NCBI GenBank assembly: GCA_002009975.1 | Contig: MTLP01000009.1 | Location: 71,396-135,395 of the forward strand | Reading direction: 5' to 3' | DNA from: Thermococcus sp. JdFR-02 | GTDB lineage: Archaea > Methanobacteriota_B > Thermococci > Thermococcales > Thermococcaceae | Length of the DNA stretch: 64,000 nucleotides | Shown: in pieces, positions 1 to 64,000 of the stretch | How the letters are laid out: each line of letters opens with the position of its first letter | How positions within the stretch are numbered: position 1 is the first letter of the stretch | Notes under the pieces: generated by a model | Told to the model about the DNA's origin: nothing | The model's database searches: none | Seen by the model: only the letters and a program-made list of their open reading frames with translations | Translations under genes and position numbers: made by a program

Positions 1-606
1 TGTTACCATGTTCATGCCCATTGCATCGCCTGTCTCAAATTCAAACCTCAAATATAGATTATTTCCGACAATGTAAGCTCTTACCCCCTTAAGCTTTCCA
101 TGCCTCGTTACCTTTGAAACGGCTTCTCTTTGCAGGTAGTCAATGTTTTCTTCTACCCATTTAGCGACTTCCCTTGCTCTTCTCGCGTCTGGGCATTTTA
201 ATAAAGGTGCTCTAGTCATTTTATCATCAATGATTGTAGTATAAACTCCTCCTGCGGCTGTTAAGGCGGAACATCCTCTATTAACACTTGCGACTAATGC
301 TCCTTCAGTTGTTGCTAAAGGGATATAAAATTCGCCTTTAGCGTATTCGCCATTGATCTTTAAGGGACCAGCAACTCCCATTGGTATCTGAACAACTCCA
401 ATCATGTTTTCAATGTTTTTACCAATTACTTGATTCGGATCAATAGAATAGTGACCTATATTTTCAAGTTTTATCCCAAACTTCTTTTCGAGGGCTTTTC
501 TTCTTATCTCGGTTGCGAGTTTTTTGTCTCCGTTGGTGTATTTCTCGACTTGATACAGTTTTATTTCTCCGCTGGCAACTTTTTCTATTAACTCCTCTAA
601 ATTCAC
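1..606 (-). CDS. hmgA: Hydroxymethylglutaryl-CoA reductase, 5' part (runs off window start); missing from ORF track
   Basis: Manual translation from GTG at 606: MNLEELIEKVASGEIKLYQVEKY...NIENMIGVVQIPMGVAGPLKING...PLATTEGALVASVNRGC, continuing to GDAMGMNMVT; RBS GAGGTGAG at 611-618. Confidence 0.93.
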   Translation of the reverse strand, partial: MNLEELIEKVASGEIKLYQVEKYTNGDKKLATEIRRKALEKKFGIKLENIGHYSIDPNQVIGKNIENMIGVVQIPMGVAGPLKINGEYAKGEFYIPLATTEGALVASVNRGCSALTAAGGVYTTIIDDKMTRAPLLKCPDARRAREVAKWVEENIDYLQREAVSKVTRHGKLKGVRAYIVGNNLYLRFEFETGDAMGMNMVT

Positions 607-648
607 CCTACTCACCTCTTGCTAAAAGATGGAAAGCAGTTTTTAAGT

Positions 649-1401
649 TTATCTTACTTCCTCAAACATCCATTCTCTTACCAATTCCCCACTTTCCTTT
701 AAAGAGATAGCGGCATCGCTTTTTGGCTTATATACAAGAATTGGAATGCCAACGTTCACAGATTCTGGAACACTTTCATCAAAAGGTATGGCACCGAGAA
801 CAGAAACTCCAACTTCTGTTTCCAAAACATCAATGATTTTATTCACAACATCTTGAGATTCTCTAACTTTGTTCAGAATAACGCCAACTTTTAGCCCGTA
901 CTCATCTCCAAGGGCTTTTAGTTTTTCTACCTCATTTTCTACCATAACTTCAAAAGAATAGATTGGAGAACGCTCTATTTCAACAATTATCAACTGATAA
1001 TCAGCAACTTCAAAAGTTGGTAATGTATCAAAAGGTATTCCAGTAGGAGAGTCCACAAAAACAAGACCGAATTTGTATTTCATCTGCTCAACTATATCTC
1101 TCAATCTCTTAGCAGAGATTCCCAAAACGTCCTGAAGATTTGCACTGCCGGGCATTACATAAACTCCAGTTTGTGGATGTTTGTATATTGCCCATTCTGG
1201 ATCAATGTTTGGGTCTTTGATTACCGAGTGCACGGTGTATTTAACATTCTCAAGGGCAAAGTGAAAGCCTAAATTCGGCAGATATAAATCACCATCTATG
1301 GCTAAAACACCATATCCCTTTTGGGCAAAATAAGTGCTGAGATTAGACGTCATTGTGGTCTTACCAGCTCCGCCCCTTCCTGTGACGATTATAACAGTCA
1401 T
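649..1401 (-). CDS. MinD/ParA family ATPase
   Basis: Deviant Walker A GRGGAGKTT, IDGDLYLPNL, VDSPTG. Confidence 0.88.
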   Translation of the reverse strand: MTVIIVTGRGGAGKTTMTSNLSTYFAQKGYGVLAIDGDLYLPNLGFHFALENVKYTVHSVIKDPNIDPEWAIYKHPQTGVYVMPGSANLQDVLGISAKRLRDIVEQMKYKFGLVFVDSPTGIPFDTLPTFEVADYQLIIVEIERSPIYSFEVMVENEVEKLKALGDEYGLKVGVILNKVRESQDVVNKIIDVLETEVGVSVLGAIPFDESVPESVNVGIPILVYKPKSDAAISLKESGELVREWMFEEVR

Positions 1402-1563
1402 AGAGAGTACACACTCCTATAAATGGTAGCCATTAATTAGCATTAAAGCCAGTATAGTTAAATTTTATTAAGCTCAAAATATAAGGTTTTCTGAGAATGA
1501 AATAAAAACTAGAAAAGCGAATAAAATAAGTAAAGTTCAAATAGAGCATTGAAATTTGATCGG

Positions 1564-1827
1564 TCATCCAATAATTTCTCCAAAGGCAAATTTCCTTTTA
1601 ACTGAGTTAATTACGATTTCTACTTCATCCCCCACCTTTGTGTTGGGAACGAAAATCACGAAACCCTTTATTCTAGCTATTCCATCTCCACCTTTACCAA
1701 TACTCTCAATTTTTACCTTGTACCTTTCTCCAACCTTAACGGGAGGTTGTGGACCACGCATGGGCTTTCTTGCCCTTCCTTCAGGTCTTCTTCCACCAAA
1801 TTTCTTATCTTCCAATTTAGACACCAC
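1564..1827 (-). CDS. Single TRAM-domain RNA-binding protein
   Basis: [37 protein letters not shown] signature. Confidence 0.9.
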
Positions 1828-2053
1828 CAGGCAAATGTATGCAATTTAAACCTAATTGTGAGGATATATAAATTTTTTGGTGTATCTTTATGTTTTTCAA
1901 AATTTTTGTTGCTAAATTTTAAAGGATTAGTAGATAAAATTTACAAAACTTTTAAAGTAGAAACTTGAATTTTCAATAATAGCTTAGCATTTTTGGTTTA
2001 CAATTGTCTACATCCAAAGGGTTATATCCCTCTAAAGAGCTATTGAATTTTAG

Positions 2054-2470
2054 GTGGTAATTGTGGAGGAGAATGTTCCAATTAAAGTTTACATGACAAA
2101 AAAGCTGATTGGTGTCACTCCAGACACTACTATTCAGGAGGCATCTCGTATCATGGTGGAGTTCGATATAGGATCGTTAGTAGTTATCGAAAACGATGAA
2201 GTTGTTGGATTTTTTACTCAAACAGACATCATACGTAGGGTTGTTGTTCCTGGAAAACCATACACAACAACAGCTAAAGAAATAATGACTAAGGATCTGA
2301 TCACTGTGAATATTAACACTCCTTTAAAAGAAGTTCTAAAAAAGATGGCTCAGCATAGAATAAAGCACATGCTCATTGAAGATAAGGGAAAAATAGTTGG
2401 AATATTTACATTAAGTGACATGCTTGAAGCTAGTAGAAGAAAACTTGAAACAGCAATTGCCAATGAGTGA
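2054..2470 (+). CDS. CBS-domain pair protein
   Basis: Two CBS repeats (IGSLVV...VVGFFT; IKHMLI...IVGIFT). Confidence 0.88.
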   Translation: MVIVEENVPIKVYMTKKLIGVTPDTTIQEASRIMVEFDIGSLVVIENDEVVGFFTQTDIIRRVVVPGKPYTTTAKEIMTKDLITVNINTPLKEVLKKMAQHRIKHMLIEDKGKIVGIFTLSDMLEASRRKLETAIANE

Positions 2471-3990
2471 TGAAGATGATAAAGATAGCCCATATTAGCG
2501 ACACCCACGTCACGACTGAACCTGCATTTAAAGGTTATGCCTATGACTTAATAATTAACGAGATAAACAGCGCTGATTTTGATTTGGTAATTCATACCGG
2601 TGACGTTACAAATCAGGGTCTTAGAGAGGAGTATGAACATGCAAGCTATCTGCTTTCAAGGATAAAGAAACCTTTGATAATTATTCCAGGGAATCACGAC
2701 TCAAAGAATGTTGGTTACGAGCTTTTTGAAAAATATATTGGTCCGTTAAATGGGGTGTATGAAAAAGAAGATTTGATTGTAATCTGGGTCGATTCAACAA
2801 TTCCAGATTTAAATGATGGAAGAGTCGGTGGTTACAAATTTAAATGGCTAAAAGAGAAGCTTGAGGAATATTCTCATAAGAAATTTAAGATAGTTGCAGT
2901 TCATCATCATTTGGTTCCTTTACCCGATACTGGAAGGGAGAGAAATGTTCTCTTCAATGCTGGTGATGTCTTGGACTTACTACTTAAGCATGATGTTGAT
3001 TTATATGTATGCGGGCATAAGCATGTTCCAAATGTTTACAATGTGGAGGGTTTAATAGTTGACAATGCTGGATGTACTTCGTGTAGAAAGACAAGGAAAG
3101 GGGATGTTAACAGCTACAATATAATTAAGATTCATGATGATGGGAGGGTTGAAGTAACGATTAGACGTGTAACCTCGGAAGAAGTGAGAAAGGACTTTCA
3201 AATAAGGCGTCAAAGACTTTTTATTCCTAAAGGAAAGCGCTTATTTAGAATAGTTCATCTAAGTGAAAGTAATGTCTCTGATAGGGTTTACTTTAGAAGA
3301 AGGGTTCTTGAGAATGCAATTAGATCTATTAATGAGAAATACAAGCCAGACATTGTGATTCATTGCGGAGATGTTGTTGATGCAGGAATTGAGAGGTATT
3401 ACGAAGTGGCTCATGAATATTTTGAGAAGATTAAGGGGGAAAGGCTTATCGTACCTGGGCATAATGATATTTCATATATTGGGTATGATCTGTTTAGAGA
3501 GCACTTTGGGGAACCTAAGCCATTTGAGAAAGATGATTTTGTGTTTATTCCCATAAACACAGCTCAATATGAGACTCAAATTGGTGTAGTTGGCAGGGTA
3601 GGACAGAGACTACTTAGAGAGATGTTGGAGGAGTATAGAGAAAAGTTTACGATAGTTGTAATGCACCATAACGTAGTTCCGATTCCCAATGTTAGGGAAA
3701 TAGGATTCTTGGAAGATGCTGGAAATGTTTTAAACACTTTAGTTAGCAAAAGAGCAGATTTGGTCTTAACAGGACATGGTGGAAATGCGTTGGGAATTAA
3801 AATAGAGAATACGCCGATAATTAATGCTGGTTCGATTAGTTGGGAATTGCATAGAAATCCCTTTGGAAATTCATTTAACGTAATTGATATTTATTCTGGA
3901 ATGATATTTGCTTTTGAAGTTCAAGCAACATGGGGGGCAAGAAAGCTCCTTGGAATTTGGAAAATAAAAACAGAGGTTCCTTGGAAATAA
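2467..3990 (+). CDS. Tandem calcineurin-like metallophosphoesterase
   Basis: HISDTH, GDVT, GNHD, HHH, GHKH in domain 1; second copy HLSESN, GDVV, GHND, HHN, GHGG. Confidence 0.88.
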   Translation: MMKMIKIAHISDTHVTTEPAFKGYAYDLIINEINSADFDLVIHTGDVTNQGLREEYEHASYLLSRIKKPLIIIPGNHDSKNVGYELFEKYIGPLNGVYEKEDLIVIWVDSTIPDLNDGRVGGYKFKWLKEKLEEYSHKKFKIVAVHHHLVPLPDTGRERNVLFNAGDVLDLLLKHDVDLYVCGHKHVPNVYNVEGLIVDNAGCTSCRKTRKGDVNSYNIIKIHDDGRVEVTIRRVTSEEVRKDFQIRRQRLFIPKGKRLFRIVHLSESNVSDRVYFRRRVLENAIRSINEKYKPDIVIHCGDVVDAGIERYYEVAHEYFEKIKGERLIVPGHNDISYIGYDLFREHFGEPKPFEKDDFVFIPINTAQYETQIGVVGRVGQRLLREMLEEYREKFTIVVMHHNVVPIPNVREIGFLEDAGNVLNTLVSKRADLVLTGHGGNALGIKIENTPIINAGSISWELHRNPFGNSFNVIDIYSGMIFAFEVQATWGARKLLGIWKIKTEVPWK

Positions 3991-4134
3991 TCACCATTCA
4001 AAATTTCACTTTTCTATTGAACGTTTATTCACAAAAGTATCGCTTATTAACGAGATAATTCAAGCTGTTTGCACAAAAGGTTTATATCGGCTCCCTTTTA
4101 GATAACCATGTAAGCGTTTTATGAAGGTGATATT

Positions 4135-5187
4135 ATGAGTGAAAAGATGGTAGCTATCATGAAGAAAAAACCGGCTTATGGGGCAGAACTTGTTGAGGTT
4201 GATGTTCCTACTCCAAAGGAAGGGGAGGTTCTTATTAAAGTGTTAGCAACTAGCATCTGTGGAACCGATTTGCATATTTACGAGTGGAACGAATGGGCTC
4301 AGAGCAGAATAAAACCACCACAAATCATGGGACATGAAGTTGCTGGTGAAGTGATTGAAGTAGGAAAGGGTGTTGATACACTGGAAGTTGGAGATTACAT
4401 TTCGGCAGAAACTCATATCGTTTGTGGAAAGTGTTATCAATGTAGGAATGGTCATTATCACGTTTGTCAGAATACCAAGATCTTTGGAGTAGATAGTGAT
4501 GGTGTGTTTGCAGAATATGCAATTGTTCCAGCCCAAAATGCTTGGAAAAATCCAAAGAATATTCCACCAGAGTATGCAACTCTTCAAGAGCCTCTAGGAA
4601 ATGCAGTTGACACGGTTTTAGCAGGTCCGATAGCAGGGAAGACCGTTTTAATAACTGGAGCTGGACCTTTAGGACTTTTAGGGATTACAGTGGCAAAGGC
4701 AAGTGGAGCTTCTTTGGTCATAGTAAGTGAGCCAAGTGAATTTAGGAGAGATTTGGCTAAGAAAGTAGGTGCTGATGTAACAATAAATCCCATGGAAGAA
4801 GATGTGGTTAAGGAAGTCAAAGATTTGACAGATGACAATGGTGTTGATGTTTTCTTAGAGTTTAGTGGTGCTCCCAAAGCCTTAGAACAAGGCTTGCAAG
4901 CTGTGACTCCAGCTGGAAGGGTAAGCTTGCTCGGACTTTTCCCAAGAGAAGTCCCATTAGACTTTAACAATCTAATAATCTTCAAATCTTTAACGGTCTA
5001 TGGAATTACGGGAAGACACTTATGGCAAACTTGGTACACTGTTTCAAAGCTTTTACAAAGCGGAAAGCTGAACTTGGATCCAATAATTACACACAAGTAT
5101 AAAGGTCTTGACAGATTTGAGGAAGCCTTTGAACTAATGAGAGCTGGAAAGACTGGAAAAGTTGTTTTCTTCCCACACAGGAGGTAG
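4135..5187 (+). CDS. tdh: L-threonine 3-dehydrogenase
   Basis: Zn-ADH motifs [27 protein letters not shown]; TDH-specific [12 protein letters not shown]. Confidence 0.93.
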
Positions 5188-5244
5188 CTCTTCTCTATTT
5201 TTTACTAAACTTTATAATGTTTAAACGCATGATTTACTAAAAGA

Positions 5245-7143
5245 ATGAGTGAGGGAATGAAAATGAATGCTCTTAAATATTTGAAGCAGAGACTTGATGA
5301 AACGCAATTTAGAAAAATTGGTCAGATTGACAATCCAGCACTCCATGAATTTATAGCTACGTACATCAAACTTTTGAATCCCGATAAGATTTTTGTCTGT
5401 ACAGATTCTCCAGAAGACGAGGAATACATAAGACAAAAAGCTCTTGAATACGGTGAAGAGAGAGCATTAAAGACTCTGGGACATACGGTTCATTTTGATA
5501 ACTATTATGATCAGGCGAGAGATAAAGCTAACACAAAGATTTTGGTTCCAAAAGGAGTTGATTTGGGACCGTTTATCAACACAAAAGATAGGGATGAGGG
5601 ACTAAGGGAAATTCATGAGCTTATGAAAGATATAATGAAAGGAAAAGAACTATTTATCTGCTTTTTCACATTGGGTCCACAAAATTCCATTTTCACGATT
5701 CCAGCTGTTCAATTAACCGATTCAGCCTATGTTGCTCATAGTGAGTTTTTGCTCTATAGAAAAGGATATGAAGAATTTAAACGCCTTGGAAAAGAAGCAA
5801 GATTCCTAAAGTTTGTTCACTCTGCTGGAGAGCTTGATGAGAGAAAAACAAGCAAAAACTTGGATAAGAGGAGAGTTTATATTGACTTAGAAAGTGAGAC
5901 TGTCTACTCAGTAAACACACAATATGGAGGAAACACCATAGGCTTGAAGAAACTCGCATTTAGGCTAACAATTAGGAGAGCCGTTAAGGAAGGCTGGCTA
6001 TCAGAGCATATGTTTCTAATGCGCGTAAATGGTCCAAATGGGAGAAAGACATACTTCACTGGAGCATATCCATCAATGTGCGGGAAGACCTCAACTTGTA
6101 TGCTACCACATGAGAATTTAGTTGGGGATGACTTGGCTTTCATAGTTGACATGAAAGGTGAAGCAAGAGGAACCAATGTTGAATACGGTGTTTTTGGAAT
6201 AATTGAAGGAATAAACCAAAAAGATGACCCAATAATTTGGAAAGTGTTGCACTCACCAAACGAGATAATATTCTCAAATGTTCTTATTAAAGATGGAAAG
6301 CCCTATTGGAATGGAATGGGTGAGGAAATCCCAGATGAAGGGGAAAACCACTCTGGAGAATGGTGGAGGGGCAAGAAAGATAAGGAAGGAAATGAGATTC
6401 CACCATCCCACAAAAATGCTCGTTTCACTGTCCGTTTAGAAGCATTTCCAAATTTAGACAGGGAAGCTCTAGACGCTCCTTGTGGCGTGAAAATCAGTGG
6501 CATGATCTTTGGTGGAAGGGATAAGGACACATGGGTTCCTGTCTGTGAATCTTTCGATTGGGTGCATGGAGTTATAACTAAAGGTGCTTCACTTGAGTCA
6601 GAGACAACAGCGGCTACCTTGGGTAAAGAAGGGGTTAGGCAATTCAATCCAATGGCAATTCTCGATTTCCTATCTGTTCCTATTGGAGAATACATCAAGA
6701 ATTACATAAGATTCGGTGAAAAGCTAAGAGATCCACCAAAGATATTTGCCGTAAATTACTTCTTAAGAGATGAAAATGGAAATTGGCTGAATGAAAAGCT
6801 TGATAAGGCTGTTTGGCTTAAATGGATGGAACTTAGAGTACATGGAGAAGTTGACGCAATAAAAACTCCAATAGGCTATATTCCGAAGTACGAAGACTTG
6901 AAGAGATTGTTTAGAGAAGTTCTCAACAAAGAGTATCCAAAGGAGCTCTATGAAAAGCAGTTTACTATTAGAATTCCAGAGCTATTGGCAAAGGTCGAAA
7001 GGATAGAGAAGATTTACCGCGAGAAGGTTAAGGATGCACCAGAAGTGCTTTTTGAAGTACTTGAGGAAGAGAAACAAAGACTCTTAGAGGCAAAGAAAAA
7101 GTATGGGGATTATATCTCGCCTTTTGAGTTTGAAAACGTTTAA
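5245..7143 (+). CDS. pckG: Phosphoenolpyruvate carboxykinase (GTP); true start may be a downstream ATG
   Basis: YGGNTIGLKK, WLSEHM, GAYPSMCGKTS, VGDDLA, SHKNARFT. Confidence 0.93.
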   Translation: MSEGMKMNALKYLKQRLDETQFRKIGQIDNPALHEFIATYIKLLNPDKIFVCTDSPEDEEYIRQKALEYGEERALKTLGHTVHFDNYYDQARDKANTKILVPKGVDLGPFINTKDRDEGLREIHELMKDIMKGKELFICFFTLGPQNSIFTIPAVQLTDSAYVAHSEFLLYRKGYEEFKRLGKEARFLKFVHSAGELDERKTSKNLDKRRVYIDLESETVYSVNTQYGGNTIGLKKLAFRLTIRRAVKEGWLSEHMFLMRVNGPNGRKTYFTGAYPSMCGKTSTCMLPHENLVGDDLAFIVDMKGEARGTNVEYGVFGIIEGINQKDDPIIWKVLHSPNEIIFSNVLIKDGKPYWNGMGEEIPDEGENHSGEWWRGKKDKEGNEIPPSHKNARFTVRLEAFPNLDREALDAPCGVKISGMIFGGRDKDTWVPVCESFDWVHGVITKGASLESETTAATLGKEGVRQFNPMAILDFLSVPIGEYIKNYIRFGEKLRDPPKIFAVNYFLRDENGNWLNEKLDKAVWLKWMELRVHGEVDAIKTPIGYIPKYEDLKRLFREVLNKEYPKELYEKQFTIRIPELLAKVERIEKIYREKVKDAPEVLFEVLEEEKQRLLEAKKKYGDYISPFEFENV

Positions 7144-7266
7144 TCCTTTTCATGAACATTTTCCAAATTTTTCACACATTTTTGTCTTTTTGTGTGTTAT
7201 AAAAGTTTCAGCTTTGAACGCTCCTATCTTAATCCTTTTATACCTATGAAACATTAGTTTTATAGG

Positions 7267-8460
7267 GTGGTTTCTATGGCAAAGCTCGACTGGATTACTG
7301 AAGAGTTAAACGAGCTTAAAGAAAAAGGGCTTTACGTAAGAATTAGGGTTCTGCAGAGTGCTCAAGGACCTTGGGTTGTTGTTGGTGGGAAGAAAGTTTT
7401 AAACATGTGTTCAAACAACTATCTCGGCTTAGCCGCACATCCAAAGATTAAAGAAGCGGCTATAAGGGCTATTCTTGATTATGGTGTAGGTGCTGGTGCA
7501 GTTAGAACTATTGCTGGAACTATGGAGCTTCACGTTGAACTTGAGGAAAAACTAGCAAAGTTCAAGAAGAGGGAAGCAGCTATTCTCTTCCAAAGCGGTT
7601 ACAATGCAAACTTAGGTGCAATTAGTGCCTTAATTAAGAAGGGTGAAGATGGTGTTTTCATCAGTGAAGAGCTAAACCACGCAAGTATTATCGATGGTAT
7701 GCGCTTAAGCGGTGCTGAAAAGGTTATTTACAAGCATTTAGACATGGAAGATCTAAAGAAGCGCTTAGAGGAAACAAAGAACAAGAAGAAAAAGCTTATT
7801 GTCACAGATGGTGTCTTTTCAATGGATGGTGATCTTGCTCCACTTCCAGAGATTGTTGAGTTAGCAGAGCAGTATGATGCAATGGTTTACGTTGATGATG
7901 CCCACGGTGAAGGTGTTTTAGGAGACCATGGAAGGGGAATAGTTGATCATTACAACTTGCATGATAGAGTTGACTTTGAGATGGGTACGTTGAGTAAAGC
8001 CTTTGGTGTCATTGGAGGTTACGTTGCAGGTCCAGAGGAGGCTATCGAATATCTAAAGCAAAGAGGGAGACCATTCTTATTCTCAAGTGCACTGAACCCA
8101 CCAGATGTTGCAGCGGCAATTGCAGCTGTTGAGATTTTGGAAAAGGATGATAGCTTAGTTAGAAAGCTCTGGGATAACACCAAGTTCCTTCAAGAGGGGC
8201 TTAGGAATCTTGGCTATGACTTAGGGAACACAAAGCACCCAATTACTCCAGTAATGCTCTATGATGAAAAGAGGGCTCAAGAGTTTAGTAGAATTCTTTA
8301 TGAGGAATACAACATCTTTGCGCAAGCCATAGTTTATCCAACAGTTCCAAGGGGAACTGCAAGAATTAGGCTAGAGCCTTCAGCCGCTCATAGCAAAGAG
8401 GACTTGCAATATGCTTTAGATGCTTTTGAGGAAATCGGAAAGAAGATGAAGTTTATTTGA
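7267..8460 (+). CDS. kbl: Glycine C-acetyltransferase (2-amino-3-ketobutyrate CoA ligase)
   Basis: [40 protein letters not shown]; close to tdh. Confidence 0.85.
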
Positions 8461-8588
8461 AAATTGAGTTTTAGCGTGTTTTTATTTTTATTTTCCTACT
8501 TGCATCTGACTACATTTCTGATTTCTAACATCTTGAGAAAACCATTTTAAAGAGTTATTTTACACAATAGCACTAAGGGGCGAGGAAA

Positions 8589-9419
8589 ATGATAACCTCA
8601 ATATTCCTAGTACTGGTGATAATCTTTGGAGTGGTCTTTATTGCCCTGATAGTATTGACTATAAAGTTTAGAAAGAAGTTTATTGAAATGTATCCCCAGT
8701 TTAAGAGATTTTATGATTATATACTCCTGAGTTTAATTTTTGTACTTGCTGGAAATTTGGTGTATATTCCAAGCGATATAAGCAGTTATCTGTCAATAGA
8801 TTTAATTGAGAGGCATAGACTTACTTTACTTTTTATGGGTCATATTTTTGACATTTTTGCAGTGATTTTCTTTATATTGGGCTGGGCACGTCTTCTTGAG
8901 TCACTCATAAAGAAATATCGCTTAATTCCAATTGTTGTTGAGTTCAAAGAAGAGCCAAAGAAACTCTCTCCCGGTGTTTATATATGTGAAGACAAAGAAA
9001 AATGTCACTCTTTATTTTTAGAACTTTTAAAAGGGAGAGCGGGGGTCATAATCTCAAGGGATTTCCCAGATTCTATTAGGAAAAAGCTTAAACTTCAAAA
9101 AACACCAATTTTGTGGCTAACTAAAGTGGAGGGGGAGAATAATATTCATCCGCGTAAGCTGGAATACTTGATGCAGACTTTAGTGGATTTCATGAAAAAG
9201 GAGGACATGCCTAAGGTAATTCTCTTCGATGGATTTGAATATCTGCTGATTGAAAATGGGTTTAATCCTCTGTATAAGTTTTTAACTACTATTAAAGATT
9301 ACAGCATAGTTCATGACACAATAGCCCTAGTTTTGATAACAAGACGTGCATTAGGTGAAAGAGAGTACAGTTTATTGAAGAGGGAGTTTTTAGATGTTAA
9401 TGAGCTTTTAAAGAGTTGA
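8589..9419 (+). CDS. Membrane protein with C-terminal DUF835 domain
   Basis: Three N-terminal hydrophobic helices; WLTKV..IHPRKL..VILFDGFEYLLIENGF..KFL..IKD. Confidence 0.82.
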   Translation: MITSIFLVLVIIFGVVFIALIVLTIKFRKKFIEMYPQFKRFYDYILLSLIFVLAGNLVYIPSDISSYLSIDLIERHRLTLLFMGHIFDIFAVIFFILGWARLLESLIKKYRLIPIVVEFKEEPKKLSPGVYICEDKEKCHSLFLELLKGRAGVIISRDFPDSIRKKLKLQKTPILWLTKVEGENNIHPRKLEYLMQTLVDFMKKEDMPKVILFDGFEYLLIENGFNPLYKFLTTIKDYSIVHDTIALVLITRRALGEREYSLLKREFLDVNELLKS

Positions 9420-9466
9420 ACCTATTTTTAGAAAGGCTTTTAACTTTTCCTTACAACCTTTACTTA

Positions 9467-9520
9467 GCCTGTGATGAGGGATCAACCGGCTGAGTGGTGA
9501 AGAGAGAAGATATCTGAGGC
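9467..9520 (+). ncRNA. Box C/D methylation guide sRNA
   Basis: C GTGATGA 9471-77, guide GGGATCAACCGG, D' CTGA 9490-93, degenerate C' (GTGGTGA or GTGAAGA), D CTGA 9514-17, GCC/GGC terminal stem. Confidence 0.85.
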
Positions 9521-9537
9521 GTTAGAGGTGCTGAAGA

Positions 9538-10200
9538 ATGTTAAAGGCTTTAATTTTTGACGTTGATGAAACCTTAGTTTATTACGAGAGCTATGATGCA
9601 AGAAAGTGGTTTGATGATTATCTTGAGCCAGCATTTCAAAGACATAACATAAATGTGGATTTTGAGACATATAGAAAGATGGTTAGAGGCACTTTGCCCC
9701 GAAGTTATGTTGAAAAGTTTGGCATTGATCATGTGGAATTCTGGAAGCTTGTTGACAATGTAAACCTTGAGTATCGGAAAAAACTTGCAGAAGAAGGAAA
9801 GATAAAACCATTTCCTGATGCGGCTCAAGCTCTTAATGATCTTAAGTTCATGGGGTTAAAACTTGCCGCTGTAAGCAATGCCTCTCAGGACTGTACAGAG
9901 TTTGTTTTAAAGCTTTTTAATCTGAGAGGATATTTTGATGTTGTTTTTGGTAAAGATTATTCTCATCTTGATGGTGTTAAGCCAAATCCCTATCTAATCC
10001 AAAAAGCGCTAAAGACTTTAGATACAAAACCTCAAGAAGCTTGGGTTATTGGGGATAGTGCCTTAGATGTTGTTGCAGCTCATAAAGCGGGATGTAAAGC
10101 AGTGCAAGTGCTAAGGTTTGATAACTTTTGTGAAGAGGCAGACTTTCATGTTAAAGACCTTTGGGAGCTTGTAAAGTTAATAAAAGAAAGTGAGGAATAG
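9538..10200 (+). CDS. HAD-superfamily hydrolase
   Basis: FDVDETL, VSN, KPNP, IGDSALD. Confidence 0.9.
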   Translation: MLKALIFDVDETLVYYESYDARKWFDDYLEPAFQRHNINVDFETYRKMVRGTLPRSYVEKFGIDHVEFWKLVDNVNLEYRKKLAEEGKIKPFPDAAQALNDLKFMGLKLAAVSNASQDCTEFVLKLFNLRGYFDVVFGKDYSHLDGVKPNPYLIQKALKTLDTKPQEAWVIGDSALDVVAAHKAGCKAVQVLRFDNFCEEADFHVKDLWELVKLIKESEE

Positions 10201-10956
10201 CTATTTTATCCCAACAATCCAGAATCTGTTTTCCTTCTTTCCCAGCTCTCTCTTTAGGTTTCCATAAATTTTGACTTCACTGAAATAATCTCTTGCTAAA
10301 AGTCTCATTTCTCTTGGAGTATAAACGTTTAAAATGTCATGCACGAAGAAGGCTTTGACTTCTCCATTTGGCTTTAGAATTTGGACCAATCTTTTAAAGT
10401 GAAGTTTTTGAACAGCATTTTCTAATTCACGCCAATCTGTTATTATAAGTGTCTCGTTATCATTTTTAACGTCCCAGACATAAGGTGTGTCGCTTTTTGT
10501 GAATTGATAGGGAAAATCCGCTATAAAAACGCCTCCCTCTTTTAATGCCTTACTCACAGAATTGAATAATTCTTTAATTGCTTCTTCATCAAAGTAACAA
10601 ATGCTTGAGAAAAACATCGTTATGGCATCAAATTCTTCGTTAAAGTTTAATTTTTTAGCATCTCCCTGAATAAACTCAACGCTTAACTTTTGTTTTTCCG
10701 CTTTTTCTCGTGCAACTTCAAGCATCTCTTCGTGCAAATCTAAACCTACAACGCTATAACCTCTCTTTACCAACTCTAAAGTTGGTCCCCCAGTACCGCA
10801 AGCCAAGTCTAAAACTCGCTTAACTTCTCTTTTTGCATCCTTTTTAAAAATCTCCTCAATGAAGTTAATCATCTTTGGGACATACTCGAGATAAGCTTTG
10901 TAAATCACGTCATAGTACTTAGCTAAAACTGTGTAAAGCTCAAACATAAAAACCAC
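10201..10956 (-). CDS. Class I SAM-dependent methyltransferase
   Basis: VLDLACGTG, GLDL, QGD motifs. Confidence 0.9.
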   Translation of the reverse strand: MVFMFELYTVLAKYYDVIYKAYLEYVPKMINFIEEIFKKDAKREVKRVLDLACGTGGPTLELVKRGYSVVGLDLHEEMLEVAREKAEKQKLSVEFIQGDAKKLNFNEEFDAITMFFSSICYFDEEAIKELFNSVSKALKEGGVFIADFPYQFTKSDTPYVWDVKNDNETLIITDWRELENAVQKLHFKRLVQILKPNGEVKAFFVHDILNVYTPREMRLLARDYFSEVKIYGNLKRELGKKENRFWIVGIK

Positions 10957-10988
10957 CCTATCAGATTTTTTGCTTAAAACCTAAAAAC

Positions 10989-11882
10989 TTAACCTATAAA
11001 AGCCTTTAGGATCAAAAAGAAGCCCATTGTTATTAATGTCAACACTATGGTAACTCCTATTGCCTCCTCTTCTTTGAGGTTATATCGCGCTAAAATTGCA
11101 TTTGCCATGATGGCTGGAGGCATTGAAGCCTCAACCAGAACAGAGTAAAATATCTCCCCTGATGCTTTAAGGGTGAGGGTAACGAATATAAAAGGGATTA
11201 CACTCCTGAATGTTATAACTTCCATAAGCTTTCTCCATTCAAATTTTTGAAGATTTATGCGAGAGCCGAAATAGACTATTAATGCTGGTATGCTCCACCA
11301 GCCAATTTGGTTTAAAGTCTCAAGAAATCTCTTTGATAAGTGGAAGTTCAGCAAAACAAGTGTTAAAGCTAAAAGATTTGCAGCTACTGGAGGAAATTTT
11401 AAAGCATTCTTTAGGATATGCTCGGTTGAATGTTTGCCCTTTGAATAGTGCGACGCTATAAGGGTCGCTATTGGGAGAACTATCAGCACATTGGTGCTTG
11501 CATAGATTATTACTGGAGTTAAATCATCCAAGAAAAGACTTGCTATTGGAAAACCTAGAGCAACGGTATTTGGATAGATAGATAAAATTATCAAAGCAGC
11601 TTTCCATTTTTCATCTGGAATCTTGAGAGAGTAGAGGTAGGATGTAAGAAAGCTCAAACCAATTATTATGAAGACATAGAAAAACACAACCTTAATTTTG
11701 AGAAGGTAGCCTAAATCCTTAGAAGCAACGTTTGAGAAAACAAAAAGCGTCAACAATATGTTGTTTGAGAACTTTCTTAGCAAAATAAAGGGTTCCTCTT
11801 TTTTGATAGCTTTTTTAAGGGCAAATCCGAGGAATATTAAAAGTGTGGTCTCTGCTAAGTTCATGCTTACACCTAAATTCAA
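10989..11882 (-). CDS. AEC (auxin efflux carrier) family transporter
   Basis: About 10 TM helices; PNTVALGFP and EASMPPA motifs. Confidence 0.8.
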   Translation of the reverse strand: MNLGVSMNLAETTLLIFLGFALKKAIKKEEPFILLRKFSNNILLTLFVFSNVASKDLGYLLKIKVVFFYVFIIIGLSFLTSYLYSLKIPDEKWKAALIILSIYPNTVALGFPIASLFLDDLTPVIIYASTNVLIVLPIATLIASHYSKGKHSTEHILKNALKFPPVAANLLALTLVLLNFHLSKRFLETLNQIGWWSIPALIVYFGSRINLQKFEWRKLMEVITFRSVIPFIFVTLTLKASGEIFYSVLVEASMPPAIMANAILARYNLKEEEAIGVTIVLTLITMGFFLILKAFIG

Positions 11883-11905
11883 TCATTTAAAAAAGTTGTG
11901 AAGTG

Positions 11906-12244
11906 CTAAAGCCAGATAGTATCTTCTCCAAAGTAGTTTAATTTAACAACAAACAGCACAAAAGGTTCATCACTTTCATTTTCCACCCAGTGAACCGTCT
12001 TTGGCTTAACTAAATAAATATCTCTAGGCTTTGCTTCATAAACATCTTTACCAATGCCGAGCTTTGCTCTACCGCTTATTATGTAAAAGAGCTCATACTG
12101 TTGCTCGTGATAATGCTTTGAAACAGTCTGGCTTGGCTTAATCTCAACTATTTGAGCAAAGCTTCCATCTGGCATTTCACCTTTAAAAAGTGGGCATTTC
12201 TTATAACTTACCCTATCTATGAACTCGTCACATTGAGCTTTCAT
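11906..12244 (-). CDS. Cupin-domain protein
   Basis: HYH..E.FYIISG and P..VH.VEN cupin motifs. Confidence 0.88.
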   Translation of the reverse strand: MKAQCDEFIDRVSYKKCPLFKGEMPDGSFAQIVEIKPSQTVSKHYHEQQYELFYIISGRAKLGIGKDVYEAKPRDIYLVKPKTVHWVENESDEPFVLFVVKLNYFGEDTIWL

Positions 12245-12380
12245 GTTTTCACCCCAAGTAACGTGTTTTTACTTTCCTAAAAAGGCTTCATTTAGATACT
12301 TATCTCAATGTTCAAATCTGCACAAAATACTTTTATAGATTGAGCTTTCAAAGTAATACAGATGTTTTAAATTTCCTGAG

Positions 12381-13760
12381 GTGGTGGGGATGCAAGATCA
12401 ATTAGAAAAAGCCCTTGCTTGGGCAATGGATAATTTAAAAGCAGAGTACATTGAATTGCGATATGAGAATGTTAAGAAGAATACATTAGAGCTTAAGGAT
12501 GGGACATTTACGACTTTTACAGGCAAAACTCAAAGAGGAGTGGCAATTAGGGTTTTAGCTGATGGTGCTTGGGGATTTTCATCAACCAACCGTTTAGAGA
12601 ACTTAAAAAAGGCAATTGAAGAAGCTTATAAAATTGCAAAAGCTGTTGCAAGTGCCAGAAAAGAAAAAATCCAATTGGCTGAGATAAAAACCTATGAAGA
12701 TTTTGTTAAGAGCAAGATGAAGATCAAGCCGTTTGAGGTTGATATTGAAGAAAAGGTGGATCATTTACGAAGTCTAGAAAAGCTCTTGAAAGAGGATAAA
12801 GCAGTTAAATCTTCTTGGCTTCGTTATGAAGATGCATCTGGAGAAAAAATTTTGCTCACTAATGAAGGAACTAATATAAAATGGGAACTCAATTATGTTT
12901 GGCAATACGTTTGGGCAACAGGAAAAGAAGGAGATAAATTGGCTGCTGCAAGGGATGAAGTTGGTGCCGTTGAATATGGATGGGAGCTGTTTAAGGAAAG
13001 GGAGCCAAATGAAGAGGTCGCTAAGAGGGTAATCAGAAAAGTGCATGCTCAGCTTAATGGTGTTGCTCCGAAGAGAGGTGAATTCCCAATAGTTGCTGGA
13101 CCAATAATAGTTGGAATTATTGCTCACGAAGCCTTGGGACATTTAGCTGAGGCAGATTTAACAATTAATTCACCATTTAAAGAGCTTATTGGAAAGCAAA
13201 TTGCCCCAGAATACGTGACTATGAGTGAAAGAATAGTTGATGGTGGCTTTGGAAATGATAAATATGATGATGAGGGCGTTAAAGTCAAAGATATTCACAT
13301 AATCGAAAATGGAATTTTAAAGGAGATAATGCTCAACAGGGAGTATGCTCATAAGTGGAACTTATCTCCAAATGGGCACGCTAGGGCTGAGAACTATACG
13401 TATCCTCCAATAATTAGAATGAGGAACACTATTTTTGAGCCTAGGGATTGGAGCTTAGAGGAGATGATTGAGGATATTAAGTTTGGTTATTATGTGGTAG
13501 ATTTCAGAGGAGGACAAGCACAGCTAAACTCCTCGTTCCAAGTTGGTGTTCAAGAGGGTTACATGATAGAGAACGGCGAGATTACAAAATCCATAAGAGA
13601 TACTTCAATAAGCGGAATTGCAATTGAAGCTCTAAAGAAAATTAGTGCAGTTGGAAAGGATTTTGGCTTAGAGATGGGAAGATGTGGAAAGGGACAAACA
13701 GCTTTTGTCAGCTCTGGTGGACCACACATGCGCTTTGATGGAGGAATAATTATTGGGTGA
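12381..13760 (+). CDS. tldD: TldD family metalloprotease
   Basis: HEALGH.EAD, RMRNT, C-terminal CGKGQ...GGPH. Confidence 0.9.
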   Translation: MVGMQDQLEKALAWAMDNLKAEYIELRYENVKKNTLELKDGTFTTFTGKTQRGVAIRVLADGAWGFSSTNRLENLKKAIEEAYKIAKAVASARKEKIQLAEIKTYEDFVKSKMKIKPFEVDIEEKVDHLRSLEKLLKEDKAVKSSWLRYEDASGEKILLTNEGTNIKWELNYVWQYVWATGKEGDKLAAARDEVGAVEYGWELFKEREPNEEVAKRVIRKVHAQLNGVAPKRGEFPIVAGPIIVGIIAHEALGHLAEADLTINSPFKELIGKQIAPEYVTMSERIVDGGFGNDKYDDEGVKVKDIHIIENGILKEIMLNREYAHKWNLSPNGHARAENYTYPPIIRMRNTIFEPRDWSLEEMIEDIKFGYYVVDFRGGQAQLNSSFQVGVQEGYMIENGEITKSIRDTSISGIAIEALKKISAVGKDFGLEMGRCGKGQTAFVSSGGPHMRFDGGIIIG

Positions 13761-13770
13761 GGTGGGTAAA

Positions 13771-15096
13771 ATGGAAGAACTAATTCGTTATGGTGAAAAG
13801 CTCTTTGATGAGATTGAGATTGCTGTTTATAGGAATAGAGATGTAGGTATTCATATTGAACTTAATGAAGTTTCAACTTCAGCCGTTAGACAAAGAACTG
13901 TCACAATTGTTAGGGGAATTAAAGATAAGCGCTTGGGACTGGCAATCATTGACAGCGAAGATAAAGATGAGATAAGAAGAGCCATAGATGAAGCCTATAA
14001 AATGGCAAAGCTAAACAATAAGGATGAGAAATGGAAAACTCTTCCAAAGCCAGGAAAGTATAAAAAGCCACCAAAGTTTGATAAAGCCCTAAAAGAGGTT
14101 TCTTCAGACTATTTTGTTGAGTTAGCTAAGAGAGGTATAGAATTAAGCTTGGAAAAAGACAAAAACTTAATTGTAGCTGGTGGCGGTGGGGGAGCAGAGT
14201 GGATTGAGAGCTTAATCTTAAATTCCCATGGCGTTGAAATTTCTCAGGAAGGAGGAGGAGCATACTTCTACTTGGGCTTTATTGGAAGGAAGGAAAGCTT
14301 AGTAACTCCAATGATTTTTGACGTTGATGCAAGAAGAAACTTAAACTTGGACGTTGAGAATATTGTTGAAAATTTAGCTCAAAAAGTTAAGTGGGCTTAT
14401 AAAGTTGAGAAGAGCAGGACCGAAGAAGCCAAGGTTATTGTAGAGCCATATGCTTTAGCAAGTCTTCTACACTTTGCCTTATTCCCAGCATTTAGTGGCG
14501 AAAAATTGATTAAGCAAACTACTCCCCTAGCTAATAAAGTGGGAGAGCAGGTTTTCAATGAGCTTTTGACGATTTACGATGATCCATTCCATGAGTTAAG
14601 CTTAAAACCAGTGATAGCTGATGATGAGGGTGTTCCAACGAGGAAAAACGCTTTAATTGAAAATGGAACTTTCAAAGGCTTTTTGTGGGACAACTATTGG
14701 GCTAATGTCTATGGAACAGAGAGTACAGGAAATGGAATAAGAAACTCAAGCACAGGTGGTATTTCAATAGGAATGCACAGTGTAGTGATTAAGAATGGTA
14801 AAGAAAGCCTAGAGGAATTAATAGCTGACATTGAGCATGGTTATTTGGTCAATGGCTTCCAAGGTGCTCACTCAAGCAATCCAGATAATGGTAACTTTGC
14901 AGTTGTAGCAAATCCAGCATATCTAATTGAAAATGGGGAGATAAAGGGTTCAACGGTTTTCATGATGAGCGGAAACGTTTATGAGCTGTTAAAGAATATC
15001 TATGCTGTAAGCAAGGAGCAGAAGGTTGTACCCTTTTATGGAACGACAATATCGCCTTCGATGGCATTTGAGAATGTCAGAATAGCTGGAAAATAG
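13771..15096 (+). CDS. PmbA/TldE family protein
   Basis: Follows tldD; DDEGVPT, STGNG, no HEXXH; ATG 13771 after GAGGTGG preferred to the track start 13753. Confidence 0.87.
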   Translation: MEELIRYGEKLFDEIEIAVYRNRDVGIHIELNEVSTSAVRQRTVTIVRGIKDKRLGLAIIDSEDKDEIRRAIDEAYKMAKLNNKDEKWKTLPKPGKYKKPPKFDKALKEVSSDYFVELAKRGIELSLEKDKNLIVAGGGGGAEWIESLILNSHGVEISQEGGGAYFYLGFIGRKESLVTPMIFDVDARRNLNLDVENIVENLAQKVKWAYKVEKSRTEEAKVIVEPYALASLLHFALFPAFSGEKLIKQTTPLANKVGEQVFNELLTIYDDPFHELSLKPVIADDEGVPTRKNALIENGTFKGFLWDNYWANVYGTESTGNGIRNSSTGGISIGMHSVVIKNGKESLEELIADIEHGYLVNGFQGAHSSNPDNGNFAVVANPAYLIENGEIKGSTVFMMSGNVYELLKNIYAVSKEQKVVPFYGTTISPSMAFENVRIAGK

Positions 15097-15146
15097 TTCG
15101 ACAAATTTATATTCGTAGGAATAGAATAGCTATTGGTGAAGTAAAA

Positions 15147-15377
15147 ATGGTAACTGCATTTATACTCCTCGTCACAGCAGCAGGGAAGGAAAGGGAAGTT
15201 ATGACAAAACTCTTGGGAATGTCAGAGGTTAAGGAAGCTTATGTGGTCTATGGAGAATATGATATAATTGCAAAAGTTGAGACAGACACCCTAAAAGAGC
15301 TTGACAGGTTCATAATGGAAAACTTAAGGAGAATGCCGGAGATACAGATGACATCAACGATGATAGCAATTGAGTGA
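15147..15377 (+). CDS. Stand-alone Lrp/AsnC ligand-binding (RAM) domain protein
   Basis: VYGEYDIIAKVE, no HTH. Confidence 0.87.
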   Translation: MVTAFILLVTAAGKEREVMTKLLGMSEVKEAYVVYGEYDIIAKVETDTLKELDRFIMENLRRMPEIQMTSTMIAIE

Positions 15378-15390
15378 CTCTCTTTTCTTT

Positions 15391-15741
15391 TTAAAATTCC
15401 AACTCAACTCCGTTATCATCTCCTTCCCAGAGAACAATTTTATAAAGCCTAACCCCAGTTGGGAGCTTGTCTTTAAGTCTTTCTGCTATCCATAGAGCTA
15501 TATTCTCTGTTGTTGGATTCTCAAAAAGCTTGTTTAGATTCTTATGATCGAGGGATTTTAGTACCTCTTTTTCTACAATTGCCCTAAGCTCAAGGAAGTC
15601 CATTACATAACCTTCTTTTATGCTTCCTTCAACGAAAATTTCAAGTCTATAAGTGTGTCCATGGAACTCCTCAAACTGCTTATTCATGACAATCGAATGT
15701 GCAGCTTCAAATTTAAACTTCTCTCTAATCCTCGCTCTCAT
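15391..15741 (-). CDS. 6-pyruvoyl-tetrahydropterin synthase family, Glu-type (PTPS-III-like)
   Basis: FEAAH...EEFHGHTY, NPTTENIA; no catalytic Cys. Confidence 0.82.
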   Translation of the reverse strand: MRARIREKFKFEAAHSIVMNKQFEEFHGHTYRLEIFVEGSIKEGYVMDFLELRAIVEKEVLKSLDHKNLNKLFENPTTENIALWIAERLKDKLPTGVRLYKIVLWEGDDNGVELEF

Positions 15742-15892
15742 AAAACCACCAAAAGAGTTAGCTCTTCAAAAGCTTTAAATTCTCTTATGTCGAATTAGAT
15801 ATATTTGCTGGTTTATAAAATAACCCACCGTAATGTTTAAATTTGATAGAACTTATAAAGCTCACAAGATTAGTTCTGTGGGGGATGATAAA

Positions 15893-17974
15893 ATGGTAAG
15901 GTATATGGTGACATCGGCACTTCCTTACGCTAATGGTCCAATTCACGTTGGACACTTAGCAGGGGCTTACTTACCAGCAGATATATTCGTTAGATACCTC
16001 AAGTTAAAGGGAGAGGACGTCGTTTACATTTGCGGAACAGATGAACATGGAACACCGATAACTTTTAGAGCTTTAAAAGAAGGAAAGACACCGAGAGAGA
16101 TAGTTGATTATTACCACGAACAGATAAAAGAAACCTTTGGGAAGGCAAAGATTGACTTCGATTTCTTCGGAAGAACTGAATTTGAAGTACATTACAAGCT
16201 TTCCCAAGAGTTCTTCCTAAAGCTACTTGAAAATGGATATCTAATTAAAAGAGTTGAAAAGCAGGCTTACTGTGAACATGATAAGATGTTCTTACCAGAT
16301 AGATATGTTATTGGAACTTGTCCCTATTGTGGTGCTGAAGGGCAAAGAGGAGATCAATGTGAAGCTTGTGGAAGACCATTGACTCCAGAACTGTTGATAA
16401 ATCCAAAGTGTAACATATGTGGGAGCTCAATAACTTTCAAAAATTCTGCTCATTACTACATTAAAATGCAGGATTTTGAGGAGAGGATAAGGAAGTGGAT
16501 AGAGGGTAATAGCCACTGGAAGCCTAACGTTAGGAACACAGTCCTTGGATGGATAGGGGAAGGATTGGAGGAAAGGGCAATAACGAGAGACTTAAACTGG
16601 GGAATCCCCGTACCTCTTGAAGAGGAAGACATGAAAGGGAAAGTGCTTTACGTATGGTTTGAGGCACCTATAGGTTATATTTCAATAACGATCGAGTATT
16701 TCAAGCGCTTAGGAAAGGATGAAGAATGGAAGAAATACTGGCTAAACGGTTACGAGGGAGAGCTTAAGGTGATCCATTTCATTGGAAAGGACAACATTCC
16801 ATTCCACGCAATCTTTTGGCCAGCTTTCTTAATAGGTTATGGCAAATATAAGGATGAAAAAGGTGAATTTAAGTGGGCATTGCCTTACGATATTCCAGCC
16901 AATGAATATCTTAACTTAGAAGGTAGGAAGATTTCAACGAGTAGAAACTGGGCTATTTGGGTTCACGAATTTTTAGATGAATTCCCGGCTGATTACTTGA
17001 GATATTACCTAACTGCTATAATGCCCGAAACAAGAGATGCAGACTTTAATTTTGAGGACTTTCAAAAGAAAATTAATGAAGAGCTTGTCAATAACTTAGG
17101 GAACTTTATCCATAGGGCAATGACCTTTGTCCACAGGTATTTCAGGGGAATTGTTCCAGATCAAGGCGAATTGGATGAGCTTGATAAAGAAGCCTTAGAA
17201 AAAATTGAGAGGGCGTTTGGAAGAGTTGGGGAATTACTCTCAGCTTATCAATTTAAAGCAGCATTAAAGGAGGTTATGGATTTAGCCAACTTTGGGAACA
17301 AGTATTTCGACTATAAGCAGCCTTGGAAGACTGCTAAAGAAGACAAGGTAAGAACTGGAACGACGATAAACATTTCGTTGCAAATAGTAAAAGCTCTTGG
17401 AGTTTTGCTTGGACCATTTTTACCAGATGCGAGTGATAGAATTTGGAACATGCTCAACTTAAATGAAAAGAAAGAGTGGAAATTCAAGCCCTTAGAGAGC
17501 GGACATAAAGTAAATAAGGCTAAAATCCTTTTTAAGAAAGTTGACGATGAGCAAATAAAGAATTACCTAAAGAAGTACTTCCCTGCATTGCTTGAAAAAT
17601 ACTTCCCCGAAGAACTTCAAAAGGAGGAAAAGACAGAGGAGGATGAAAAGATGTATGTTAGCTTTGATGACTTTGCAAAGATTGATTTAAGGGTTGGAAA
17701 GATAGTAAGTGTTGAAGACCATCCAAATGCGGACAAGCTTTATATCTTAAAAGTTGACCTTGGAAGTGAAATTAGGCAATTAGTGGCTGGCTTAAAGAAG
17801 TATTACACCAAAGAAGAGCTCTTAGGCCACTATGTTGTCGTAATTACGAATTTGGAACCAAAGAAGCTTAGAGGTGTAGAGAGCCAGGGAATGCTCTTAG
17901 CTGCAGATGATGGAGAAAGAGTTGCAATATTGGTTCCAGATAAAGAAGTAAAACTTGGTGCTAAAATTCACTGA
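15893..17974 (+). CDS. metG: Methionyl-tRNA synthetase
   Basis: ALPYANGPIHVGH, Zn knuckles, KISTS, C-terminal Trbp111 domain; ATG 15893 after GGGGATGA. Confidence 0.96.
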   Translation: MVRYMVTSALPYANGPIHVGHLAGAYLPADIFVRYLKLKGEDVVYICGTDEHGTPITFRALKEGKTPREIVDYYHEQIKETFGKAKIDFDFFGRTEFEVHYKLSQEFFLKLLENGYLIKRVEKQAYCEHDKMFLPDRYVIGTCPYCGAEGQRGDQCEACGRPLTPELLINPKCNICGSSITFKNSAHYYIKMQDFEERIRKWIEGNSHWKPNVRNTVLGWIGEGLEERAITRDLNWGIPVPLEEEDMKGKVLYVWFEAPIGYISITIEYFKRLGKDEEWKKYWLNGYEGELKVIHFIGKDNIPFHAIFWPAFLIGYGKYKDEKGEFKWALPYDIPANEYLNLEGRKISTSRNWAIWVHEFLDEFPADYLRYYLTAIMPETRDADFNFEDFQKKINEELVNNLGNFIHRAMTFVHRYFRGIVPDQGELDELDKEALEKIERAFGRVGELLSAYQFKAALKEVMDLANFGNKYFDYKQPWKTAKEDKVRTGTTINISLQIVKALGVLLGPFLPDASDRIWNMLNLNEKKEWKFKPLESGHKVNKAKILFKKVDDEQIKNYLKKYFPALLEKYFPEELQKEEKTEEDEKMYVSFDDFAKIDLRVGKIVSVEDHPNADKLYILKVDLGSEIRQLVAGLKKYYTKEELLGHYVVVITNLEPKKLRGVESQGMLLAADDGERVAILVPDKEVKLGAKIH

Positions 17975-18002
17975 TTTCCTTTAATTTTAAAAATAAAAAA
18001 GA

Positions 18003-18869
18003 TCATTGCTTTCCTTTTTCTTGTCTTATTGGGTAGGGCATGAATTCAACAGTTCCCCTTTGCTTCATTGGTTGTGGATAGAGTTGCATTAAAGTATAGA
18101 CCTCCTCTGGAACTTCTGTGCTAACGTTTAGTCCAAGCTTTTTAGCTTCATCAACCGTTATTGGATAATCATGTGTCCATCTTCCTTCAGTTAATACTTG
18201 AGCCAATTCCTTAGCCTTCTCATCTCCATATTTGTCTTTTAAGAGTTCATAGATAAAGCTTTGAACTTGGTTTATCGCTTTCTCTGCGACATCGGCTAAT
18301 ATTAGGGTTTGATCATCAACTTTATCTACTCCCTTTTGTTTGACCGCTTTAACTATGCTTGGTGCTGGATATTGACCCAATTGTGGGTCTACAGGTCCTA
18401 AAACTGCATGAGGATCCATGATTATTTTGTCAGCAGCTAAAGCTATTAAAGTTCCACCGCTCATGGCATAGTGTGGAACTATGACCCTTGTCTCGGCTGG
18501 ATGATCTTTCAAAGCCTTTGCAATTTGTGTTGCCGCTAAAACTAATCCACCGGGAGTGTGAACTATCAGGTCAATTGGTTTATCTTTTGGTGCCATTCTA
18601 ATTGCTCTTAAAATCTCCTCGCTGTCTTCAATGCTTATGAACTTGTAGAAGGGAATTCCAAATAGTCCAATACTTTCCTGTCTGTGAATTAGTGTTATAA
18701 CTGTTGAATTTCTTTTCCTTGCTAAGCGTTGTAAAAGCTTTGTTCTTGCCATTTGCAGTTGTCTGTATTGCAGCTGGGGTCCCATTATCATGTAAAAGAT
18801 TAGGAACCACCATATTAGTGACCCAAAGAACCCACTGAGTGGATCCAAGTTCCCACCTCCTTTAATCAC
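18003..18869 (-). CDS. SDH/DUF114 family ClpP-fold serine protease
   Basis: HTPGGLVLAA, AMSGGTLIALAAD, LGPVDPQ, WTHDYPI. Confidence 0.85.
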   Translation of the reverse strand: MIKGGGNLDPLSGFFGSLIWWFLIFYMIMGPQLQYRQLQMARTKLLQRLARKRNSTVITLIHRQESIGLFGIPFYKFISIEDSEEILRAIRMAPKDKPIDLIVHTPGGLVLAATQIAKALKDHPAETRVIVPHYAMSGGTLIALAADKIIMDPHAVLGPVDPQLGQYPAPSIVKAVKQKGVDKVDDQTLILADVAEKAINQVQSFIYELLKDKYGDEKAKELAQVLTEGRWTHDYPITVDEAKKLGLNVSTEVPEEVYTLMQLYPQPMKQRGTVEFMPYPIRQEKGKQ

Positions 18870-18913
18870 TAAAGTTAACTAAAACTTTCATTTTTATATA
18901 TTTTTCTTTCTTC

Positions 18914-18935
18914 AAAATTTTCACATGAAAATTTT
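18914..18935. promoter_or_regulatory. Perfect 10-2-10 inverted repeat, candidate ArsR operator
   Basis: AAAATTTTCA-CA-TGAAAATTTT overlapping TTTTTATAA (18932-40) upstream of the ArsR gene. Confidence 0.6.
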
Positions 18936-18967
18936 TATAAGACTAAAAATTTCATATAGACTTTAAG

Positions 18968-19363
18968 GTGAATGGTATGAAGATCTCGGAGTTGATGGCA
19001 AAGCTTAAGGAAAGACAAAGGAGAACAGTCCAGAGTTGTTTAAAACAATGTGGAATAATGGATTTAGAGGAAGAGGTAGACTATGAAGTCAACAAAGAGG
19101 TAATAAGATTTTTGAAGCTAATTTCCAATCCAATAAGAATTAGTATTTTAAAAATGCTCAGGAATAAGTGGATGTGTGTTTGTTTAATCTCCCAAGCTCT
19201 TGAGCAGGATCAGACATTAATAAGCCACCATCTGCGTTCCTTGAGAGAAATGAACTTAGTTTTTGAAAGAAGGGAGGGAAAGCTGAAGTTCTACAGAACA
19301 AATTTGGAGGAGTTTAAGAAGTATTTAAAGCTTATCAACGAAGAATTTGAAATAGAAGCTTGA
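18968..19363 (+). CDS. ArsR/SmtB family transcriptional regulator
   Basis: SNPIRISILKML..MCVCLIS...QTLISHHLRSL. Confidence 0.9.
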   Translation: MNGMKISELMAKLKERQRRTVQSCLKQCGIMDLEEEVDYEVNKEVIRFLKLISNPIRISILKMLRNKWMCVCLISQALEQDQTLISHHLRSLREMNLVFERREGKLKFYRTNLEEFKKYLKLINEEFEIEA

Positions 19364-19398
19364 AAAGTTTTTTCTTTTGTTTTTTATAATTATTTGGG

Positions 19399-19698
19399 GT
19401 GATTTTTGTGAATGAGCTTCAGAAAAAAGTTGATGAGCTTATAAAGGAGTTTGGAGGTTATTGGGAGCCTTTTGAAATGCTTGCTGCAGTTGTTGAAGAA
19501 CTTGGCGAGTTTAGCAGGGAAATGCTGAGATACGAAAATGTTAAAGAAAAAGGTAATAAGGAAAAGTTAGAAGAAGAATTTGGTGATCTGTTGTTCACCT
19601 TAGCATGCATAGCCAATTACTATGACCTCGACATGTACTCGACACTCAACAAGTCAATATCAAAATATTCCAATCGTGATAAGACACGGTGGATATAA
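19399..19698 (+). CDS. MazG-like nucleotide pyrophosphohydrolase
   Basis: EELGEF...EEEFGDLLF..IAN, RDKTRW. Confidence 0.87.
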   Translation: MIFVNELQKKVDELIKEFGGYWEPFEMLAAVVEELGEFSREMLRYENVKEKGNKEKLEEEFGDLLFTLACIANYYDLDMYSTLNKSISKYSNRDKTRWI

Positions 19699-19918
19699 CG
19701 ACCAGTTATTGTAAATTTTTAACTTCGAACTTAAGTCCATATTTACCACGTCTTTCACTATGTGAATTTGTGTTATATTGAATTTACAATTTTTAAAATT
19801 TAGAAAATTATAATATAACATTTTGTTCTATAATTGGATGTACCTAATTTAGTATATTGGATAACATCCGAAACATTTTTATAAAGAAAAAATGTGAACT
19901 ATTCTGAGGTGTCTCTGA

Positions 19919-20368
19919 ATGAGGGCTAAAATAGACAAAGTTGATGTGCAAATCATAAAGTTACTTTCTAAGAATTCAAGACTAACATATAAAGAACTTG
20001 CAGAAAAATTAAAAACAACAAGGCAAAGAGTCTCAAGGAGACTCGACAAGCTTGAAAAAATGGGAATTATTAAAAAATACACCCTAATTCCAGATTTTGA
20101 AAGACTAGGATACGTTTATGTTATCCTTGGTGTTACACTAAAGCCAGGAGTTCCAGTGGACCCAATAATTGAAAAGTTGAAGGAAGATGAGGATGTTAAG
20201 ATAATAGAGAGAGCAATAGGATCTCATAGCCTAATACTCCATTTAGTTGCTCCAACAGACATGAAGAAGATTGAAAAGAAGGTTAACGAAATTTCCCAAA
20301 AAATTGACGGAATTGACAAGATGGATATAACATTTATTACAGAAATTGTTAAATTTGAAATTCTCTGA
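19919..20368 (+). CDS. Lrp/AsnC family transcriptional regulator
   Basis: N-terminal wHTH (DKVDVQIIKLL..NSR..ELAEKL..RLDKLEKMGII) plus RAM domain. Confidence 0.9.
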   Translation: MRAKIDKVDVQIIKLLSKNSRLTYKELAEKLKTTRQRVSRRLDKLEKMGIIKKYTLIPDFERLGYVYVILGVTLKPGVPVDPIIEKLKEDEDVKIIERAIGSHSLILHLVAPTDMKKIEKKVNEISQKIDGIDKMDITFITEIVKFEIL

Positions 20369-20452
20369 TTTTTCTTCATTCTTTGTCTTAGTCAATGAAC
20401 GAAAGGAAAAATATAATAAGACTAGTATTCTACTTCACAGTAAAATCAAGAG

Positions 20453-21166
20453 GTGCCAAAAATGCTACTCATCAGTATACCACTGCTCTTAACAATGGCA
20501 ATTTTTGCCTATAAGAGACACATCTTGGATATAAAAGGCTCTATAGCCGCATTTTTCATAGGTCTGCTAACATTTGAGTTAGGTGGCATAGTAACTTTTC
20601 TTGCGCTCCTAATTTTCTTGGTGTTTGGAAGTTTGGCAACAAAGTATAAATATAGAGAGAAGGCCAAAATTGGGATAGCAGAAGATCGTAGAGGAACAAG
20701 AAGTTGGGGAAACGTCTTTGGAAATGGTTTAGCAGCAGTTCTGTTCTTAATTGGAGAGTATTTAACTCAACAGGATTTCTTTTGGGTAGCTACCTTTAGT
20801 GCTATAGCGACTGCAAATGCTGATACACTTGCAAGTGAGTTAGGAAAGATATTTGGAAAAAGACCAAGACTAATAACCAATTTTAAAGAGGTTTTACCTG
20901 GAACAAACGGTGCTATTTCTCTTCAAGGTGAGTTCTTTGCTTTAGTGGGTGCTTTTGTGATAGGTCTAATAGCTATGCTAAAAATGTCATATAAATGGGA
21001 AATATTCTTCTCTACAGTTATAGGAGGATTTGTAGGGTGTAATGTTGACAGCATAATTGGAGCAACGATTGAGAATAAAGGGTGGTTCAATAACGATTTA
21101 ACCAACTTTACTGCAACGTTTATTGGAGCATTGGTTGGAATAGGAGTTTTCATACTTTTGAGATAG
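20453..21166 (+). CDS. DUF92/TMEM19 family membrane protein
   Basis: RSWGNVFGNG, ADTLASELG, PGTNGAIS, DSIIGATIE, NNDLTN. Confidence 0.88.
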   Translation: MPKMLLISIPLLLTMAIFAYKRHILDIKGSIAAFFIGLLTFELGGIVTFLALLIFLVFGSLATKYKYREKAKIGIAEDRRGTRSWGNVFGNGLAAVLFLIGEYLTQQDFFWVATFSAIATANADTLASELGKIFGKRPRLITNFKEVLPGTNGAISLQGEFFALVGAFVIGLIAMLKMSYKWEIFFSTVIGGFVGCNVDSIIGATIENKGWFNNDLTNFTATFIGALVGIGVFILLR

Positions 21167-21177
21167 GGGGGATAAGA

Positions 21178-21537
21178 ATGAAGGTTATGGTGTGTAGAGA
21201 GTTTTACTTTGATGCAGCTCATCAAGTTCCTAAGCATCCTGGGAAATGTTCAAATATACATGGGCACACATATAAACTTGAAGTTTGTGTGAAAGGCGAG
21301 CTAAATGAGATGGGAATGGTAATTGATTTTGGAGATATGAAGAAGATTGTTAAGAGTGAAATTATAGATGTTTTAGATCATAAGTTGATAAATAGCATAC
21401 TTCCAAACCCAACGGCTGAAAATATTGCTATCTGGGTGTTTAACAAGCTTAAACCTAAGTTTGAAGAGCTGGGTGTTGAGTTGGTTAGCGTTAAGATTTG
21501 GGAAGGAGTTGGGAAATGGGCTGAAGTTACTAAATAA
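21178..21537 (+). CDS. queD: 6-carboxy-5,6,7,8-tetrahydropterin synthase
   Basis: FDAAH..GKCSNIHGHTY (C-x3-HGH), NPTAENIA. Confidence 0.85.
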   Translation: MKVMVCREFYFDAAHQVPKHPGKCSNIHGHTYKLEVCVKGELNEMGMVIDFGDMKKIVKSEIIDVLDHKLINSILPNPTAENIAIWVFNKLKPKFEELGVELVSVKIWEGVGKWAEVTK

Positions 21538-21594
21538 AGATGAAGAGAAGGCGGATTGCTGATGGATGATGAAGACCTTAGGGGCTGATTTATT
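21533..21594 (+). ncRNA. Box C/D methylation guide sRNA
   Basis: C ATGAAGA 21540-46, guide GAAGGCGGATTG, D' CTGA 21559-62, C' ATGATGA 21566-72, guide AGACCTTAGGGG, D CTGA 21585-88; AATAAA/TTTATT terminal stem. Confidence 0.9.
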
Positions 21595-22651
21595 CACCTC
21601 TCTTTCTAAGCTCTTCTTCAAAAACGTTCCATAGAGCAATTAAAACTGCTGGAATTCCATGTTCAGTTGCAAACGTCATGTAAGGGGCTAAGTCAATAAC
21701 ATAATCGGCAAATCTGAAAAGTCCCCTTGGAATTCCTTCCCTTGAGCCTATGAACACAACAACTTCTCTAGCATAAAATAAGTCTTTTCCAAGCTTTTCT
21801 TTGACTTCACTAATGGTTTGTCCTTTCGGATCTGTGATTATTAGTAATCTTTTATTTCTGTGCTTATCTCTAATCACTTGATACAAATCCCAAACACTCA
21901 CTGGAACTTTTTCAATCTTCCAAGGATAAGCTTCTCTTTGTATTTGATATCTGGACTCTTGTCCTATCTTGATTCCTTCTAAAAAGTGCATGAGCTCATA
22001 TCCATCAATTTTTTCCTTAGGTGCAATTATGAGTTCTTTAATCTCAAAAGCCTGCGCTGCTCTTCCAATTTTTTCTCCAAAATTCCTGCAAGCCTTGTAA
22101 TCACCCCAATAGGGCATTTGGACTATGCTCACCTTTTTAAAGAGCTTTCTTGCATCTGGCTTCTCCGGGGTGAACTTTTTCCATTCTTCCTTTCCACCAA
22201 CGCTTATGTAAGCTTTATCTCCAATTATTTCGACATAGATGATTTTGTCTGGAAAGCTTAAGTTTACATCTGCATTTGTTAATTCTTTGATCTTTGCACC
22301 TAAAGCCACGTTAACGTCGATGCTTGAAAAATCGTGAGTTCCTCTTCTCTTAGTTTTTACGGCAAAAGTCTCGTTTTCACTTATATGTTTTGCCACACCC
22401 TCAGCGGTCTTTATTATCTCTTCAATTTTTGCGGGAACTTCATATAAAACTCCCAAAACTCTCTCTACCTCGGGGATTTCAAGAATTTTCTCCTTAGCCC
22501 TTTCATCAGCTGTTTCAACCAAAACTAACCCAGAGTATCCCATAGGAGATATCCAAATGTTAGCATCAATTAAGCTTTCTTTAATGTAATTACCAGCAAT
22601 AGCTTCCATTCCCCTTTGTGTTTTTACTAAAAACTTCATTTTTCTCACCAT
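21590..22651 (-). CDS. THUMP + SPOUT RNA methyltransferase (TrmTS-like)
   Basis: THUMP (TFAVKTKRRG.HDFSS..VN..LGA) plus SPOUT knot (VFIGSREGIP..DLAPYMTFATEH). Confidence 0.82.
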   Translation of the reverse strand: MVRKMKFLVKTQRGMEAIAGNYIKESLIDANIWISPMGYSGLVLVETADERAKEKILEIPEVERVLGVLYEVPAKIEEIIKTAEGVAKHISENETFAVKTKRRGTHDFSSIDVNVALGAKIKELTNADVNLSFPDKIIYVEIIGDKAYISVGGKEEWKKFTPEKPDARKLFKKVSIVQMPYWGDYKACRNFGEKIGRAAQAFEIKELIIAPKEKIDGYELMHFLEGIKIGQESRYQIQREAYPWKIEKVPVSVWDLYQVIRDKHRNKRLLIITDPKGQTISEVKEKLGKDLFYAREVVVFIGSREGIPRGLFRFADYVIDLAPYMTFATEHGIPAVLIALWNVFEEELRKRGE

Positions 22652-22728
22652 GTAGAAGAAGGGAGAGGAGATTTAAAAGGTTGTTCTTAAACTACAAAAA
22701 TCCAGAGCAGGGAGAGTAGAAAGGGAAA

Positions 22729-23337
22729 TCAAGCGCTTGGTTCAGCCAAAACCTTAATCTTTCTAACTTCTGCTCTCTTAAGTGGGTAGATTTTCTTTGC
22801 TTCTCTTGCTATCTCACTTGCAATTTTTCCAGTTACTGATTCTAATATGAACTGTGGAAATGTAAGCTCTTCTGCTTTCTTTAGGATGATGCTTTTCATA
22901 ATTTCTCTAATTGCCCTCTCTTGGCTTGTTTGTATTCTTCTTGTTGCAATTACCATCCCCATAACTCTCAACTTATATCCATCCTTTGTTGTGACATTGA
23001 AGATACCATCAATTCTTGTTGTTCTTCTTCTAACTAATGATCTGACGTATGACCTGGTTAACTTGTGCCCCTTGAACTTTGTGTAAGCGTTTTGTCCTTT
23101 AACATCATAGATTTGGAAGTAGAGCTTTACGTGTCCCTTTGTAAAGTCTCCAGTTAGGTCTTTTAGTGTTGTCTCAATTACTCTCCCAACAACCTTATTT
23201 GGGTCATCTGCAGGTGTTAATCCTATTTCTTGATTTCCGAAAAAGTCTGGAGCATAAACAATATACCATTGCTTAAACTTCCACTTATCCTTTGCAGCTG
23301 CAGCTCTTTGTCTTGGATTAGCTCTAGCCATCTTCAC
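22729..23337 (-). CDS. rps3ae: 30S ribosomal protein S3Ae (eS1)
   Basis: [32 protein letters not shown]. Confidence 0.95.
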
Positions 23338-23349
23338 ACCTCCAACTTT

Positions 23350-23598
23350 TCACTTTCGTGATATTACATCTTCAGCAATCTTGATTGAAAACACTAAATC
23401 ATCTAAAGCCACTATAAGGCTTTCAATCTCACCGAGGTATTTAACTTTTGTTATTACCTTTCCATCTTTCGGATAGGTTTTAATCTTTAAATTTTTTGGA
23501 AGGTTTAAGTTATCAATCTCAACGGCATTGGCTACTGCCTTTGCGGTGTTTTCATCACCATATTCCCATATAAGCTTTGCTTTAGCTTTGATGTTCAT
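23350..23598 (-). CDS. KEOPS Pcc1-family paralog (Pcc2-like by position)
   Basis: A.AVA.A.EIDN...LDDLVFSIKIAE; conserved rps15-RecJ-pcc-rps3ae context. Confidence 0.78.
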   Translation of the reverse strand: MNIKAKAKLIWEYGDENTAKAVANAVEIDNLNLPKNLKIKTYPKDGKVITKVKYLGEIESLIVALDDLVFSIKIAEDVISRK

Positions 23599-23744
23599 CT
23601 ATTTTGCCCTCCGTTAGTAGTTGGATAACTTGAAATTTCTGCTCTTGACATGGCAAATTTTGCAGTGAATAGGGGTTTGTAGAACCCCTTATTTGCTTTT
23701 CCGCCAGCGCTTATAAAGGGCTGTGCTTTAGCTTTGATGTTCAT
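23578..23744. repeat. 21-bp direct repeat enclosing a 125-bp insert
   Basis: TGCTTTAGCTTTGATGTTCAT at 23578-23598 and 23724-23744. Confidence 0.9.
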
Positions 23745-25149
23745 TTACTTGTTCCTCCAATGCTTTGTTTATAAGCTCTGCAAATTCGCTTAGTTTATTC
23801 TTTGGAAATCTTATTCCTGCAGCTATTGCATGTCCTCCGCCTTCTCCCCCAATAACTCCTGCAACCCTCCTTAAAGCCTCTCCCAAGTGATAGCCTTTAG
23901 CCAATGCCCTTTCTGTAGTTCTTCCAGAACCTTTAACTAAACTATCATCATCCTCGCTATCTGCTAAGATGATAACTGGCTTTTCTGGGTTTGCTAAGCG
24001 TGAAGAAATCGCTATGTTGGCTGCAATCCCAACCATTGTATCTTTGATGCTTTTACCGGCATAAAAGACATAAACATGCTCTTTTTCTATTACACTGTTC
24101 CAGTTTTGCAGTAAATACTTTCTTGCCTCAATTTGCTCCCTTTTATACTCATCGACTAATTCAGTGGCTCTTTTGAATGCATCTTCGTCTCCTAAGCAAA
24201 TAGCAACTCCCAGTGTTCCTGCATTCAAACGACCAGTTGCATTTAAAAGCGTTGCAAATTCCCTAGCTTCATGTCTTGGATCTCCTTCCTTATAGAGCTT
24301 TATTAAAACAACATCTCCGATTAGCCTGTCTATTGTTTCTTTACTTGCACCATGTTTTATGAGATGAATAACTATAGCATCGTTTAATCTCTTCTTTTCC
24401 TCCTCTCTAAGCTGCCAATAGTACATTTCAGGATCAAAGCCTTTTGATTTCAAAAACTCAATTGCTTTTCTTTCGTCTCCGGTTATTTCTGGAATCTCGG
24501 GATTTGTTGCATAAGTGAGCATTTGGTATAATTTCCTTGTCTCTCTCCCATAAAGCCTCAGCTCTTTTCTGATTTCAACTAGCTCTAACTTCTTTGCCTC
24601 TTCAACTATATCAACGTTTAAGCCATGAAACTGTCCATCAACCTCTTGCATATCTCCTACTGCTCCTACAAGAGCAAGATAGCTTAAATCTTTATTTCTC
24701 TCATCCATAGCTTTAGCAATAAAATAAGCAACTCCAGAACCACTTAAATCTCTAACACTATCTGCACCAAATTGAGTTGGATTAATTAAAATATGATTGT
24801 CGCTTTTTATTTCTCCATCCTCTGGGGGGTGGTGATCAGATATCACAACGGTTGCATCCTTTAGATGCTCCTCTATGAGCTTTATGCTACCGCTTCCTAA
24901 GTCACTAAATAGGTAGATCTTTTGCTTTTCATTAGCAAGCTCTTGAATTAAATCCTCTCCCAATTGCTTTACGATGCTTAAATGAAAACTTCCTCCTTCT
25001 CTGGCAATAGCTTTTGCCAAAATAGCTGCCGCTGTAATCCCATCGGCATCTCTGTGAGAAATCAACCTTATAGTGTGCCCTAACTCAATGTGCATCTTAA
25101 TTAGTTCTGCTCCTTCCCTAACCTTTTCTAAGAAAGCGTTTTTATCCAT
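23728..25149 (-). CDS. RecJ/Cdc45-like DHH nuclease (GINS-associated nuclease, GAN)
   Basis: [25 protein letters not shown]; position after rps15. Confidence 0.88.
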
Positions 25150-25181
25150 GTGACCACCTTAAAGTAAAGAAAGTGGAAAGA

Positions 25182-25637
25182 TCAGCGGACTAAAAGCTTT
25201 GCTTGTTCTGGGTCGTATCTCCACTTTGGAGGCAATTTTCCAGTTCTTCTGTAGTATTTGACGAGTCTTCTTATTTTGCTTTCAATCAGTTGTAAACCTC
25301 TCTTTGAGTGCAAGTCCTTTGGATGTTCTTCAAGGTGTCTTCTTAAGTTGACTGCCTTTCTGATGAGAAACATCAAATCTTCTGGTATTTGTGGAGCTAA
25401 GCCATTTTCTTCCAATATTCTTGTTATTCTCTTCCCAGTAATTAATCTAACACTTGGAATTCCATATTGATCTCTTAAAATTGTACCAATCATTGCTGCA
25501 CTGTAACCTTCCTTCCTAAGTTTAATAACTAAATTTTCAACCTCTTCGCTTGTATACTCAACCCAGGTTGGAGCAGTTGTTCTTGGGGGTCTCTTTGAAC
25601 CAGATTTACCTCTCTTATATGTGTGTAATCTTGCCAT
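25182..25637 (-). CDS. rps15: 30S ribosomal protein S15 (uS15)
   Basis: [38 protein letters not shown]. Confidence 0.96.
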
Positions 25638-25730
25638 TTTACAACACCTCCTGGTGACGGCCAGCTCATGCCAGCCGCCCCTAATAGCATAGCCAATTGG
25701 AGTAGTGGACGAGCCTTTAAAAAGTTTGCC

Positions 25731-26261
25731 CTATGAACATTGAATTTCTCCATCTTCGTTTCCTGTCCAAGAACAGCTATCTATCAAAGTACCATTTGAA
25801 GCATAAAGATATGCAGTATCTCCATTATTGTTCCATACAGGAGAACCTCGTCCCCAGTATAATTCCGTATCACTATTAGTTCCACTTCCTGTATGTACTG
25901 TTACAAGTTTTCCACCTTTTAGAACAAACTCAGGAAATACATAGGTATAACCTGTTTTATCTTTTAATTGCCATCCTAAAAGGTTCTCTTCTTTACATCC
26001 AAGATTCGCAATAATGACGTATTCATCGTTTAAATTAAGCCAATCATTTCCCTCAGCATCGTAATGTACGTAATATATTACTATTTCAGAAGTGCTATCA
26101 CAAAATTGTTTATCAATTTCGCTTGAAATTTCTTTTAAAAATTCACTAAATAGGTCATCATAATTTGAACTAACTCTAATCACGTGGTGGTATACAATGG
26201 AAGTTATAACTAAAACAATAATGCTCATAACAACATATTCGATAGGAGCCTGTCCTTTCAT
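25731..26261 (-). CDS. Class III signal peptide (pilin-like) protein with lamin-tail domain
   Basis: MKG|QAPIEY plus hydrophobic helix; LTD motifs NDEYVIIAN..LLGWQLKD..YVFP..VTVHTGSG..WGRGSPVWNNNGDTAYL; track ORF starts at 26282. Confidence 0.78.
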   Translation of the reverse strand: MKGQAPIEYVVMSIIVLVITSIVYHHVIRVSSNYDDLFSEFLKEISSEIDKQFCDSTSEIVIYYVHYDAEGNDWLNLNDEYVIIANLGCKEENLLGWQLKDKTGYTYVFPEFVLKGGKLVTVHTGSGTNSDTELYWGRGSPVWNNNGDTAYLYASNGTLIDSCSWTGNEDGEIQCS

Positions 26262-26369
26262 CGATAGAGAAGTACCTTGCATCTAAATTTAAGTTTTTCT
26301 TTGGATTAGCGTTCAAAAATGCTCATGAGAGGGTTTCCAAGATCTAAACAAAATGTACAAAAATGAGCA

Positions 26370-26447
26370 TGGTAGCGGGGCGAGGATTTGAACCTCGGAC
26401 CTCCGGGTTATGAGCCCGGCGGGCACTCCTAGCTGCCCCACCCCGCT
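26370..26447 (-). tRNA. tRNA-Met(CAT), initiator
   Basis: AGCGGGG...CCGGG-CT-CAT-AA-CCCGG...GGTTCAAATCC...CCCCGCT-A-CCA; A1-U72 pair and three G-C pairs closing the anticodon stem. Confidence 0.96.
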
Positions 26448-26651
26448 GCATAAGCCCGATACATAATAAATAAGGGTCCATTTATAAACCTTACGGTGGC
26501 GAATAAAGGAATTACCTTTCCTATTCTTCTAATTTCGCCAATTTTACCTTAATAAATAGCTATTTTGCCTTTACATTCCTCTAAATTTCGTGGCATTGCA
26601 ACTATGGAAAACACTTTAAAGTCTGAGACTTAGAGATATTTTGGTGGTGAC

Positions 26652-27812
26652 ATGTATCTAACAAAGGAGGAAGAGCTAATCTTAGCTGGCGAGTATGGTT
26701 ATGCTCTTCAAAAGGCAATGGAGATTCTTGTAGCCTTAGGAGAAATTTATGGTGCTGACATGCTAATTCCAATCAAAAGTGCTCAAATTGCTGGTGTTTC
26801 TTATAAAAATATTGGAGATGCTGGAATCGAGTTTTTACAAGATTTTGTAAATGCGGGGGCAAAAGTTAGTGTTTATACAACTTTAAATCCTGCTGGAATT
26901 GGCGATGAACTCTTCATGGAAAAACAAAGGGAAATTTTAGAACTTTACAAAGCAATGGGAATTGAGATCACTTCAACTTGTACTCCCTATTACGGTGCTA
27001 ATCTTCCAAAGTTTGGTGATCATATAGCTTGGAGTGAAAGTTCAGCTGTGAGTTTTGCAAACTCGATAATAGGGGCGAGAACAAACAGAGAGGGCGGACC
27101 TTCAAGTTTAGCTGCAGCTATTGTTGGGAAAACACCAAATTATGGACTTCACTTGGAGGAAAACAGAAAAGCAACCCTTATTGTTGACGTTCAAGCAAAG
27201 GTAAAAAGCTTTGTTGACTACAGCTTTTTAGGCTATTATCTTGGAAAAACACTCAAAAATGATGTTCCTTACTTTAAGGGACTAAAACCAAAGAATGCGG
27301 ATTATTTGAAAGAACTTGGTGCTTCTATGGCAGCAACTGGTTCAATTGCTCTTTATCATGTTGAAGGAGAAACTCCCGAATATAGGGGAGCAATAGATGA
27401 TGAGCTTGAAAAAATCCAAGTTGATGATGAAGCCCTAAATGAGGTTAAAGAGAAATATAACGCTGAATGGACAGATATTGATGTGATAGTTATAGGCTGT
27501 CCTCATGCATCGATACAAGAGATTAAAGAAGTTGCAGGGCTTTTAGCAATGCGTGGAAAACCTTTAAAGATACCCTTGTACATAATGGCGAGTAGAACCG
27601 TTAAATTTTTAGCTGATTCTTTGGGCTACTCCGCAATCATAGAGCGCTATAATGGGAGGATTTTAGTGGATACGTGCCTGATAGTCTCTCCAATAGAAAA
27701 GTGGTATAAAGGCGTTGCGACGAACTCTGGAAAAGCCAGCTTTTACTTTTCTTCCGCTGGCTTGAATGTTAGGTTAGATGACATTGAAAAAATTATAATG
27801 GGGGCACCTTAA
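26652..27812 (+). CDS. Aconitase X catalytic subunit (phosphomevalonate dehydratase large subunit)
   Basis: TTLNP, TCTPY, WSESSAV.FANS..GARTNREGG, IGCPH, DTC, TNSGKA. Confidence 0.88.
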   Translation: MYLTKEEELILAGEYGYALQKAMEILVALGEIYGADMLIPIKSAQIAGVSYKNIGDAGIEFLQDFVNAGAKVSVYTTLNPAGIGDELFMEKQREILELYKAMGIEITSTCTPYYGANLPKFGDHIAWSESSAVSFANSIIGARTNREGGPSSLAAAIVGKTPNYGLHLEENRKATLIVDVQAKVKSFVDYSFLGYYLGKTLKNDVPYFKGLKPKNADYLKELGASMAATGSIALYHVEGETPEYRGAIDDELEKIQVDDEALNEVKEKYNAEWTDIDVIVIGCPHASIQEIKEVAGLLAMRGKPLKIPLYIMASRTVKFLADSLGYSAIIERYNGRILVDTCLIVSPIEKWYKGVATNSGKASFYFSSAGLNVRLDDIEKIIMGAP

Positions 27813-27813
27813 G

Positions 27814-28221
27814 ATGATAATTCTCAGAGGAAGAAAAATTTCAAAAGGAAAGGCTAAGGGAGTTGCATTAGTTTCAAGAAAACCTCTCTCTTTCCTTGGC
27901 GGCGTTGATCCTAAAACCGGCGTTGTTAATGATTCAGAGAGTGATATAAAAGGAGAAAGTGTCAAAGACAAGATTTTGGTTTTTCCAAGAGGAAAAGGTT
28001 CTACTGTAGGTTCTTATGTGATTTATCAGCTTAAAAAAAATGGTGTTGCCCCTAAGGCAATAATTGTTGAAGACGCTGAAACTATAGTAGCTACCGGAGC
28101 CATTATTTCCGAAATTCCGATGGTGGATAAAATAGACATAAGTAAGATTAAAAGTGGTCAAATAATTGAAGTTGATGCTGATAAGGGTGTGGTGATTCTT
28201 CATGACAAGGGGAATTTATGA
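27814..28221 (+). CDS. Aconitase X swiveling subunit (phosphomevalonate dehydratase small subunit)
   Basis: LSFLGGVDPKTG, GKGSTVGSY; adjacent to large subunit. Confidence 0.88.
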   Translation: MIILRGRKISKGKAKGVALVSRKPLSFLGGVDPKTGVVNDSESDIKGESVKDKILVFPRGKGSTVGSYVIYQLKKNGVAPKAIIVEDAETIVATGAIISEIPMVDKIDISKIKSGQIIEVDADKGVVILHDKGNL

Positions 28222-29437
28222 GTGTATTAAATGCGGCTATAGAGAAACTAAGGACTCAAATGAAGCATTACTTGAAAATGCTTGTCCTGTTTGTAATGGA
28301 GACATGGTTTTAGTTAGCTTTGAGGTTAGAGAAGAAGAAACTGTTGAGGAAAAATATAGGATTGAGGAGGAAGTCTTGAATAAAGTTAAAGAGTTCTATG
28401 AAATAGGTGAAATTAAAGTCAAAGATAATGTAATAGCGATGGAAGTTATAACAATCAAGGAGTCTAATTTTGAGAAAGTTTTAGCTGAGTTTGAAAAAAT
28501 TGGTCACTGGGCAGCTTTAAAGAAGAGGAATGAAAAAATTGTGCTCTACTTATTCCCTGCTCAGCCAGCTAAAGAAGAAAATCCATTGATCGGAATTGCC
28601 TTGTTTATTGCAACAATTTTCAGCACACTTTTTGCTGGTTATGTGTTATCATTGGGATATATAGAAACGCTGGATGAGTTTAATCTGCCTGGAATAAGAA
28701 ACTTATACTTAAATGCAATTGCCTTCTCTATTAGTATTTTAGCCATACTGGGCACTCACGAAATGGGACATAAAATCGCAGCAACTATGCATAATGTTAA
28801 GTCAACTTTTCCCTATTTCATACCAGTTCCAACAATAATTGGCACTCTAGGGGCTGTAATAAGGATCAAATCCCCTATACCAACAAGGAACGCTGCTATT
28901 GATTTGGGCGTAAGTGGTCCAATTGCTGGATTTTTAGTTGCATTACCGGTTTCAATAATTGGACTAAAGCTTTCGGTAGTGGTTCCTCTTTCCTATGTAG
29001 TTCCAAAAGAAGGGGGCTTTTATTTTGGCACCAATTTGGTATTTCTAATCATTGAGAAATATCTTTTCAAAATTGGTGAAGATTCTCTTGTATTTTTACA
29101 TCCTGTTGCTATAGCTGGATGGGTTGGCATCTTAGTAACATTTTTGAATTTAATTCCAGCAGCTCAATTGGATGGTGGACATATAGCAAGGGCATTTCTC
29201 AATGAGAAAGTTCACTACTATTTAACTACTGGAATCGGATTCTCATTAATTGCATTGAGCTATCTATGGCCTGGATGGATTCTCTGGGGAATAATAATAT
29301 TGCTTATGGGAAGAGTTGGGAATCCTGGGGCATTGGATGAAGTTAGCCCAATCTCAACAAAGAGAAAGATACTTGCAATAATAGTTTTGTTGATATTTAT
29401 TCTTTCAGGAACTCCTGTGCCTATTTATACAAAATAA
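28202..29437 (+). CDS. Site-2 (M50) intramembrane protease with N-terminal Zn ribbon
   Basis: HEMGH, NLIPAAQLDGGH, CxxC...CxxC N-terminus. Confidence 0.9.
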   Translation: MTRGIYECIKCGYRETKDSNEALLENACPVCNGDMVLVSFEVREEETVEEKYRIEEEVLNKVKEFYEIGEIKVKDNVIAMEVITIKESNFEKVLAEFEKIGHWAALKKRNEKIVLYLFPAQPAKEENPLIGIALFIATIFSTLFAGYVLSLGYIETLDEFNLPGIRNLYLNAIAFSISILAILGTHEMGHKIAATMHNVKSTFPYFIPVPTIIGTLGAVIRIKSPIPTRNAAIDLGVSGPIAGFLVALPVSIIGLKLSVVVPLSYVVPKEGGFYFGTNLVFLIIEKYLFKIGEDSLVFLHPVAIAGWVGILVTFLNLIPAAQLDGGHIARAFLNEKVHYYLTTGIGFSLIALSYLWPGWILWGIIILLMGRVGNPGALDEVSPISTKRKILAIIVLLIFILSGTPVPIYTK

Positions 29438-30003
29438 TTCTTTTTCCGCTCTTTTAATATCTGTTCAATATCATAATAGATAGAATCTCTTGAAACTCCA
29501 AACACTCTTGCAACTTCAGAGATGTTTAAAACTTTGGGGTTATAGTTAAAGATAGATAATGTTTTTGATAATAGTTCTCTACGCTCCTTTATATCGAGCT
29601 CTGCAAGTTTTCTATCATTAGTCGGAACATTATATAAAACAACGCCAACAGCATAAGTTCTTCTTGTAACAGGGGTTGTATATGTAGCAATTTCAAAATC
29701 TACTATTTCTAGATTCTTTTTAAGTTCTTCATTAATTTCATCTTGCAATTTTTTTAATGCCCCTTCCTTACTTTTCCCAACTGCATATTCTATTATGGCT
29801 CCTTTTCTGCTTGGAGTTGTTTCATCAATTGCAATCACAATCTTTAAGCTTGCAAATGCGCCAAGACCAATTTCCACCTTTCCCTTTGATATCTTTCCAT
29901 GTTTTGATATAACTTCACTTTCAATTTTCTCTTTCATATGTCTGACACAATCTTCGACATTAACAGACTCGGAGTGAAGCACTATTATTTCCATGGATAT
30001 CAC
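29425..30003 (-). CDS. Hypothetical protein with C-terminal helix-turn-helix
   Basis: LNISEVARVFGVSRDSIYYDIEQI; RBS GGTGA. Confidence 0.72.
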   Translation of the reverse strand: MISMEIIVLHSESVNVEDCVRHMKEKIESEVISKHGKISKGKVEIGLGAFASLKIVIAIDETTPSRKGAIIEYAVGKSKEGALKKLQDEINEELKKNLEIVDFEIATYTTPVTRRTYAVGVVLYNVPTNDRKLAELDIKERRELLSKTLSIFNYNPKVLNISEVARVFGVSRDSIYYDIEQILKERKKNYFV

Positions 30004-30264
30004 CAGGCGAATTGGGATATATCAAATATTTTGAGGCAGGTATATAACGTCTTCTCTTTTAGATGCTTTGATAATTTATTAAGGAACAGAGAATATTTTG
30101 TTGAAAAATTAGAAATTGGATATACCGTTAAGTATTTAAAAATAATTCAAAATATGCATTTGGATATATGTTTGCTGTTCTTTGGTTCTTATTTAGTACA
30201 TTGTGTCAATATCTCAAAAATTAAGATATTATTGTTCTTTAATTAAAGAATTAGGATATTATTC

Positions 30265-30276
30265 CGCAAATTTGAG
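30265..30276. promoter_or_regulatory. Semi-palindromic box upstream of pilin-1 TATA
   Basis: CGCAAATTTGAG, 8 nt before TTTATTAA; exact reverse complement sits upstream of pilin-2. Confidence 0.55.
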
Positions 30277-30338
30277 GAGAAAAGTTTATTAATAATATAT
30301 TATAGAAAAATATGATACAATGTTACGGGGGTGTTTGT

Positions 30339-30518
30339 ATGAGGAGGGCTCAGGGTGCGGTTGAGTATTTGTTCATGGTAGCGGCTGTATTAATCATAGT
30401 AGCCATCGTAGTAAGATACCTAAGAAATGCTGCAAGCAGTGCTGGTGAAACAATTTCTAGCGGTGTTACTGAGTTAAGTAAGGAGTTAAGTGAGCAATTA
30501 AGCTCAGCAACAGGATGA
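30339..30518 (+). CDS. Class III signal peptide short pilin, copy 1 (59 aa)
   Basis: MRRA|QGAVEYLFMVAAVLIIVAIVV (Q+1/E+5); RBS GGGGTG; start fixed by alignment to copy 2. Confidence 0.88.
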   Translation: MRRAQGAVEYLFMVAAVLIIVAIVVRYLRNAASSAGETISSGVTELSKELSEQLSSATG

Positions 30519-30615
30519 ATCCTCTATTTTCAAGTTTGTTATTTTTAACTATTTCTTTTAACTTGATTATGGTAGTATAATTGTTTGTGATATACTCATT
30601 TTCTTTTAATCTTGT

Positions 30616-30627
30616 CTCAAATTTGCG
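30616..30627. promoter_or_regulatory. Semi-palindromic box upstream of pilin-2 TATA
   Basis: CTCAAATTTGCG, 8 nt before TATAAAAA. Confidence 0.55.
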
Positions 30628-30686
30628 TAAAAAACTATAAAAATCAGCTGAAACCAAAAGAATATTAAAGCATTGGAGGTGTTTGT

Positions 30687-30866
30687 ATGAGGAGGGCTCA
30701 GGGTGCGGTTGAGTATTTGTTCATGGTAGCGGCTGTATTAATCATAGTAGCCATCGTAGTAAGATACCTAAGAAGCTCCGCCAGCAGTGGGGGAGGAGCA
30801 ATTGAGAGCGGTGTTACTGAGTTAAGTAAGGAGTTAAGTGAGCAATTAAGCTCAGCAACAGGATGA
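30687..30866 (+). CDS. Class III signal peptide short pilin, copy 2 (59 aa); missing from ORF track
   Basis: MRRAQGAVEYLFMVAAVLIIVAIVVRYLRSSASSGGGAIESGVTELSKELSEQLSSATG; RBS GGAGGTG. Confidence 0.88.
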   Translation: MRRAQGAVEYLFMVAAVLIIVAIVVRYLRSSASSGGGAIESGVTELSKELSEQLSSATG

Positions 30867-30886
30867 AAGTGAACCTTAAATCTTTT

Positions 30887-33088
30887 TTAGTCTTTTAATA
30901 TGATACTCACAAAACCAAATGGTTTATTACTTTTCAATTTTATAATGTAGAAGGTATTTGATTTAAATGAATATTCAAAATTCTGTATTTCTTGTGTTAT
31001 TTCTCCAATGACATTTCCATTTATTGTAATTTGAATTGTTTGATTTTGTTCTGCAAGAAGAACTTTGAATATAATCTCATTGTACGATTTTGTAGGAACA
31101 AAGACAATATACCCCTGTCCATTAGGTGCTAATGCATAACTCCATCTATGTAGAAGTACTTCTCTTATTACAACAGGATTTTTAAGCACGAATCCATGTA
31201 TTAAATATTTCCAATCTTTAAAGTGTGTTGCAATAATTGTATTTTTTGGCAATTTGAAATGGGACATTACTTTGTTTATTAAATGCTGATCCGTTTTATC
31301 CCACTTCATTGATAAATCATAAATCCAAATATTTGATTCAAAGTATATTAATTTATACTTTCCAAGAAAATTAAGAGGATTCAGCGGAGATACTCTAAGA
31401 TCTCCAATTCCTCTCGAATCAATGTACAAAAGCACATCAGTAGTGGTCACATTTTTTTCATTAACAAATTCAATTTCTTTTAAGGTGAAGATTGGAATCC
31501 ACGCTCCGGAATCATGGAACTTCGTCACCAGTACTTTGTTAGTCGGATAAGTATTAATTAAGTCGAATATATTAAGGATTTTGCTATCTATTACACTTGC
31601 TTTTTCATTGGAATAATTAATTATGTTTACATAGAACATAGGAAGCACTAAACCGATAATAAGAATTGATGTTACTTTTTTTATGCCAATGATCTTCTTA
31701 ACATTTTCATAAATAATAGACGCACCAATACCTTGGAATATTGGAAGTATTGGTGTTAAAAGTAGATACACTCGCTCAGAATTCCAGATGGCGGAATAAT
31801 AGGGAATATTAACATGAAAATAAATCTTATTTAGGATTAGAAACAAAGCATAGATAATAGTTGTAAGTAGGGAGAAATAAGGTAATAAGTAGGTGTTATT
31901 GCTTTCCTTAACTAAGGGGTATAAGATGCCAACAAAAAAGGAAATTCCCAAAAATAGCTGTCCATTATAGATAAATGTATCTTTTAAGATTTCAAGAAAC
32001 CAGTGCATATTGTCCTTAAGTGCATACTTTGGAAAATTAGAGATAGGAGCGGAGTATGTGGACATATTAATGCTCATAGGGAATTCTAAAAGATAATAAA
32101 TCAAAAAACTTCCAAGAAGCTGTGTTACAAATATGCCAATATAAAAGCTTGCACTTTTTCTGTCCGTGAATGTGTATAAGAATGCAAGCATTATTGCATA
32201 TATCTGGAAAAGTAAATATGAATAAGGATGGACAATCAGCATACTAGTTACGGATAATAAGATCAAAAAAACATGATTATAACTTCTTTCATTTTGAAAT
32301 ATAAGGTTGTATAGAAAAATAGAAACTAGGAATAAATAATAATTAAAAAAAGCAGGAAGAAGAGGATAATTGAGATAGTAATAGTACAAATAAGAGAGTG
32401 GTGTTATTATTGTTGCGAATATTCCTGCATTTTTGTTAAAAATATTTTTAGTGACTAAATAGGTAGTTAATGGAAGGATAAACCAAATAAAGAGTTTTAA
32501 AATTAACATAGCTTGTCCGATATTATTTCTACCTACTAAACATATCCAAGCAATTATAGAATGATAACCTGCAGGATAAGTCTTTATTCTAGGATTTGCA
32601 TAATTCGGAATATTTTGTATAAACAGAGTATTCTCTTTTAAAATTTCTAAAACTTTATAAGCATGAAAGACTGGATCTTTATGTGCGTATGCAGGTATTT
32701 GTGCAAAAGGTATTTTAAGCCCAACAGCGAGAAATACTGCTAAAATTAGCCAAATAATAGTTATTTTGTCCAATTCTTTTAAATTGACCTTAATCTCTCT
32801 CTTTGATAAAATAACAGTCAAAATTGCCATTATTGTGTAAGAATGTTCTAAAGAAACATCTAACCAGCTTAGAATATGCATTAGAATGATCACAATCCCT
32901 AAACCAATTGCGGGGGCAATTGCTGCCTTTTCAATTAAATCGAAATCTTTGTTGCTAAGTATCAAAAATCCAAAATACCAAGGCAGGAGAAGAGATAAGT
33001 AAGGGCTTGATTTAGTAAGCAGTATTACTAGTATTGAAAATATTAAGAGCTTAATTCTAAGATTCAGTAAATTGGATTGTAATTTCAT
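30887..33088 (-). CDS. Polytopic membrane protein, probable GT-C glycosyltransferase (DUF6541-like)
   Basis: More than 12 TM segments; loop DPVFH...YPAGYH; DSGAWIP. Confidence 0.6.
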   Translation of the reverse strand: MKLQSNLLNLRIKLLIFSILVILLTKSSPYLSLLLPWYFGFLILSNKDFDLIEKAAIAPAIGLGIVIILMHILSWLDVSLEHSYTIMAILTVILSKREIKVNLKELDKITIIWLILAVFLAVGLKIPFAQIPAYAHKDPVFHAYKVLEILKENTLFIQNIPNYANPRIKTYPAGYHSIIAWICLVGRNNIGQAMLILKLFIWFILPLTTYLVTKNIFNKNAGIFATIITPLSYLYYYYLNYPLLPAFFNYYLFLVSIFLYNLIFQNERSYNHVFLILLSVTSMLIVHPYSYLLFQIYAIMLAFLYTFTDRKSASFYIGIFVTQLLGSFLIYYLLEFPMSINMSTYSAPISNFPKYALKDNMHWFLEILKDTFIYNGQLFLGISFFVGILYPLVKESNNTYLLPYFSLLTTIIYALFLILNKIYFHVNIPYYSAIWNSERVYLLLTPILPIFQGIGASIIYENVKKIIGIKKVTSILIIGLVLPMFYVNIINYSNEKASVIDSKILNIFDLINTYPTNKVLVTKFHDSGAWIPIFTLKEIEFVNEKNVTTTDVLLYIDSRGIGDLRVSPLNPLNFLGKYKLIYFESNIWIYDLSMKWDKTDQHLINKVMSHFKLPKNTIIATHFKDWKYLIHGFVLKNPVVIREVLLHRWSYALAPNGQGYIVFVPTKSYNEIIFKVLLAEQNQTIQITINGNVIGEITQEIQNFEYSFKSNTFYIIKLKSNKPFGFVSIILKD

Positions 33089-35315
33089 TAGAAATCACCG
33101 TTAATATTAATTTTGTATCTTTTTCTCTTGTTATGAATTTTCCAGAAATTTTAAGTGTACCTCCTTTTAGTGAGAACAGTCTTATAATGTTAACCTCATT
33201 TTTTGGTAATGTTATTATCGAATATAACTCTCCATCTAGTTCTATTATCTTGCTAACTCCTTCAAGCTCTATTACGAATTCTAAACCATTAGGAATGTTA
33301 TTTATTTTTATTTTGTTCCCGGTCTTATTTAGTCTTAATGCACTTATTTTTGAATCGTTTGAGTAAAACGTGAGATTGTACGTGTTATTGCTGATAAGGT
33401 AAATTCTACAACGTCTATTAAATATGACATTTCCAATTTGTGGGTAGATATTAATCAATTTGTAATCTTTGTTTAAGATTTCAAGTTTTCCCCACCAGCT
33501 GTGGAACGTCAATATTTTTGGCTTTGCTTCTTTTATGGAATATATCTCAATCACTTCTCCCTTTTTATTGTAGGAGTCTCCATAGAGTATTGAATAATTT
33601 GCTCTTAAATTTTGAATCAAATTCATGTATTCTCCTCTCAACTTATACTGGGAAACAAAAGCATAAGCCCACGTACTTACTATAATGTGATTAATGCCTT
33701 TTTCTTTAACCTTTTCAATAAGTTCTGAGGAGTTCATTCCATTTAGAATTAAACCAAAGTTATCAATATAATAAGGCACAGTGTCCAAGTTTAAATAAAA
33801 GTTATTCATTGGATTTATAGAGTATATTTTTCTCCCAAAATTGTTGCTATAAATATACTGTCTCAGATCTTCCCTTAGTTCTTTAGCATGAGGAGAGGAG
33901 GCTATTTTTAACTCTCCTTGTGGAGCCACAAAAGCAAGTGCATAATCTGCTATACCAAGGAAAAGTAGTACAGATACTGTTATTGCAAGAGCTTGTCTTC
34001 TGTTGAGATTCATTTTTGAAAAATAATATGCAGCCAGAATATATAAAACTAACAATGTGGCTGTTAGAAATCTCTCATTCACTATGGCAGGGGTTAGGAT
34101 ATATATAACGAGGCTAGTTAAGAACAAAAAGGATAGAGCATCTGTTATCTTGTCCTCTTTTACCTTAATCTCTTTTGAGAACTTGAAGAGAAGTATAAGG
34201 AGTATTAAAATAATTGTTAAATCAAATAATAAAAATTCAAGTTCGCTTGCTTGTACCTTGCTTAGTTTATCCCCTAAAAAGTCAAAGAAATTAAGAACCG
34301 GATTGTATCTTCCTCCCTGGATTCCATAAGTTTGGGTGATGTATGAAGGGCTTACAAGAATACCAAAGATACCCTCTATTAGAAGCTTTGGTAAAAGTAC
34401 AAAAAAACCAAGCTTTAATGGAATTTTAATATTTAAAGCTAGGATTTTTATAATTTTAAAAAGTTTATCAACATAAGAAATCTTGTAGACATATAAAATT
34501 AAAAATCCCCAGATCAGCAGAAAAATAGCTATTGGGACAATGTTTCCTACCACAGTTGCTTCGTGTAAAATTGGCACTATGAAAACTTTTCTAACGAACT
34601 CTGTTGGATAAAGTGAGACGGTAATAATCATTAGAATGGCTGTTGCAGTTAAGGAGAATAAAACGAAGAATACTTGTTTTTTGTTCAATACAACACCTAT
34701 CACATTTTTTACATAATTCCATAACTCTGGAAAGAGATAGAAGTTTATGGTTAGGAATAAACCTACTGTAAAAGGAATTGCAATAAACTTCACTGCTGTT
34801 GCAAATCCCGCAAAAAAGAGTGAATAATACGCATAAACCAGTTTGTTAGTTTTTACAAGCTTGATAAGATAGTAGATCGAAAGCAATACAAAAGGTTCCA
34901 TGATACTTTCAAACATTACTAAGGTGTTTACATGAACGAGATTTGGTTCAAGAGAGAGAATCAATGCAAGAAAGATGCCGAGTTTTTTATCTTTTAACTC
35001 TTTTCCAATATAGTATGCAATTAAAACTGACAGGGATCCAAAAAGTAATGACAATCCTCTACCAGCTATATAATTCATCCCAAAAATTCTAAGCCATAAA
35101 GCGAGCAGATAATAATAAAAGGGTGGGTGGACAGCAAAGATATCTCGATAAGGGAGATACCCTTGGTTGATTAGTCTAGCAATTAGAAGATATGTGCCCT
35201 CATCGTAATCCCAATATTCGTTCATTGGGGTTAATAGTGGAAGTCTAATTAATGTGTATAGGAGTAGAATAGCCCCAACACCGAGCAACTCCCATTTATT
35301 CTCTTTAATATCCAT
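33057..35315 (-). CDS. ArnT/PMT-like (GT39/GT83) GT-C glycosyltransferase
   Basis: DYDEGTY..IAR..GYLPYRDIFAVHPP.YYY, conserved R, E, KF, RF; C-terminal soluble domain. Confidence 0.82.
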   Translation of the reverse strand: MDIKENKWELLGVGAILLLYTLIRLPLLTPMNEYWDYDEGTYLLIARLINQGYLPYRDIFAVHPPFYYYLLALWLRIFGMNYIAGRGLSLLFGSLSVLIAYYIGKELKDKKLGIFLALILSLEPNLVHVNTLVMFESIMEPFVLLSIYYLIKLVKTNKLVYAYYSLFFAGFATAVKFIAIPFTVGLFLTINFYLFPELWNYVKNVIGVVLNKKQVFFVLFSLTATAILMIITVSLYPTEFVRKVFIVPILHEATVVGNIVPIAIFLLIWGFLILYVYKISYVDKLFKIIKILALNIKIPLKLGFFVLLPKLLIEGIFGILVSPSYITQTYGIQGGRYNPVLNFFDFLGDKLSKVQASELEFLLFDLTIILILLILLFKFSKEIKVKEDKITDALSFLFLTSLVIYILTPAIVNERFLTATLLVLYILAAYYFSKMNLNRRQALAITVSVLLFLGIADYALAFVAPQGELKIASSPHAKELREDLRQYIYSNNFGRKIYSINPMNNFYLNLDTVPYYIDNFGLILNGMNSSELIEKVKEKGINHIIVSTWAYAFVSQYKLRGEYMNLIQNLRANYSILYGDSYNKKGEVIEIYSIKEAKPKILTFHSWWGKLEILNKDYKLINIYPQIGNVIFNRRCRIYLISNNTYNLTFYSNDSKISALRLNKTGNKIKINNIPNGLEFVIELEGVSKIIELDGELYSIITLPKNEVNIIRLFSLKGGTLKISGKFITREKDTKLILTVISNEITIQFTES

Positions 35316-35319
35316 GCTT

Positions 35320-37554
35320 TCACCCCATAGAAAACTTAACTTCTTTTCCGTGAATTCTGATCTCTCTACCGGAGATTTTTGTAATTATTAAGTTCTCCCC
35401 ATCTATTTTTATTTTTTGGTCTCCAATGATAACAATCAAACTGTCAAATCTTCTTGTTTCTCCTGTTTTTATTAGTGTATTATCCTCATCAAGTAAGCTA
35501 ATATCGGTGAAAAACCTCAATGTAATAGAAAGTGGGTTTATAAATTCAAATTTTATCCCCTCTTTACTGAGTATGGCTGAGAATTCTATGCTATTTGCCT
35601 CATCGGAGTATTGAGTTATTTTATAGGTATCTTGTTCTATTTTAACGATTTTAGTCTTAAAGTTATAAGATATGTTGTTCTTATTTACAAAAAGCTCTCC
35701 AAGGGTTCCATTAAAAGAAAGCAACAGATTTCCAGAATATGATTTGATTTTTATTGGGAATAAGCTTTCTTCAAGTTTGTAAAGTTCAATAATATCTCCT
35801 ACCCGATATGCGCTTGCATATATGATAGTGTGGTTATTAAGCAAAGTCGTTGATATTGCCTTCAATCTTTCTCTTTGCTTTTGGCTTGACCAGACTATAT
35901 AGCACCAACTGCTGCAAATGAAATAATCAATATTTTCTTCCCTTAAAATGGAAAACAATGCAATTTCATTCATATCTTTAAGTACTATGAGTCCATAGAG
36001 GTCTAAGTATTTGGGCGTCGTATTTAGATTTAGATAATAAGTGTTCATAGGATTTGCAGAGTAGAATTTTCCCTCAATACCGCTCTCTTTTAGATAGATC
36101 GATAATTCATCTCGCAACTCTTTTGAATAACCACCATACTTTCGTATTATTGCTCTCTGCTTGGAATACCTGTATATAATCCCAAAATCAGCTATTGAAA
36201 GGAATAACACTCCAGCTAACACAAGAGCTATTGCCTGTTTTTTTGTTAATTTAACACTTAAAAGAAAGTCAAGCAGTATTAGGTACAAAATCACCCACAT
36301 TGGAATGAGGAACTTCTCAAATGGGACTATTGGGGCTATGAAGAAGTAAACAAAGAAGCTAACTAAAAAGAGGAGTGTTAATTTTTGCCGAATTGCACTT
36401 TTTTGAGAAGATATCTTAAACAAACTCACTATTAAAGTAAATAAGAGCAAAAGAAAGAGAGGAAACATAAAGAGTAAATCATCCAGTTCTCCAGAGGATA
36501 TATTGTGGATAATGCTTCCAATATACCAAAAGAGGTTAACTATTGGCAACATTCTTGTGCCTTGAATCAAATATGTTTGGCTGATATATTTGGGAGTTAT
36601 GAATAATCCGAAGAGTCCTTCTATAATAATTTTTGGTAAAAGTAAAATAGCGCCATATTTTAGGACTTCTTTGATATCCCTAATAATCAGAACTGCACTT
36701 TTTAAGAAGGTACTAATAAATCTTAATCTAAACAATATTGTAGTGAAGATGAGCCATATCAAAATTAAAAGAATGGAAGGCAAGATTTGGTAAAAATTAT
36801 CTAGTTCATAAAATCCGGGCACAACCATTATCTCTTTAGTTGCTTCTATTGGAAGTAAAATAAAAATAGAGGATGCAATCAAAATCATAAGAATATACGC
36901 TATCGTGATTACTTTTATTTGTTCTTTATTTAGCAGAATTTGCTTTGTTTTTGCTAAATATTCATGGAGTTTTTTACTTTTAAAAATAAGCAATGCCAGA
37001 TAAATGGAAATGGCATAGGGTATTATTGTAAATTTGACTGTAGAACCCAAACCGACTAAAAATAGAGAAAGGTATGCATATTTCTCTTTTGTTGTTTTTA
37101 GGTACTTAATGAAATAATAGAGCGAAAAAAGAACAAAAAACTCTATGAAAGTTTCTTGAACTGCTAAGAAATTTGTAAAAAGTAAAATGGGATTCATGGC
37201 TAAAAATCCGGCGAATATTATTCCCAATTTCTCGTTTTTTACTTCTCTTCCAATATAATAGGCGAGTATTAAGGAGACGAACCCTAAGGATACTGAGAAC
37301 AATCGTCCGCTGATATAATTGTCTCCGAATAATCTAAATATCAATGCTAGAATATAGTAATACAAAGGCGGATGAACGGCAAAGATGTCCCGATAGGGGA
37401 GATACCCTTGGTTGATTAGTCTAGCAATTAGAAGATATGTGCCCTCATCGTAATCTACATTTTCATCGAAATTATGTAAAACTAAATATGTTCGCGTAAA
37501 TAAGTAGAATAGGATTATAACAAGGAATGCAATAATAACTTTTCTATTTTTCAC
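35320..37554 (-). CDS. ArnT/PMT-like (GT39/GT83) GT-C glycosyltransferase, paralog
   Basis: Same DYDEGTY...HPP motif and topology as neighbour. Confidence 0.82.
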   Translation of the reverse strand: MKNRKVIIAFLVIILFYLFTRTYLVLHNFDENVDYDEGTYLLIARLINQGYLPYRDIFAVHPPLYYYILALIFRLFGDNYISGRLFSVSLGFVSLILAYYIGREVKNEKLGIIFAGFLAMNPILLFTNFLAVQETFIEFFVLFSLYYFIKYLKTTKEKYAYLSLFLVGLGSTVKFTIIPYAISIYLALLIFKSKKLHEYLAKTKQILLNKEQIKVITIAYILMILIASSIFILLPIEATKEIMVVPGFYELDNFYQILPSILLILIWLIFTTILFRLRFISTFLKSAVLIIRDIKEVLKYGAILLLPKIIIEGLFGLFITPKYISQTYLIQGTRMLPIVNLFWYIGSIIHNISSGELDDLLFMFPLFLLLLFTLIVSLFKISSQKSAIRQKLTLLFLVSFFVYFFIAPIVPFEKFLIPMWVILYLILLDFLLSVKLTKKQAIALVLAGVLFLSIADFGIIYRYSKQRAIIRKYGGYSKELRDELSIYLKESGIEGKFYSANPMNTYYLNLNTTPKYLDLYGLIVLKDMNEIALFSILREENIDYFICSSWCYIVWSSQKQRERLKAISTTLLNNHTIIYASAYRVGDIIELYKLEESLFPIKIKSYSGNLLLSFNGTLGELFVNKNNISYNFKTKIVKIEQDTYKITQYSDEANSIEFSAILSKEGIKFEFINPLSITLRFFTDISLLDEDNTLIKTGETRRFDSLIVIIGDQKIKIDGENLIITKISGREIRIHGKEVKFSMG

Positions 37555-37584
37555 CTCTCATCACCTAGGAAGGAGATTTAAGTG

Positions 37585-37878
37585 TTATACCTCTTCCTCA
37601 CACTCACAGGGATTCTTTCTACAGTATGGGCATTTATTGGAATATTTCTTTAGGACAGCTTCCTCTAAATCAATTTCAAGAATATTAGCTAAGCTTACAA
37701 GCCAAGCAAAAACATCTGCAAACTCTTCCTCTAAGGAATCAATATCACCTTTCCTCAAACCTTCGGCTAATTCTCCAACTTCTTCAACAAGCCATAAGAA
37801 AGTTTTCTCGGCACCTCTCTTTGAGTCTCTGTGATAATAAATATTTCTTATCATCTTCTGAAACTCTTTTATATGCAT
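37585..37878 (-). CDS. MazG-like nucleotide pyrophosphohydrolase
   Basis: EEVGELAE..EEEFADVFAWL.SLAN; C-terminal CPYC..PCEC. Confidence 0.88.
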   Translation of the reverse strand: MHIKEFQKMIRNIYYHRDSKRGAEKTFLWLVEEVGELAEGLRKGDIDSLEEEFADVFAWLVSLANILEIDLEEAVLKKYSNKCPYCRKNPCECEEEV

Positions 37879-37893
37879 TTTCCCACCCCTACG

Positions 37894-37955
37894 TTTAGCT
37901 CAGCTCCAAATAATCATCACTTTTCAGCGCAATTCGCTTTCATCATTGCCTAAAT
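37894..37955 (-). ncRNA. Box C/D methylation guide sRNA
   Basis: Minus strand: ATGATGA-AAGCGAATTGCG-CTGA-AAA-GTGATGA-TTATTTGGAG-CTGA (37946 to 37900); all four boxes canonical. Confidence 0.9.
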
Positions 37956-38060
37956 TAACTCTAACTTCAAAATTTTAAAGTTAACCCATCAAAAAGGATT
38001 TAACTACTAAAAGCTATAAAACATAGTCAAGAAATTTTAGAGCATATGGGGTGAGTAAAA

Positions 38061-38297
38061 ATGTTTGAAGGAGTAGTTCTTTTGGTTTTGCTTGTGCTGG
38101 CTGGCTATCTTGTAATGAAATTAACCCTTGCAATACTTAAGTGGCTTGCAATTAATACCATAACTGGTTTAATCTTAGTAGGAATTCTAAATTTCCTTGG
38201 AATAACTCACATAGAGCTTAACTTGATTAACTTTTTGATTATTGCTGTTGGCGGTGTTGTAGGTGTTTTTATCTTGATAATACTGTCATTTCTTTAA
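38061..38297 (+). CDS. BofA-family small membrane protein
   Basis: AINTITGLILVGILN...IIAVGGVVG. Confidence 0.72.
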   Translation: MFEGVVLLVLLVLAGYLVMKLTLAILKWLAINTITGLILVGILNFLGITHIELNLINFLIIAVGGVVGVFILIILSFL

Positions 38298-38397
38298 GTT
38301 TCCCTTAGCTCTTCAATTTTGTTTATGGAAATACTTTACCAAATCTTTATAAATTGAATTTTTTAAGTCTTTAGCGGGAGAGAAAAGAGGAATTGAG

Positions 38398-39657
38398 GTG
38401 ATGCTCATGTCTCACACTTCAGCTGAAATGTATGAGCTAAAGAAAAAGGTTGAGGAATTAAAGAAAATAAGGGGTAGAGGTACGGAGCTTGTTTCTCTTT
38501 ATATTCCCGCGGGGTATGACTTAAATAAGATCATGCAGCAGCTTAGAGAAGAGTATGGAACTGCACAGAACATTAAATCAAAGACAACTCGAAAAAATGT
38601 CCTTGGAGCTTTGGAAAGAGCGATGCAACATTTAAAACTTTACAAGCAAACTCCCCCCACAGGATTAGCTCTTTTTGTTGGAAACGTTAGTGAGCAAGAG
38701 GGAGTTACGGATATAAGGGTTTTTGCAATAGTTCCTCCAGAACCATTAAATGTTCGCCTTTATCGATGTGATCAAACGTTTGTTACAGAGCCTTTGGAAG
38801 AGATGCTCAGGGTCAAAGAGGCTTATGGACTAATTACTGTAGAGAAAAATGAAGCTACGATTGGCGTTTTAAGGGGAAAGAGGATTGATGTTATAGATGA
38901 CCTCACTTCCAACGTTCCAGGAAAGACAAGAGCGGGTGGTCAATCTGCAAGAAGATATGAGCGAATTAGGGAGCAGGAAACCCATGAGTTCATGAAGAGA
39001 ATTGCACAACATGCCAATGAAGCTTTCTTACCTCTTTTGGAAAAAGGGGAGCTTAAGGGGATCATTATTGGCGGTCCAGGACCTACCAAGGATGAGTTTG
39101 TTGAAGGAGATTACCTTCACCATGAGCTTAAAAAGAGGATCATAGGTGTCGTTGATATAAGCTATCATGGTGAATACGGATTAAAAGAACTTGTAGAAAA
39201 AGCAAGTGATATCTTAGCAGAGCAGGAAGTTATAAAAGAAAAGAAGCTCATTAAAGAGTTCTTTAAACACCTAGTCAAAGATACCGGGCTCATTACTTAT
39301 GGTGAAAAAGAAGTCAGGAATGCACTTCAATTGGGAGCTGTTGATACGCTTTTAATTAGTGAAGGTTATGATTTAGTTAGGGTTAAGGCAAAATGTAACA
39401 ACTGTGGCTGGGAAGAGCTAAAAACCATGCATGAAAATGAATATGAAGTTTTTAAGAGACAATTTAAGACTTGTCCAAAGTGTAGAAGCCAAAACATAAG
39501 CTTTGAAAAGTGGGATGTTGCAGAGGAATTAATAAAAATGGCTGAAGAGAGCGGCTCAAATGTTGAAATAATCTCCCTTGATACTGAGGAAGGACAGCAG
39601 TTTTACAAGGCTTTTGGTGGCTTAGGTGCCCTCCTTAGATATAAGATTCACCAGTGA
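38398..39657 (+). CDS. prf1: Peptide chain release factor aRF1
   Basis: [25 protein letters not shown]. Confidence 0.96.
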
Positions 39658-39659
39658 AG

Positions 39660-40541
39660 TTAGAGCCCTAACTCTTTCAACAGCTCCTTTATCTTTTCTT
39701 CAACTTCTCTTCCATCCATTATGTAGGGAGGTCTCAATACGGGCTTTATTGAAAAACCCCTAATCTTCATCGCTATTTTTATTGCAGAACCAAAGGATGA
39801 AGCTAAGCTGTATATCTTAGACAACTTTGCAAGCTTTTGAGCATAGCTTATAGCATCTTCAAATTTCTTGTTTTCAAAGGCTTTGAACAAAGCTAAGTGA
39901 ATTTCTGGAGCAAAGTTTGCACACGCCATTATTCCACCATTCCCACCCAAAATCAGGGTGTTTAGAAAATGCTGGTCTAAACCAGTGAAAACCATGAAAT
40001 CTTCCCTTTCGCATTTAACTTCAAAGATTACATCTCTAACATGGTTTATACTGTCTATTGTTTCCTTAATCCCAGCTATATTGTCGTATTCCGAAGCCAA
40101 GCGCTTTATAAGTGGAACGCTTAAAGGATTAGCACACATCGGTATGTTGTAAAGAATTATAGGAATGTCTGTTTTTTCTGCGATCATGGAGTAGTGTTTA
40201 AAGAGTGCCTCATCGTTTAATGGACAATAATAGGGAGGGGCAATCACAACATAATCAGCACCGATGTCTTCGGCATGCTTTGTTAGTTCTATAACTTCAA
40301 AGGTATTTGTTGAAGCAGTTCCCACTAAGTAAAAAGTTGAGTTAACAAGTTCTCTTCCCTTTTCAGCTAAAAGTTTCATTTCTTCTTTGTTTAAACTCGT
40401 AAATTCTCCAGTTGTTGCATTTATAAAAATGCCGTGTACTCCGATTCTCTGTAAATAGCTCACATGATCTTCAAGTGCTTGAAAATCTATGGAATAGTCT
40501 TCATTAAATGGAGTCACCAATGGAACTATCACTCCTTTCAT
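39660..40541 (-). CDS. Dihydrodipicolinate synthase family aldolase
   Basis: PLVTPF, ATTGEF, PPYY, LYNIP, GIKET. Confidence 0.88.
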   Translation of the reverse strand: MKGVIVPLVTPFNEDYSIDFQALEDHVSYLQRIGVHGIFINATTGEFTSLNKEEMKLLAEKGRELVNSTFYLVGTASTNTFEVIELTKHAEDIGADYVVIAPPYYCPLNDEALFKHYSMIAEKTDIPIILYNIPMCANPLSVPLIKRLASEYDNIAGIKETIDSINHVRDVIFEVKCEREDFMVFTGLDQHFLNTLILGGNGGIMACANFAPEIHLALFKAFENKKFEDAISYAQKLAKLSKIYSLASSFGSAIKIAMKIRGFSIKPVLRPPYIMDGREVEEKIKELLKELGL

Positions 40542-40657
40542 AAAACCACCGTTGTTTGTTGTTTTTTGTGGTATTTTAGTTTTTTCACGTTAATTGTGTA
40601 CCTTATCCTTTAGTAAAATTTATATACGTCAAAATAATAACAATTACAGGTGAGAGT

Positions 40658-41080
40658 ATGAGGAAAATCCTTGGTATCTCTTTCTCTCTCATAGGGATGC
40701 TATATTTGCTTTTTCTTCTAACTGTGTATCCAAGTTTAGTAGGTAGCTACGGTGCTTATGAACAAATGAGCCTTACAAAAGAGAATGAATTTACAGATGC
40801 TCTATACCTCAATGGAGACATTTCTTTTAAGTTAACTTCTCAAAAGCAGTTCATACTTAAGATTGATGGAGTGGAAGTTGGCACTTTCACTTCCTATTCT
40901 GGTCGCTTAAAGGGAGAACATCTAATTGAGGTTGAAAGCAAAGAGGAATCTATCGTTTATGCAGAGCTTAAACAACATCCAGATGCAAAAAGTTATCTCT
41001 TATCTTTTGGGTTTATAATACTTGGCTCAGCAATTCTGTTGAGAGAAAAGAAAGGACGAAAAGTCAATGAGAGTCTTTGA
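40658..41080 (+). CDS. Hypothetical membrane protein (two terminal TM helices)
   Basis: RBS GGTGA, hydrophobic N- and C-termini. Confidence 0.7.
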   Translation: MRKILGISFSLIGMLYLLFLLTVYPSLVGSYGAYEQMSLTKENEFTDALYLNGDISFKLTSQKQFILKIDGVEVGTFTSYSGRLKGEHLIEVESKEESIVYAELKQHPDAKSYLLSFGFIILGSAILLREKKGRKVNESL

Positions 41081-42371
41081 CTTTTTCTTTCTTCAAGCTT
41101 TGTTCTTTAGGGCGGGATACAATGTTTGAAAATTCGGCCATTGAGCAGGAAAGTGATACCATTTTAAAGTCTAAAACTCATACCATACTTTGAGATGAAG
41201 CGTTCGGTAACGGTCAAACTCCAGCCCTCGAAAGAGCAGGAGAAAAACCTCTTCGAGTTAGCCCAAGCAACGGCAATAATCTGGAATAAAATTAACTACG
41301 AGAGGCTCAAACAGTTCAAAGAATTCGGCAAAATAGACTTTAATGGAACGGAAAAGGAAGCTTATCACGCCTTCAAAAACTGGGTTGGAGGCTCAACTGT
41401 TCAACAATTAGCCAGAAAAAACGCTGAAGCGTGGAGGAGCTTCTTCGCCCTCAGCAGGAAGAAAAAGTCTAAGGAACTTCCTGAATGGTTCAAACCAAAA
41501 CCACCGAAATTCATCAGAGAGAAAAACGGGAGAAAACTGTTCATCATTTCCCTCAGGAATGACCAGTACAGGATTAAGGGCAACGTTCTTGAACTGAGAA
41601 GACTCGGAAAGTTCGGGAAGTTGGAAATTCAATTCAAAGGAAGAATACACTTGAGAGGCAAGCAAGGGCGGTTAGAAATAACTTACGATGAGGTAAAGCG
41701 TAAATGGTATGCTCACATCAGCTTTACAGTGGAGGAGAAGCTTGACGGCAGGAAGTTAGTTAAACTTCCAAGGAAACCAAAGGGTGACCTTTCAGCGGGA
41801 ATAGACTTGGGGGTAAACAACCTTATGGCCGTTTACGTGGAAAATGGGGAAAGCTTTCTCGTGAACGGGAGGCCTTTGAAATCAATAGCCTTCTACTGGC
41901 AGAAAAGGATTGGGGAGTATCAGTCGAGGCTGAATAAATCTGGAGCTAAAACGAGCAGGAAGCTCAAGATAATGCACGAGAGGGCAAAACTACAGGCGAA
42001 ACATTACATCAATACTGTTGTGAGACAGGCGGTTATGAGACTTTACGAGCTTGGAGTTTCCAGAATCGTCGTCGGCTATCCTAAGGGTATTAGCAGAAAC
42101 TCCGATAAGGGGAGAAAGCAGAATTACCTACTCTCCCACGTCTGGCGGTTTAATTATGTTATCAAACGTTTGACTGAAGTTGCTGAGGAGTATGGTATTG
42201 AAGTTGTCGTGGTTGATGAGGCTTTTACTTCTCAGTCTTGTCCCCTCTGTGGCCAACGCCATTCTAATGGTAGAATTTCTCGTGGTTTGTTTGAGTGCCA
42301 CGGGGAGGGTGTTGTCATGAATGCTGACTTGGTTGGTGCCTTTAACATCTTGAAAAAGGCTGTAAAAACGA

Positions 42372-44493
<2,122 letters not shown>

Positions 44494-44581
44494 TTAAGTT
44501 TTTGCTCTAAGTGACATTTATAAAGACTCTTCCTTAACCTTTAAAAACTTCCTAATATAGATTTTTGTTCAGTGGGGGAAA

Positions 44582-44869
44582 ATGATTAGGGTTGGAGAAC
44601 ACAAAGCAAAGAAGGGGTTAATAAGGTTTGAGATTGAAGAAGAGAACAGAATCGCAAAGAGCGTTAAGATTAGTGGTGATTTCTTTATCTATCCAGAGGA
44701 AACTATAAGTGAATTAGAAAAAGCTTTGGAAGGTAAGAAACTCGATGAACTGGAAAATGCAATCGATGAATTCTTTGCTCTGAGGCTTGATGTTGAAATG
44801 CCCTATATCAATGTGGAAGACTTTAAAATTGCTCTCAAAAATGCTTTGAGGGAAGAAGATGAGAAGTAG
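44582..44869 (+). CDS. Stand-alone lipoate-protein ligase C-terminal domain
   Basis: KAKKGLIR...VKISGDFFIYPEE.I.ELEKALEG. Confidence 0.82.
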   Translation: MIRVGEHKAKKGLIRFEIEEENRIAKSVKISGDFFIYPEETISELEKALEGKKLDELENAIDEFFALRLDVEMPYINVEDFKIALKNALREEDEK

Positions 44870-45416
44870 GCTTTTTCTCGCTTTACTTGGAGTCTTTTTA
44901 ATAGGTGTTGCTGTGGGAATTATATTTACGCTTGTAAATCCTCAATTTGCAGAGAACTTATTTACCAATTTGAAGCAGGTGTTTGGACAAAAATTTGGAA
45001 CCGGCACATTCAACAGCTTTAAAATGTTTTGGATAATCTTCTTGAATAACTCAAGGGTTGCAGTATTAGCGGCTTTTGGAGGGATTTTATTTGGTATAGT
45101 TCCTATCGGAATACTCTTTTTTAATGGCTTTATAGTTGGCATTGTAGTTGAGTACCACTACCTCCAAGGACTGTCCATATCAAAGATCATCCTCTCAATA
45201 GTGCCTCATGGAATAGTTGAGATACCCGCTTTTGCCCTCGCTTCCCTTGGTGGGATTGAGTGGTATATGGAGATCATTAAAGGAGAAGGAAGTATAGGAG
45301 AGCGCTTTAAAGCAGGCTTCAAAAAAGCTATGAGAATGCTTGCATTTTCACTTGTTCTTCTATTAATAGCCGCTTTCATAGAAGCATTTATAACTCCAAA
45401 ATTAGCAGGGATTTAG
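44859..45416 (+). CDS. SpoIIM-family membrane protein
   Basis: IFLNN, NGFIVG, PHGIVEIPA, AAFIEAFITP. Confidence 0.85.
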   Translation: MRSRLFLALLGVFLIGVAVGIIFTLVNPQFAENLFTNLKQVFGQKFGTGTFNSFKMFWIIFLNNSRVAVLAAFGGILFGIVPIGILFFNGFIVGIVVEYHYLQGLSISKIILSIVPHGIVEIPAFALASLGGIEWYMEIIKGEGSIGERFKAGFKKAMRMLAFSLVLLLIAAFIEAFITPKLAGI

Positions 45417-45424
45417 AAAATAAA

Positions 45425-46522
45425 TTAAAGTTCTTGAGGTTGTTGGAGTGGAATGAAAGTCCCAAGCTCCTCGTAAGTTTCAATTTCTTTTAATATTACA
45501 TCAATTGGGTTCTCTAGTCCAGCAATCGTGTGCCTTATGAAAGATCTGAAGCTACCGTTTTTCTTTAAGAATTCTTCGCTTTTCTTTGCTATCTCTATTG
45601 GATTTGTTGAATGGAACTTTACACCAAGCTTGATTAGCCATTTGGTTATTGCCAAAAGCTTTCCAGGGTAAGTTGATATCGTTGGGGTTCCTAAGGCGAT
45701 TGCTTCTCTATTCATAGTTCCTCCAGCGCCTATCATAAGTTTTGCATAATACAGTAAGCTTAAGCTATCCATAATATGCCCCGGAATTATGACATTCTTA
45801 AATTTTTCAAATCTTTTTCCTTGCTCTTCTGTTCTTGGGAATAGAACTATTGGGATTTCTGGTAAAAGAGGAATAACTCCTTCTAAAATGCTTTTTTCGG
45901 CGTCTCCATTGAAATAATTCGCTTTTATTGGTTCAGTTCTCATAACTATGTAACTGTATGGTTCTAGTCCGAGCTCTCTTAGTGGCTGTTTATCTGGTTT
46001 GAACCCATAAAGATGTGCCAATTCGGGAAAACCATTTATTGGATGTAGAGAATTTGCATCGGCACCACATTTTATCAGATCATAGGCGTCAATAGCCTTT
46101 GGATATACTAAACGCTTTGTGTAAGGGAGCATAAGTTTGTTTACTGCCGTCGCAGTATCGTTATCTGCAAATCCAATTGTTGGAATTGCTAATCCAAAAG
46201 CCACTCTTGGAGCTTCTGGGGAATTCTTATAGAGCGCTAAGTCTGGTTTTTCTTCAATTATCAATTTTGCTAGCTTGTGCTGTCTCTCAACACTTGCTAA
46301 CAACTTTCCTTCTAAAGTTGACCCCCCATGCTTTCCAACAACGTAGTAACTAATACCAAGCATGTCAAGAATATCGGTTAATCCATCAAACTCTCTGGTG
46401 GTGATTAAAAGTTCATAACCTCTCTTCTCAAGTTCCCTGATTATACCTTTGAAGAAGTGAGCGTGAGGAGCATTCACAATATCAATCCATATTTTCATCC
46501 TCTCACCTATTATAGTGGGCAA
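45425..46522 (-). CDS. DUF354 family (GT-B-like) protein; probable start 46498
   Basis: MKIWIDIVNAPHAHFF, VGKHG, GAGGTMNREA..LGTP. Confidence 0.82.
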   Translation of the reverse strand: MPTIIGERMKIWIDIVNAPHAHFFKGIIRELEKRGYELLITTREFDGLTDILDMLGISYYVVGKHGGSTLEGKLLASVERQHKLAKLIIEEKPDLALYKNSPEAPRVAFGLAIPTIGFADNDTATAVNKLMLPYTKRLVYPKAIDAYDLIKCGADANSLHPINGFPELAHLYGFKPDKQPLRELGLEPYSYIVMRTEPIKANYFNGDAEKSILEGVIPLLPEIPIVLFPRTEEQGKRFEKFKNVIIPGHIMDSLSLLYYAKLMIGAGGTMNREAIALGTPTISTYPGKLLAITKWLIKLGVKFHSTNPIEIAKKSEEFLKKNGSFRSFIRHTIAGLENPIDVILKEIETYEELGTFIPLQQPQEL

Positions 46523-46792
46523 CTTTGTTCATTAAAAGGGTTTCTGCAAAACCGTTTTGGCGGGTTATTTTTTAAGGTTTTAAACAATTGCTTTCAATGT
46601 AAAAAAGTTTATCACCTTTTCAAGCGCTGAATGAAGAGAGAGAACGGTATTATACTTATGCTCCTCCGCACTAACATCGTTAATTAAATCTCAAAATCAA
46701 AATTTCATGAAAATCATCTTTAAATTACGTTCGAAATCGTTACTTGGAAAAGGCTTAAATTTTGATATTCCCTCTTTAATTCAGGTGAGAGA

Positions 46793-48079
46793 ATGGAAAA
46801 GAAAATAGAAAATAGGGAAGCTGAGATTGCTATTATTGGTTTGGGATACATAGGTCTTCCAACGGCTATCATGTTTGCAAACTCAGGTTTCGATGTTATT
46901 GGGTATGAAATTAGAAAGGAGGTTGTTGAGAAAATTAATTCTGGAAATTCTCACATAATAGAGCCGGAGATTGAAGATTTATTAAAAAAGGCAGTTAGAG
47001 AGGGTAAGCTTAAGGCTACTTTAGACCCTGATGATATTAAAGATAAAGATGTCTACATCATCTGTGTTCAAACCCCCCTCAAAAATGACAAAACTCCAGA
47101 TTTAAGTTATTTAGAAAGTGCAGCTAAAACTGTTGCTAATGCAATGAAAAAAGGATCTCTAATTATTATAGAAAGCACTGTTCCTCCAATGACGACCGTT
47201 AATATTGCAAAGCTTATTGAGGGAATTAGGGGATTGAAGGCTGGTGAAGATTTTTACATTGCTCACTGTCCTGAGAGGGTGATGCCTGGGAGAATTTTTA
47301 AGGAATTAGTATATAACTCACGTATAATTGGAGGAATCAATGAAAAAAGTGCAAGATTGGCTGAAAAATTATATAGGACCTTCGTAAAAGGTCAAATCTT
47401 TATAACGAACTCCACAACGAGTGAAATGGTAAAGCTAATGGAAAATACTTTTAGAGATGTTAACATTGCTTTGGCGAATGAGTTCGCTTTTTTAGCTCAC
47501 CAATATGGAGTGGATATCTTTAAGGCAATTGAGTTAGCCAATACCCATCCAAGGGTTAGAATCCATACACCGGGGATTGGTGTTGGTGGTCATTGTTTGC
47601 CAAAGGATCCATATTTATTACTAAGTTCAGCGAAAGAAGACTTTGGATTGATTAGGAAAGCAAGAGAAATTAATGAGGATGTGCATTTGATGGCAAAGGA
47701 TTTGCTGGTTCAAGCATTTAAGATCATTAACTTGCCTCTTGAAGAAGCAGTTGTGGTTATTTTAGGCTTAGCATATAAAGGGAACTCAGACGATACAAGA
47801 AATTCACCGGCTTATGCTTTCATTGAGGCAATACAAGATGACGTTAAAGAGGTTAGAACGTATGATCCCTATGTTAAGGGTACCCATGAAAGCTTACAAG
47901 AGGCATTAAATGGAGCAGATGCAGTGGTGATTGCAACCGATCATGATGACTTCAAAACTTTAAACTGGGAAGAACTTGGAAAACTCATGAGGAATAAGAT
48001 CATAATTGACGGTAAACACGTAATAACAGAACCTCCTAAAGGGTTTATTTTTAAAGGAATTGGGAGGGGCGAATATTGA
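46793..48079 (+). CDS. wecC: UDP-N-acetyl-D-mannosamine dehydrogenase
   Basis: GLGYIGLP, CPERVMPG, KLMENTFRDVNIA, GVGGHCLPKDP. Confidence 0.88.
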   Translation: MEKKIENREAEIAIIGLGYIGLPTAIMFANSGFDVIGYEIRKEVVEKINSGNSHIIEPEIEDLLKKAVREGKLKATLDPDDIKDKDVYIICVQTPLKNDKTPDLSYLESAAKTVANAMKKGSLIIIESTVPPMTTVNIAKLIEGIRGLKAGEDFYIAHCPERVMPGRIFKELVYNSRIIGGINEKSARLAEKLYRTFVKGQIFITNSTTSEMVKLMENTFRDVNIALANEFAFLAHQYGVDIFKAIELANTHPRVRIHTPGIGVGGHCLPKDPYLLLSSAKEDFGLIRKAREINEDVHLMAKDLLVQAFKIINLPLEEAVVVILGLAYKGNSDDTRNSPAYAFIEAIQDDVKEVRTYDPYVKGTHESLQEALNGADAVVIATDHDDFKTLNWEELGKLMRNKIIIDGKHVITEPPKGFIFKGIGRGEY

Positions 48080-49209
48080 AACCAGCTTTTGTGTTTGGGA
48101 CGAGGCCGGAAATAATTAAACTTTCTCCTGTTATTAGAGCTTTTGAAAGAAAAGGAATTAAGCCTTTGCTAATTCACACAGGACAACACTATGATTATGA
48201 GATGAGCAAAATATTCTTGGAAGAGCTTGATTTAAATGGAATTGACTATCATCTTGAAGTTGGTTCTGGAACTCAAGCTCAACAAACTGGTATTGCCATG
48301 ATGAAAATCGAGGAAGTTTTGATAAAAGAAAAGCCTGATGTTGTTTTAGTCCAAGGTGATACAAATACGGTATTAGCTGGTGCTTTAGCGAGTGTAAAGT
48401 TAAAAATTCCCGTTGCTCACGTTGAAGCTGGCTTAAGGAGTTTTGATAGAACAATGCCTGAAGAAATAAATAGAATTTTAGCTGATCATGCAAGTGAGGT
48501 TTTATTTGCTCCAACAGAGGAGGCTAGGCAAAACCTTGAGAATGAGGGGATTAGAGAAGGTGTCTATGTAGTTGGCAATACAATTGTTGATGCCGTTCTG
48601 CAGAATTCCGAGATTGCTGAAAGGAAAAGCAAGATTTTAGGACACTTTAATTTAAAGCCAAAGCTTTATGCTGTTTTAACTGCCCATAGAGCTGAGAACA
48701 CTGATAATGAAGAAAATCTAAGAAAGCTCGTAGACATTATTAAGTCTCTTCCTATTAAAGTTGTTTATCCTGTCCATCCAAGAACTGAGAAAAAGTTAAA
48801 ATCGCTGAACCTTTGGAAAGAGCTTGAAAAAAGTGAAAACATTATTTTGAGCAAACCCTTGGGATATTTGGATTTTCTTAAGCTGCTCAAGAACTCAAAG
48901 CTTGTGCTAACAGATTCTGGGGGAATACAAGAGGAAAGTATAATTTTGGGGATTCCTTGTTTAACTTTGAGATACAACACTGAAAGACCAGAAACTGTGA
49001 AGGCAGGAGGAAACATTTTGGTTGGGCTTGAAAAGGAGAGAGTGCTTTACTATGTAAACAATCTCTTAAATGATGATAGATTCTATCAAAAGATGGCAAA
49101 TGCAGAGAATCCCTTTGGAGATGGAAGAAGCGGAGAAAGGATTGTAAACATTTTGATTGAGCTTTATAAAAGAGGCGAATTAAAGGTTAGGAGTTCAAGA
49201 TTTATATAA
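48076..49209 (+). CDS. wecB: UDP-N-acetylglucosamine 2-epimerase (non-hydrolysing)
   Basis: GTRPEIIK, TGQH, QGDT, HVEAGLRS, DSGGIQEE, TERPE. Confidence 0.93.
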   Translation: MKPAFVFGTRPEIIKLSPVIRAFERKGIKPLLIHTGQHYDYEMSKIFLEELDLNGIDYHLEVGSGTQAQQTGIAMMKIEEVLIKEKPDVVLVQGDTNTVLAGALASVKLKIPVAHVEAGLRSFDRTMPEEINRILADHASEVLFAPTEEARQNLENEGIREGVYVVGNTIVDAVLQNSEIAERKSKILGHFNLKPKLYAVLTAHRAENTDNEENLRKLVDIIKSLPIKVVYPVHPRTEKKLKSLNLWKELEKSENIILSKPLGYLDFLKLLKNSKLVLTDSGGIQEESIILGIPCLTLRYNTERPETVKAGGNILVGLEKERVLYYVNNLLNDDRFYQKMANAENPFGDGRSGERIVNILIELYKRGELKVRSSRFI

Positions 49210-49821
49210 GTATCTCCTGTTTATTCTTTCCACTTCTCTCGCAATATTCCTTGCGACTGAAGAAGCTAATAAACCAAGATGTCCTTTATAACTCATTATC
49301 CCCTTTGCTGAGCTGCTGATGCTAATTATGCCTGCGCTCATGGTTTGATTCCTCAAGTATTTTCGTCCATCAAAAGTTGTGGCTGCTTTAGTTATATTGC
49401 TCGCGTTTTGGATCTCAAAGAAGTGCGTGGTATCTCCAATAGTTGAGTGAATGAAAAGTATCTCTATTTCAGCCTTGGAATAAATCGGTGTATATTTAAT
49501 ATCTTTCTTGAGAACTTTCACGGCTAAAAACTGTCCATCATACTTTTCTTTCACTTGGAATACAAATGTTGCTTCATAACCTCTTCTTTTGAACTCTCTG
49601 AGCAGTTCATCTTTTAAAATATTGTTGAAGTTATCATTTCCATCCAGATAAATGTAAATTTTTCCCTGAATCACAGTTACATTACCTAAAGAAGCTGATC
49701 CTACTCTTCCAATGCTTTGAACATCAGATTTCACAAGGATAAAGTTAAGAAAAGCGAAGGATAAGCTAATCCCGATAATCATAATCGAGAGAATTAATCT
49801 CTTTGACATCCAGAACACCAA
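49195..49821 (-). CDS. Hypothetical membrane-anchored protein
   Basis: 208-aa ORF with N-terminal TM helix and upstream TATA. Confidence 0.68.
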   Translation of the reverse strand: MVFWMSKRLILSIMIIGISLSFAFLNFILVKSDVQSIGRVGSASLGNVTVIQGKIYIYLDGNDNFNNILKDELLREFKRRGYEATFVFQVKEKYDGQFLAVKVLKKDIKYTPIYSKAEIEILFIHSTIGDTTHFFEIQNASNITKAATTFDGRKYLRNQTMSAGIISISSSAKGIMSYKGHLGLLASSVARNIAREVERINRRYLYKS

Positions 49822-49864
49822 ATTACTATGGTAAATTAAGATATTTAAACTTTTTGCAGTAGTT

Positions 49865-51127
49865 TTATCTAACAGGCGTTGCTACATAAATCCCATGCCT
49901 TGTTCTGACTATTTTTACCTTTATTTCATCTCCAACTTTTGCATCTGTGTTTATTATCTCAATTAACCTATTCCTTGCAACTCCAAGCATCTCTCCCTTT
50001 ACTCTTCCAGGGAGAGCTATTCTTACTTTTACAACCTCTCCAAGCTTAAAAGCCAATGGTATAAACTTACGCTTATGCATTCCAAAGTGTTCTGGTTTTA
50101 AAACTAAAGGCTTCATTCCAGTTTTTTCTTCTAATTTCCTCAACCAATCATAGAATTGCTTAAATGGGACTGGCTTTGCTATTGAAGGGTTTCTTCCAAA
50201 TTTGTATGGAACATAATTTTGGAACCCTAAAGCGGGCCATCTCTTTCCAGCGCCTATTTTTCTTGCAAATTCTATAAATGCTTCTGCTTCGTCATCATTT
50301 ATCCCAAAAATAATAACAGGAGCAAACAACACGTCAATTCCTGCGTTTATTAAAGCTTCTGTCATCTCTAAGACATGCTCTAAATCATAGTTCTTCATCC
50401 CCATTAACATTTTAGCCTTCTCTGGGTCTAAGGAATGAATTGAGAGATTTATCCTGTCTAAACCAGCTTCAGCTAATTCTTCAACCAACTTATCGTTTAA
50501 CAAAGTTCCATTGGTCTGCATTGAGATTATACTAACCTCTGGGGTTTTCTTTAACTCTTGAACAAGCTCAACAATAAATGGATAGAGCAAAGGTTCGCCT
50601 TGCCCATCCAAATGGGCTTCAATACCCTTTCCTTTAAAATTTACAACTTCTCTAAACCATTTCATGAGATAATCCACGTCAACAACGTAATCTAAAAGCC
50701 TTGTTCTTGAGTAGGGTCCTTCATCAACAGAGCAGAAGATGCAAGAAACGTTACAACCACTTGCTCCTCTAACTTGAATTAAATTTGTTCCTCTGTCAAT
50801 TAACCCGAAAACGTTGTACCCTAACAAAGGTATCTCCATACCCTCATGGATGTAGATAACCTTTCTCCTTGTGTATCGGTTTCTTAAAAATGCTCCCAAG
50901 TTGTTTGAGATAAAAAATGCTACAAATTTCTCTATTTCAGGATAGTCGCTATCTATTGTCAGATATCCATTCTCCGCTCTAACCTTAGCTTCAATCCTAA
51001 ATTTTCTTTTTATAACTCTCTCAATGAGCCTCTTTTCAAAGTCTGCATAAAGCGTACTCCTCCAAATTAACCTTATATCCTCACCCAAGTCTTCAAAATA
51101 CGAATTGGGAAGTTGCACTCTCAACAT
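49865..51127 (-). CDS. Radical SAM protein with C-terminal TRAM domain
   Basis: GCNVSCIFCSVD; C-terminal VGDEIKVKIVRT; ATG 51127 preferred to 51196. Confidence 0.88.
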   Translation of the reverse strand: MLRVQLPNSYFEDLGEDIRLIWRSTLYADFEKRLIERVIKRKFRIEAKVRAENGYLTIDSDYPEIEKFVAFFISNNLGAFLRNRYTRRKVIYIHEGMEIPLLGYNVFGLIDRGTNLIQVRGASGCNVSCIFCSVDEGPYSRTRLLDYVVDVDYLMKWFREVVNFKGKGIEAHLDGQGEPLLYPFIVELVQELKKTPEVSIISMQTNGTLLNDKLVEELAEAGLDRINLSIHSLDPEKAKMLMGMKNYDLEHVLEMTEALINAGIDVLFAPVIIFGINDDEAEAFIEFARKIGAGKRWPALGFQNYVPYKFGRNPSIAKPVPFKQFYDWLRKLEEKTGMKPLVLKPEHFGMHKRKFIPLAFKLGEVVKVRIALPGRVKGEMLGVARNRLIEIINTDAKVGDEIKVKIVRTRHGIYVATPVR

Positions 51128-51213
51128 GTTTGGCACTTTAAATAAAAAGTTTATAAAGTTACTTACATCATTATCAAATAGAGTGCATGCAGTCATGGAA
51201 ACATTTTAATACC

Positions 51214-51228
51214 ACTGTATCATACAGT
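51214..51228. promoter_or_regulatory. Perfect 7-1-7 palindrome, candidate operator
   Basis: ACTGTAT-C-ATACAGT just downstream of TTTTAATA. Confidence 0.5.
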
Positions 51229-51262
51229 CTAATGCTGAACTAATCTGCTCAAGGTGGTATCC

Positions 51263-51763
51263 ATGTGGGGTAGAATTGAGCATTACTTTGATGAATATCC
51301 TGTTAGAAAGCAAATAGCAAAAGTTTTACTCAAGTACGGGCTTAAGGTCTCGGATGACATGAAGGTCAAGTGCGGAGATATCGAAGTGCCATACACAAAA
51401 ATAGCGAAGGCATTGGATGTAGATAGAAGAGTCGTGAAAGAGACCGTTGCCATGATTTTAAAGATCCCTGAGCTTAGAGAGATCTACACAAACTTAGAAC
51501 CAACAGTGCATATGAAATTTGTTGGAAGGCATGTTGGATATGGCGTGATTGAAATTGAGCCGGAGCCAAGGACTATTGGCATTTTAGCTAAAATTGCAAC
51601 CAAAATTGCCGATAGAAACATTAACATCGTTCAGGTTGTGGCTGAGGATCCAGAACTTTACCCAGAAGCTACTTTGACAATAATCACCGAGAAACCCATT
51701 CCCGGAGATTTAATTAACGAGCTTTCAAAGCTTGAAGGTGTTAAGAGAATCTCAATTTATTAG
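51263..51763 (+). CDS. HTH + ACT domain regulator of amino-acid metabolism
   Basis: KIAKALDVDRRVVKET; GILAKIA..IADRNINIVQ ACT motif. Confidence 0.85.
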   Translation: MWGRIEHYFDEYPVRKQIAKVLLKYGLKVSDDMKVKCGDIEVPYTKIAKALDVDRRVVKETVAMILKIPELREIYTNLEPTVHMKFVGRHVGYGVIEIEPEPRTIGILAKIATKIADRNINIVQVVAEDPELYPEATLTIITEKPIPGDLINELSKLEGVKRISIY

Positions 51764-51799
51764 CCCTAACTTTTTAAGCTGCTTTTCTTATTTTCTTTC

Positions 51800-52846
51800 A
51801 TGTTGCTTGAAATTGGTTTGGTAATAATCCTCCTCTGGGATGGTTATTTTTTCTTCAATTACATAATTAGCCTGTTAAAGCCTCTAAAGACCCAAGAATG
51901 GAAGCCCTTTGTGAGTGTTTTAATTCCCGCTTATAACGAAGAGAAGAGCATTAAAGAAACTATAAAATCTGTTTTAGCTCAAGATTATGAAAATCTTGAG
52001 GTTATTGTGATAGATGATGGAAGCAAAGATAAAACCTTCGAGGTTGCTAAATCCATAAAGGATCATCGTCTGAGGATTTTTAGAAAAGAACATGAAGGAA
52101 AATCCAAAGCTTTGAATTTTGGACTTTCAAAAGCTAAAGGTGAAATAATAGTAACGACTGATGCAGATACATTATTAGATAATTCAGCAGTTAATGAATT
52201 AGTTAGACGATTTTATAATGATGTAGTAGCTGTTGGGGGGCAAGTTAGGGTTTTAGGGAAAAGCTTCCTCGAAAGAGCACAAGACATTGAGCATCTAAGA
52301 ATCGCCATGTTTAGAAGGGCAAAAGAGCTTGAAGATTTAAGCGTAGCTCCCGGACCAATAAGTGCATTTAGAAAGGAGGTATTAATAAAAGCAGGCGGCT
52401 TTGTGGAAAGTATAGTTGAAGATTACGCAACGACGAAGGAGGTTAGAAAGTTTGGGAAAGTCGTTTATTCGCCAAAAGCTAAAGCTTTTACACAGATGCA
52501 TCTAAGCTTGAAAAACCTTTGGAAGCAGAGAAAAAGATGGTTCTTAGGTGATTTAGAACATTTAGGTGGAGGATTTGAAAAGGAATGGTTTTTCCTATTG
52601 TTGGGTGACTTCATAGCATTTTTGGACTTGATTGTTCCAATTTTGCTGATTTTAAATGCAAAGTGGTTTTTATTGACCTTATTTTTGATCTTTGAAATCG
52701 TGACTATGATTATTCCAACCCTAATAGAAGGAGGGGGCATCTTAAATGCTTTAGCTTTTCCATTATTTTTGTATTTTTGGGCTGGGTTTTATTTGATGTT
52801 GCATTTTTATGGCTACATGACAAAACTTAAGGTAAAGATGACCTAA
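51800..52846 (+). CDS. GT2 family glycosyltransferase (processive-type motifs)
   Basis: IPAYNEE, DDGSKD, GKSKALN, DAD, VED, QRKRW; TM helices. Confidence 0.9.
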   Translation: MLLEIGLVIILLWDGYFFFNYIISLLKPLKTQEWKPFVSVLIPAYNEEKSIKETIKSVLAQDYENLEVIVIDDGSKDKTFEVAKSIKDHRLRIFRKEHEGKSKALNFGLSKAKGEIIVTTDADTLLDNSAVNELVRRFYNDVVAVGGQVRVLGKSFLERAQDIEHLRIAMFRRAKELEDLSVAPGPISAFRKEVLIKAGGFVESIVEDYATTKEVRKFGKVVYSPKAKAFTQMHLSLKNLWKQRKRWFLGDLEHLGGGFEKEWFFLLLGDFIAFLDLIVPILLILNAKWFLLTLFLIFEIVTMIIPTLIEGGGILNALAFPLFLYFWAGFYLMLHFYGYMTKLKVKMT

Positions 52847-52903
52847 TATATTCTTCATTTTCTTTGTGAAGCAAAAACTTAAAAAGTCGTTTTGCAATAC
52901 TAA

Positions 52904-52948
52904 CTATATAGCATATATAGACAATATAGTGATACATAGAATATATAG
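52904..52948. repeat. Five TATATAG-like units at 9-10 bp spacing upstream of PiT gene
   Basis: ATAG ends at 52911, 52920, 52929, 52939, 52948; includes CTATATA-GCA-TATATAG palindrome. Confidence 0.6.
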
Positions 52949-53908
52949 GTGGTAAAGGTGGATGCAGTATTACTAACAGCACTCGCAGTTGGCTTTTACA
53001 TGGCATGGAACATAGGGGCAAATGATAGTGCAAAAGCTGTTGGAACAGCAGTAGGCTCGAATATTCTAAGCTTTAAACAAGCTATATTTTTAATTGCACT
53101 TTTTACGCTGCTTGGAGCATTTCTGGGTGGAAATAATGTAGCTCGCACTGTGGGACAGGGGATAATACCAACTATAAATGCAAAACATGTAATCTTAATT
53201 CTTTTAAGCGCAGGGGTATCTATCACCATAGCTACCCTTAGAGGTTTACCCACATCAACGACTCAGTCAATTTTAGGGGCAATTTTAGGAGTAGGCATTT
53301 ATCAAAAAACTGCCATAAATTGGTTAATTGTTGAAAAAATTGTGTTGGCTTGGATTCTATCACCATTAGTTGCAGCATTATTTTCAATCGCTCTTTTAGA
53401 GATGTATGGAAAAATTATCAACAAGCTCTCAAGCATGAGAACTATTGAAATTTTATATCGATGGATGGCAGTTTTAAGTGCAACTTATGCATCCTTCAAC
53501 CTTGGAGCAAATGAACTTTCCAACGTTATTGGGCTTTTGGCTTATACACTTCCTATCAAGATTAGCATTTTGAAATTAATTGCAGCTTTTGGACTATCTG
53601 TGGGTGCTTTAACATTTAGTTATGAAGTGATAATGACAGTTGGCAAAAAACTAATCCTTATGGATCCTCTAACTGCTTTTGCTTCTCAATTTGGTTCATC
53701 TATTGCAGTAAGCTTAGCAAATGCCTTTGGCTTACCAGTTAGCTCTGGACAAGCAATAATTGGGGGAGTTATCGGAGTAGGCATTGCTAAAGGGCAAAAA
53801 ATAAACAAAAAGCTGGTGGTTGATATTGTAAAGAGTTGGATTTTAGCACCTTTATTCTCATTTACCTTAACCATAGTGCTTCTTACTATTCTTGGAACAG
53901 CAATCTAA
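52949..53908 (+). CDS. Inorganic phosphate transporter (PiT family)
   Basis: IGANDSA and LGANELSN repeats, PTSTTQ, LPVSSGQ. Confidence 0.9.
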   Translation: MVKVDAVLLTALAVGFYMAWNIGANDSAKAVGTAVGSNILSFKQAIFLIALFTLLGAFLGGNNVARTVGQGIIPTINAKHVILILLSAGVSITIATLRGLPTSTTQSILGAILGVGIYQKTAINWLIVEKIVLAWILSPLVAALFSIALLEMYGKIINKLSSMRTIEILYRWMAVLSATYASFNLGANELSNVIGLLAYTLPIKISILKLIAAFGLSVGALTFSYEVIMTVGKKLILMDPLTAFASQFGSSIAVSLANAFGLPVSSGQAIIGGVIGVGIAKGQKINKKLVVDIVKSWILAPLFSFTLTIVLLTILGTAI

Positions 53909-53951
53909 ACGCTTTTAACTGAAACACATAACTAACTATGGGTGAGCAAAA

Positions 53952-55688
53952 ATGCTTAGGTTTGAAATAAAAGCGAGAGACGCTGCTGGAAGGATAGGAA
54001 AGCTTGAAGTTAATGGTAAAAAACTTGAAACTCCTGCGATAATGCCTGTTGTGAATCCAAAACAGTTGATTGTTGAGCCTAAAGACCTTAAGAAAATGGG
54101 CTTTGATATCATAATTACTAATTCATACATAATCTACAAGGATGAGGAGTTAAGAGATAGAGCTCTTGAAGTTGGAATTCACAAGTTTTTGGATTACGAT
54201 GGGATAATTGAAGTTGATTCTGGATCATTCCAATTGATGCGCTATGGTGGAATTGAGGTTACAAATAGGGAGATTATAGAGTTTCAACATAAAATCGGAG
54301 TCGATATTGGGACTTTTCTCGATATTCCAACTATTCCCGATGCTCCAAGAGAGAAAGCTGAAGAGGATTTAAGAATAACTCTTGAGAGGGCAAAGGAGGC
54401 TGAAGAGATCAAGCAAATAGCCATGAATGCAACTGTTCAAGGTTCAACTTTCCTTGATCTAAGAACCTATGCAGCTGAAAAGCTGAGCGAGATGAACTTT
54501 GAGATTCATCCAATCGGTGCAGTTGTTCCTTTAATGGAGAGCTATCGCTATAAAGACTTGGTTGATGTGGTTGTTGCCTCAAAGATTGGCTTGAGACCAG
54601 ATAGGCCAGTGCATTTGTTTGGTGCTGGGCATCCAATGATTTTTGCTTTAGCTGTGGCAATGGGTATAGATCTCTTTGATTCAGCATCTTACGCTTTGTA
54701 TGCTAAGGATGGTAGATATTTGACTCCAGAAGGGACGAAGCATTTAGATGATATCGAATACTTCCCATGTTCCTGCCCCGTCTGTTCAAAATACACACCC
54801 CAAGAGCTTAGAGAAATGGAGAAGGAAGAGAGGGCTAAGCTTTTAGCGTTGCATAATCTCTGGGTGATTAGGGAGGAACTCAACAGAGTAAAGCAAGCGA
54901 TTAAAGAAGGAACCCTCTGGGAGTTAGTTGATGAGAGATCTCGTTCTCATCCAAAGCTTTTCGCCGCATACAAAAGGCTTTTGGAATATAAAGATTATCT
55001 TGAAGAGAACGAGCCTATATCAAAAAGCTCAGCATTCTTTAAAGTCAGTGAAGAAATCTTAAGGACACCTGTAGTCTTAAGAGCAAAAGAAAGGGCTGAG
55101 AGAGTTAAACAAAAGTTTTCACAAACAGTTGAGCATCCAATATTTGGCGAGATTCCAAAGTATCTGGCATTAACATTTCCCTTTGCTCAAAGTGAAGCCG
55201 AAGAAGACTTTACAATCCCAAAGCCAAGCAAAAAAGATGCAAAGCTTTACATCAAAGCTGTTGCAGAATATCAGTTTGGTGAAAATGCTTCAAAGGCTTT
55301 TGAAGATGCTTTTGTTGAACTTTCAAGAAAAACTGGCATGCCAAGACAAATTAAAGCTAAAGGAAAACATTTAGCCACGTTTAGAGCTGAAGATGGACTT
55401 TTGACTTTAGGTATTGAAGGAGCAAAAAGATTGCATCAAATACTGCCCTATCCAAAGATGAGAGTTGTTGTGAATGCTGATGCAGAGCCTTTTGCAAGAA
55501 AGGGAAAGAGCGTCTTTGCTAAATTTGTTATAGATGCTGATGAAAACATAAGACCCTATGATGAGGTTTTGATAGTAAATGAAAAGGATGAACTTTTAGC
55601 AACTGGGCAAACAATATTAAATGGGAAAGAACTAAGGATTTTCAAGCAAGGGGTGGCTGTAAAAGTTAGAAGAGGGGTTGAAAGCTGA
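53952..55688 (+). CDS. tgtA: Archaeosine tRNA-guanine(15) transglycosylase
   Basis: TPAIMPVVNP, VDSGSFQ, HLFGAGHP, FDSASY, CSCPVC, C-terminal PUA. Confidence 0.95.
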   Translation: MLRFEIKARDAAGRIGKLEVNGKKLETPAIMPVVNPKQLIVEPKDLKKMGFDIIITNSYIIYKDEELRDRALEVGIHKFLDYDGIIEVDSGSFQLMRYGGIEVTNREIIEFQHKIGVDIGTFLDIPTIPDAPREKAEEDLRITLERAKEAEEIKQIAMNATVQGSTFLDLRTYAAEKLSEMNFEIHPIGAVVPLMESYRYKDLVDVVVASKIGLRPDRPVHLFGAGHPMIFALAVAMGIDLFDSASYALYAKDGRYLTPEGTKHLDDIEYFPCSCPVCSKYTPQELREMEKEERAKLLALHNLWVIREELNRVKQAIKEGTLWELVDERSRSHPKLFAAYKRLLEYKDYLEENEPISKSSAFFKVSEEILRTPVVLRAKERAERVKQKFSQTVEHPIFGEIPKYLALTFPFAQSEAEEDFTIPKPSKKDAKLYIKAVAEYQFGENASKAFEDAFVELSRKTGMPRQIKAKGKHLATFRAEDGLLTLGIEGAKRLHQILPYPKMRVVVNADAEPFARKGKSVFAKFVIDADENIRPYDEVLIVNEKDELLATGQTILNGKELRIFKQGVAVKVRRGVES

Positions 55689-55746
55689 ATTCACTCTTCC
55701 ACAATCCTTTTATCCTCTACTTTAGTAATTTTTAGAGGTGTGAACA

Positions 55747-57423
55747 ATGAATGATAAAGTTGGAATAGTTTATGGTGAATCAAGCACAGATAGATTCACA
55801 TTTATAGCAAATCCCGATAACTTGCCAAAGTTTGGTGAATTTGTTGTTGTAACAAATAGGGAAGGGGAAGAGGTTTTAGGGGTTGTAAAGAGAGTCATTA
55901 ACGTTAATTGGTTGATGAGTGCTGGAAGAGGAAACTATGCTTATATTGAAAAAACTGTAAGTGCATTTTCTAAGGGAGTTCTTGAAAAAAGCGAGGCATT
56001 GATCGTTGAGGTAAGAACATTAGGTGTCGTTAATGGCTCAGAAGTGATGCCAAATAGATTTCCAATAAGACCCGGAACTGAGGTTTATTTGGCTAAAAAC
56101 GAGACTTTACAAGGAATATTTTCTCAAGGACACATCGAAATTGGTAAGCTCTTGGCAAGAAAAGATGTTGAGGTTAAGTTAGATGTTGATAGATTAGTTT
56201 CAAGACATTTTGCTGTTTTAGCTGTAACTGGTGCTGGAAAATCAAATGCTATTTCAGTTTTAAGCAAAGAGATTATAGAGAAAGCTAAGGGGACAATAAT
56301 CATAATAGACCCCCATGGTGAATACGTTCACTTAAAATTGGACAAAAACAAAGCAAATGAAGATAAAGTCAATGTAATTCCAACTAAAATTGACCCATCT
56401 AGGATTAGCTTAAGCGAGCTAATGACTTTACTCAGCATCAGTGAAAATGCAACCAGACAAAGGCGTTTCTTATCCATGGCATATCACACGGTTAGAAAAG
56501 AAGCTGAGCAAAAAGGCAAGGTTTTGCTTGGAATGAGTTTCTTGGAAGCATTGGAAGATAAAATAGAGGAGTGGATTAGGGCAGCAGATGAAAAGAGAGA
56601 GGTTGTATATTATAATGCAAGAGGTTATTCTGCAACAAGAAAAATGAAAGGGGAAGACATGGACTCTCTAATTAGAATTCTCGACCATATACAAGAGCTT
56701 AAGACATGGTTTGGTGATTATATTGGTGAGACTGAAATTGTTAGACACATCCAGAAAGGGAAGGTTAACGTTATTGACTTAAGTGGGATGGAAGAAGAGC
56801 AGATGATTACAGTTGCCTCTTACATCTTAAGGGAGCTTTTGAAGAAAAGAATTGATTATGTTAAGGCTAAGAGAGATTTAGGAAGCCCAATTAGAGGGAG
56901 AAGAGAAAGAGCTAGGAAAATTTTAAGGGAATTTAGGGAAAAGTATCCAGCACTAACCAGACCCATTTTAACGATTGTTGAAGAGGCTCACATTTTTGCA
57001 CCGAGAGGAGGGAAAACAGAGGCATCTCATTGGCTTGGCAAAATTGCAAGGGAAGGGAGAAAATTTGGGATTGGTTTGGGTATAGTCTCTCAAAGACCGA
57101 AAAAGCTTGATGACGATATTCTAAGTCAAACGAACACAAAAATAATTCTCCGCTTAGTTGAGCCAAATGACCAAAGGTATGTACAGCAAGCGAGTGAAGA
57201 AATTGGGGAGGATTTACTCCAAGACATAGCATCTTTAGGCGTTGGTGAAGCAGTTATAGTTGGATATGCCATAAAATTGCCTGCTATGGTTAAGATATAC
57301 AACTTTAAAGAAGAACTCAATGGAGATTATGGTGGAGGAGACATTGAGATTTATAGTGAATGGAAAGAGGAAATTGAAGAGGAAGGCATAGAAATCTCAA
57401 TTGATGATTTAGTCGGTGAGTAA
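55747..57423 (+). CDS. herA: HerA DNA translocase/helicase
   Basis: HAS barrel, RHFAVLAVTGAGKS, VEEAH, AREGRKFG, SQRP. Confidence 0.93.
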   Translation: MNDKVGIVYGESSTDRFTFIANPDNLPKFGEFVVVTNREGEEVLGVVKRVINVNWLMSAGRGNYAYIEKTVSAFSKGVLEKSEALIVEVRTLGVVNGSEVMPNRFPIRPGTEVYLAKNETLQGIFSQGHIEIGKLLARKDVEVKLDVDRLVSRHFAVLAVTGAGKSNAISVLSKEIIEKAKGTIIIIDPHGEYVHLKLDKNKANEDKVNVIPTKIDPSRISLSELMTLLSISENATRQRRFLSMAYHTVRKEAEQKGKVLLGMSFLEALEDKIEEWIRAADEKREVVYYNARGYSATRKMKGEDMDSLIRILDHIQELKTWFGDYIGETEIVRHIQKGKVNVIDLSGMEEEQMITVASYILRELLKKRIDYVKAKRDLGSPIRGRRERARKILREFREKYPALTRPILTIVEEAHIFAPRGGKTEASHWLGKIAREGRKFGIGLGIVSQRPKKLDDDILSQTNTKIILRLVEPNDQRYVQQASEEIGEDLLQDIASLGVGEAVIVGYAIKLPAMVKIYNFKEELNGDYGGGDIEIYSEWKEEIEEEGIEISIDDLVGE

Positions 57424-57425
57424 AT

Positions 57426-58736
57426 ATGAAATTTGCGCACATAGCTGATGTTCACCTTGGTTATGAGCAGTACAATCAGACCTTTAGATTAAATGACTTT
57501 TCACGGGTTTTTAGAGAAGCAATTGAAAAAGCGATAACTGAAAAGGTGGATTTTATTCTAATAGCTGGTGATTTGTTCCACTCTTCAAGACCAAGTCCAA
57601 GAACGATTAGAGATGCTATAGAAATCTTAGGTTTAGCAAAAGAGAAAGAAATTCCAGTTTTTGCAATAGAGGGTAATCATGACAAAACTATAAAAGAAAC
57701 TTCTATTTATGACTTGCTCGAACATTTAGGTTTGGTTTATACAGTTGGATTAAAGAGAACGCCTAGAGAAAATGAGTTTCAAAAGAGCAGAAAAGTTGGG
57801 AAGAACTACTTAGTTTATGGCTATTTTGAAGGTGTTGAAATTCATGGTTTAAGGCACTACACCAAATGGCAGATACTTGGAAAGGAAAATCTTCTAAAGT
57901 TGCTCTTTAGGGAGCCAAAGGAAGACTCAATTTTAATGCTCCATCAAGCTGTTGAAGAACTCTCCAAAGACACAAAATATGAGAAAGCAGTTGAGGTTGG
58001 AAAGCATGACTTACCAGAAGGTTTCGCCTACTATGCCCTAGGTCATATACACCAGAGAAGAGAAGGTAAATATAACGATGCTCCTTTAGTTTACCCCGGC
58101 TCTTTGGAAAGAACAGAAGTTAGAGAAGCTTCTCATGCAATAATCTATGACAGAGAACTAAAAGTCTTTGAGAAACTGGAGAATGTGAAAGGATTTTATG
58201 TTGTTAGGGATTTCGAGAACCTTGAATTTGTGAAGGTTAACGCAAGACCTTTCTACAGAGTAGTTATAAAAGCGAAATCAAAGGAAGATATCAAAAAAAG
58301 GCTTAGGGAAGCTATGAATGCAGTGGAAAGTGGTAGCATGTCCATAATCTATTTGGAAGGTACTATAAGAGGAGGAGTGGATTTAAAGACCATCTACTCG
58401 ATTTTGAGTGATTATTCAGAGAGGATAGCTTATTATAACGTTGAAAACAACATACTTAGCGAGGAATTTAAAATAAGTGAGGATATAACAAGAGAGGAAT
58501 TCTTCAATGAATTTGAGAGAGAACTATTTTACAGACTCAGAGTTAATCCAAAGGAATTTGAAGATGAAATTGATACAGTAGTTGAGTTTATTCTTGAAAA
58601 ATATTCTTCTTCAAAAGAGAAAGTGAAGAAAGAAGAACCAAAAGTGGAAAAGGAAAAACCTGCGGAAGAACAAAGGATTGAAGTTAAAAAGCCAAAAGCA
58701 ATTGGAAGAATAGATGCTTGGGTGATTAAAAAATGA
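57426..58736 (+). CDS. mre11: Mre11 nuclease
   Basis: [30 protein letters not shown]. Confidence 0.94.
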
Positions 58737-61399
58737 GGATTAGGGAAATCAGAATTAAGAATTTTCGTTCTCATGAGGAATCTATTGTTCACTTCAACAA
58801 TGGAATAAACCTAATTGTTGGAAGGAATGGCGCTGGGAAAAGCTCTATTTTAGAGGCTATTTTTGCATCCCTTTACTTGGGATTACCCGGGTTTCCAAAA
58901 GGTTACAAAGAGGCTAATACTAGAATCGGGAAAGAGGGATTTGTATTAAGGTTGATTTTTGATCACAATGGTAAAACCTACGAGATTTATAGGGATACTT
59001 TAAGCGGAAAGGTCGCATTAAAAGAAAATGGCAAAATTATAGCTGAAAAAGATAGTGACATAGCGAGATGGGTTGAAAGATACATCTATCCAATGCACGT
59101 TTATAGGAATGCGGTATACATTAAGCAAGGCGAGATTGAAGGGATTTTGGTTAATGAAGATGTTAGGGAAAAAGTTCTGAGAAAGGTTCTTGAAATTGAG
59201 GATTATGAAAACGCTGAAAGAAATATTGGAGACGTAATAAAAGAGTTAAAGCGGAGAAAAAGCGATTTAGAGGGTTTTGTTAGGGGAGTTGGGAATGTTG
59301 AGGAGCAGATTAAAGAGGAAGAAAAGAGGCTTATTGATGTTATAAAGGATATAAACTCCCTCTCAAAAGAACTTGAAAAGCTTAGGGAAAGGTTTTCTCT
59401 ACTTGAAAAGGAATATAAAGAGCTCAAGGAACTAAAAGAAGAACTTGAGTCAGTTGAAAAGGAGCTAATAGGGTTGAGAGGAGAATATAGGGAGAGAGAA
59501 AAGCTGGTCTCAAACTTAGAAGAGCAAAAGAAAGACCTTAAAGAGGAGATTGCAAGGCTTGAGGAAAAAGTAAAAAGGCTAAAAGACCTTGAAAAGGTGG
59601 CCTTAGAATACGAGAGGTTGAAGAATCTTTTAGCTCTTAAAGATTCAAAGCAGAACTACGAGAAAAAGCTGGAAGTTTCAAAACAGAAACTTGAAGGAAT
59701 CAAAGAGAAAATAGAGACGATTAGAGAAAAGGTTGAGCTTTTGGATGATAAGAAAGCAAAATATGACCAAAAGTTGAGTGAGCTTAAGGAATTAGAGCCT
59801 CTAAGAAAGGAATACGAGGACTTAACTCAAAGGGCAAAGGAGCTGGAAAAGAGGAAAAAGGAACTTAAGAGTTACGGTTATACAAAAGAGAAAGTTATTA
59901 AAGAGCTTGAGAGAATTGAGCAAGCTAAGAAAGAAATTGATGAGATTGAAAAGAAAATAAATGAGCTAAGCTCTCTTATCGGTGCTTTGGGTGGAAGAGA
60001 GGAGGAGCTTAAGGAAAACATGAGAAAGCTCAAAGGTCAAAAAGTGTGTCCCCTTTGTAAAAGACCAATAAAAGAACACGAAGCTGGGGAGATAGAGGAG
60101 GAGTATGCTTTAGAGTTAAGAAAAGTGAGTGAAGAAAAGGAGAAAGCTCAAAATAAGCTTAAGAATTTAAAGGAAAGAAAATCTGAGCTTCAAAAGTTGC
60201 TGGAAAATGAGAGAGATTTAATTAAGATTCAAAAGCTCGTTGAATTGATTGAGGAGCTTGAGAAAGACCTTAAGGGTGTCAATTTAGGAGAGCTTGAGGG
60301 AAAAGCTAGGAGATATGAAACCATTAGGGATGAGCTTTCTAAACTTGCTGGGGAAATAAAGCAGCTCGAAAAGGACGTAGAGGACTTAACAAAGTATGAA
60401 AAAGAAAGGAAAGCTTATGAGAAGCTGGTATCTCAGTTCAAGCAAAAAATCTCTGAAATTGAAAATAAAATTAAAGAAGAAGGCTTTTCATCTTTTAATG
60501 AGATTGAAGAAAAAATTTCCCAATTAGAACCTCAGTACAAAGAGTATTACTCCTTAAAAGATTCTCCAAAACAGCTGGATAAGAGAAAGACTAAGCTGTC
60601 TTATGTTGTTTCAAATATTGAGAAGCTTAGAAAAGAGTTAGAGGGGCTTAAGGAAAGGATATCTAAAAAAGAAGAGGAAAAGCTTAAGATTGAGAGCAAA
60701 TTCAGCAGAGAAAAGTTTGAGAATGTTGAGAAAGACTTTAGAGAAACATCAAACAGTTTGTCAGAGATTAAAGCTACTCTGAAGGAAAGGGAGAGGTTGA
60801 AGGAAGAGCTTACAAAGAGAATTGAAGACTTGAAAAAGAAAAAAGAAGAGCTAAAGACTGCAAAAGAAACGATAGAACTTTTAGATAAAGTTATAGTTGA
60901 CATGACAGAATTCAAGAAGAAGCTTAGAACCTACAAAGCTGAGGTGGAGAGAAGAGGGCTTTTAGAGGTTGAAAGATTAGCCAGTGAGATTTTCTCTGAA
61001 ATGACGGAAAGAAAATATCAAGGAATCAAAATAGTCCGCAAAAAATCATATGGAAGAGAAAAAATACAAATAAATGTTGTTTACAACAGGCAAGAGAGGG
61101 ATTTGAGCTTTTTAAGTGGTGGTGAGCTTATAGCATTAGGATTAGCTTTTAGATTAGCCTTGTCTCTCTACAAAGTTCGCCACATAGAGTTGTTAGTCTT
61201 GGATGAGCCAACACCATTCCTAGATGAAGAGAAGAGGAGAAAGCTAATTGAAATAATAGGTGAGCATTTGAGGAAGATTCCCCAAGTTATTATCGTTTCC
61301 CATGATGAAGAGCTTAAAGATGCAGCCGATCATGTTATTAGGGTTTCCTCTCACGCTGGAATTAGTAAGGTAGAGGTGGAGAGCCTTGTCTCGCTTTAG
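58733..61399 (+). CDS. rad50: Rad50 ATPase
   Basis: GRNGAGKSS, coiled coils, CPLC hook, LSGGE, LDEPT. Confidence 0.95.
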
Positions 61400-62648
61400 C
61401 GATTCTCATCTAATTAAAGTCAAAGATTACTTAGATTATCAGCTCAGCAAAATAGATAAGCTTTCTAAGCTTATTAGGAAATACTACTCTTGGAAGCCTT
61501 TGCCGCAGGAAAAAGAGGGAATCATTTACGCTGTTGATGGAAGTAGAATGATGAAAAGGCTTAGTGGTGCAATCGTTTATGCAGTTTCTGCAGTTGCTAT
61601 TGGAAGAACGTTCAAACAGTGGCACGAAATCGGGGTAGTTTCACCTTACAAATATGTCGATGAAAGGATGAGAATTCACATGGAGCTGCTGGAAAAGAGA
61701 ATTGGTGCAATTGTTGCTGAGCAGGATAAAGCGGATTTAATTTTAATGGATGGAACTCTCAGTGGTGCTTTGATAAGACCTCCTGGCTACATAGAAGAGA
61801 TAAGAAGGGAAAAGCAAACATGGTATGATAAACATGCCGATGATTTGAAAAATATAACTGAGGTCTTCTTGGAGTATTTAGAGGAACATTGGGAAAGCTT
61901 GAAAGGCGAACTCTTTAAAGAGGAGTTTATTTTAGCGAACACACTTCTTTCAAGGGATAGGAATATCATAGAGAAGATAAAAAGTGAATGTCAAGATAAT
62001 GCTCTTTTAAAAACCATAGAGAACAATACAGGGGATAGGGAGAATTTGATAATCTATCTGGAATATGTTGAGTATTTGCATGCTTTAGATAAGCTTTTGA
62101 ATTATGATATAGCTTATATTGCAAAAACCTTCTATACAAATGATATTTTGAGGGATGTTGAGATTAGAGAGAAGAATGATTTGGAAAGAGATGGGATCTT
62201 AGTTGATTTGCCAGATGTTCCAGTTATAGACAATGTTTCAAAGGGAAGAGGGTATTTGCCTTTTTCATATAAAACAGAAAAGAAGAAATCCCTTCCAAAA
62301 CCCCTTAGAGACTTACCCGATAAATACCTGAAAAACGTTAGAGAAGTCCTTAAAGATCCAGCCCTTTCAAAAACTATTTCTCCAGCTTATGTTAGGTTTG
62401 AAAATAACGGTGTTATTTATTTGCTCGAAGTTCCAACAACTAACAAGAGGAGCTTTGAAGAAACCCTAAGCTTAATCCTTTCAGTCGCAGAGGGAGAATA
62501 CGTTATACCTTTAGAGTATGCCCATCATGGTGTTGTTATTAAGAAGCAAGAGTTCGATAACTACGTTGATGCTTTAATAAATGCCTTAGTAGGTGAGGAT
62601 GAACGCTATTTGGGCTTTTTAAGGTATGGGAGAGAGCCTTTAGAATAA
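61386..62648 (+). CDS. nurA: NurA nuclease
   Basis: [23 protein letters not shown]; operon position. Confidence 0.92.
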
Positions 62649-62706
62649 TCAGCCAGGAATCCGCTCATCATTGCAGAGCTCAGGATCAAGGGCAGTCATC
62701 ACTAAT
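62645..62706 (-). ncRNA. Box C/D methylation guide sRNA
   Basis: Minus strand: GTGATGA-CTGCCCTTGATC-CTGA-GCTCTGCA-ATGATGA-GCGGATTCCTGG-CTGA (62702 to 62649); canonical boxes, 12-nt guides. Confidence 0.9.
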
Positions 62707-62779
62707 AAAAGCTTAGAATTTTTACTTTTAAATTCTTGTCCCCAAAATATTAAAAGTAGGTTTTTATAAAGATAAAAAT

Positions 62780-63289
62780 ATGAGCTTATCTTCAAGAGAT
62801 TTGCCAACAATTAGGAGAATTCCTATAAGTTTAGTTGCTATCAGACCTGCTAAGCTATTTGATCTTCCAGATATAATGAGAATAGAGCACCAATCTTTTA
62901 GAGAGCAGTACCCTAGAGGGGTATTTTTGATGTTTCTTGAAAATAATCCCGAAACTTTTCTCGTTGCAGAATATAATGGAAAAGTCATAGGTTATGTCAT
63001 GGGATATTTAAAGCCAGATTTTGAAGGTCACGTAATGAGCATTGCGGTTGACCCCGTTTATAGAGGTAATGGAATTGGAAAGATGCTCATGATTGCGGTT
63101 ATTGATAAGCTAATAAAATTGGGAGCAAGATACATTGGCCTGGAAGTTCGTGTGAGCAATGAAAGGGCTATAAAACTTTATGAAAGGCTTGGCTTTAAAA
63201 AATTGAAGAGGATAATCAGCTATTACTCTGATGGTGAAGATGCTTACTATATGGTTTTACCAGCAGAAGAGTGGGGGAGAAGAAATTGA
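62780..63289 (+). CDS. Ard1/RimI-type N-terminal acetyltransferase
   Basis: GHVMSIAVDPVYRGNGIG, LEVRVSN..AI.LY..LGF, YYSDGEDAY.M. Confidence 0.9.
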   Translation: MSLSSRDLPTIRRIPISLVAIRPAKLFDLPDIMRIEHQSFREQYPRGVFLMFLENNPETFLVAEYNGKVIGYVMGYLKPDFEGHVMSIAVDPVYRGNGIGKMLMIAVIDKLIKLGARYIGLEVRVSNERAIKLYERLGFKKLKRIISYYSDGEDAYYMVLPAEEWGRRN

Positions 63290-63798
63290 AGGTGATTGAG
63301 TTTTATTTAAGCGGTGATAGGGTTTTCAGTGATAAAGAGAAAGCAATTAATCAGCTTTACAATAAGCGCTATTATGGAGAGATCGTTAGTGGAAAGCTTT
63401 TCTTATCTCTAATTGAAGCCGTGTATTTGGTGGATAGGGGAAAGATAAGAGTTTTCGATGGTGGAAAAGAGCTGAGCTTAAAGGAGCTTGTTGATATAGC
63501 AAGGAAAAGAGATGAGAACTTTGATTTGAAGTTTTTGGTGTATAAGGATTTGAGAGATAGGGGGTATGTTGTTAAAACCGCTCTGAAGTATGGTTCTCAT
63601 TTTAGGGTTTATCGTAAAGGTATGGAGGAGCATGCTGATTGGCTTGTTTGGGTTGTGAGTGAAAACCAGAAGCTCTTTCCAAATGACATTACTTCAAGGG
63701 TAAGGGTAGCCCATGGAGTTAGGAAAAAGATGATAATGGCAGTTGTAGATGAAGACAATGATGTAGTTTACTATCAGATAGAAAGGGTTAAGTTCTAA
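63271..63798 (+). CDS. endA: tRNA-splicing endonuclease
   Basis: LSLIEAVYL, VYKDLRDRGY, KYGSHFRVY, HA, RVAHGVRK. Confidence 0.93.
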   Translation: MGEKKLKVIEFYLSGDRVFSDKEKAINQLYNKRYYGEIVSGKLFLSLIEAVYLVDRGKIRVFDGGKELSLKELVDIARKRDENFDLKFLVYKDLRDRGYVVKTALKYGSHFRVYRKGMEEHADWLVWVVSENQKLFPNDITSRVRVAHGVRKKMIMAVVDEDNDVVYYQIERVKF

Positions 63799-63830
63799 TT
63801 TCTATGGGGGGGCGTTTTTCTGACATTTCT

Positions 63831-64000
63831 TTTTTAATTCTTCTAAAGTCTTATTGGAACTTTGCCCCGCTTGGACCTTCGACTGTGAAGGTTTTCTCAT
63901 TTCAATTCTCTTAGAGTCTTATTGGAACGATTTATGGCTTGCTTCTTTTGTTCATAGGTGTTAGTTATTTCAATTCTCTTAGAGTCTTATTGGAACAAGC
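63831..64000 (-). CRISPR. CRISPR array, trailer end (continues beyond window)
   Basis: 30-bp repeat ATTTCAATTCTCTTAGAGTCTTATTGGAAC at 63899-63928 and 63967-63996; degenerate copy (5 mismatches) at 63831-63860; two 38-bp spacers; minus-strand repeat GTTCCAATAAGAC...ATTGAAAT. Confidence 0.95.

What the first reader, a model, noticed from the sequence alone, without database searches (positions are those of the whole stretch)
30330..30867. Tandem mini-pilins identical except for an 11-codon variable cassette
Seen: the two 180-nt genes match at every base over 9 upstream nt plus codons 1-29, and over the last 19 codons plus stop. They differ at 13 of 33 nt in codons 30-40 (NAASSAGETIS versus SSASSGGGAIE), and the intergenic flanks are unrelated. 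A simple recent duplication would not give this pattern. Known: constant-variable-constant pilin architecture underlies gene-conversion variation in Neisseria, and Thermococcales are polyploid with active gene conversion. Inference: either cassette exchange diversifying the pilus (for example against viruses), or concerted evolution of two functionally distinct subunits. Copy 2 falls below the ORF cutoff and is easily missed.
Basis: partly seen in the sequence, partly recalled or inferred. Interest (0 to 1): 0.8.

Follow-up and report, generated by a model that had tools for sequence, protein, structure and literature searches.

The report
Tandem archaeal mini-pilins, partly gene-converted
Two neighbouring genes for tiny pilus subunits in a heat-loving archaeon were made identical at both ends by recombination between the copies while an old, different 11-codon middle survived, which is a tidy but fairly ordinary case of gene-family evolution rather than a cassette-switching system.

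Summary
The two 180-nt genes (30339-30518 and 30687-30866) are identical over 97 nt (30330-30426) and 61 nt (30459-30519). All 13 differences lie in 30427-30458, and the flanks are unrelated. Both are class III signal peptide proteins (PF04021). They fit the small stand-alone major pilins described for the Epd-type pilus of Thermococci (PMC4858521).

The middle block is old. Its synonymous divergence is 0.69, against 0 of 33 synonymous sites in the arms. A recent duplication followed by selection therefore does not fit. The best reading is segmental gene conversion between tandem paralogues.

The closest relative, G009, has three tandem copies in the same locus. Two of them are homogenised over a different tract, -58 to +77.

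A Neisseria-like cassette system is not supported:
- the genome holds no further arms or cassettes;
- both genes are complete;
- no G4 motif or reverse transcriptase was found;
- only two cassette types occur with these arms in a 5.8-billion-protein search.

Independent assemblies and contigs reproduce the structure. Whether selection keeps the middle apart is open. Interest is modest.

The parts
30339..30518 (+). Mini-pilin gene copy 1 (59 aa plus stop), a class III signal peptide protein
   Evidence: PF04021 at 38.6 bits against a cut-off of 23.7, E 9.1e-10. The start is set by homologue alignment A1. AF2 predicts a single helix over residues 2-58, pLDDT 88.
30687..30866 (+). Mini-pilin gene copy 2 (59 aa plus stop)
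   Evidence: PF04021 with the same score. The same protein is on record as P0002 from 4 contigs of other assemblies.
30330..30426 (+). N-arm of copy 1 (97 nt): ribosome-binding site tail, signal peptide and hydrophobic core helix. Identical to 30678-30774.
   Evidence: 0 mismatches. Found only twice in the genome.
30678..30774 (+). N-arm of copy 2
30426..30458 (+). Variable block of copy 1, codons 30-40 (NAASSAGETIS)
   Evidence: 13 of 33 nt differ from copy 2, pS 0.69, pN 0.30. Unique in the genome.
30774..30806 (+). Variable block of copy 2, codons 30-40 (SSASSGGGAIE). GC 0.64 against 0.42 for block 1.
30459..30519 (+). C-arm of copy 1 (61 nt: codons 41-59, stop, 1 nt). Identical to 30807-30867.
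   Evidence: 0 mismatches. Found only twice in the genome. This part varies across the family, so the identity is not explained by protein constraint.
30807..30867 (+). C-arm of copy 2
30520..30677 (+). 158-nt AT-rich spacer (GC 0.24), unrelated to the sequence upstream of copy 1. Holds T-runs after the copy 1 stop and an A/T-rich TATA-like box (about 30635-30644) roughly 50 nt before the copy 2 start.
   Evidence: Read directly; GC. No similarity to the other flanks. Promoter and terminator roles are inferred, not tested.
30277..30292 (+). Purine-rich stretch plus TTTATTAA, a TATA-like box roughly 50 nt before the copy 1 start (inferred promoter, different in sequence from that of copy 2)
   Evidence: Read; inference only.
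29425..30003 (-). Conserved 192-aa neighbour with a weak C-terminal helix-turn-helix. Possible regulator.
   Evidence: Only sub-threshold HTH hits. A homologue lies beside the mini-pilin in 35 of 40 loci examined.
30887..33088 (-). 733-aa polytopic membrane protein, DUF6541. First of three large membrane proteins downstream.
   Evidence: PF20176 E 1.9e-9. A DUF6541 or PMT_2 homologue lies beside the pilin in 23 of 40 loci.
33057..37554 (-). Two PMT_2-family (GT-C type) glycosyltransferase-like genes (33057-35315 and 35320-37554)
   Evidence: PF13231 E 2.6e-17 and 3.7e-19. Weak, sub-cutoff Agl23 matches.

Best explanation
The two genes are real, tandem and probably separately transcribed. They encode 59-residue type IV pilin-like subunits of the small, head-less kind that serves as major pilin of the Epd-type (clade 1 / system 1) pilus of Thermococci and methanogens.

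Each preprotein has a short basic leader (MRRA) and then an invariant Q-x-A-x-E motif. A class III signal peptidase is inferred to cut before the Q, leaving a single long helix of about 55 residues. The first ~25 residues would form the buried core of the filament and the rest would lie on its surface.

The constant-variable-constant pattern is a mosaic made by homologous recombination (segmental gene conversion) between old tandem paralogues. The N-terminal 97 nt and the C-terminal 61 nt were recently copied from one gene to the other. The 32-nt middle keeps the old divergence.

Two causes for the surviving middle remain open. Its roughly 40% mismatch density may stop conversion tracts, or selection may keep two isoforms apart.

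The outcome is two stable pilin isoforms. They have identical assembly surfaces and differ in six residues, with shifted Ser/Thr positions and a shifted Glu, just where the helix leaves the hydrophobic core. No dedicated switching machinery is involved.

What is shown: the mosaic, its age structure, the lack of other cassettes, and a parallel tract in a relative. What is inferred: the processing site, filament topology, separate promoters, and any functional difference between the isoforms.
For: 1. Arms and middle have different ages. The arms show 0 of 144 coding nt different and 0 of 33 synonymous sites. The middle shows 13 of 33 nt different, pS 0.69, pN 0.30. That equals the between-species level, since G000 versus G009 arms have pS 0.54-0.94.

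2. pN/pS in the middle is below 1, so there is no sign of recent positive selection.

3. The C-arm varies across the family (alignment A1, 36 sequences, conserved only over residues 1-29). An unlinked third paralogue (C1:291619-291804) keeps a similar C-terminal peptide but differs at most codons. Protein constraint therefore cannot explain the nucleotide identity.

4. The flanks and the 158-nt spacer are unrelated. This excludes a recent head-to-tail duplication.

5. The syntenic locus of the closest relative G009 has three tandem copies. It lies between the same M50 peptidase, 192-aa protein and DUF6541 genes, and its first pilin equals P0004, which a source names as a Thermococcus paralvinellae protein. 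Copies 1 and 3 are identical from -58 to +77 except for 2 nt and about 70% identical afterwards. Copy 2, which lies between them, is diverged throughout. Partial homogenisation with other borders therefore recurs in this locus.

6. The middle of G000 (61% identity) matches the unconverted background seen between G009 paralogues (70% in both the middle and the C part).

7. Family and machinery. PF04021 is above its cut-off. A Peptidase_A24 gene lies next to another mini-pilin, with a T2SSE ATPase on contig C20, and further ATPases are on C29 and C2. Section 9 of PMC4858521 (read) describes ~70-aa stand-alone major pilins with multiple paralogues in this system. Passages of PMC13705601 say Thermococcales encode an Epd pilus.

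8. The structure is not an assembly artefact. A 394-nt contig of run X2 spans copy 1 with both unique flanks and no differences. A 151-nt contig of X3 spans block 1, the C-arm and the flank. Both exact proteins are on record from a 908,576-nt contig, which cannot be this assembly because its longest contig is 337,916 nt.
Against: The direction and number of recombination events cannot be reconstructed.

The rival order of events is not excluded. That is whole-gene homogenisation followed by import of a short middle patch from a lost third copy or a foreign allele. The GC-rich block 2 hints at it (GC 0.64 against 0.42).

Orthology of the two block types with those of G009 is only weakly indicated. 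Block 1 is nearest G009 copy 1 (13 differences against 16-17). Block 2 is nearest G009 copies 3 and 2 (15-16 differences against 20). Each comparison rests on only 33 nt. P0003 and P0005 carry near-identical blocks that end in S or E, which blurs the two types.

Spacers of G000 and G009 are not alignable, so it is unknown whether the duplication predates their split.

Concerted evolution between strains could not be shown directly. Only Logan contigs were available and both metagenome scans were empty.

No expression, processing or filament data exist here. No homologue of solved structure was found (best PDB hit E 0.54).
Confidence: 0.7

Rival explanations
1. Patch import. The two genes were first made wholly identical, by whole-gene conversion or by replacement. 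One then received a short foreign middle segment by recombination, with the arms as homology. The donor would be a third array member since lost (G009 still has three copies) or DNA from another strain or species.
For: Block 2 has GC 0.64 in a 38% GC genome, against 0.42 for block 1 and 0.41-0.44 for the arms. 9 of the 13 changes from block 1 to block 2 are AT to GC. G009 shows that a three-copy array exists in this lineage. The identity ends exactly at the limits of the gene, as expected if whole-gene homology set the tract.
Against: The GC excess comes partly from Gly and Ala codons and rests on 33 nt. No donor is present in the genome. A 32-nt import with both ends inside a 180-nt gene is a very short tract. 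This rival is still recombination between pilin paralogues or alleles, so it differs from the best explanation only in the order of events.
Confidence: 0.17
2. A programmed pilin variation system of the Neisseria pilE/pilS type. Blocks would be exchanged at high rate between copies, or between the copies of a polyploid chromosome, to vary the pilus surface, for example against viruses.
For: The constant-variable-constant layout resembles pilE (recalled, not tested). The variable block lies in the part predicted to be surface exposed (inference).
Against: There are no silent or additional blocks or arms in a 99.99%-complete genome. Both copies are complete genes. No G4 motif occurs within 28000-33000 on either strand. 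Among the 7 distinct proteins returned from the search of 5.8 billion cluster representatives (5 hits at E <= 0.001 of 6 candidates, plus 2 further cluster members), the four with G000-type arms carry only the two block types, each with one single-residue variant: N30S, and I39V. Contigs from other samples show block 1 in its own flanks, unswapped. With two donors only two states are possible.
Confidence: 0.05
3. A recent duplication followed by fast adaptive divergence of the loop only.
For: All differences fall in an exposed, low-complexity segment that is also variable across the family.
Against: 5.5 of the 13 differences are synonymous (pS 0.69) and pN/pS is below 1, while the arms have no synonymous change at all. 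The flanks and spacer are unrelated, so the copies are not a recent tandem duplicate. The substitutions are not adenine-specific and the genome has no RVT_1 match, so a diversity-generating retroelement is excluded.
Confidence: 0.04
4. An assembly artefact: two alleles or strains of one gene stitched in tandem, or arms collapsed by the assembler.
For: The source is a 44-contig assembly and short-read assemblers handle 97-nt repeats poorly. Logan contigs break exactly at the arm borders.
Against: Contigs from other studies join copy 1 to both of its unique flanks (X2, 394 nt, no differences). Others join the C-arm of copy 1 through the spacer into the N-arm of copy 2 (X1 record 2, and X4 records 16-18 in a relative about 95% alike). 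Both proteins occur on a 908,576-nt contig of another assembly. The relative G009, a one-contig genome, has the same kind of array.
Confidence: 0.03

Closest known systems
Small stand-alone major pilins of the archaeal clade 1 / system 1 (Epd-type) type IV pilus (M. maripaludis MMP1685/EpdE family; PMC4858521 section 9, read; PMC13705601 passages)
   Same: A class III signal peptide followed by a protein of only about 60-70 residues with no globular head. Encoded away from the assembly locus. Several paralogues per genome. Thermococci are stated to have this system.
   Different: Membership in the arCOG of EpdE could not be tested here. The papers, as far as I read them, describe paralogues but not a pair identical except for an 11-codon block.
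Concerted evolution of tandem paralogues by gene conversion in prokaryotes (PMC6053082 and PMC4632066, seen as search listing and abstract only)
   Same: Paralogues within a genome are more alike than orthologues between genomes. The tracts are mosaic and identity extends to synonymous sites.
   Different: Here the tracts are very short (97 and 61 nt). They leave a 32-nt island, and the genes encode a surface filament subunit.
Neisseria pilE/pilS antigenic variation
   Same: A pilin with constant parts around a variable segment. Recombination between pilin copies is the source of the pattern.
   Different: No silent promoter-less donor loci, no G4 initiator, only two full genes and two stable block types.
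UpsA/UpsB mixed pili of Sulfolobales (PMC7064770, abstract and passages) and the two-archaellin filament of Methanocaldococcus villosus (PMC8821640, abstract)
   Same: Archaeal type IV filaments built from two paralogous major subunits. In UpsA a roughly 15-residue low-conservation region sets recognition specificity and can be exchanged without loss of assembly.
   Different: Those subunits are larger, have globular domains and differ along their length. No function is known for the block here.
Legionella pneumophila pilA1/pilA2 (PMC13170364, passages)
   Same: Two neighbouring major-pilin paralogues with different roles.
   Different: They are 72% identical, with differences along the whole length, and the paper does not mention gene conversion (0 occurrences of the term).

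Membership tests
Class III signal peptide / archaeal type IV pilin-like proteins (Pfam PF04021) | Match to the family model above its curated cut-off | tested here: met
   38.6 bits against 23.7, E 9.1e-10, residues 2-28, for both copies.
Class III signal peptide / archaeal type IV pilin-like proteins (Pfam PF04021) | Short basic leader, conserved Q...E motif, then a hydrophobic helix of about 20 residues | tested here: met
   M1, R2, A4, Q5, G6, A7, E9, Y10, L11 and F12 are invariant in 36 sequences. That the motif is QxSxExxxL with cleavage before Q is recalled, not from a call.
Class III signal peptide / archaeal type IV pilin-like proteins (Pfam PF04021) | A prepilin peptidase and a type IV filament ATPase in the same genome | tested here: met
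   PF01478 at C20:12625-12981, directly after a 54-aa mini-pilin. There are four T2SSE matches, on C29 (two), C2 and C20.
Class III signal peptide / archaeal type IV pilin-like proteins (Pfam PF04021) | Cleavage of the leader and assembly into a filament | not testable with these tools
   Needs mass spectrometry or electron microscopy of sheared filaments.
EpdE-type major pilin of the clade 1 pilus (arCOG06620 and related families) | Small (~70 aa) protein, stand-alone gene, multiple paralogues, organism with a clade 1 system | tested here: met
   59 aa. No assembly genes lie within 18000-44460 of the window. Further paralogues are on C1 and C20. The description is from PMC4858521 section 9.
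EpdE-type major pilin of the clade 1 pilus (arCOG06620 and related families) | Assignment to the arCOG, or significant similarity to MMP1685 | not testable with these tools
   No arCOG library is on hand. NCBIfam gave no family.
pilE/pilS-type cassette antigenic variation | Silent, promoter-less donor cassettes sharing conserved segments with the expressed gene | tested here: not met
   The arms occur twice and each block once in 2.36 Mb. The next best hits are chance level.
pilE/pilS-type cassette antigenic variation | A G-quadruplex-forming initiator near the expressed locus | tested here: not met
   0 motifs on either strand in 28000-33000.
pilE/pilS-type cassette antigenic variation | Many block variants in the population | tested here: not met
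   Four distinct proteins with G000-type arms carry two block types plus one single-residue variant of each. The sampling is thin.
Diversity-generating retroelement target | Adenine-specific differences between template and variable repeat, and a reverse transcriptase | tested here: not met
   The substitution spectrum is mixed, with 4 of 13 changes from A. No RVT_1 match in the genome.
Concerted evolution by gene conversion | In the converted segment, paralogues in one genome are more alike than orthologues between genomes, including at synonymous sites | tested here: met
   Arms are 100% identical within G000 against 58-77% to any G009 copy. G009 copies 1 and 3 have a 5' tract of 135 nt with 2 differences.
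Concerted evolution by gene conversion | The same pattern repeated in independent strains (arms change together) | tested here: inconclusive
   In run X4 a contig like copy 1 carries 5 synonymous arm changes and breaks at the arm border. Copy 2 of that strain was not recovered from the contigs.

The most novel reading that the evidence does not exclude
The 11-codon island may not be a passive leftover. Selection may hold it apart because the two isoforms give the pilus two different surfaces.

The arms would be kept identical so that both subunits fit one assembly machine and one filament lattice. The block shifts the Ser/Thr and Glu positions at the point where the helix emerges. It would thereby change either O-glycosylation by the conserved neighbouring GT-C/PMT-like enzymes or partner recognition, as the short low-conservation region of UpsA does in Sulfolobales. 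The unrelated promoters would let the cell choose or mix the isoforms.

This would be a minimal two-state surface-variation device in a hyperthermophile. It would also be a first genomic pointer to an archaeal pilin O-glycosylation pathway.
Probability: 0.2. Interest if true: 0.6.

Novelty: new member of a known kind. Interest (0 to 1): 0.33.

Why it matters
It is a very clean, small example of segmental gene conversion in an archaeal surface-filament gene. 158 nt are identical even at silent sites, around a 32-nt island that is as old as the species split.

It also flags a pair of mini-pilin genes that gene callers can miss, because copy 2 is 59 aa.

If the island is maintained by selection, it marks the six residues that matter for whatever the Epd-type pilus of Thermococcales binds or is decorated with. 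The function of that pilus in this order is not known from the papers I read.

The conserved neighbourhood with PMT-like enzymes offers a testable lead on pilin glycosylation. As it stands, it does not reveal a new mechanism.

Tried and rejected
1. Strain-level loci. The search for related loci in metagenome contigs matched 599 stretches but confirmed none. A degenerate DNA pattern for the N-terminal peptide found 0. A direct test of concerted evolution between strains was therefore not possible.

2. Read-level check. Only Logan contigs were served, so rare swapped alleles, transcript ends and expression cannot be judged. The block 2 region (30746-30839) had no cover in any of the 4 runs, including the near-identical X1. 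I read this as the contig builder dropping one branch, not as absence. Contig depths (X1 133.8 against 87.6; X4 14.4 against about 10) look like arms at double depth. The tool states that such depths are not copy numbers, so I do not use them as evidence.

3. Closer relatives. A whole-family search of 97 genomes gave 19 with a match at E <= 1e-14. None is closer than G009 (79% identity), and the genus of G000 has no other species held.

4. Spacer homology between G000 and G009 to date the duplication. Only z of about 4 for two pairs, not usable.

5. Solved structures. The best hit is E 0.54. A fold search on a single-helix model was judged meaningless and not run.

6. NCBIfam gave no family for the pilins, the 192-aa protein or DUF6541.

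7. Rfam on 29900-31000 gave no match at E <= 1. The minus-strand ORF at 30466-30657 (63 aa) and the plus-strand ORF at 29938-30246 have no Pfam match at E <= 1. I take both as chance ORFs.

8. Diversity-generating retroelement and G4-initiated switching were rejected.

10. Earlier notes of this scan had nothing on this place or sequence.

Full report
**The observation**

The region holds two 180-nt open reading frames on the plus strand, at 30339-30518 and 30687-30866. I compared them at an offset of 348 nt.
- They are identical from 30330 to 30426. This covers 9 nt upstream, codons 1-29 and the first base of codon 30.
- They are identical again from 30459 to 30519. This covers codons 41-59, the stop and one more base.
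- All 13 differences lie between 30427 and 30458. The peptides there are NAASSAGETIS and SSASSGGGAIE, and six residues differ.
- Outside these limits the two contexts match only at random level. This includes the 158-nt spacer (GC 0.24).
- The repeat finder gives the same 193-nt repeat at 93% identity.
- Placing 13 differences within 32 of 190 aligned bases has P = 5e-10 under uniform placement.

**What the genes are**

Both products match Pfam PF04021 (class III signal peptide) at 38.6 bits against a cut-off of 23.7.

I aligned 36 homologues taken from the syntenic loci of related genomes and from the protein search. Residues 1-29 are almost invariant, including M1, R2, A4, Q5, G6, A7, E9, Y10, L11 and F12. 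Residues 30-59 are variable.

From recall, the family motif is QxSxExxxL with cleavage before the Q. On that basis I infer a 4-residue leader (MRRA) and a mature subunit of about 55 residues with Glu at position 5.

AlphaFold2 with this alignment gives one continuous helix over residues 2-58, mean pLDDT 88. No relative with a solved structure was found (best E 0.54).

The genome has the machinery elsewhere:
- a Peptidase_A24 gene directly after another 54-aa mini-pilin on contig C20;
- four T2SSE ATPase matches, on C29 (two), C2 and C20.

Section 9 of Makarova et al. 2016 (PMC4858521, read) describes exactly this class. These are major pilins of the clade 1 system of methanococci, methanobacteria and thermococci. 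They are about 70 aa, typically stand-alone, and often have multiple paralogues. Passages of a 2026 survey (PMC13705601) state that Thermococcales encode an Epd pilus whose main pilin lacks a globular domain.

I could not test arCOG membership.

**Age structure of the mosaic**

I counted synonymous and non-synonymous differences by segment with the Nei-Gojobori method.

| Comparison | Segment | nt different | Synonymous (pS) | Non-synonymous (pN) |
|---|---|---|---|---|
| G000 copy 1 vs copy 2 | arms | 0 of 144 | 0 of 33 sites | 0 |
| G000 copy 1 vs copy 2 | middle | 13 of 33 | 5.5 of 8.0 sites (0.69) | 0.30 |
| G000 vs closest relative G009 | arms | 17-27 per arm | 0.54-0.94 | not restated here |

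The middle is therefore about as old as a species split and shows no excess of amino-acid change. The arms are younger than any detectable mutation. Fisher's test on synonymous sites gives p = 7e-5 to 6e-6.

Protein constraint cannot explain the identity of the C-arm.
- That part varies across the family.
- An unlinked third paralogue (C1:291619-291804, 62 aa) keeps a similar C-terminal peptide but differs at most codons.

A recent head-to-tail duplication is excluded because the spacer and flanks are unrelated.

**Relatives**

The protein was found in 24 of 24 other genomes of the same family and in 0 of 16 genomes outside it. In a whole-family search, 19 of 97 genomes matched at E <= 1e-14. 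None is closer than G009, at 79% identity.

The neighbourhood is conserved across the 40 fetched loci L020-L059. These include two windows each on G000 and G009, and each has only 1.5-kb flanks.
- 35 of the 40 have a homologue of the 192-aa protein beside the pilin.
- 23 of the 40 have a DUF6541 or PMT_2 membrane protein.

My motif scan of the loci then held gave two patterns.
- At least 17 loci pair the conserved pilin with a second, very different mini-pilin.
- Only G000 (two copies) and G009 (three copies) have repeats of the conserved type.

G009's first copy is identical to P0004, which a source names as a Thermococcus paralvinellae protein.

In G009, copies 1 and 3 are identical from 58 nt upstream to codon 26 except for two bases. 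After that they are about 70% identical. Copy 2 lies between them and is diverged throughout. So the same locus in a second lineage shows partial homogenisation with different borders. The 61% identity of the G000 middle equals the unconverted background between G009 paralogues.

The G000 blocks lean weakly towards different G009 copies.
- Block 1 shows 13 differences to G009 copy 1, against 16-17 to the others.
- Block 2 shows 15-16 differences to copies 3 and 2, against 20 to copy 1.

Thirty-three bases cannot carry a phylogeny, and P0003 and P0005 blur the two types.

**Is it a cassette system?**

The evidence is against it.
- BLASTN of the whole 190-nt unit, of each arm and of each block against the 2.36-Mb, 99.99%-complete genome finds the arms twice and each block once. 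Nothing else rises above chance.
- Both copies are complete genes with a GGTG ribosome-binding site.
- No G4 motif lies within 28000-33000.
- The differences are not adenine-specific, and there is no RVT_1 match in the genome.
- The search of 5.8 billion protein clusters returned 5 hits from 6 candidates. With cluster members this makes seven distinct sequences. The four with G000-type arms carry only the two block types, each with one single-residue variant (N30S, and I39V).

**Is it an artefact?**

Only contigs, not raw reads, were available.
- A 394-nt contig of run X2 joins copy 1 to both of its unique flanks without a difference.
- A 151-nt contig of X3 spans block 1, the C-arm and the flank.
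- X1 has a contig from the C-arm of copy 1 through the spacer into the N-arm of copy 2.
- X4, which holds a relative about 95% alike, shows the same joints. Its copy-1-like contig starts at the arm border. It carries five synonymous changes in the arms and three changes in the block, one of which is N30S.
- Both exact proteins are also on record from a 908,576-nt contig. This assembly's longest contig is 337,916 nt.

The X4 data hint that the arms evolve together in another strain. The second copy was not recovered there, so this stays open.

**Mechanism and rivals**

I conclude, at about 0.7, that the pattern is a product of segmental gene conversion between old tandem paralogues. It yields two stable pilin isoforms with identical assembly parts.

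Two causes for the surviving island remain open: a mismatch barrier to tract extension, or selection for two surfaces.

The main rival (about 0.17) changes only the order of events. It proposes full homogenisation and then import of a short patch from a lost third copy or foreign DNA. The GC-rich block 2 (0.64 against 0.42) hints at this.

Programmed switching, selection-driven divergence after a recent duplication, and mis-assembly each get 0.05 or less.

**Comparison with known systems, and novelty**

- Partial gene conversion between neighbouring pilin genes is a known kind of event.
- Precedents exist for two major subunits in one archaeal filament: UpsA/UpsB and the two archaellins of M. 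villosus (abstract).
- A short low-conservation region of UpsA sets recognition specificity.
- My paper searches on gene conversion in archaeal pilins, on Thermococcales major pilins, on DUF6541 (0 papers) and on archaeal pilin O-glycosylation with GT-C enzymes turned up no description of this pair or of the pilin-PMT neighbourhood.

I rate it a new member of a known kind, of modest interest.

Noticed in passing
window 30887-37554 (minus strand); loci L020-L059: Three consecutive large polytopic membrane proteins (DUF6541, PMT_2, PMT_2, of the GT-C glycosyltransferase type) lie directly downstream of the pilins. A DUF6541 or PMT_2 homologue flanks the mini-pilin in 23 of 40 loci examined, despite flanks of only 1.5 kb. 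This suggests a link between the Ser/Thr-rich pilin tail and protein O-glycosylation. No paper holds the term DUF6541.
   Followed up: partly
window 29425-30003 (minus strand): A 192-aa protein with a weak C-terminal helix-turn-helix lies divergently next to the pilin in 35 of 40 loci. It has no Pfam or NCBIfam family above threshold. It is a candidate pilin regulator.
   Followed up: partly
L021 (G009:C1:835891-839061), minus strand: There are three tandem mini-pilins in the syntenic locus. Copies 1 and 3 share a 135-nt tract (-58 to +77) with 2 differences, while the copy between them is diverged throughout.
   Followed up: yes
window 30774-30806: Block 2 has GC 0.64 in a 38% GC genome. 6 of its 11 codons end in G or C, against 1 of 11 in block 1. 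This is a possible trace of a foreign or lost donor, but it rests on only 33 nt.
   Followed up: partly
G000:C1:291619-291804: A third, unlinked 62-aa paralogue has a C-terminal peptide close to the C-arm (SSGVNELSQELSEQLSS). It is diverged at the nucleotide level all along, so it takes no part in the homogenisation.
   Followed up: yes
window 25731-26282 (minus strand): A 183-aa protein has a weak class III signal-like N-terminus (16.2 bits, E 0.043) and a lamin tail domain (E 4.6e-24). It is possibly another pilin-like surface protein 4 kb from the pair.
   Followed up: no
G000:C29:1947-4304 and C29:6893-7259: One open frame of 1097 aa carries two T2SSE ATPase domains in tandem. It lies close to two further PF04021 genes. 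This looks like a second type IV filament locus with a duplicated or fused ATPase.
   Followed up: no
window 41195-42469: An IS605 OrfB/TnpB-like gene (OrfB_IS605 plus the Cas12f1-like TNB domain) lies 10 kb downstream.
   Followed up: no

Follow-up and report, generated by a model that had tools for sequence, protein, structure and literature searches.

EpdE (MMP1685), the major Epd pilin of M. maripaludis, is a very short protein with glutamine at position +1. Its mature form is described as having a mass of 6.4 kDa, the +1 glutamine being needed by a dedicated peptidase, and as N-glycosylated at about three sites (PMC4390842). Its gene, as with other predicted major pilins, lies apart from the pilus operon (PMC4858521). 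The Epd pilus system has also been reported in Thermococcales (PMC13705601, PMC4858521).

In P. aeruginosa, TfpW adds oligomers of D-arabinofuranose to the pilin of group IV pili, a strain-variable trait like the module described below. TfpW belongs to the GT-C enzymes, has its gene next to pilA and places its glycans on Ser/Thr. The account of this enzyme describes a dedicated pilin-modifying protein whose loop 1 and large C-terminal domain are periplasmic and which uses a lipid-carrier-linked sugar precursor of cytoplasmic origin; a section heading of that account names a proline-rich motif that TfpW shares with Emb proteins (bioRxiv 10.1101/2020.04.19.049825). Glycosylation of the pilin is described as a guard against pilus-specific phages (bioRxiv 10.1101/150227). 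Protein O-mannosyltransferases (PMTs; GT39), found in fungi, animals and actinobacteria, are described as acting on Ser/Thr-rich stretches with Dol-P-Man as donor (PMC12586580, PMC12705809).

Two short pilins facing three polytopic genes

The window is a 64,000-nt stretch of Thermococcus sp. JdFR-02 (GCA_002009975.1, contig MTLP01000009.1, positions 71,396 to 135,395, forward strand). Between its positions 30339 and 37878, two pilin genes on the plus strand converge with three intact polytopic genes on the minus strand, encoding proteins of 733, 752 and 744 aa. The features of the region are:

29425-30003, minus strand: 192-aa protein (hyp192), weak match to DUF7720, family not clear
30339-30518, plus strand: pilin 1, 59-aa prepilin with a class III signal peptide (PF04021, 38.6 bits, cut-off 23.7)
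30426-30458, plus strand: variable cassette of pilin 1, residues N30-S40 (counterpart in pilin 2 at 30774-30806)
30687-30866, plus strand: pilin 2, 59 aa, tandem duplicate of pilin 1 with 90% protein identity (PF04021, 38.6 bits)
30887-33088, minus strand: 733-aa GT-C enzyme, DUF6541 (PF20176, 36.8 bits, cut-off 29)
33057-35315, minus strand: 752-aa GT-C enzyme, PMT_2 paralogue B (PF13231, 63.9 bits, cut-off 26.1)
35320-37554, minus strand: 744-aa GT-C enzyme, PMT_2 paralogue C (PF13231, 69.9 bits, cut-off 26.1)
37585-37878: MazG-like gene, at the end of the interval

The stop codon of pilin 2 lies 20 nt from that of the 733-aa gene, which overlaps the 752-aa gene by 32 nt; a gap of 4 nt separates the 752-aa and 744-aa genes. 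Open reading frames, Pfam matches and predicted folds agree with the initial annotation, which had described three large polytopic GT-C-like genes in a tight unit ending 20 nt from the pilin-2 stop. A transferase gene adjoining the pilin gene is a feature of TfpW/TfpO-type systems and is seen here as well, with the genes convergent rather than part of one operon. The module has one to four GT-C genes on the opposite strand, of the PMT_2, DUF6541 and DUF2079 families, and its likeness to TfpW is one of description. The pilin on which TfpW acts is of the bacterial type IVa and has a globular head, whereas the window pilins are about 55 aa long when mature.

Both window pilins begin with MRRA/QGAVEYLF, which puts Gln at +1 and Glu at +5 ahead of a hydrophobic helix. 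By analogy with EpdE, cleavage is predicted after MRRA (PMC4390842). A longer frame starting at 30312 is unlikely, since GG(A/G)GGTGTTTGT stands directly before the ATG of MRRAQG, common to both copies. In each pilin the helix is followed by a 31-residue tail that contains 11 Ser/Thr residues and lacks N-x-S/T, so the earlier description of the pilins as Ser/Thr-rich and free of sequons holds. The window pilins resemble EpdE in their shortness and Gln +1. In contrast, EpdE has about three sequons and bears an N-linked pentasaccharide attached by AglB, whereas the window pilins have no sequon and have GT-C genes as neighbours. Relatives in the family without GT-C genes are like EpdE, with one to three pilin sequons.

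The two pilin genes make up a direct repeat of 193 nt with 93% identity between the copies. The 13 nucleotide differences are all confined to the cassette of about 33 nt, where six codons differ non-synonymously and two synonymously; the cassette does shift the positions of Ser and Thr, as had been noted from the sequence.

The GC content of the GT-C unit is 0.295-0.321, compared with about 0.35-0.40 in its flanks. The unit is thus AT-rich as first described. The GC3 of its genes (0.26-0.32) falls between the extremes found in 18 other window genes (0.23-0.38). The GC deficit is located in codon positions 1 and 2, so the AT-richness is a matter of amino-acid composition rather than a sign of foreign DNA.

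Pilus machinery is encoded elsewhere in the genome. T2SSE-type ATPases are matched on contigs C29, C2 and C20, and an A24 prepilin peptidase is encoded at C20:12625-12981, adjoining a gene for a 50-aa pilin. An AglB-like gene also lies outside the locus, and its protein carries WWDVG.

GT-C folds and motifs of the three enzymes

All three polytopic proteins are GT-C glycosyltransferases. For the AlphaFold2 (AF2) models of the 744-aa and 733-aa proteins, the best PDB matches are all GT-C enzymes, with Z scores up to 24.9 and 26.7; the 752-aa protein is assigned by its PMT_2 match and by its identity to the 744-aa paralogue (37%) rather than by a model of its own. The initial annotation had pointed to PMT/ArnT-type enzymes. 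This applies to the two PMT_2 enzymes, but the third, the DUF6541 protein, is STT3/AglB-like, and the fold comparison with PMT, ArnT and AglB that had been suggested separates the two types: on the AF2 models, the 744-aa protein is closest to PMTs and the 733-aa protein to STT3/AglB.

In the model of paralogue C (pLDDT 91.1), the chain is helical only up to residue 464 and then forms a C-terminal alpha/beta plus beta-sandwich region (residues about 475-744). With VIA-align it scores Z 24-25 against Pmt4 and Pmt1-Pmt2, with about 350 residues aligned at an rmsd of about 4, and Z 22 against STT3, ArnT and ALG12; as modelled, its fold is closest to the protein O-mannosyltransferases. PMTs are its best structural matches and, like them, it has an acidic motif in loop 1; both paralogues match the PMT_2 model above its cut-off. 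They have a lumenal MIR domain (beta-trefoil) between membrane helices, whereas the 744-aa enzyme has the C-terminal alpha/beta and beta-sandwich region instead. No MIR domain was found in that model or among the Pfam matches of the two window paralogues, for which PMT_2 is the sole family reported. The PMT family PF02366 gave no match to window proteins at E<=0.01, and is present in the precomputed matches of many homologues. A sequence profile of this enzyme family, compared with solved structures, matched none of them, PMTs included. Scores of the window enzymes against the archaeal Agl23 model TIGR03663 are 31.6 and 57.5 bits, below its cut-off of 126.

The motif D34-Y-D-E-G-T-Y40 in loop 1 of paralogue C, including the acidic stretch D34-Y-D-E37, is invariant in 49/49 homologues, and the translation of paralogue B carries DYDEGTY. 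Loop 1 (EL1) of the DUF6541 enzyme contains D-x-x-[FY]-H, with D138 and H142 invariant in 28/28 homologues. The models, as well as the basic N-terminus, would place these acidic loop-1 residues on the outer face of the membrane.

The model of the DUF6541 enzyme (pLDDT 89.9) aligns with STT3 at Z 26.7 (455 residues, rmsd 5.2), with AglB at Z 23-25 and with ArnT at Z 20.6 (VIA-align). Using hhalign, the protein was also matched to the AglB-like protein of its own genome with 87% probability (E 3.9e-6, 357 columns), the template being a single sequence. DUF6541 and AglB/STT3 have the same fold, an equivalent loop motif, D-x-x-[FL]-H, and D-[SV]-G after the last membrane helix. The two tryptophans of WWDYG read the +2 Ser/Thr of the sequon. 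At the corresponding site of DUF6541, after the last membrane helix, the motif is x-x-D-S-[GAS]-x-W, and both of these tryptophans are replaced by variable residues. DUF6541 further differs from AglB/STT3 in that PF02516 was not matched in a Pfam search, in its CBM6-like beta-sandwich at the C-terminus (match to 1gmm, E 3.6e-3) and in having a neighbouring pilin without sequons. Judged by its model and by remote homology, the DUF6541 protein is a distant relative of STT3/AglB that lacks the WW of WWDYG; its role may be that of an accessory transferase or chain extender.

Enzyme genes and pilin sequons across Thermococcaceae

We compared 97 genomes of the family, in which homologues of pilin 1 are present throughout (97/97). 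The gene for the 192-aa protein, which is matched in single copy (E<=1e-10) in 91 of the 97 genomes, served as anchor for 86 loci, which were sorted by GT-C content: 45 with, 33 without and 8 unclassifiable. The slot just behind the pilin holds one to four GT-C genes in the 45 positive loci and none in the 33. An approximately 740-aa PMT_2 enzyme is present in 45/45 positive loci, DUF6541 in 28/45 and DUF2079 in 14/45.

Strong matches to the PMT_2 enzyme (E<1e-40) were found in 45 other family genomes. In 44/44 of those with the hyp192 anchor, the PMT_2 gene lies directly behind the pilin on the opposite strand, which bears out the expectation that the neighbourhood is conserved. This check had been proposed across archaea; the neighbourhood is kept within Thermococcaceae, but the enzyme family was found in that family only, which leaves no other lineage as an independent replicate. 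In genus g3, the block MazG-DUF6541-PMT_2-pilin-hyp192 is intact although both flanks are different. Slot content varies, with insertions that include TnpB, radical SAM, UbiA and methyltransferase genes. Extra genes in some relatives encode a Wzx-like flippase with GT2/GT4 proteins, a UbiA prenyltransferase, or a small GT2 protein; in relative G089 the slot encodes a Wzx-like flippase, two GT2 proteins and one GT4 protein. Synteny across the family extends over much of the neighbourhood (AcnX ... aRF1 ... ArgRS), and the genes are convergent, without co-transcription; adjacency alone is therefore weak evidence.

The sequons of the pilin provide a second line of evidence. GT-C presence goes with the absence of sequons in the adjoining pilin: the first short pilin has no sequon in 30/45 GT-C-positive loci, compared with 0/19 GT-C-negative loci. 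The remaining positive loci have one sequon (8 loci) or two (7 loci); one, two and three sequons are found in 1, 10 and 8 of the negative loci. The two glycosylation systems are not mutually exclusive, since 15/45 positive loci keep one or two pilin sequons, among them 8/9 GT-C-positive g3 genomes. On a tree built from hyp192 and aRF1, the GT-C state changes at least 9-12 times. Across 9 independent pairs, the sequon-free state changed in the same way as the GT-C state in 6.2, in the opposite way in 0.1 and not at all in 2.7 (median sign-test p 0.031); restricting the analysis to short pilins gave 8 independent pairs, 5.9 vs 0.0, p 0.031. The association thus holds on independent pairs, with a median p of about 0.03. 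New metagenome contigs show the same pattern, 5/6 GT-C-positive loci being sequon-free vs 0/5 GT-C-negative loci. The fraction of Ser/Thr outside sequons is 0.30 in GT-C-positive and 0.18 in GT-C-negative loci; tested alone on the independent pairs, this enrichment is not significant (4.7 vs 0.3, p 0.125).

In homologous tails of close relatives (G092/G093, G026/G014 and G044/G022), N-x-S/T arises by substitution, and both pilin sequence classes are found with and without GT-C genes. As a control we used the 50-aa pilin of the other locus. It has at least one sequon in 6/9 sampled genomes whose GT-linked pilin is sequon-free, this genome included. Where GT-C genes are present, this control pilin too has somewhat fewer sequons (mean 1.0 vs 1.7), and it has none in three genomes of one lineage.

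A possible pilin-dedicated glycosylation module

We suggest that the locus encodes a sequon-independent glycosylation module dedicated to the pilin, probably O-linked to Ser/Thr, which alternates in evolution with N-glycosylation by AglB; our judgement on this reading is evenly balanced. The earlier proposal of a dedicated O-glycosylation module is strengthened by the adjacency kept in 44 genomes and by the pairing of GT-C presence with sequon absence; what we infer is the pilin as acceptor and the linkage to Ser/Thr, along with the donor, the sequence of steps and the biological benefit. The window pilins are short archaeal type IV pilins of the Epd/Flp type. Once the protein is in the membrane and its class III signal peptide has been cut off, about 30 residues rich in Ser/Thr would face the outside of the cell. 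On the outer side of the membrane, the PMT_2 enzymes of about 740 aa may transfer a sugar from a dolichyl-phosphate donor to Ser/Thr of the tail, a reaction that would not require an N-x-S/T sequon. The second PMT_2 paralogue and the DUF6541 enzyme could then add further sugars or a second glycan, and the decorated pilin would enter pili through the machinery encoded elsewhere in the genome. Across Thermococcaceae, such a module would alternate with ordinary AglB N-glycosylation of the same pilin, and variable enzyme content together with the variable pilin cassette might vary the surface of the pilus, for instance as a defence against viruses that bind it. Dedicated sugar-coating of archaeal pili by a module of this kind would be a mode not described so far.

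The fold does not fix the acceptor: PMT_2/ArnT-type enzymes also act on lipids and glycans, and AglS is an archaeal PMT-like enzyme acting on N-glycans. It is possible, if on balance unlikely, that the GT-C genes form a surface-glycan island, variable between strains, which happens to sit in a permissive slot beside the pilins and serves another acceptor, such as the S-layer glycoprotein, an N-glycan elaborated at the outer face (by AglS-type Dol-P-Man transferases) or a lipoglycan. The slot lies within a family-wide syntenic region and varies in gene content, its GT-C genes are convergent with the pilins and not in one operon, PMT_2-type acceptors are diverse with a weak, sub-cut-off match to Agl23 (TIGR03663), and the carbohydrate-binding-like domain of DUF6541 suggests a glycan acceptor. 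An island of this sort leaves unexplained the contrast between sequon-free and sequon-bearing pilins, seen in 8-9 independent contrasts and in the new contigs, and also why the unlinked pilin mostly retains its sequons; the block, moreover, stays together in g3 despite different flanks. The same contrast could reflect linked inheritance, in which strains exchange two old locus haplotypes by recombination, one pairing GT-C genes with a sequon-free pilin and the other having a sequon-bearing pilin and no GT-C genes; pilin and enzymes would then have no functional dependence on each other. Surface loci are often exchanged between strains, and recombination of the cassette alone would be invisible in the pair test, whose tree comes from locus-flanking genes. 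We consider this very improbable. GT-C-negative pilins resemble the GT-C-positive pilins of close relatives and differ from them mainly by substitutions that create N-x-S/T, which argues for change in place rather than haplotype replacement. Each pilin sequence class is found with and without GT-C genes, and a lasting linkage of the two traits would itself suggest co-adaptation.

If the pilin is indeed the target, the chemistry could differ from the attachment of single sugars to Ser/Thr: the DUF6541 or PMT_2 enzyme might transfer a pre-assembled lipid-linked oligosaccharide en bloc, either onto Ser/Thr, as an O-oligosaccharyltransferase does, or onto some non-canonical residue. The nearest fold to DUF6541 is STT3/AglB (Z 26.7 vs 20.6 for ArnT), the alignment with the genome's own AglB-like protein points the same way, the DxG core of WWDYG is retained while its two tryptophans are replaced, and the G089 slot has a gene set for cytoplasmic oligosaccharide assembly and flipping. 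We regard en bloc transfer as rather improbable: DUF6541 is missing from 17/45 positive loci, whereas PMT_2 is present in 45/45; the module here has no flippase or cytoplasmic glycosyltransferase; and the hhalign probability is moderate, obtained with a single-sequence template.

A broader reading, which we offer tentatively and consider less likely than not, takes in the relationship of DUF6541 to AglB as well. Pilins of Thermococcales may switch between AglB N-glycosylation and a locus-encoded, sequon-independent pathway. Among archaeal protein O-glycosyltransferases, the PMT_2 enzymes would then be the first to be identified, and DUF6541 would be an AglB/STT3 descendant that no longer reads sequons (WWDYG to xxDSGxW) and works on the same pilin. 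Seen in this way, the repeated gain and loss of the module, the mix of GT-C types and the hypervariable cassette might record an arms race fought at the surface of the pilus, with pilus-binding viruses as the probable opponents.

The remaining genes of the neighbourhood appear less closely tied to the module. The wecC, wecB, DUF354 and GT2 genes had been put forward as suppliers of donors. The first three keep the same syntenic position in loci without GT-C genes, and the GT2 gene is found in 95/97 genomes; all four are therefore core genes and none is a dedicated donor gene. Family matches revealed no Dol-P-sugar synthase, flippase or cytoplasmic glycosyltransferase within the module of this genome. 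The MazG-like gene does not travel with the module in relatives. At the other end, the 192-aa gene is directly upstream of and divergent from the pilin gene in the anchored loci, and the C-terminus of its protein is invariant and HTH-like (LNISE.AR.FGVSRDSIYYDI). As the conserved divergent partner of the pilin gene, it is a candidate regulator.

A pilin pair and three GT-C genes

The initial annotation described two small pilins facing three large GT-C genes, and gene calls together with PF04021, PMT_2 and DUF6541 matches bear this arrangement out. The features are as follows (window coordinates).

29425-30003, minus strand: hyp192, a conserved 192-aa gene without clear family
30339-30518, plus strand: pilin 1, 59 aa (PF04021, 38.6 bits, cut-off 23.7)
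30687-30866, plus strand: pilin 2, 59 aa (PF04021, 38.6 bits, cut-off 23.7)
30887-33088, minus strand: DUF6541 GT-C enzyme, 733 aa (DUF6541, 36.8 bits, cut-off 29)
33057-35315, minus strand: PMT_2 GT-C enzyme, 752 aa (PMT_2, 63.9 bits, cut-off 26.1)
35320-37554, minus strand: PMT_2 GT-C enzyme, 744 aa (PMT_2, 69.9 bits, cut-off 26.1)
37585-37878, minus strand: MazG-like gene, 97 aa, at the far border of the module

Pilin 2 and the 733-aa gene converge with 20 nt between their stops, and a scan found no terminator between the convergent pilin and GT-C genes. The three large genes are joined by one 32-nt overlap and one 4-nt spacing. Both pilins begin MRRA/QGAVEYLF, with Gln at +1 and Glu at +5, and continue through a hydrophobic helix into a 31-residue tail. 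As noted in the initial annotation, the tails are rich in Ser/Thr (11 of 31 residues) and contain no N-x-S/T sequon. The variable cassette reported there is also real: the pilin genes form a 193-nt direct repeat of 93% identity, and all 13 differences fall within about 33 nt (residues N30-S40), where six non-synonymous and two synonymous codon changes shift the Ser/Thr positions.

The unit is AT-rich, as first remarked (GC 0.295-0.321 in the three GT-C genes), without this being a foreign signal. GC3 of these genes (0.26-0.32) lies inside the range of 18 other window genes (0.23-0.38), and GC is depleted at the first and second codon positions. The low GC thus reflects an Ile/Leu/Phe/Tyr/Lys/Asn-rich membrane-protein composition, and the ordinary GC3 rules out horizontal transfer as its cause.

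The remaining window holds Thermococcaceae housekeeping genes, for example aRF1, ArgRS, MetRS and HerA-Mre11-Rad50-NurA, and no pilus assembly genes were found within it. Elsewhere in the same genome, three other contigs carry T2SSE-type ATPases, an A24 prepilin peptidase adjoins another small pilin, and an AglB-like gene has the motif WWDVG. The AglB-like protein (L161:1459-3903, minus strand, contig C8; 814 aa) has a C-terminal extension of about 400 residues beyond its STT3-like part; contig C1 has a 959-aa frame that matches PMT_2 weakly and may encode a second AglB of greater length.

Sequons and GT-C genes across the family

Pilin homologues occur in 97 of 97 Thermococcaceae genomes, strong matches to the 744-aa enzyme (E<1e-40) in 45 other genomes, and DUF6541 matches in 31 others. 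The hyp192 gene is single-copy in 91 of the 97 and always divergent from the pilin, and was therefore chosen as anchor. Its C-terminus is invariant and HTH-like (LNISE.AR.FGVSRDSIYYDI), and hyp192 is probably a regulator of the pilin locus. Anchored loci were fetched from 87 genomes, and 85 plus the window were analysed. G077 and G079 were dropped because a broken hyp192 frame prevented anchoring, and G054 and G059 because the contig stops short of the pilin; six loci with less than 1500 nt past the anchor and no GT-C match were unclassifiable. The ten family genomes left out comprise six without a hyp192 match at E<=1e-10 (G036, G062, G064, G087, G094, G096) and four, including G069, G088 and G091, in which the match lies at a contig end or the region was not taken.

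The loci share a common frame: AcnX, AcnX swivel, M50 protease and hyp192, then pilin 1 (often with pilin 2), a variable slot, and beyond it (MazG), a HEAT-like 190-aa gene, BofA-like, aRF1, DHDPS and ArgRS. The slot contains one to four GT-C genes in 45 loci (GT-C-positive), every one of them opposite in strand to the pilin, and none in 33 (GT-C-negative; doubtful cases were checked with Pfam); 8 loci were too short for this classification. By local profiles, the PMT_2 enzyme of about 740 aa is present in 45 of 45 positive loci, DUF6541 in 28 and DUF2079 in 14. Extra slot genes occur in some relatives. One set joins a Wzx-like flippase to two GT2 genes and a GT4 gene, another pairs a UbiA prenyltransferase and a radical SAM enzyme, and a third a methyltransferase and a small GT2; a short PMT_2 protein is seen as well. 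The flanks in genus g3 are different genes on either side, yet the MazG-DUF6541-PMT_2-pilin-hyp192 block is intact, and the sole GT-C-negative g3 genome has a clean gap at the GT-C position. MazG itself was rejected as a module member, being absent from most GT-C-positive loci of genus g4 and kept in the GT-C-negative locus of G092. The window has two small MazG-like pyrophosphohydrolase genes (19399-19698, plus strand, 99 aa; 37585-37878, minus strand, 97 aa), of which the latter borders the GT-C block in genera g1, g2, g3 and g6 and mostly not in g4.

Synteny extends over most of the region in this family, so adjacency by itself would be no proof of a functional tie. We turn to the pilin itself and count sequons (N-x-S/T with x other than Pro) in the tail of whichever pilin comes first after the anchor. 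Sequons are absent from 30 of 45 short pilins at GT-C-positive loci, with one in 8 and two in 7, whereas none of the 19 short pilins at GT-C-negative loci is sequon-free (one sequon in 1, two in 10, three in 8). The Ser/Thr fraction outside sequons is 0.30 in the former and 0.18 in the latter. The other 14 GT-C-negative loci, from g5 and some of g4, encode long pilins instead; these have 115-160 residues when mature and a globular part that contains Cys. Loci of this type include L010, L027, L028, L052, L054 and L061, and GT-C genes are present in 0 of 14 classifiable cases; a long pilin without GT-C genes makes up a third locus state.

On a tree of hyp192 and aRF1, the GT-C state changed at least 9 (well-supported branches) to 12 times. 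In 9 phylogenetically independent pairs, the sequon-free member is the one with GT-C genes in 6.2, the opposite holds in 0.1, and 2.7 show no difference (median two-sided sign-test p 0.031); with short pilins only, 8 independent pairs give 5.9 versus 0.0 (p 0.031). The Ser/Thr excess runs in the same direction (4.7 versus 0.3) without reaching significance by itself (p 0.125). Close relatives show the sequon change taking place in situ: the tails of G093 (GT-C-positive) and G092 (GT-C-negative) align from end to end, one with Ser positions, the other with N-x-S/T.

Replication used 52 metagenome loci found with the hyp192 anchor, leaving out those with hyp192 at least 99% identical to a counted genome or with less than 1500 nt visible and no GT-C match. 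Of the new loci, 5 of 6 GT-C-positive and 0 of 5 GT-C-negative are sequon-free; one of the positives, from a lineage closest to g5, combines three GT-C genes with a short pilin free of sequons. As a specificity control we used a different 50-aa pilin, the one adjoining the prepilin peptidase in the window's genome, sampled in 11 GT-C-positive and 9 GT-C-negative genomes. It bears one sequon or more in 8 of the 11 GT-C-positive and all 9 GT-C-negative genomes (means 1.0 and 1.7), and in 6 of the 9 sampled genomes whose GT-linked pilin is sequon-free, the window's genome included. The three exceptions are one lineage with identical sequences. Taken together, the sequence comparisons link the enzymes to the neighbouring pilin more strongly than their adjacency could by itself.

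Conservation of the neighbourhood, which the initial annotation proposed to check across archaea, holds for the 45 family loci with GT-C genes behind the pilin; a PMT_2 profile run on 133 genomes of the phylum gave full-length matches only in the window's own family. A word-based search with the PMT_2 enzyme returned 65 matches, the names given being nearly all Thermococcus, Palaeococcus or Pyrococcus and one being labelled 'MAG: Thermotogae bacterium'. Neither search yielded an independent replicate in another lineage. Cultured species for which homologues of the enzyme are listed include Thermococcus barophilus MP, Pyrococcus furiosus DSM 3638 and Pyrococcus abyssi; the first two strains have genetic systems.

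Enzyme folds and readings of the module

The enzymes belong to two uncharacterised families of GT-C glycosyltransferases restricted to Thermococcaceae, and public annotation names them 'glycosyltransferase family 39 protein' or 'ArnT family glycosyltransferase'. In the 744-aa protein, D34-Y-D-E-G-T-Y40 is invariant (profile of 49 homologues). Its AlphaFold2 model (pLDDT 91.1) has a helical membrane domain to about residue 464, then an alpha/beta domain and a beta-sandwich. Foldseek returned only GT-C enzymes at E < 0.001, and a second structural aligner placed Pmt4 and Pmt1-Pmt2 at the top (Z 24-25, about 350 aligned, rmsd about 4), followed by STT3, ALG12 and ArnT (Z about 22). By fold, the PMT/ArnT-type likeness first suggested holds for this enzyme; the 733-aa enzyme sides with STT3/AglB. 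Its model (pLDDT 89.9) is a GT-C fold matching oligosaccharyltransferases best (STT3 Z 26.7, 455 aligned; AglB 23-25; ArnT 20.6; PMT about 19). With the AglB-like protein of the same genome, a DUF6541 profile of 28 homologues aligns over 357 columns at an hhalign probability of 87% (E 3.9e-6), the invariant D138-x-x-F-H142 falling on Y-D-E-Y-L-H. After the last membrane helix, DUF6541 has x-x-D-S-[GAS]-x-W where the AglB-like protein has WWDVG. Fold, profile and motif alignment together indicate that DUF6541 is a remote STT3/AglB relative without the two tryptophans. The last 120 residues of the DUF6541 protein are CBM6-like (1gmm, E 3.6e-3). The PMT_2 and DUF6541 family profiles had no matches in the PDB sequence set, so only the fold comparison is informative there, and hhalign detects no relation between the two families at profile level (probability 8.7%). 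Co-folding of pilin 2 and the 744-aa enzyme, each supplied as an alignment and run without controls, scored 0.00 and gave no verdict, which speaks neither for nor against binding.

With GT-C genes present, sequons are mostly missing and Ser/Thr makes up more of the tail; this would be explained most simply if the module glycosylates the pilin without sequons. O-linkage to Ser/Thr is favoured because the core enzyme resembles PMTs, which use Dol-P-Man to mannosylate stretches rich in Ser/Thr. We infer that the GT-C module would supply pilin glycans by a sequon-independent route, in which the core PMT_2 enzyme would link a sugar to pilin Ser/Thr and the remaining GT-C enzymes would add further sugars; the carbohydrate-binding-like domain of DUF6541 would fit a glycan-recognising enzyme. 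Judged from sequence, we give this pilin-dedicated, sequon-independent GT-C glycosylation, with O-linkage favoured and other GT-Cs extending, roughly an even chance. Counting against it are the convergence of pilin and GT-C genes, the one or two sequons in 15 of 45 positive loci, including 8 of 9 GT-C-positive g3 genomes, and the lack of a donor synthase or flippase in the module of the window's genome. The donor genes initially proposed are not dedicated to the module: wecC, wecB and DUF354 keep the same syntenic position in GT-C-negative loci, and the GT2 gene (51800-52846) is found in 95 of 97 genomes. These four lie outside the module and may still supply sugars to any pathway.

The main rival, a variable surface-glycan island acting on another acceptor, is possible though we doubt it; the convergent orientation of the genes is in its favour, and the coupling of pilin sequons to GT-C genes speaks for the pilin. 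We consider it unlikely that the pilin is the target of en-bloc transfer by an STT3-like enzyme, a role for which the oligosaccharyltransferase-like fold of DUF6541 would provide a candidate. Pure hitch-hiking of two haplotypes fits poorly with in-place sequon changes and seems very improbable. Returning to glycosylation dedicated to the pilin, the locus is a predicted archaeal variant of such a system, and a new one, with chemistry that we infer.

The nearest known system to the Thermococcaceae module is bacterial: TfpW of P. aeruginosa, reportedly a pilin-adjacent GT-C enzyme acting on Ser/Thr. Excerpts of two preprints describe TfpW placing arabinofuranose oligomers on pilin (bioRxiv 10.1101/2020.04.19.049825) and bacterial pilin glycosylation blocking pilus-specific phages (bioRxiv 10.1101/150227). 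In archaea, protein O-glycosylation has been observed and its pathway is called 'still elusive' in a passage of PMC8241124. The M. maripaludis major pilin EpdE, as portrayed in sections of PMC4390842, is 6.4 kDa when mature, needs Gln at +1 and is N-glycosylated at about three sites through AglB; the GT-C-negative Thermococcaceae pilins are alike, of the same size class and with sequons. Portions of PMC4858521 and PMC13705601 place an Epd-type system in Thermococcales, and a term search of these portions found no mention of a glycosyl- or oligosaccharyltransferase beside Epd-type pilins. Full-text literature searches, covering the main texts of papers open without subscription, found no link of Thermococcus/Thermococcales pilins to GT-C enzymes or O-glycosylation; nor did they find the association in work on archaeal O-glycosylation with PMT or GT-C from 2021 on or on Epd pili with cryo-EM, or any mention of DUF6541, DUF2079 or TERMP_00882 to TERMP_00884. 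The locus offers a defined candidate enzyme/substrate pair and a testable entry point to archaeal O-glycosylation, and it is a natural experiment because the same pilin can be found either bearing sequons in the absence of GT-C genes or free of sequons beside GT-C genes. If the prediction is true, these would be the first archaeal protein O-glycosyltransferases identified, with an STT3 relative turned to new use, and an archaeal counterpart of bacterial pilin glycosylation as surface variation or virus defence.

Public runs and flanking genes

In public runs the locus occurs in a strain that differs by about 5%. Contigs with 90-99% identity cover the region in two runs labelled as metatranscriptomes (X5, 30 of 30 bins; X9, 24 of 30); since contigs cannot tell RNA from carried-over DNA, this coverage does not demonstrate transcription. 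One X9 contig, seen in that run only, goes from the end of pilin 2 to the 3' stretch of the 752-aa gene (window 30867 to 33243) and has 210 other letters in the position of the 2375 nt with the DUF6541 gene. The junction may represent a co-occurring strain variant without DUF6541.

Family-wide, the pilin locus is flanked by an M50 site-2-type protease (28202-29437, plus strand), a gene for a small BofA-like membrane protein (38061-38297, plus strand) and a SpoIIM-like gene (44859-45416, plus strand). Bacillus BofA inhibits an M50 protease, so by analogy the archaeal M50 protease and BofA-like protein could be a regulated intramembrane proteolysis pair. An IS605-type TnpB (OrfB_IS605 plus a Cas12f-like TNB domain; 41195-42469, plus strand) lies between a 140-aa gene and ArgRS, and relative G089 has a copy with 80% identity within its pilin/GT-C slot (L013:2130-3434). 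At 25731-26282 (minus strand), a 183-aa lamin-tail protein, conserved near the locus in several relatives, has an N-terminus weakly resembling a class III signal peptide (16.2 bits, below cut-off) and may be a pilin-like secreted protein.
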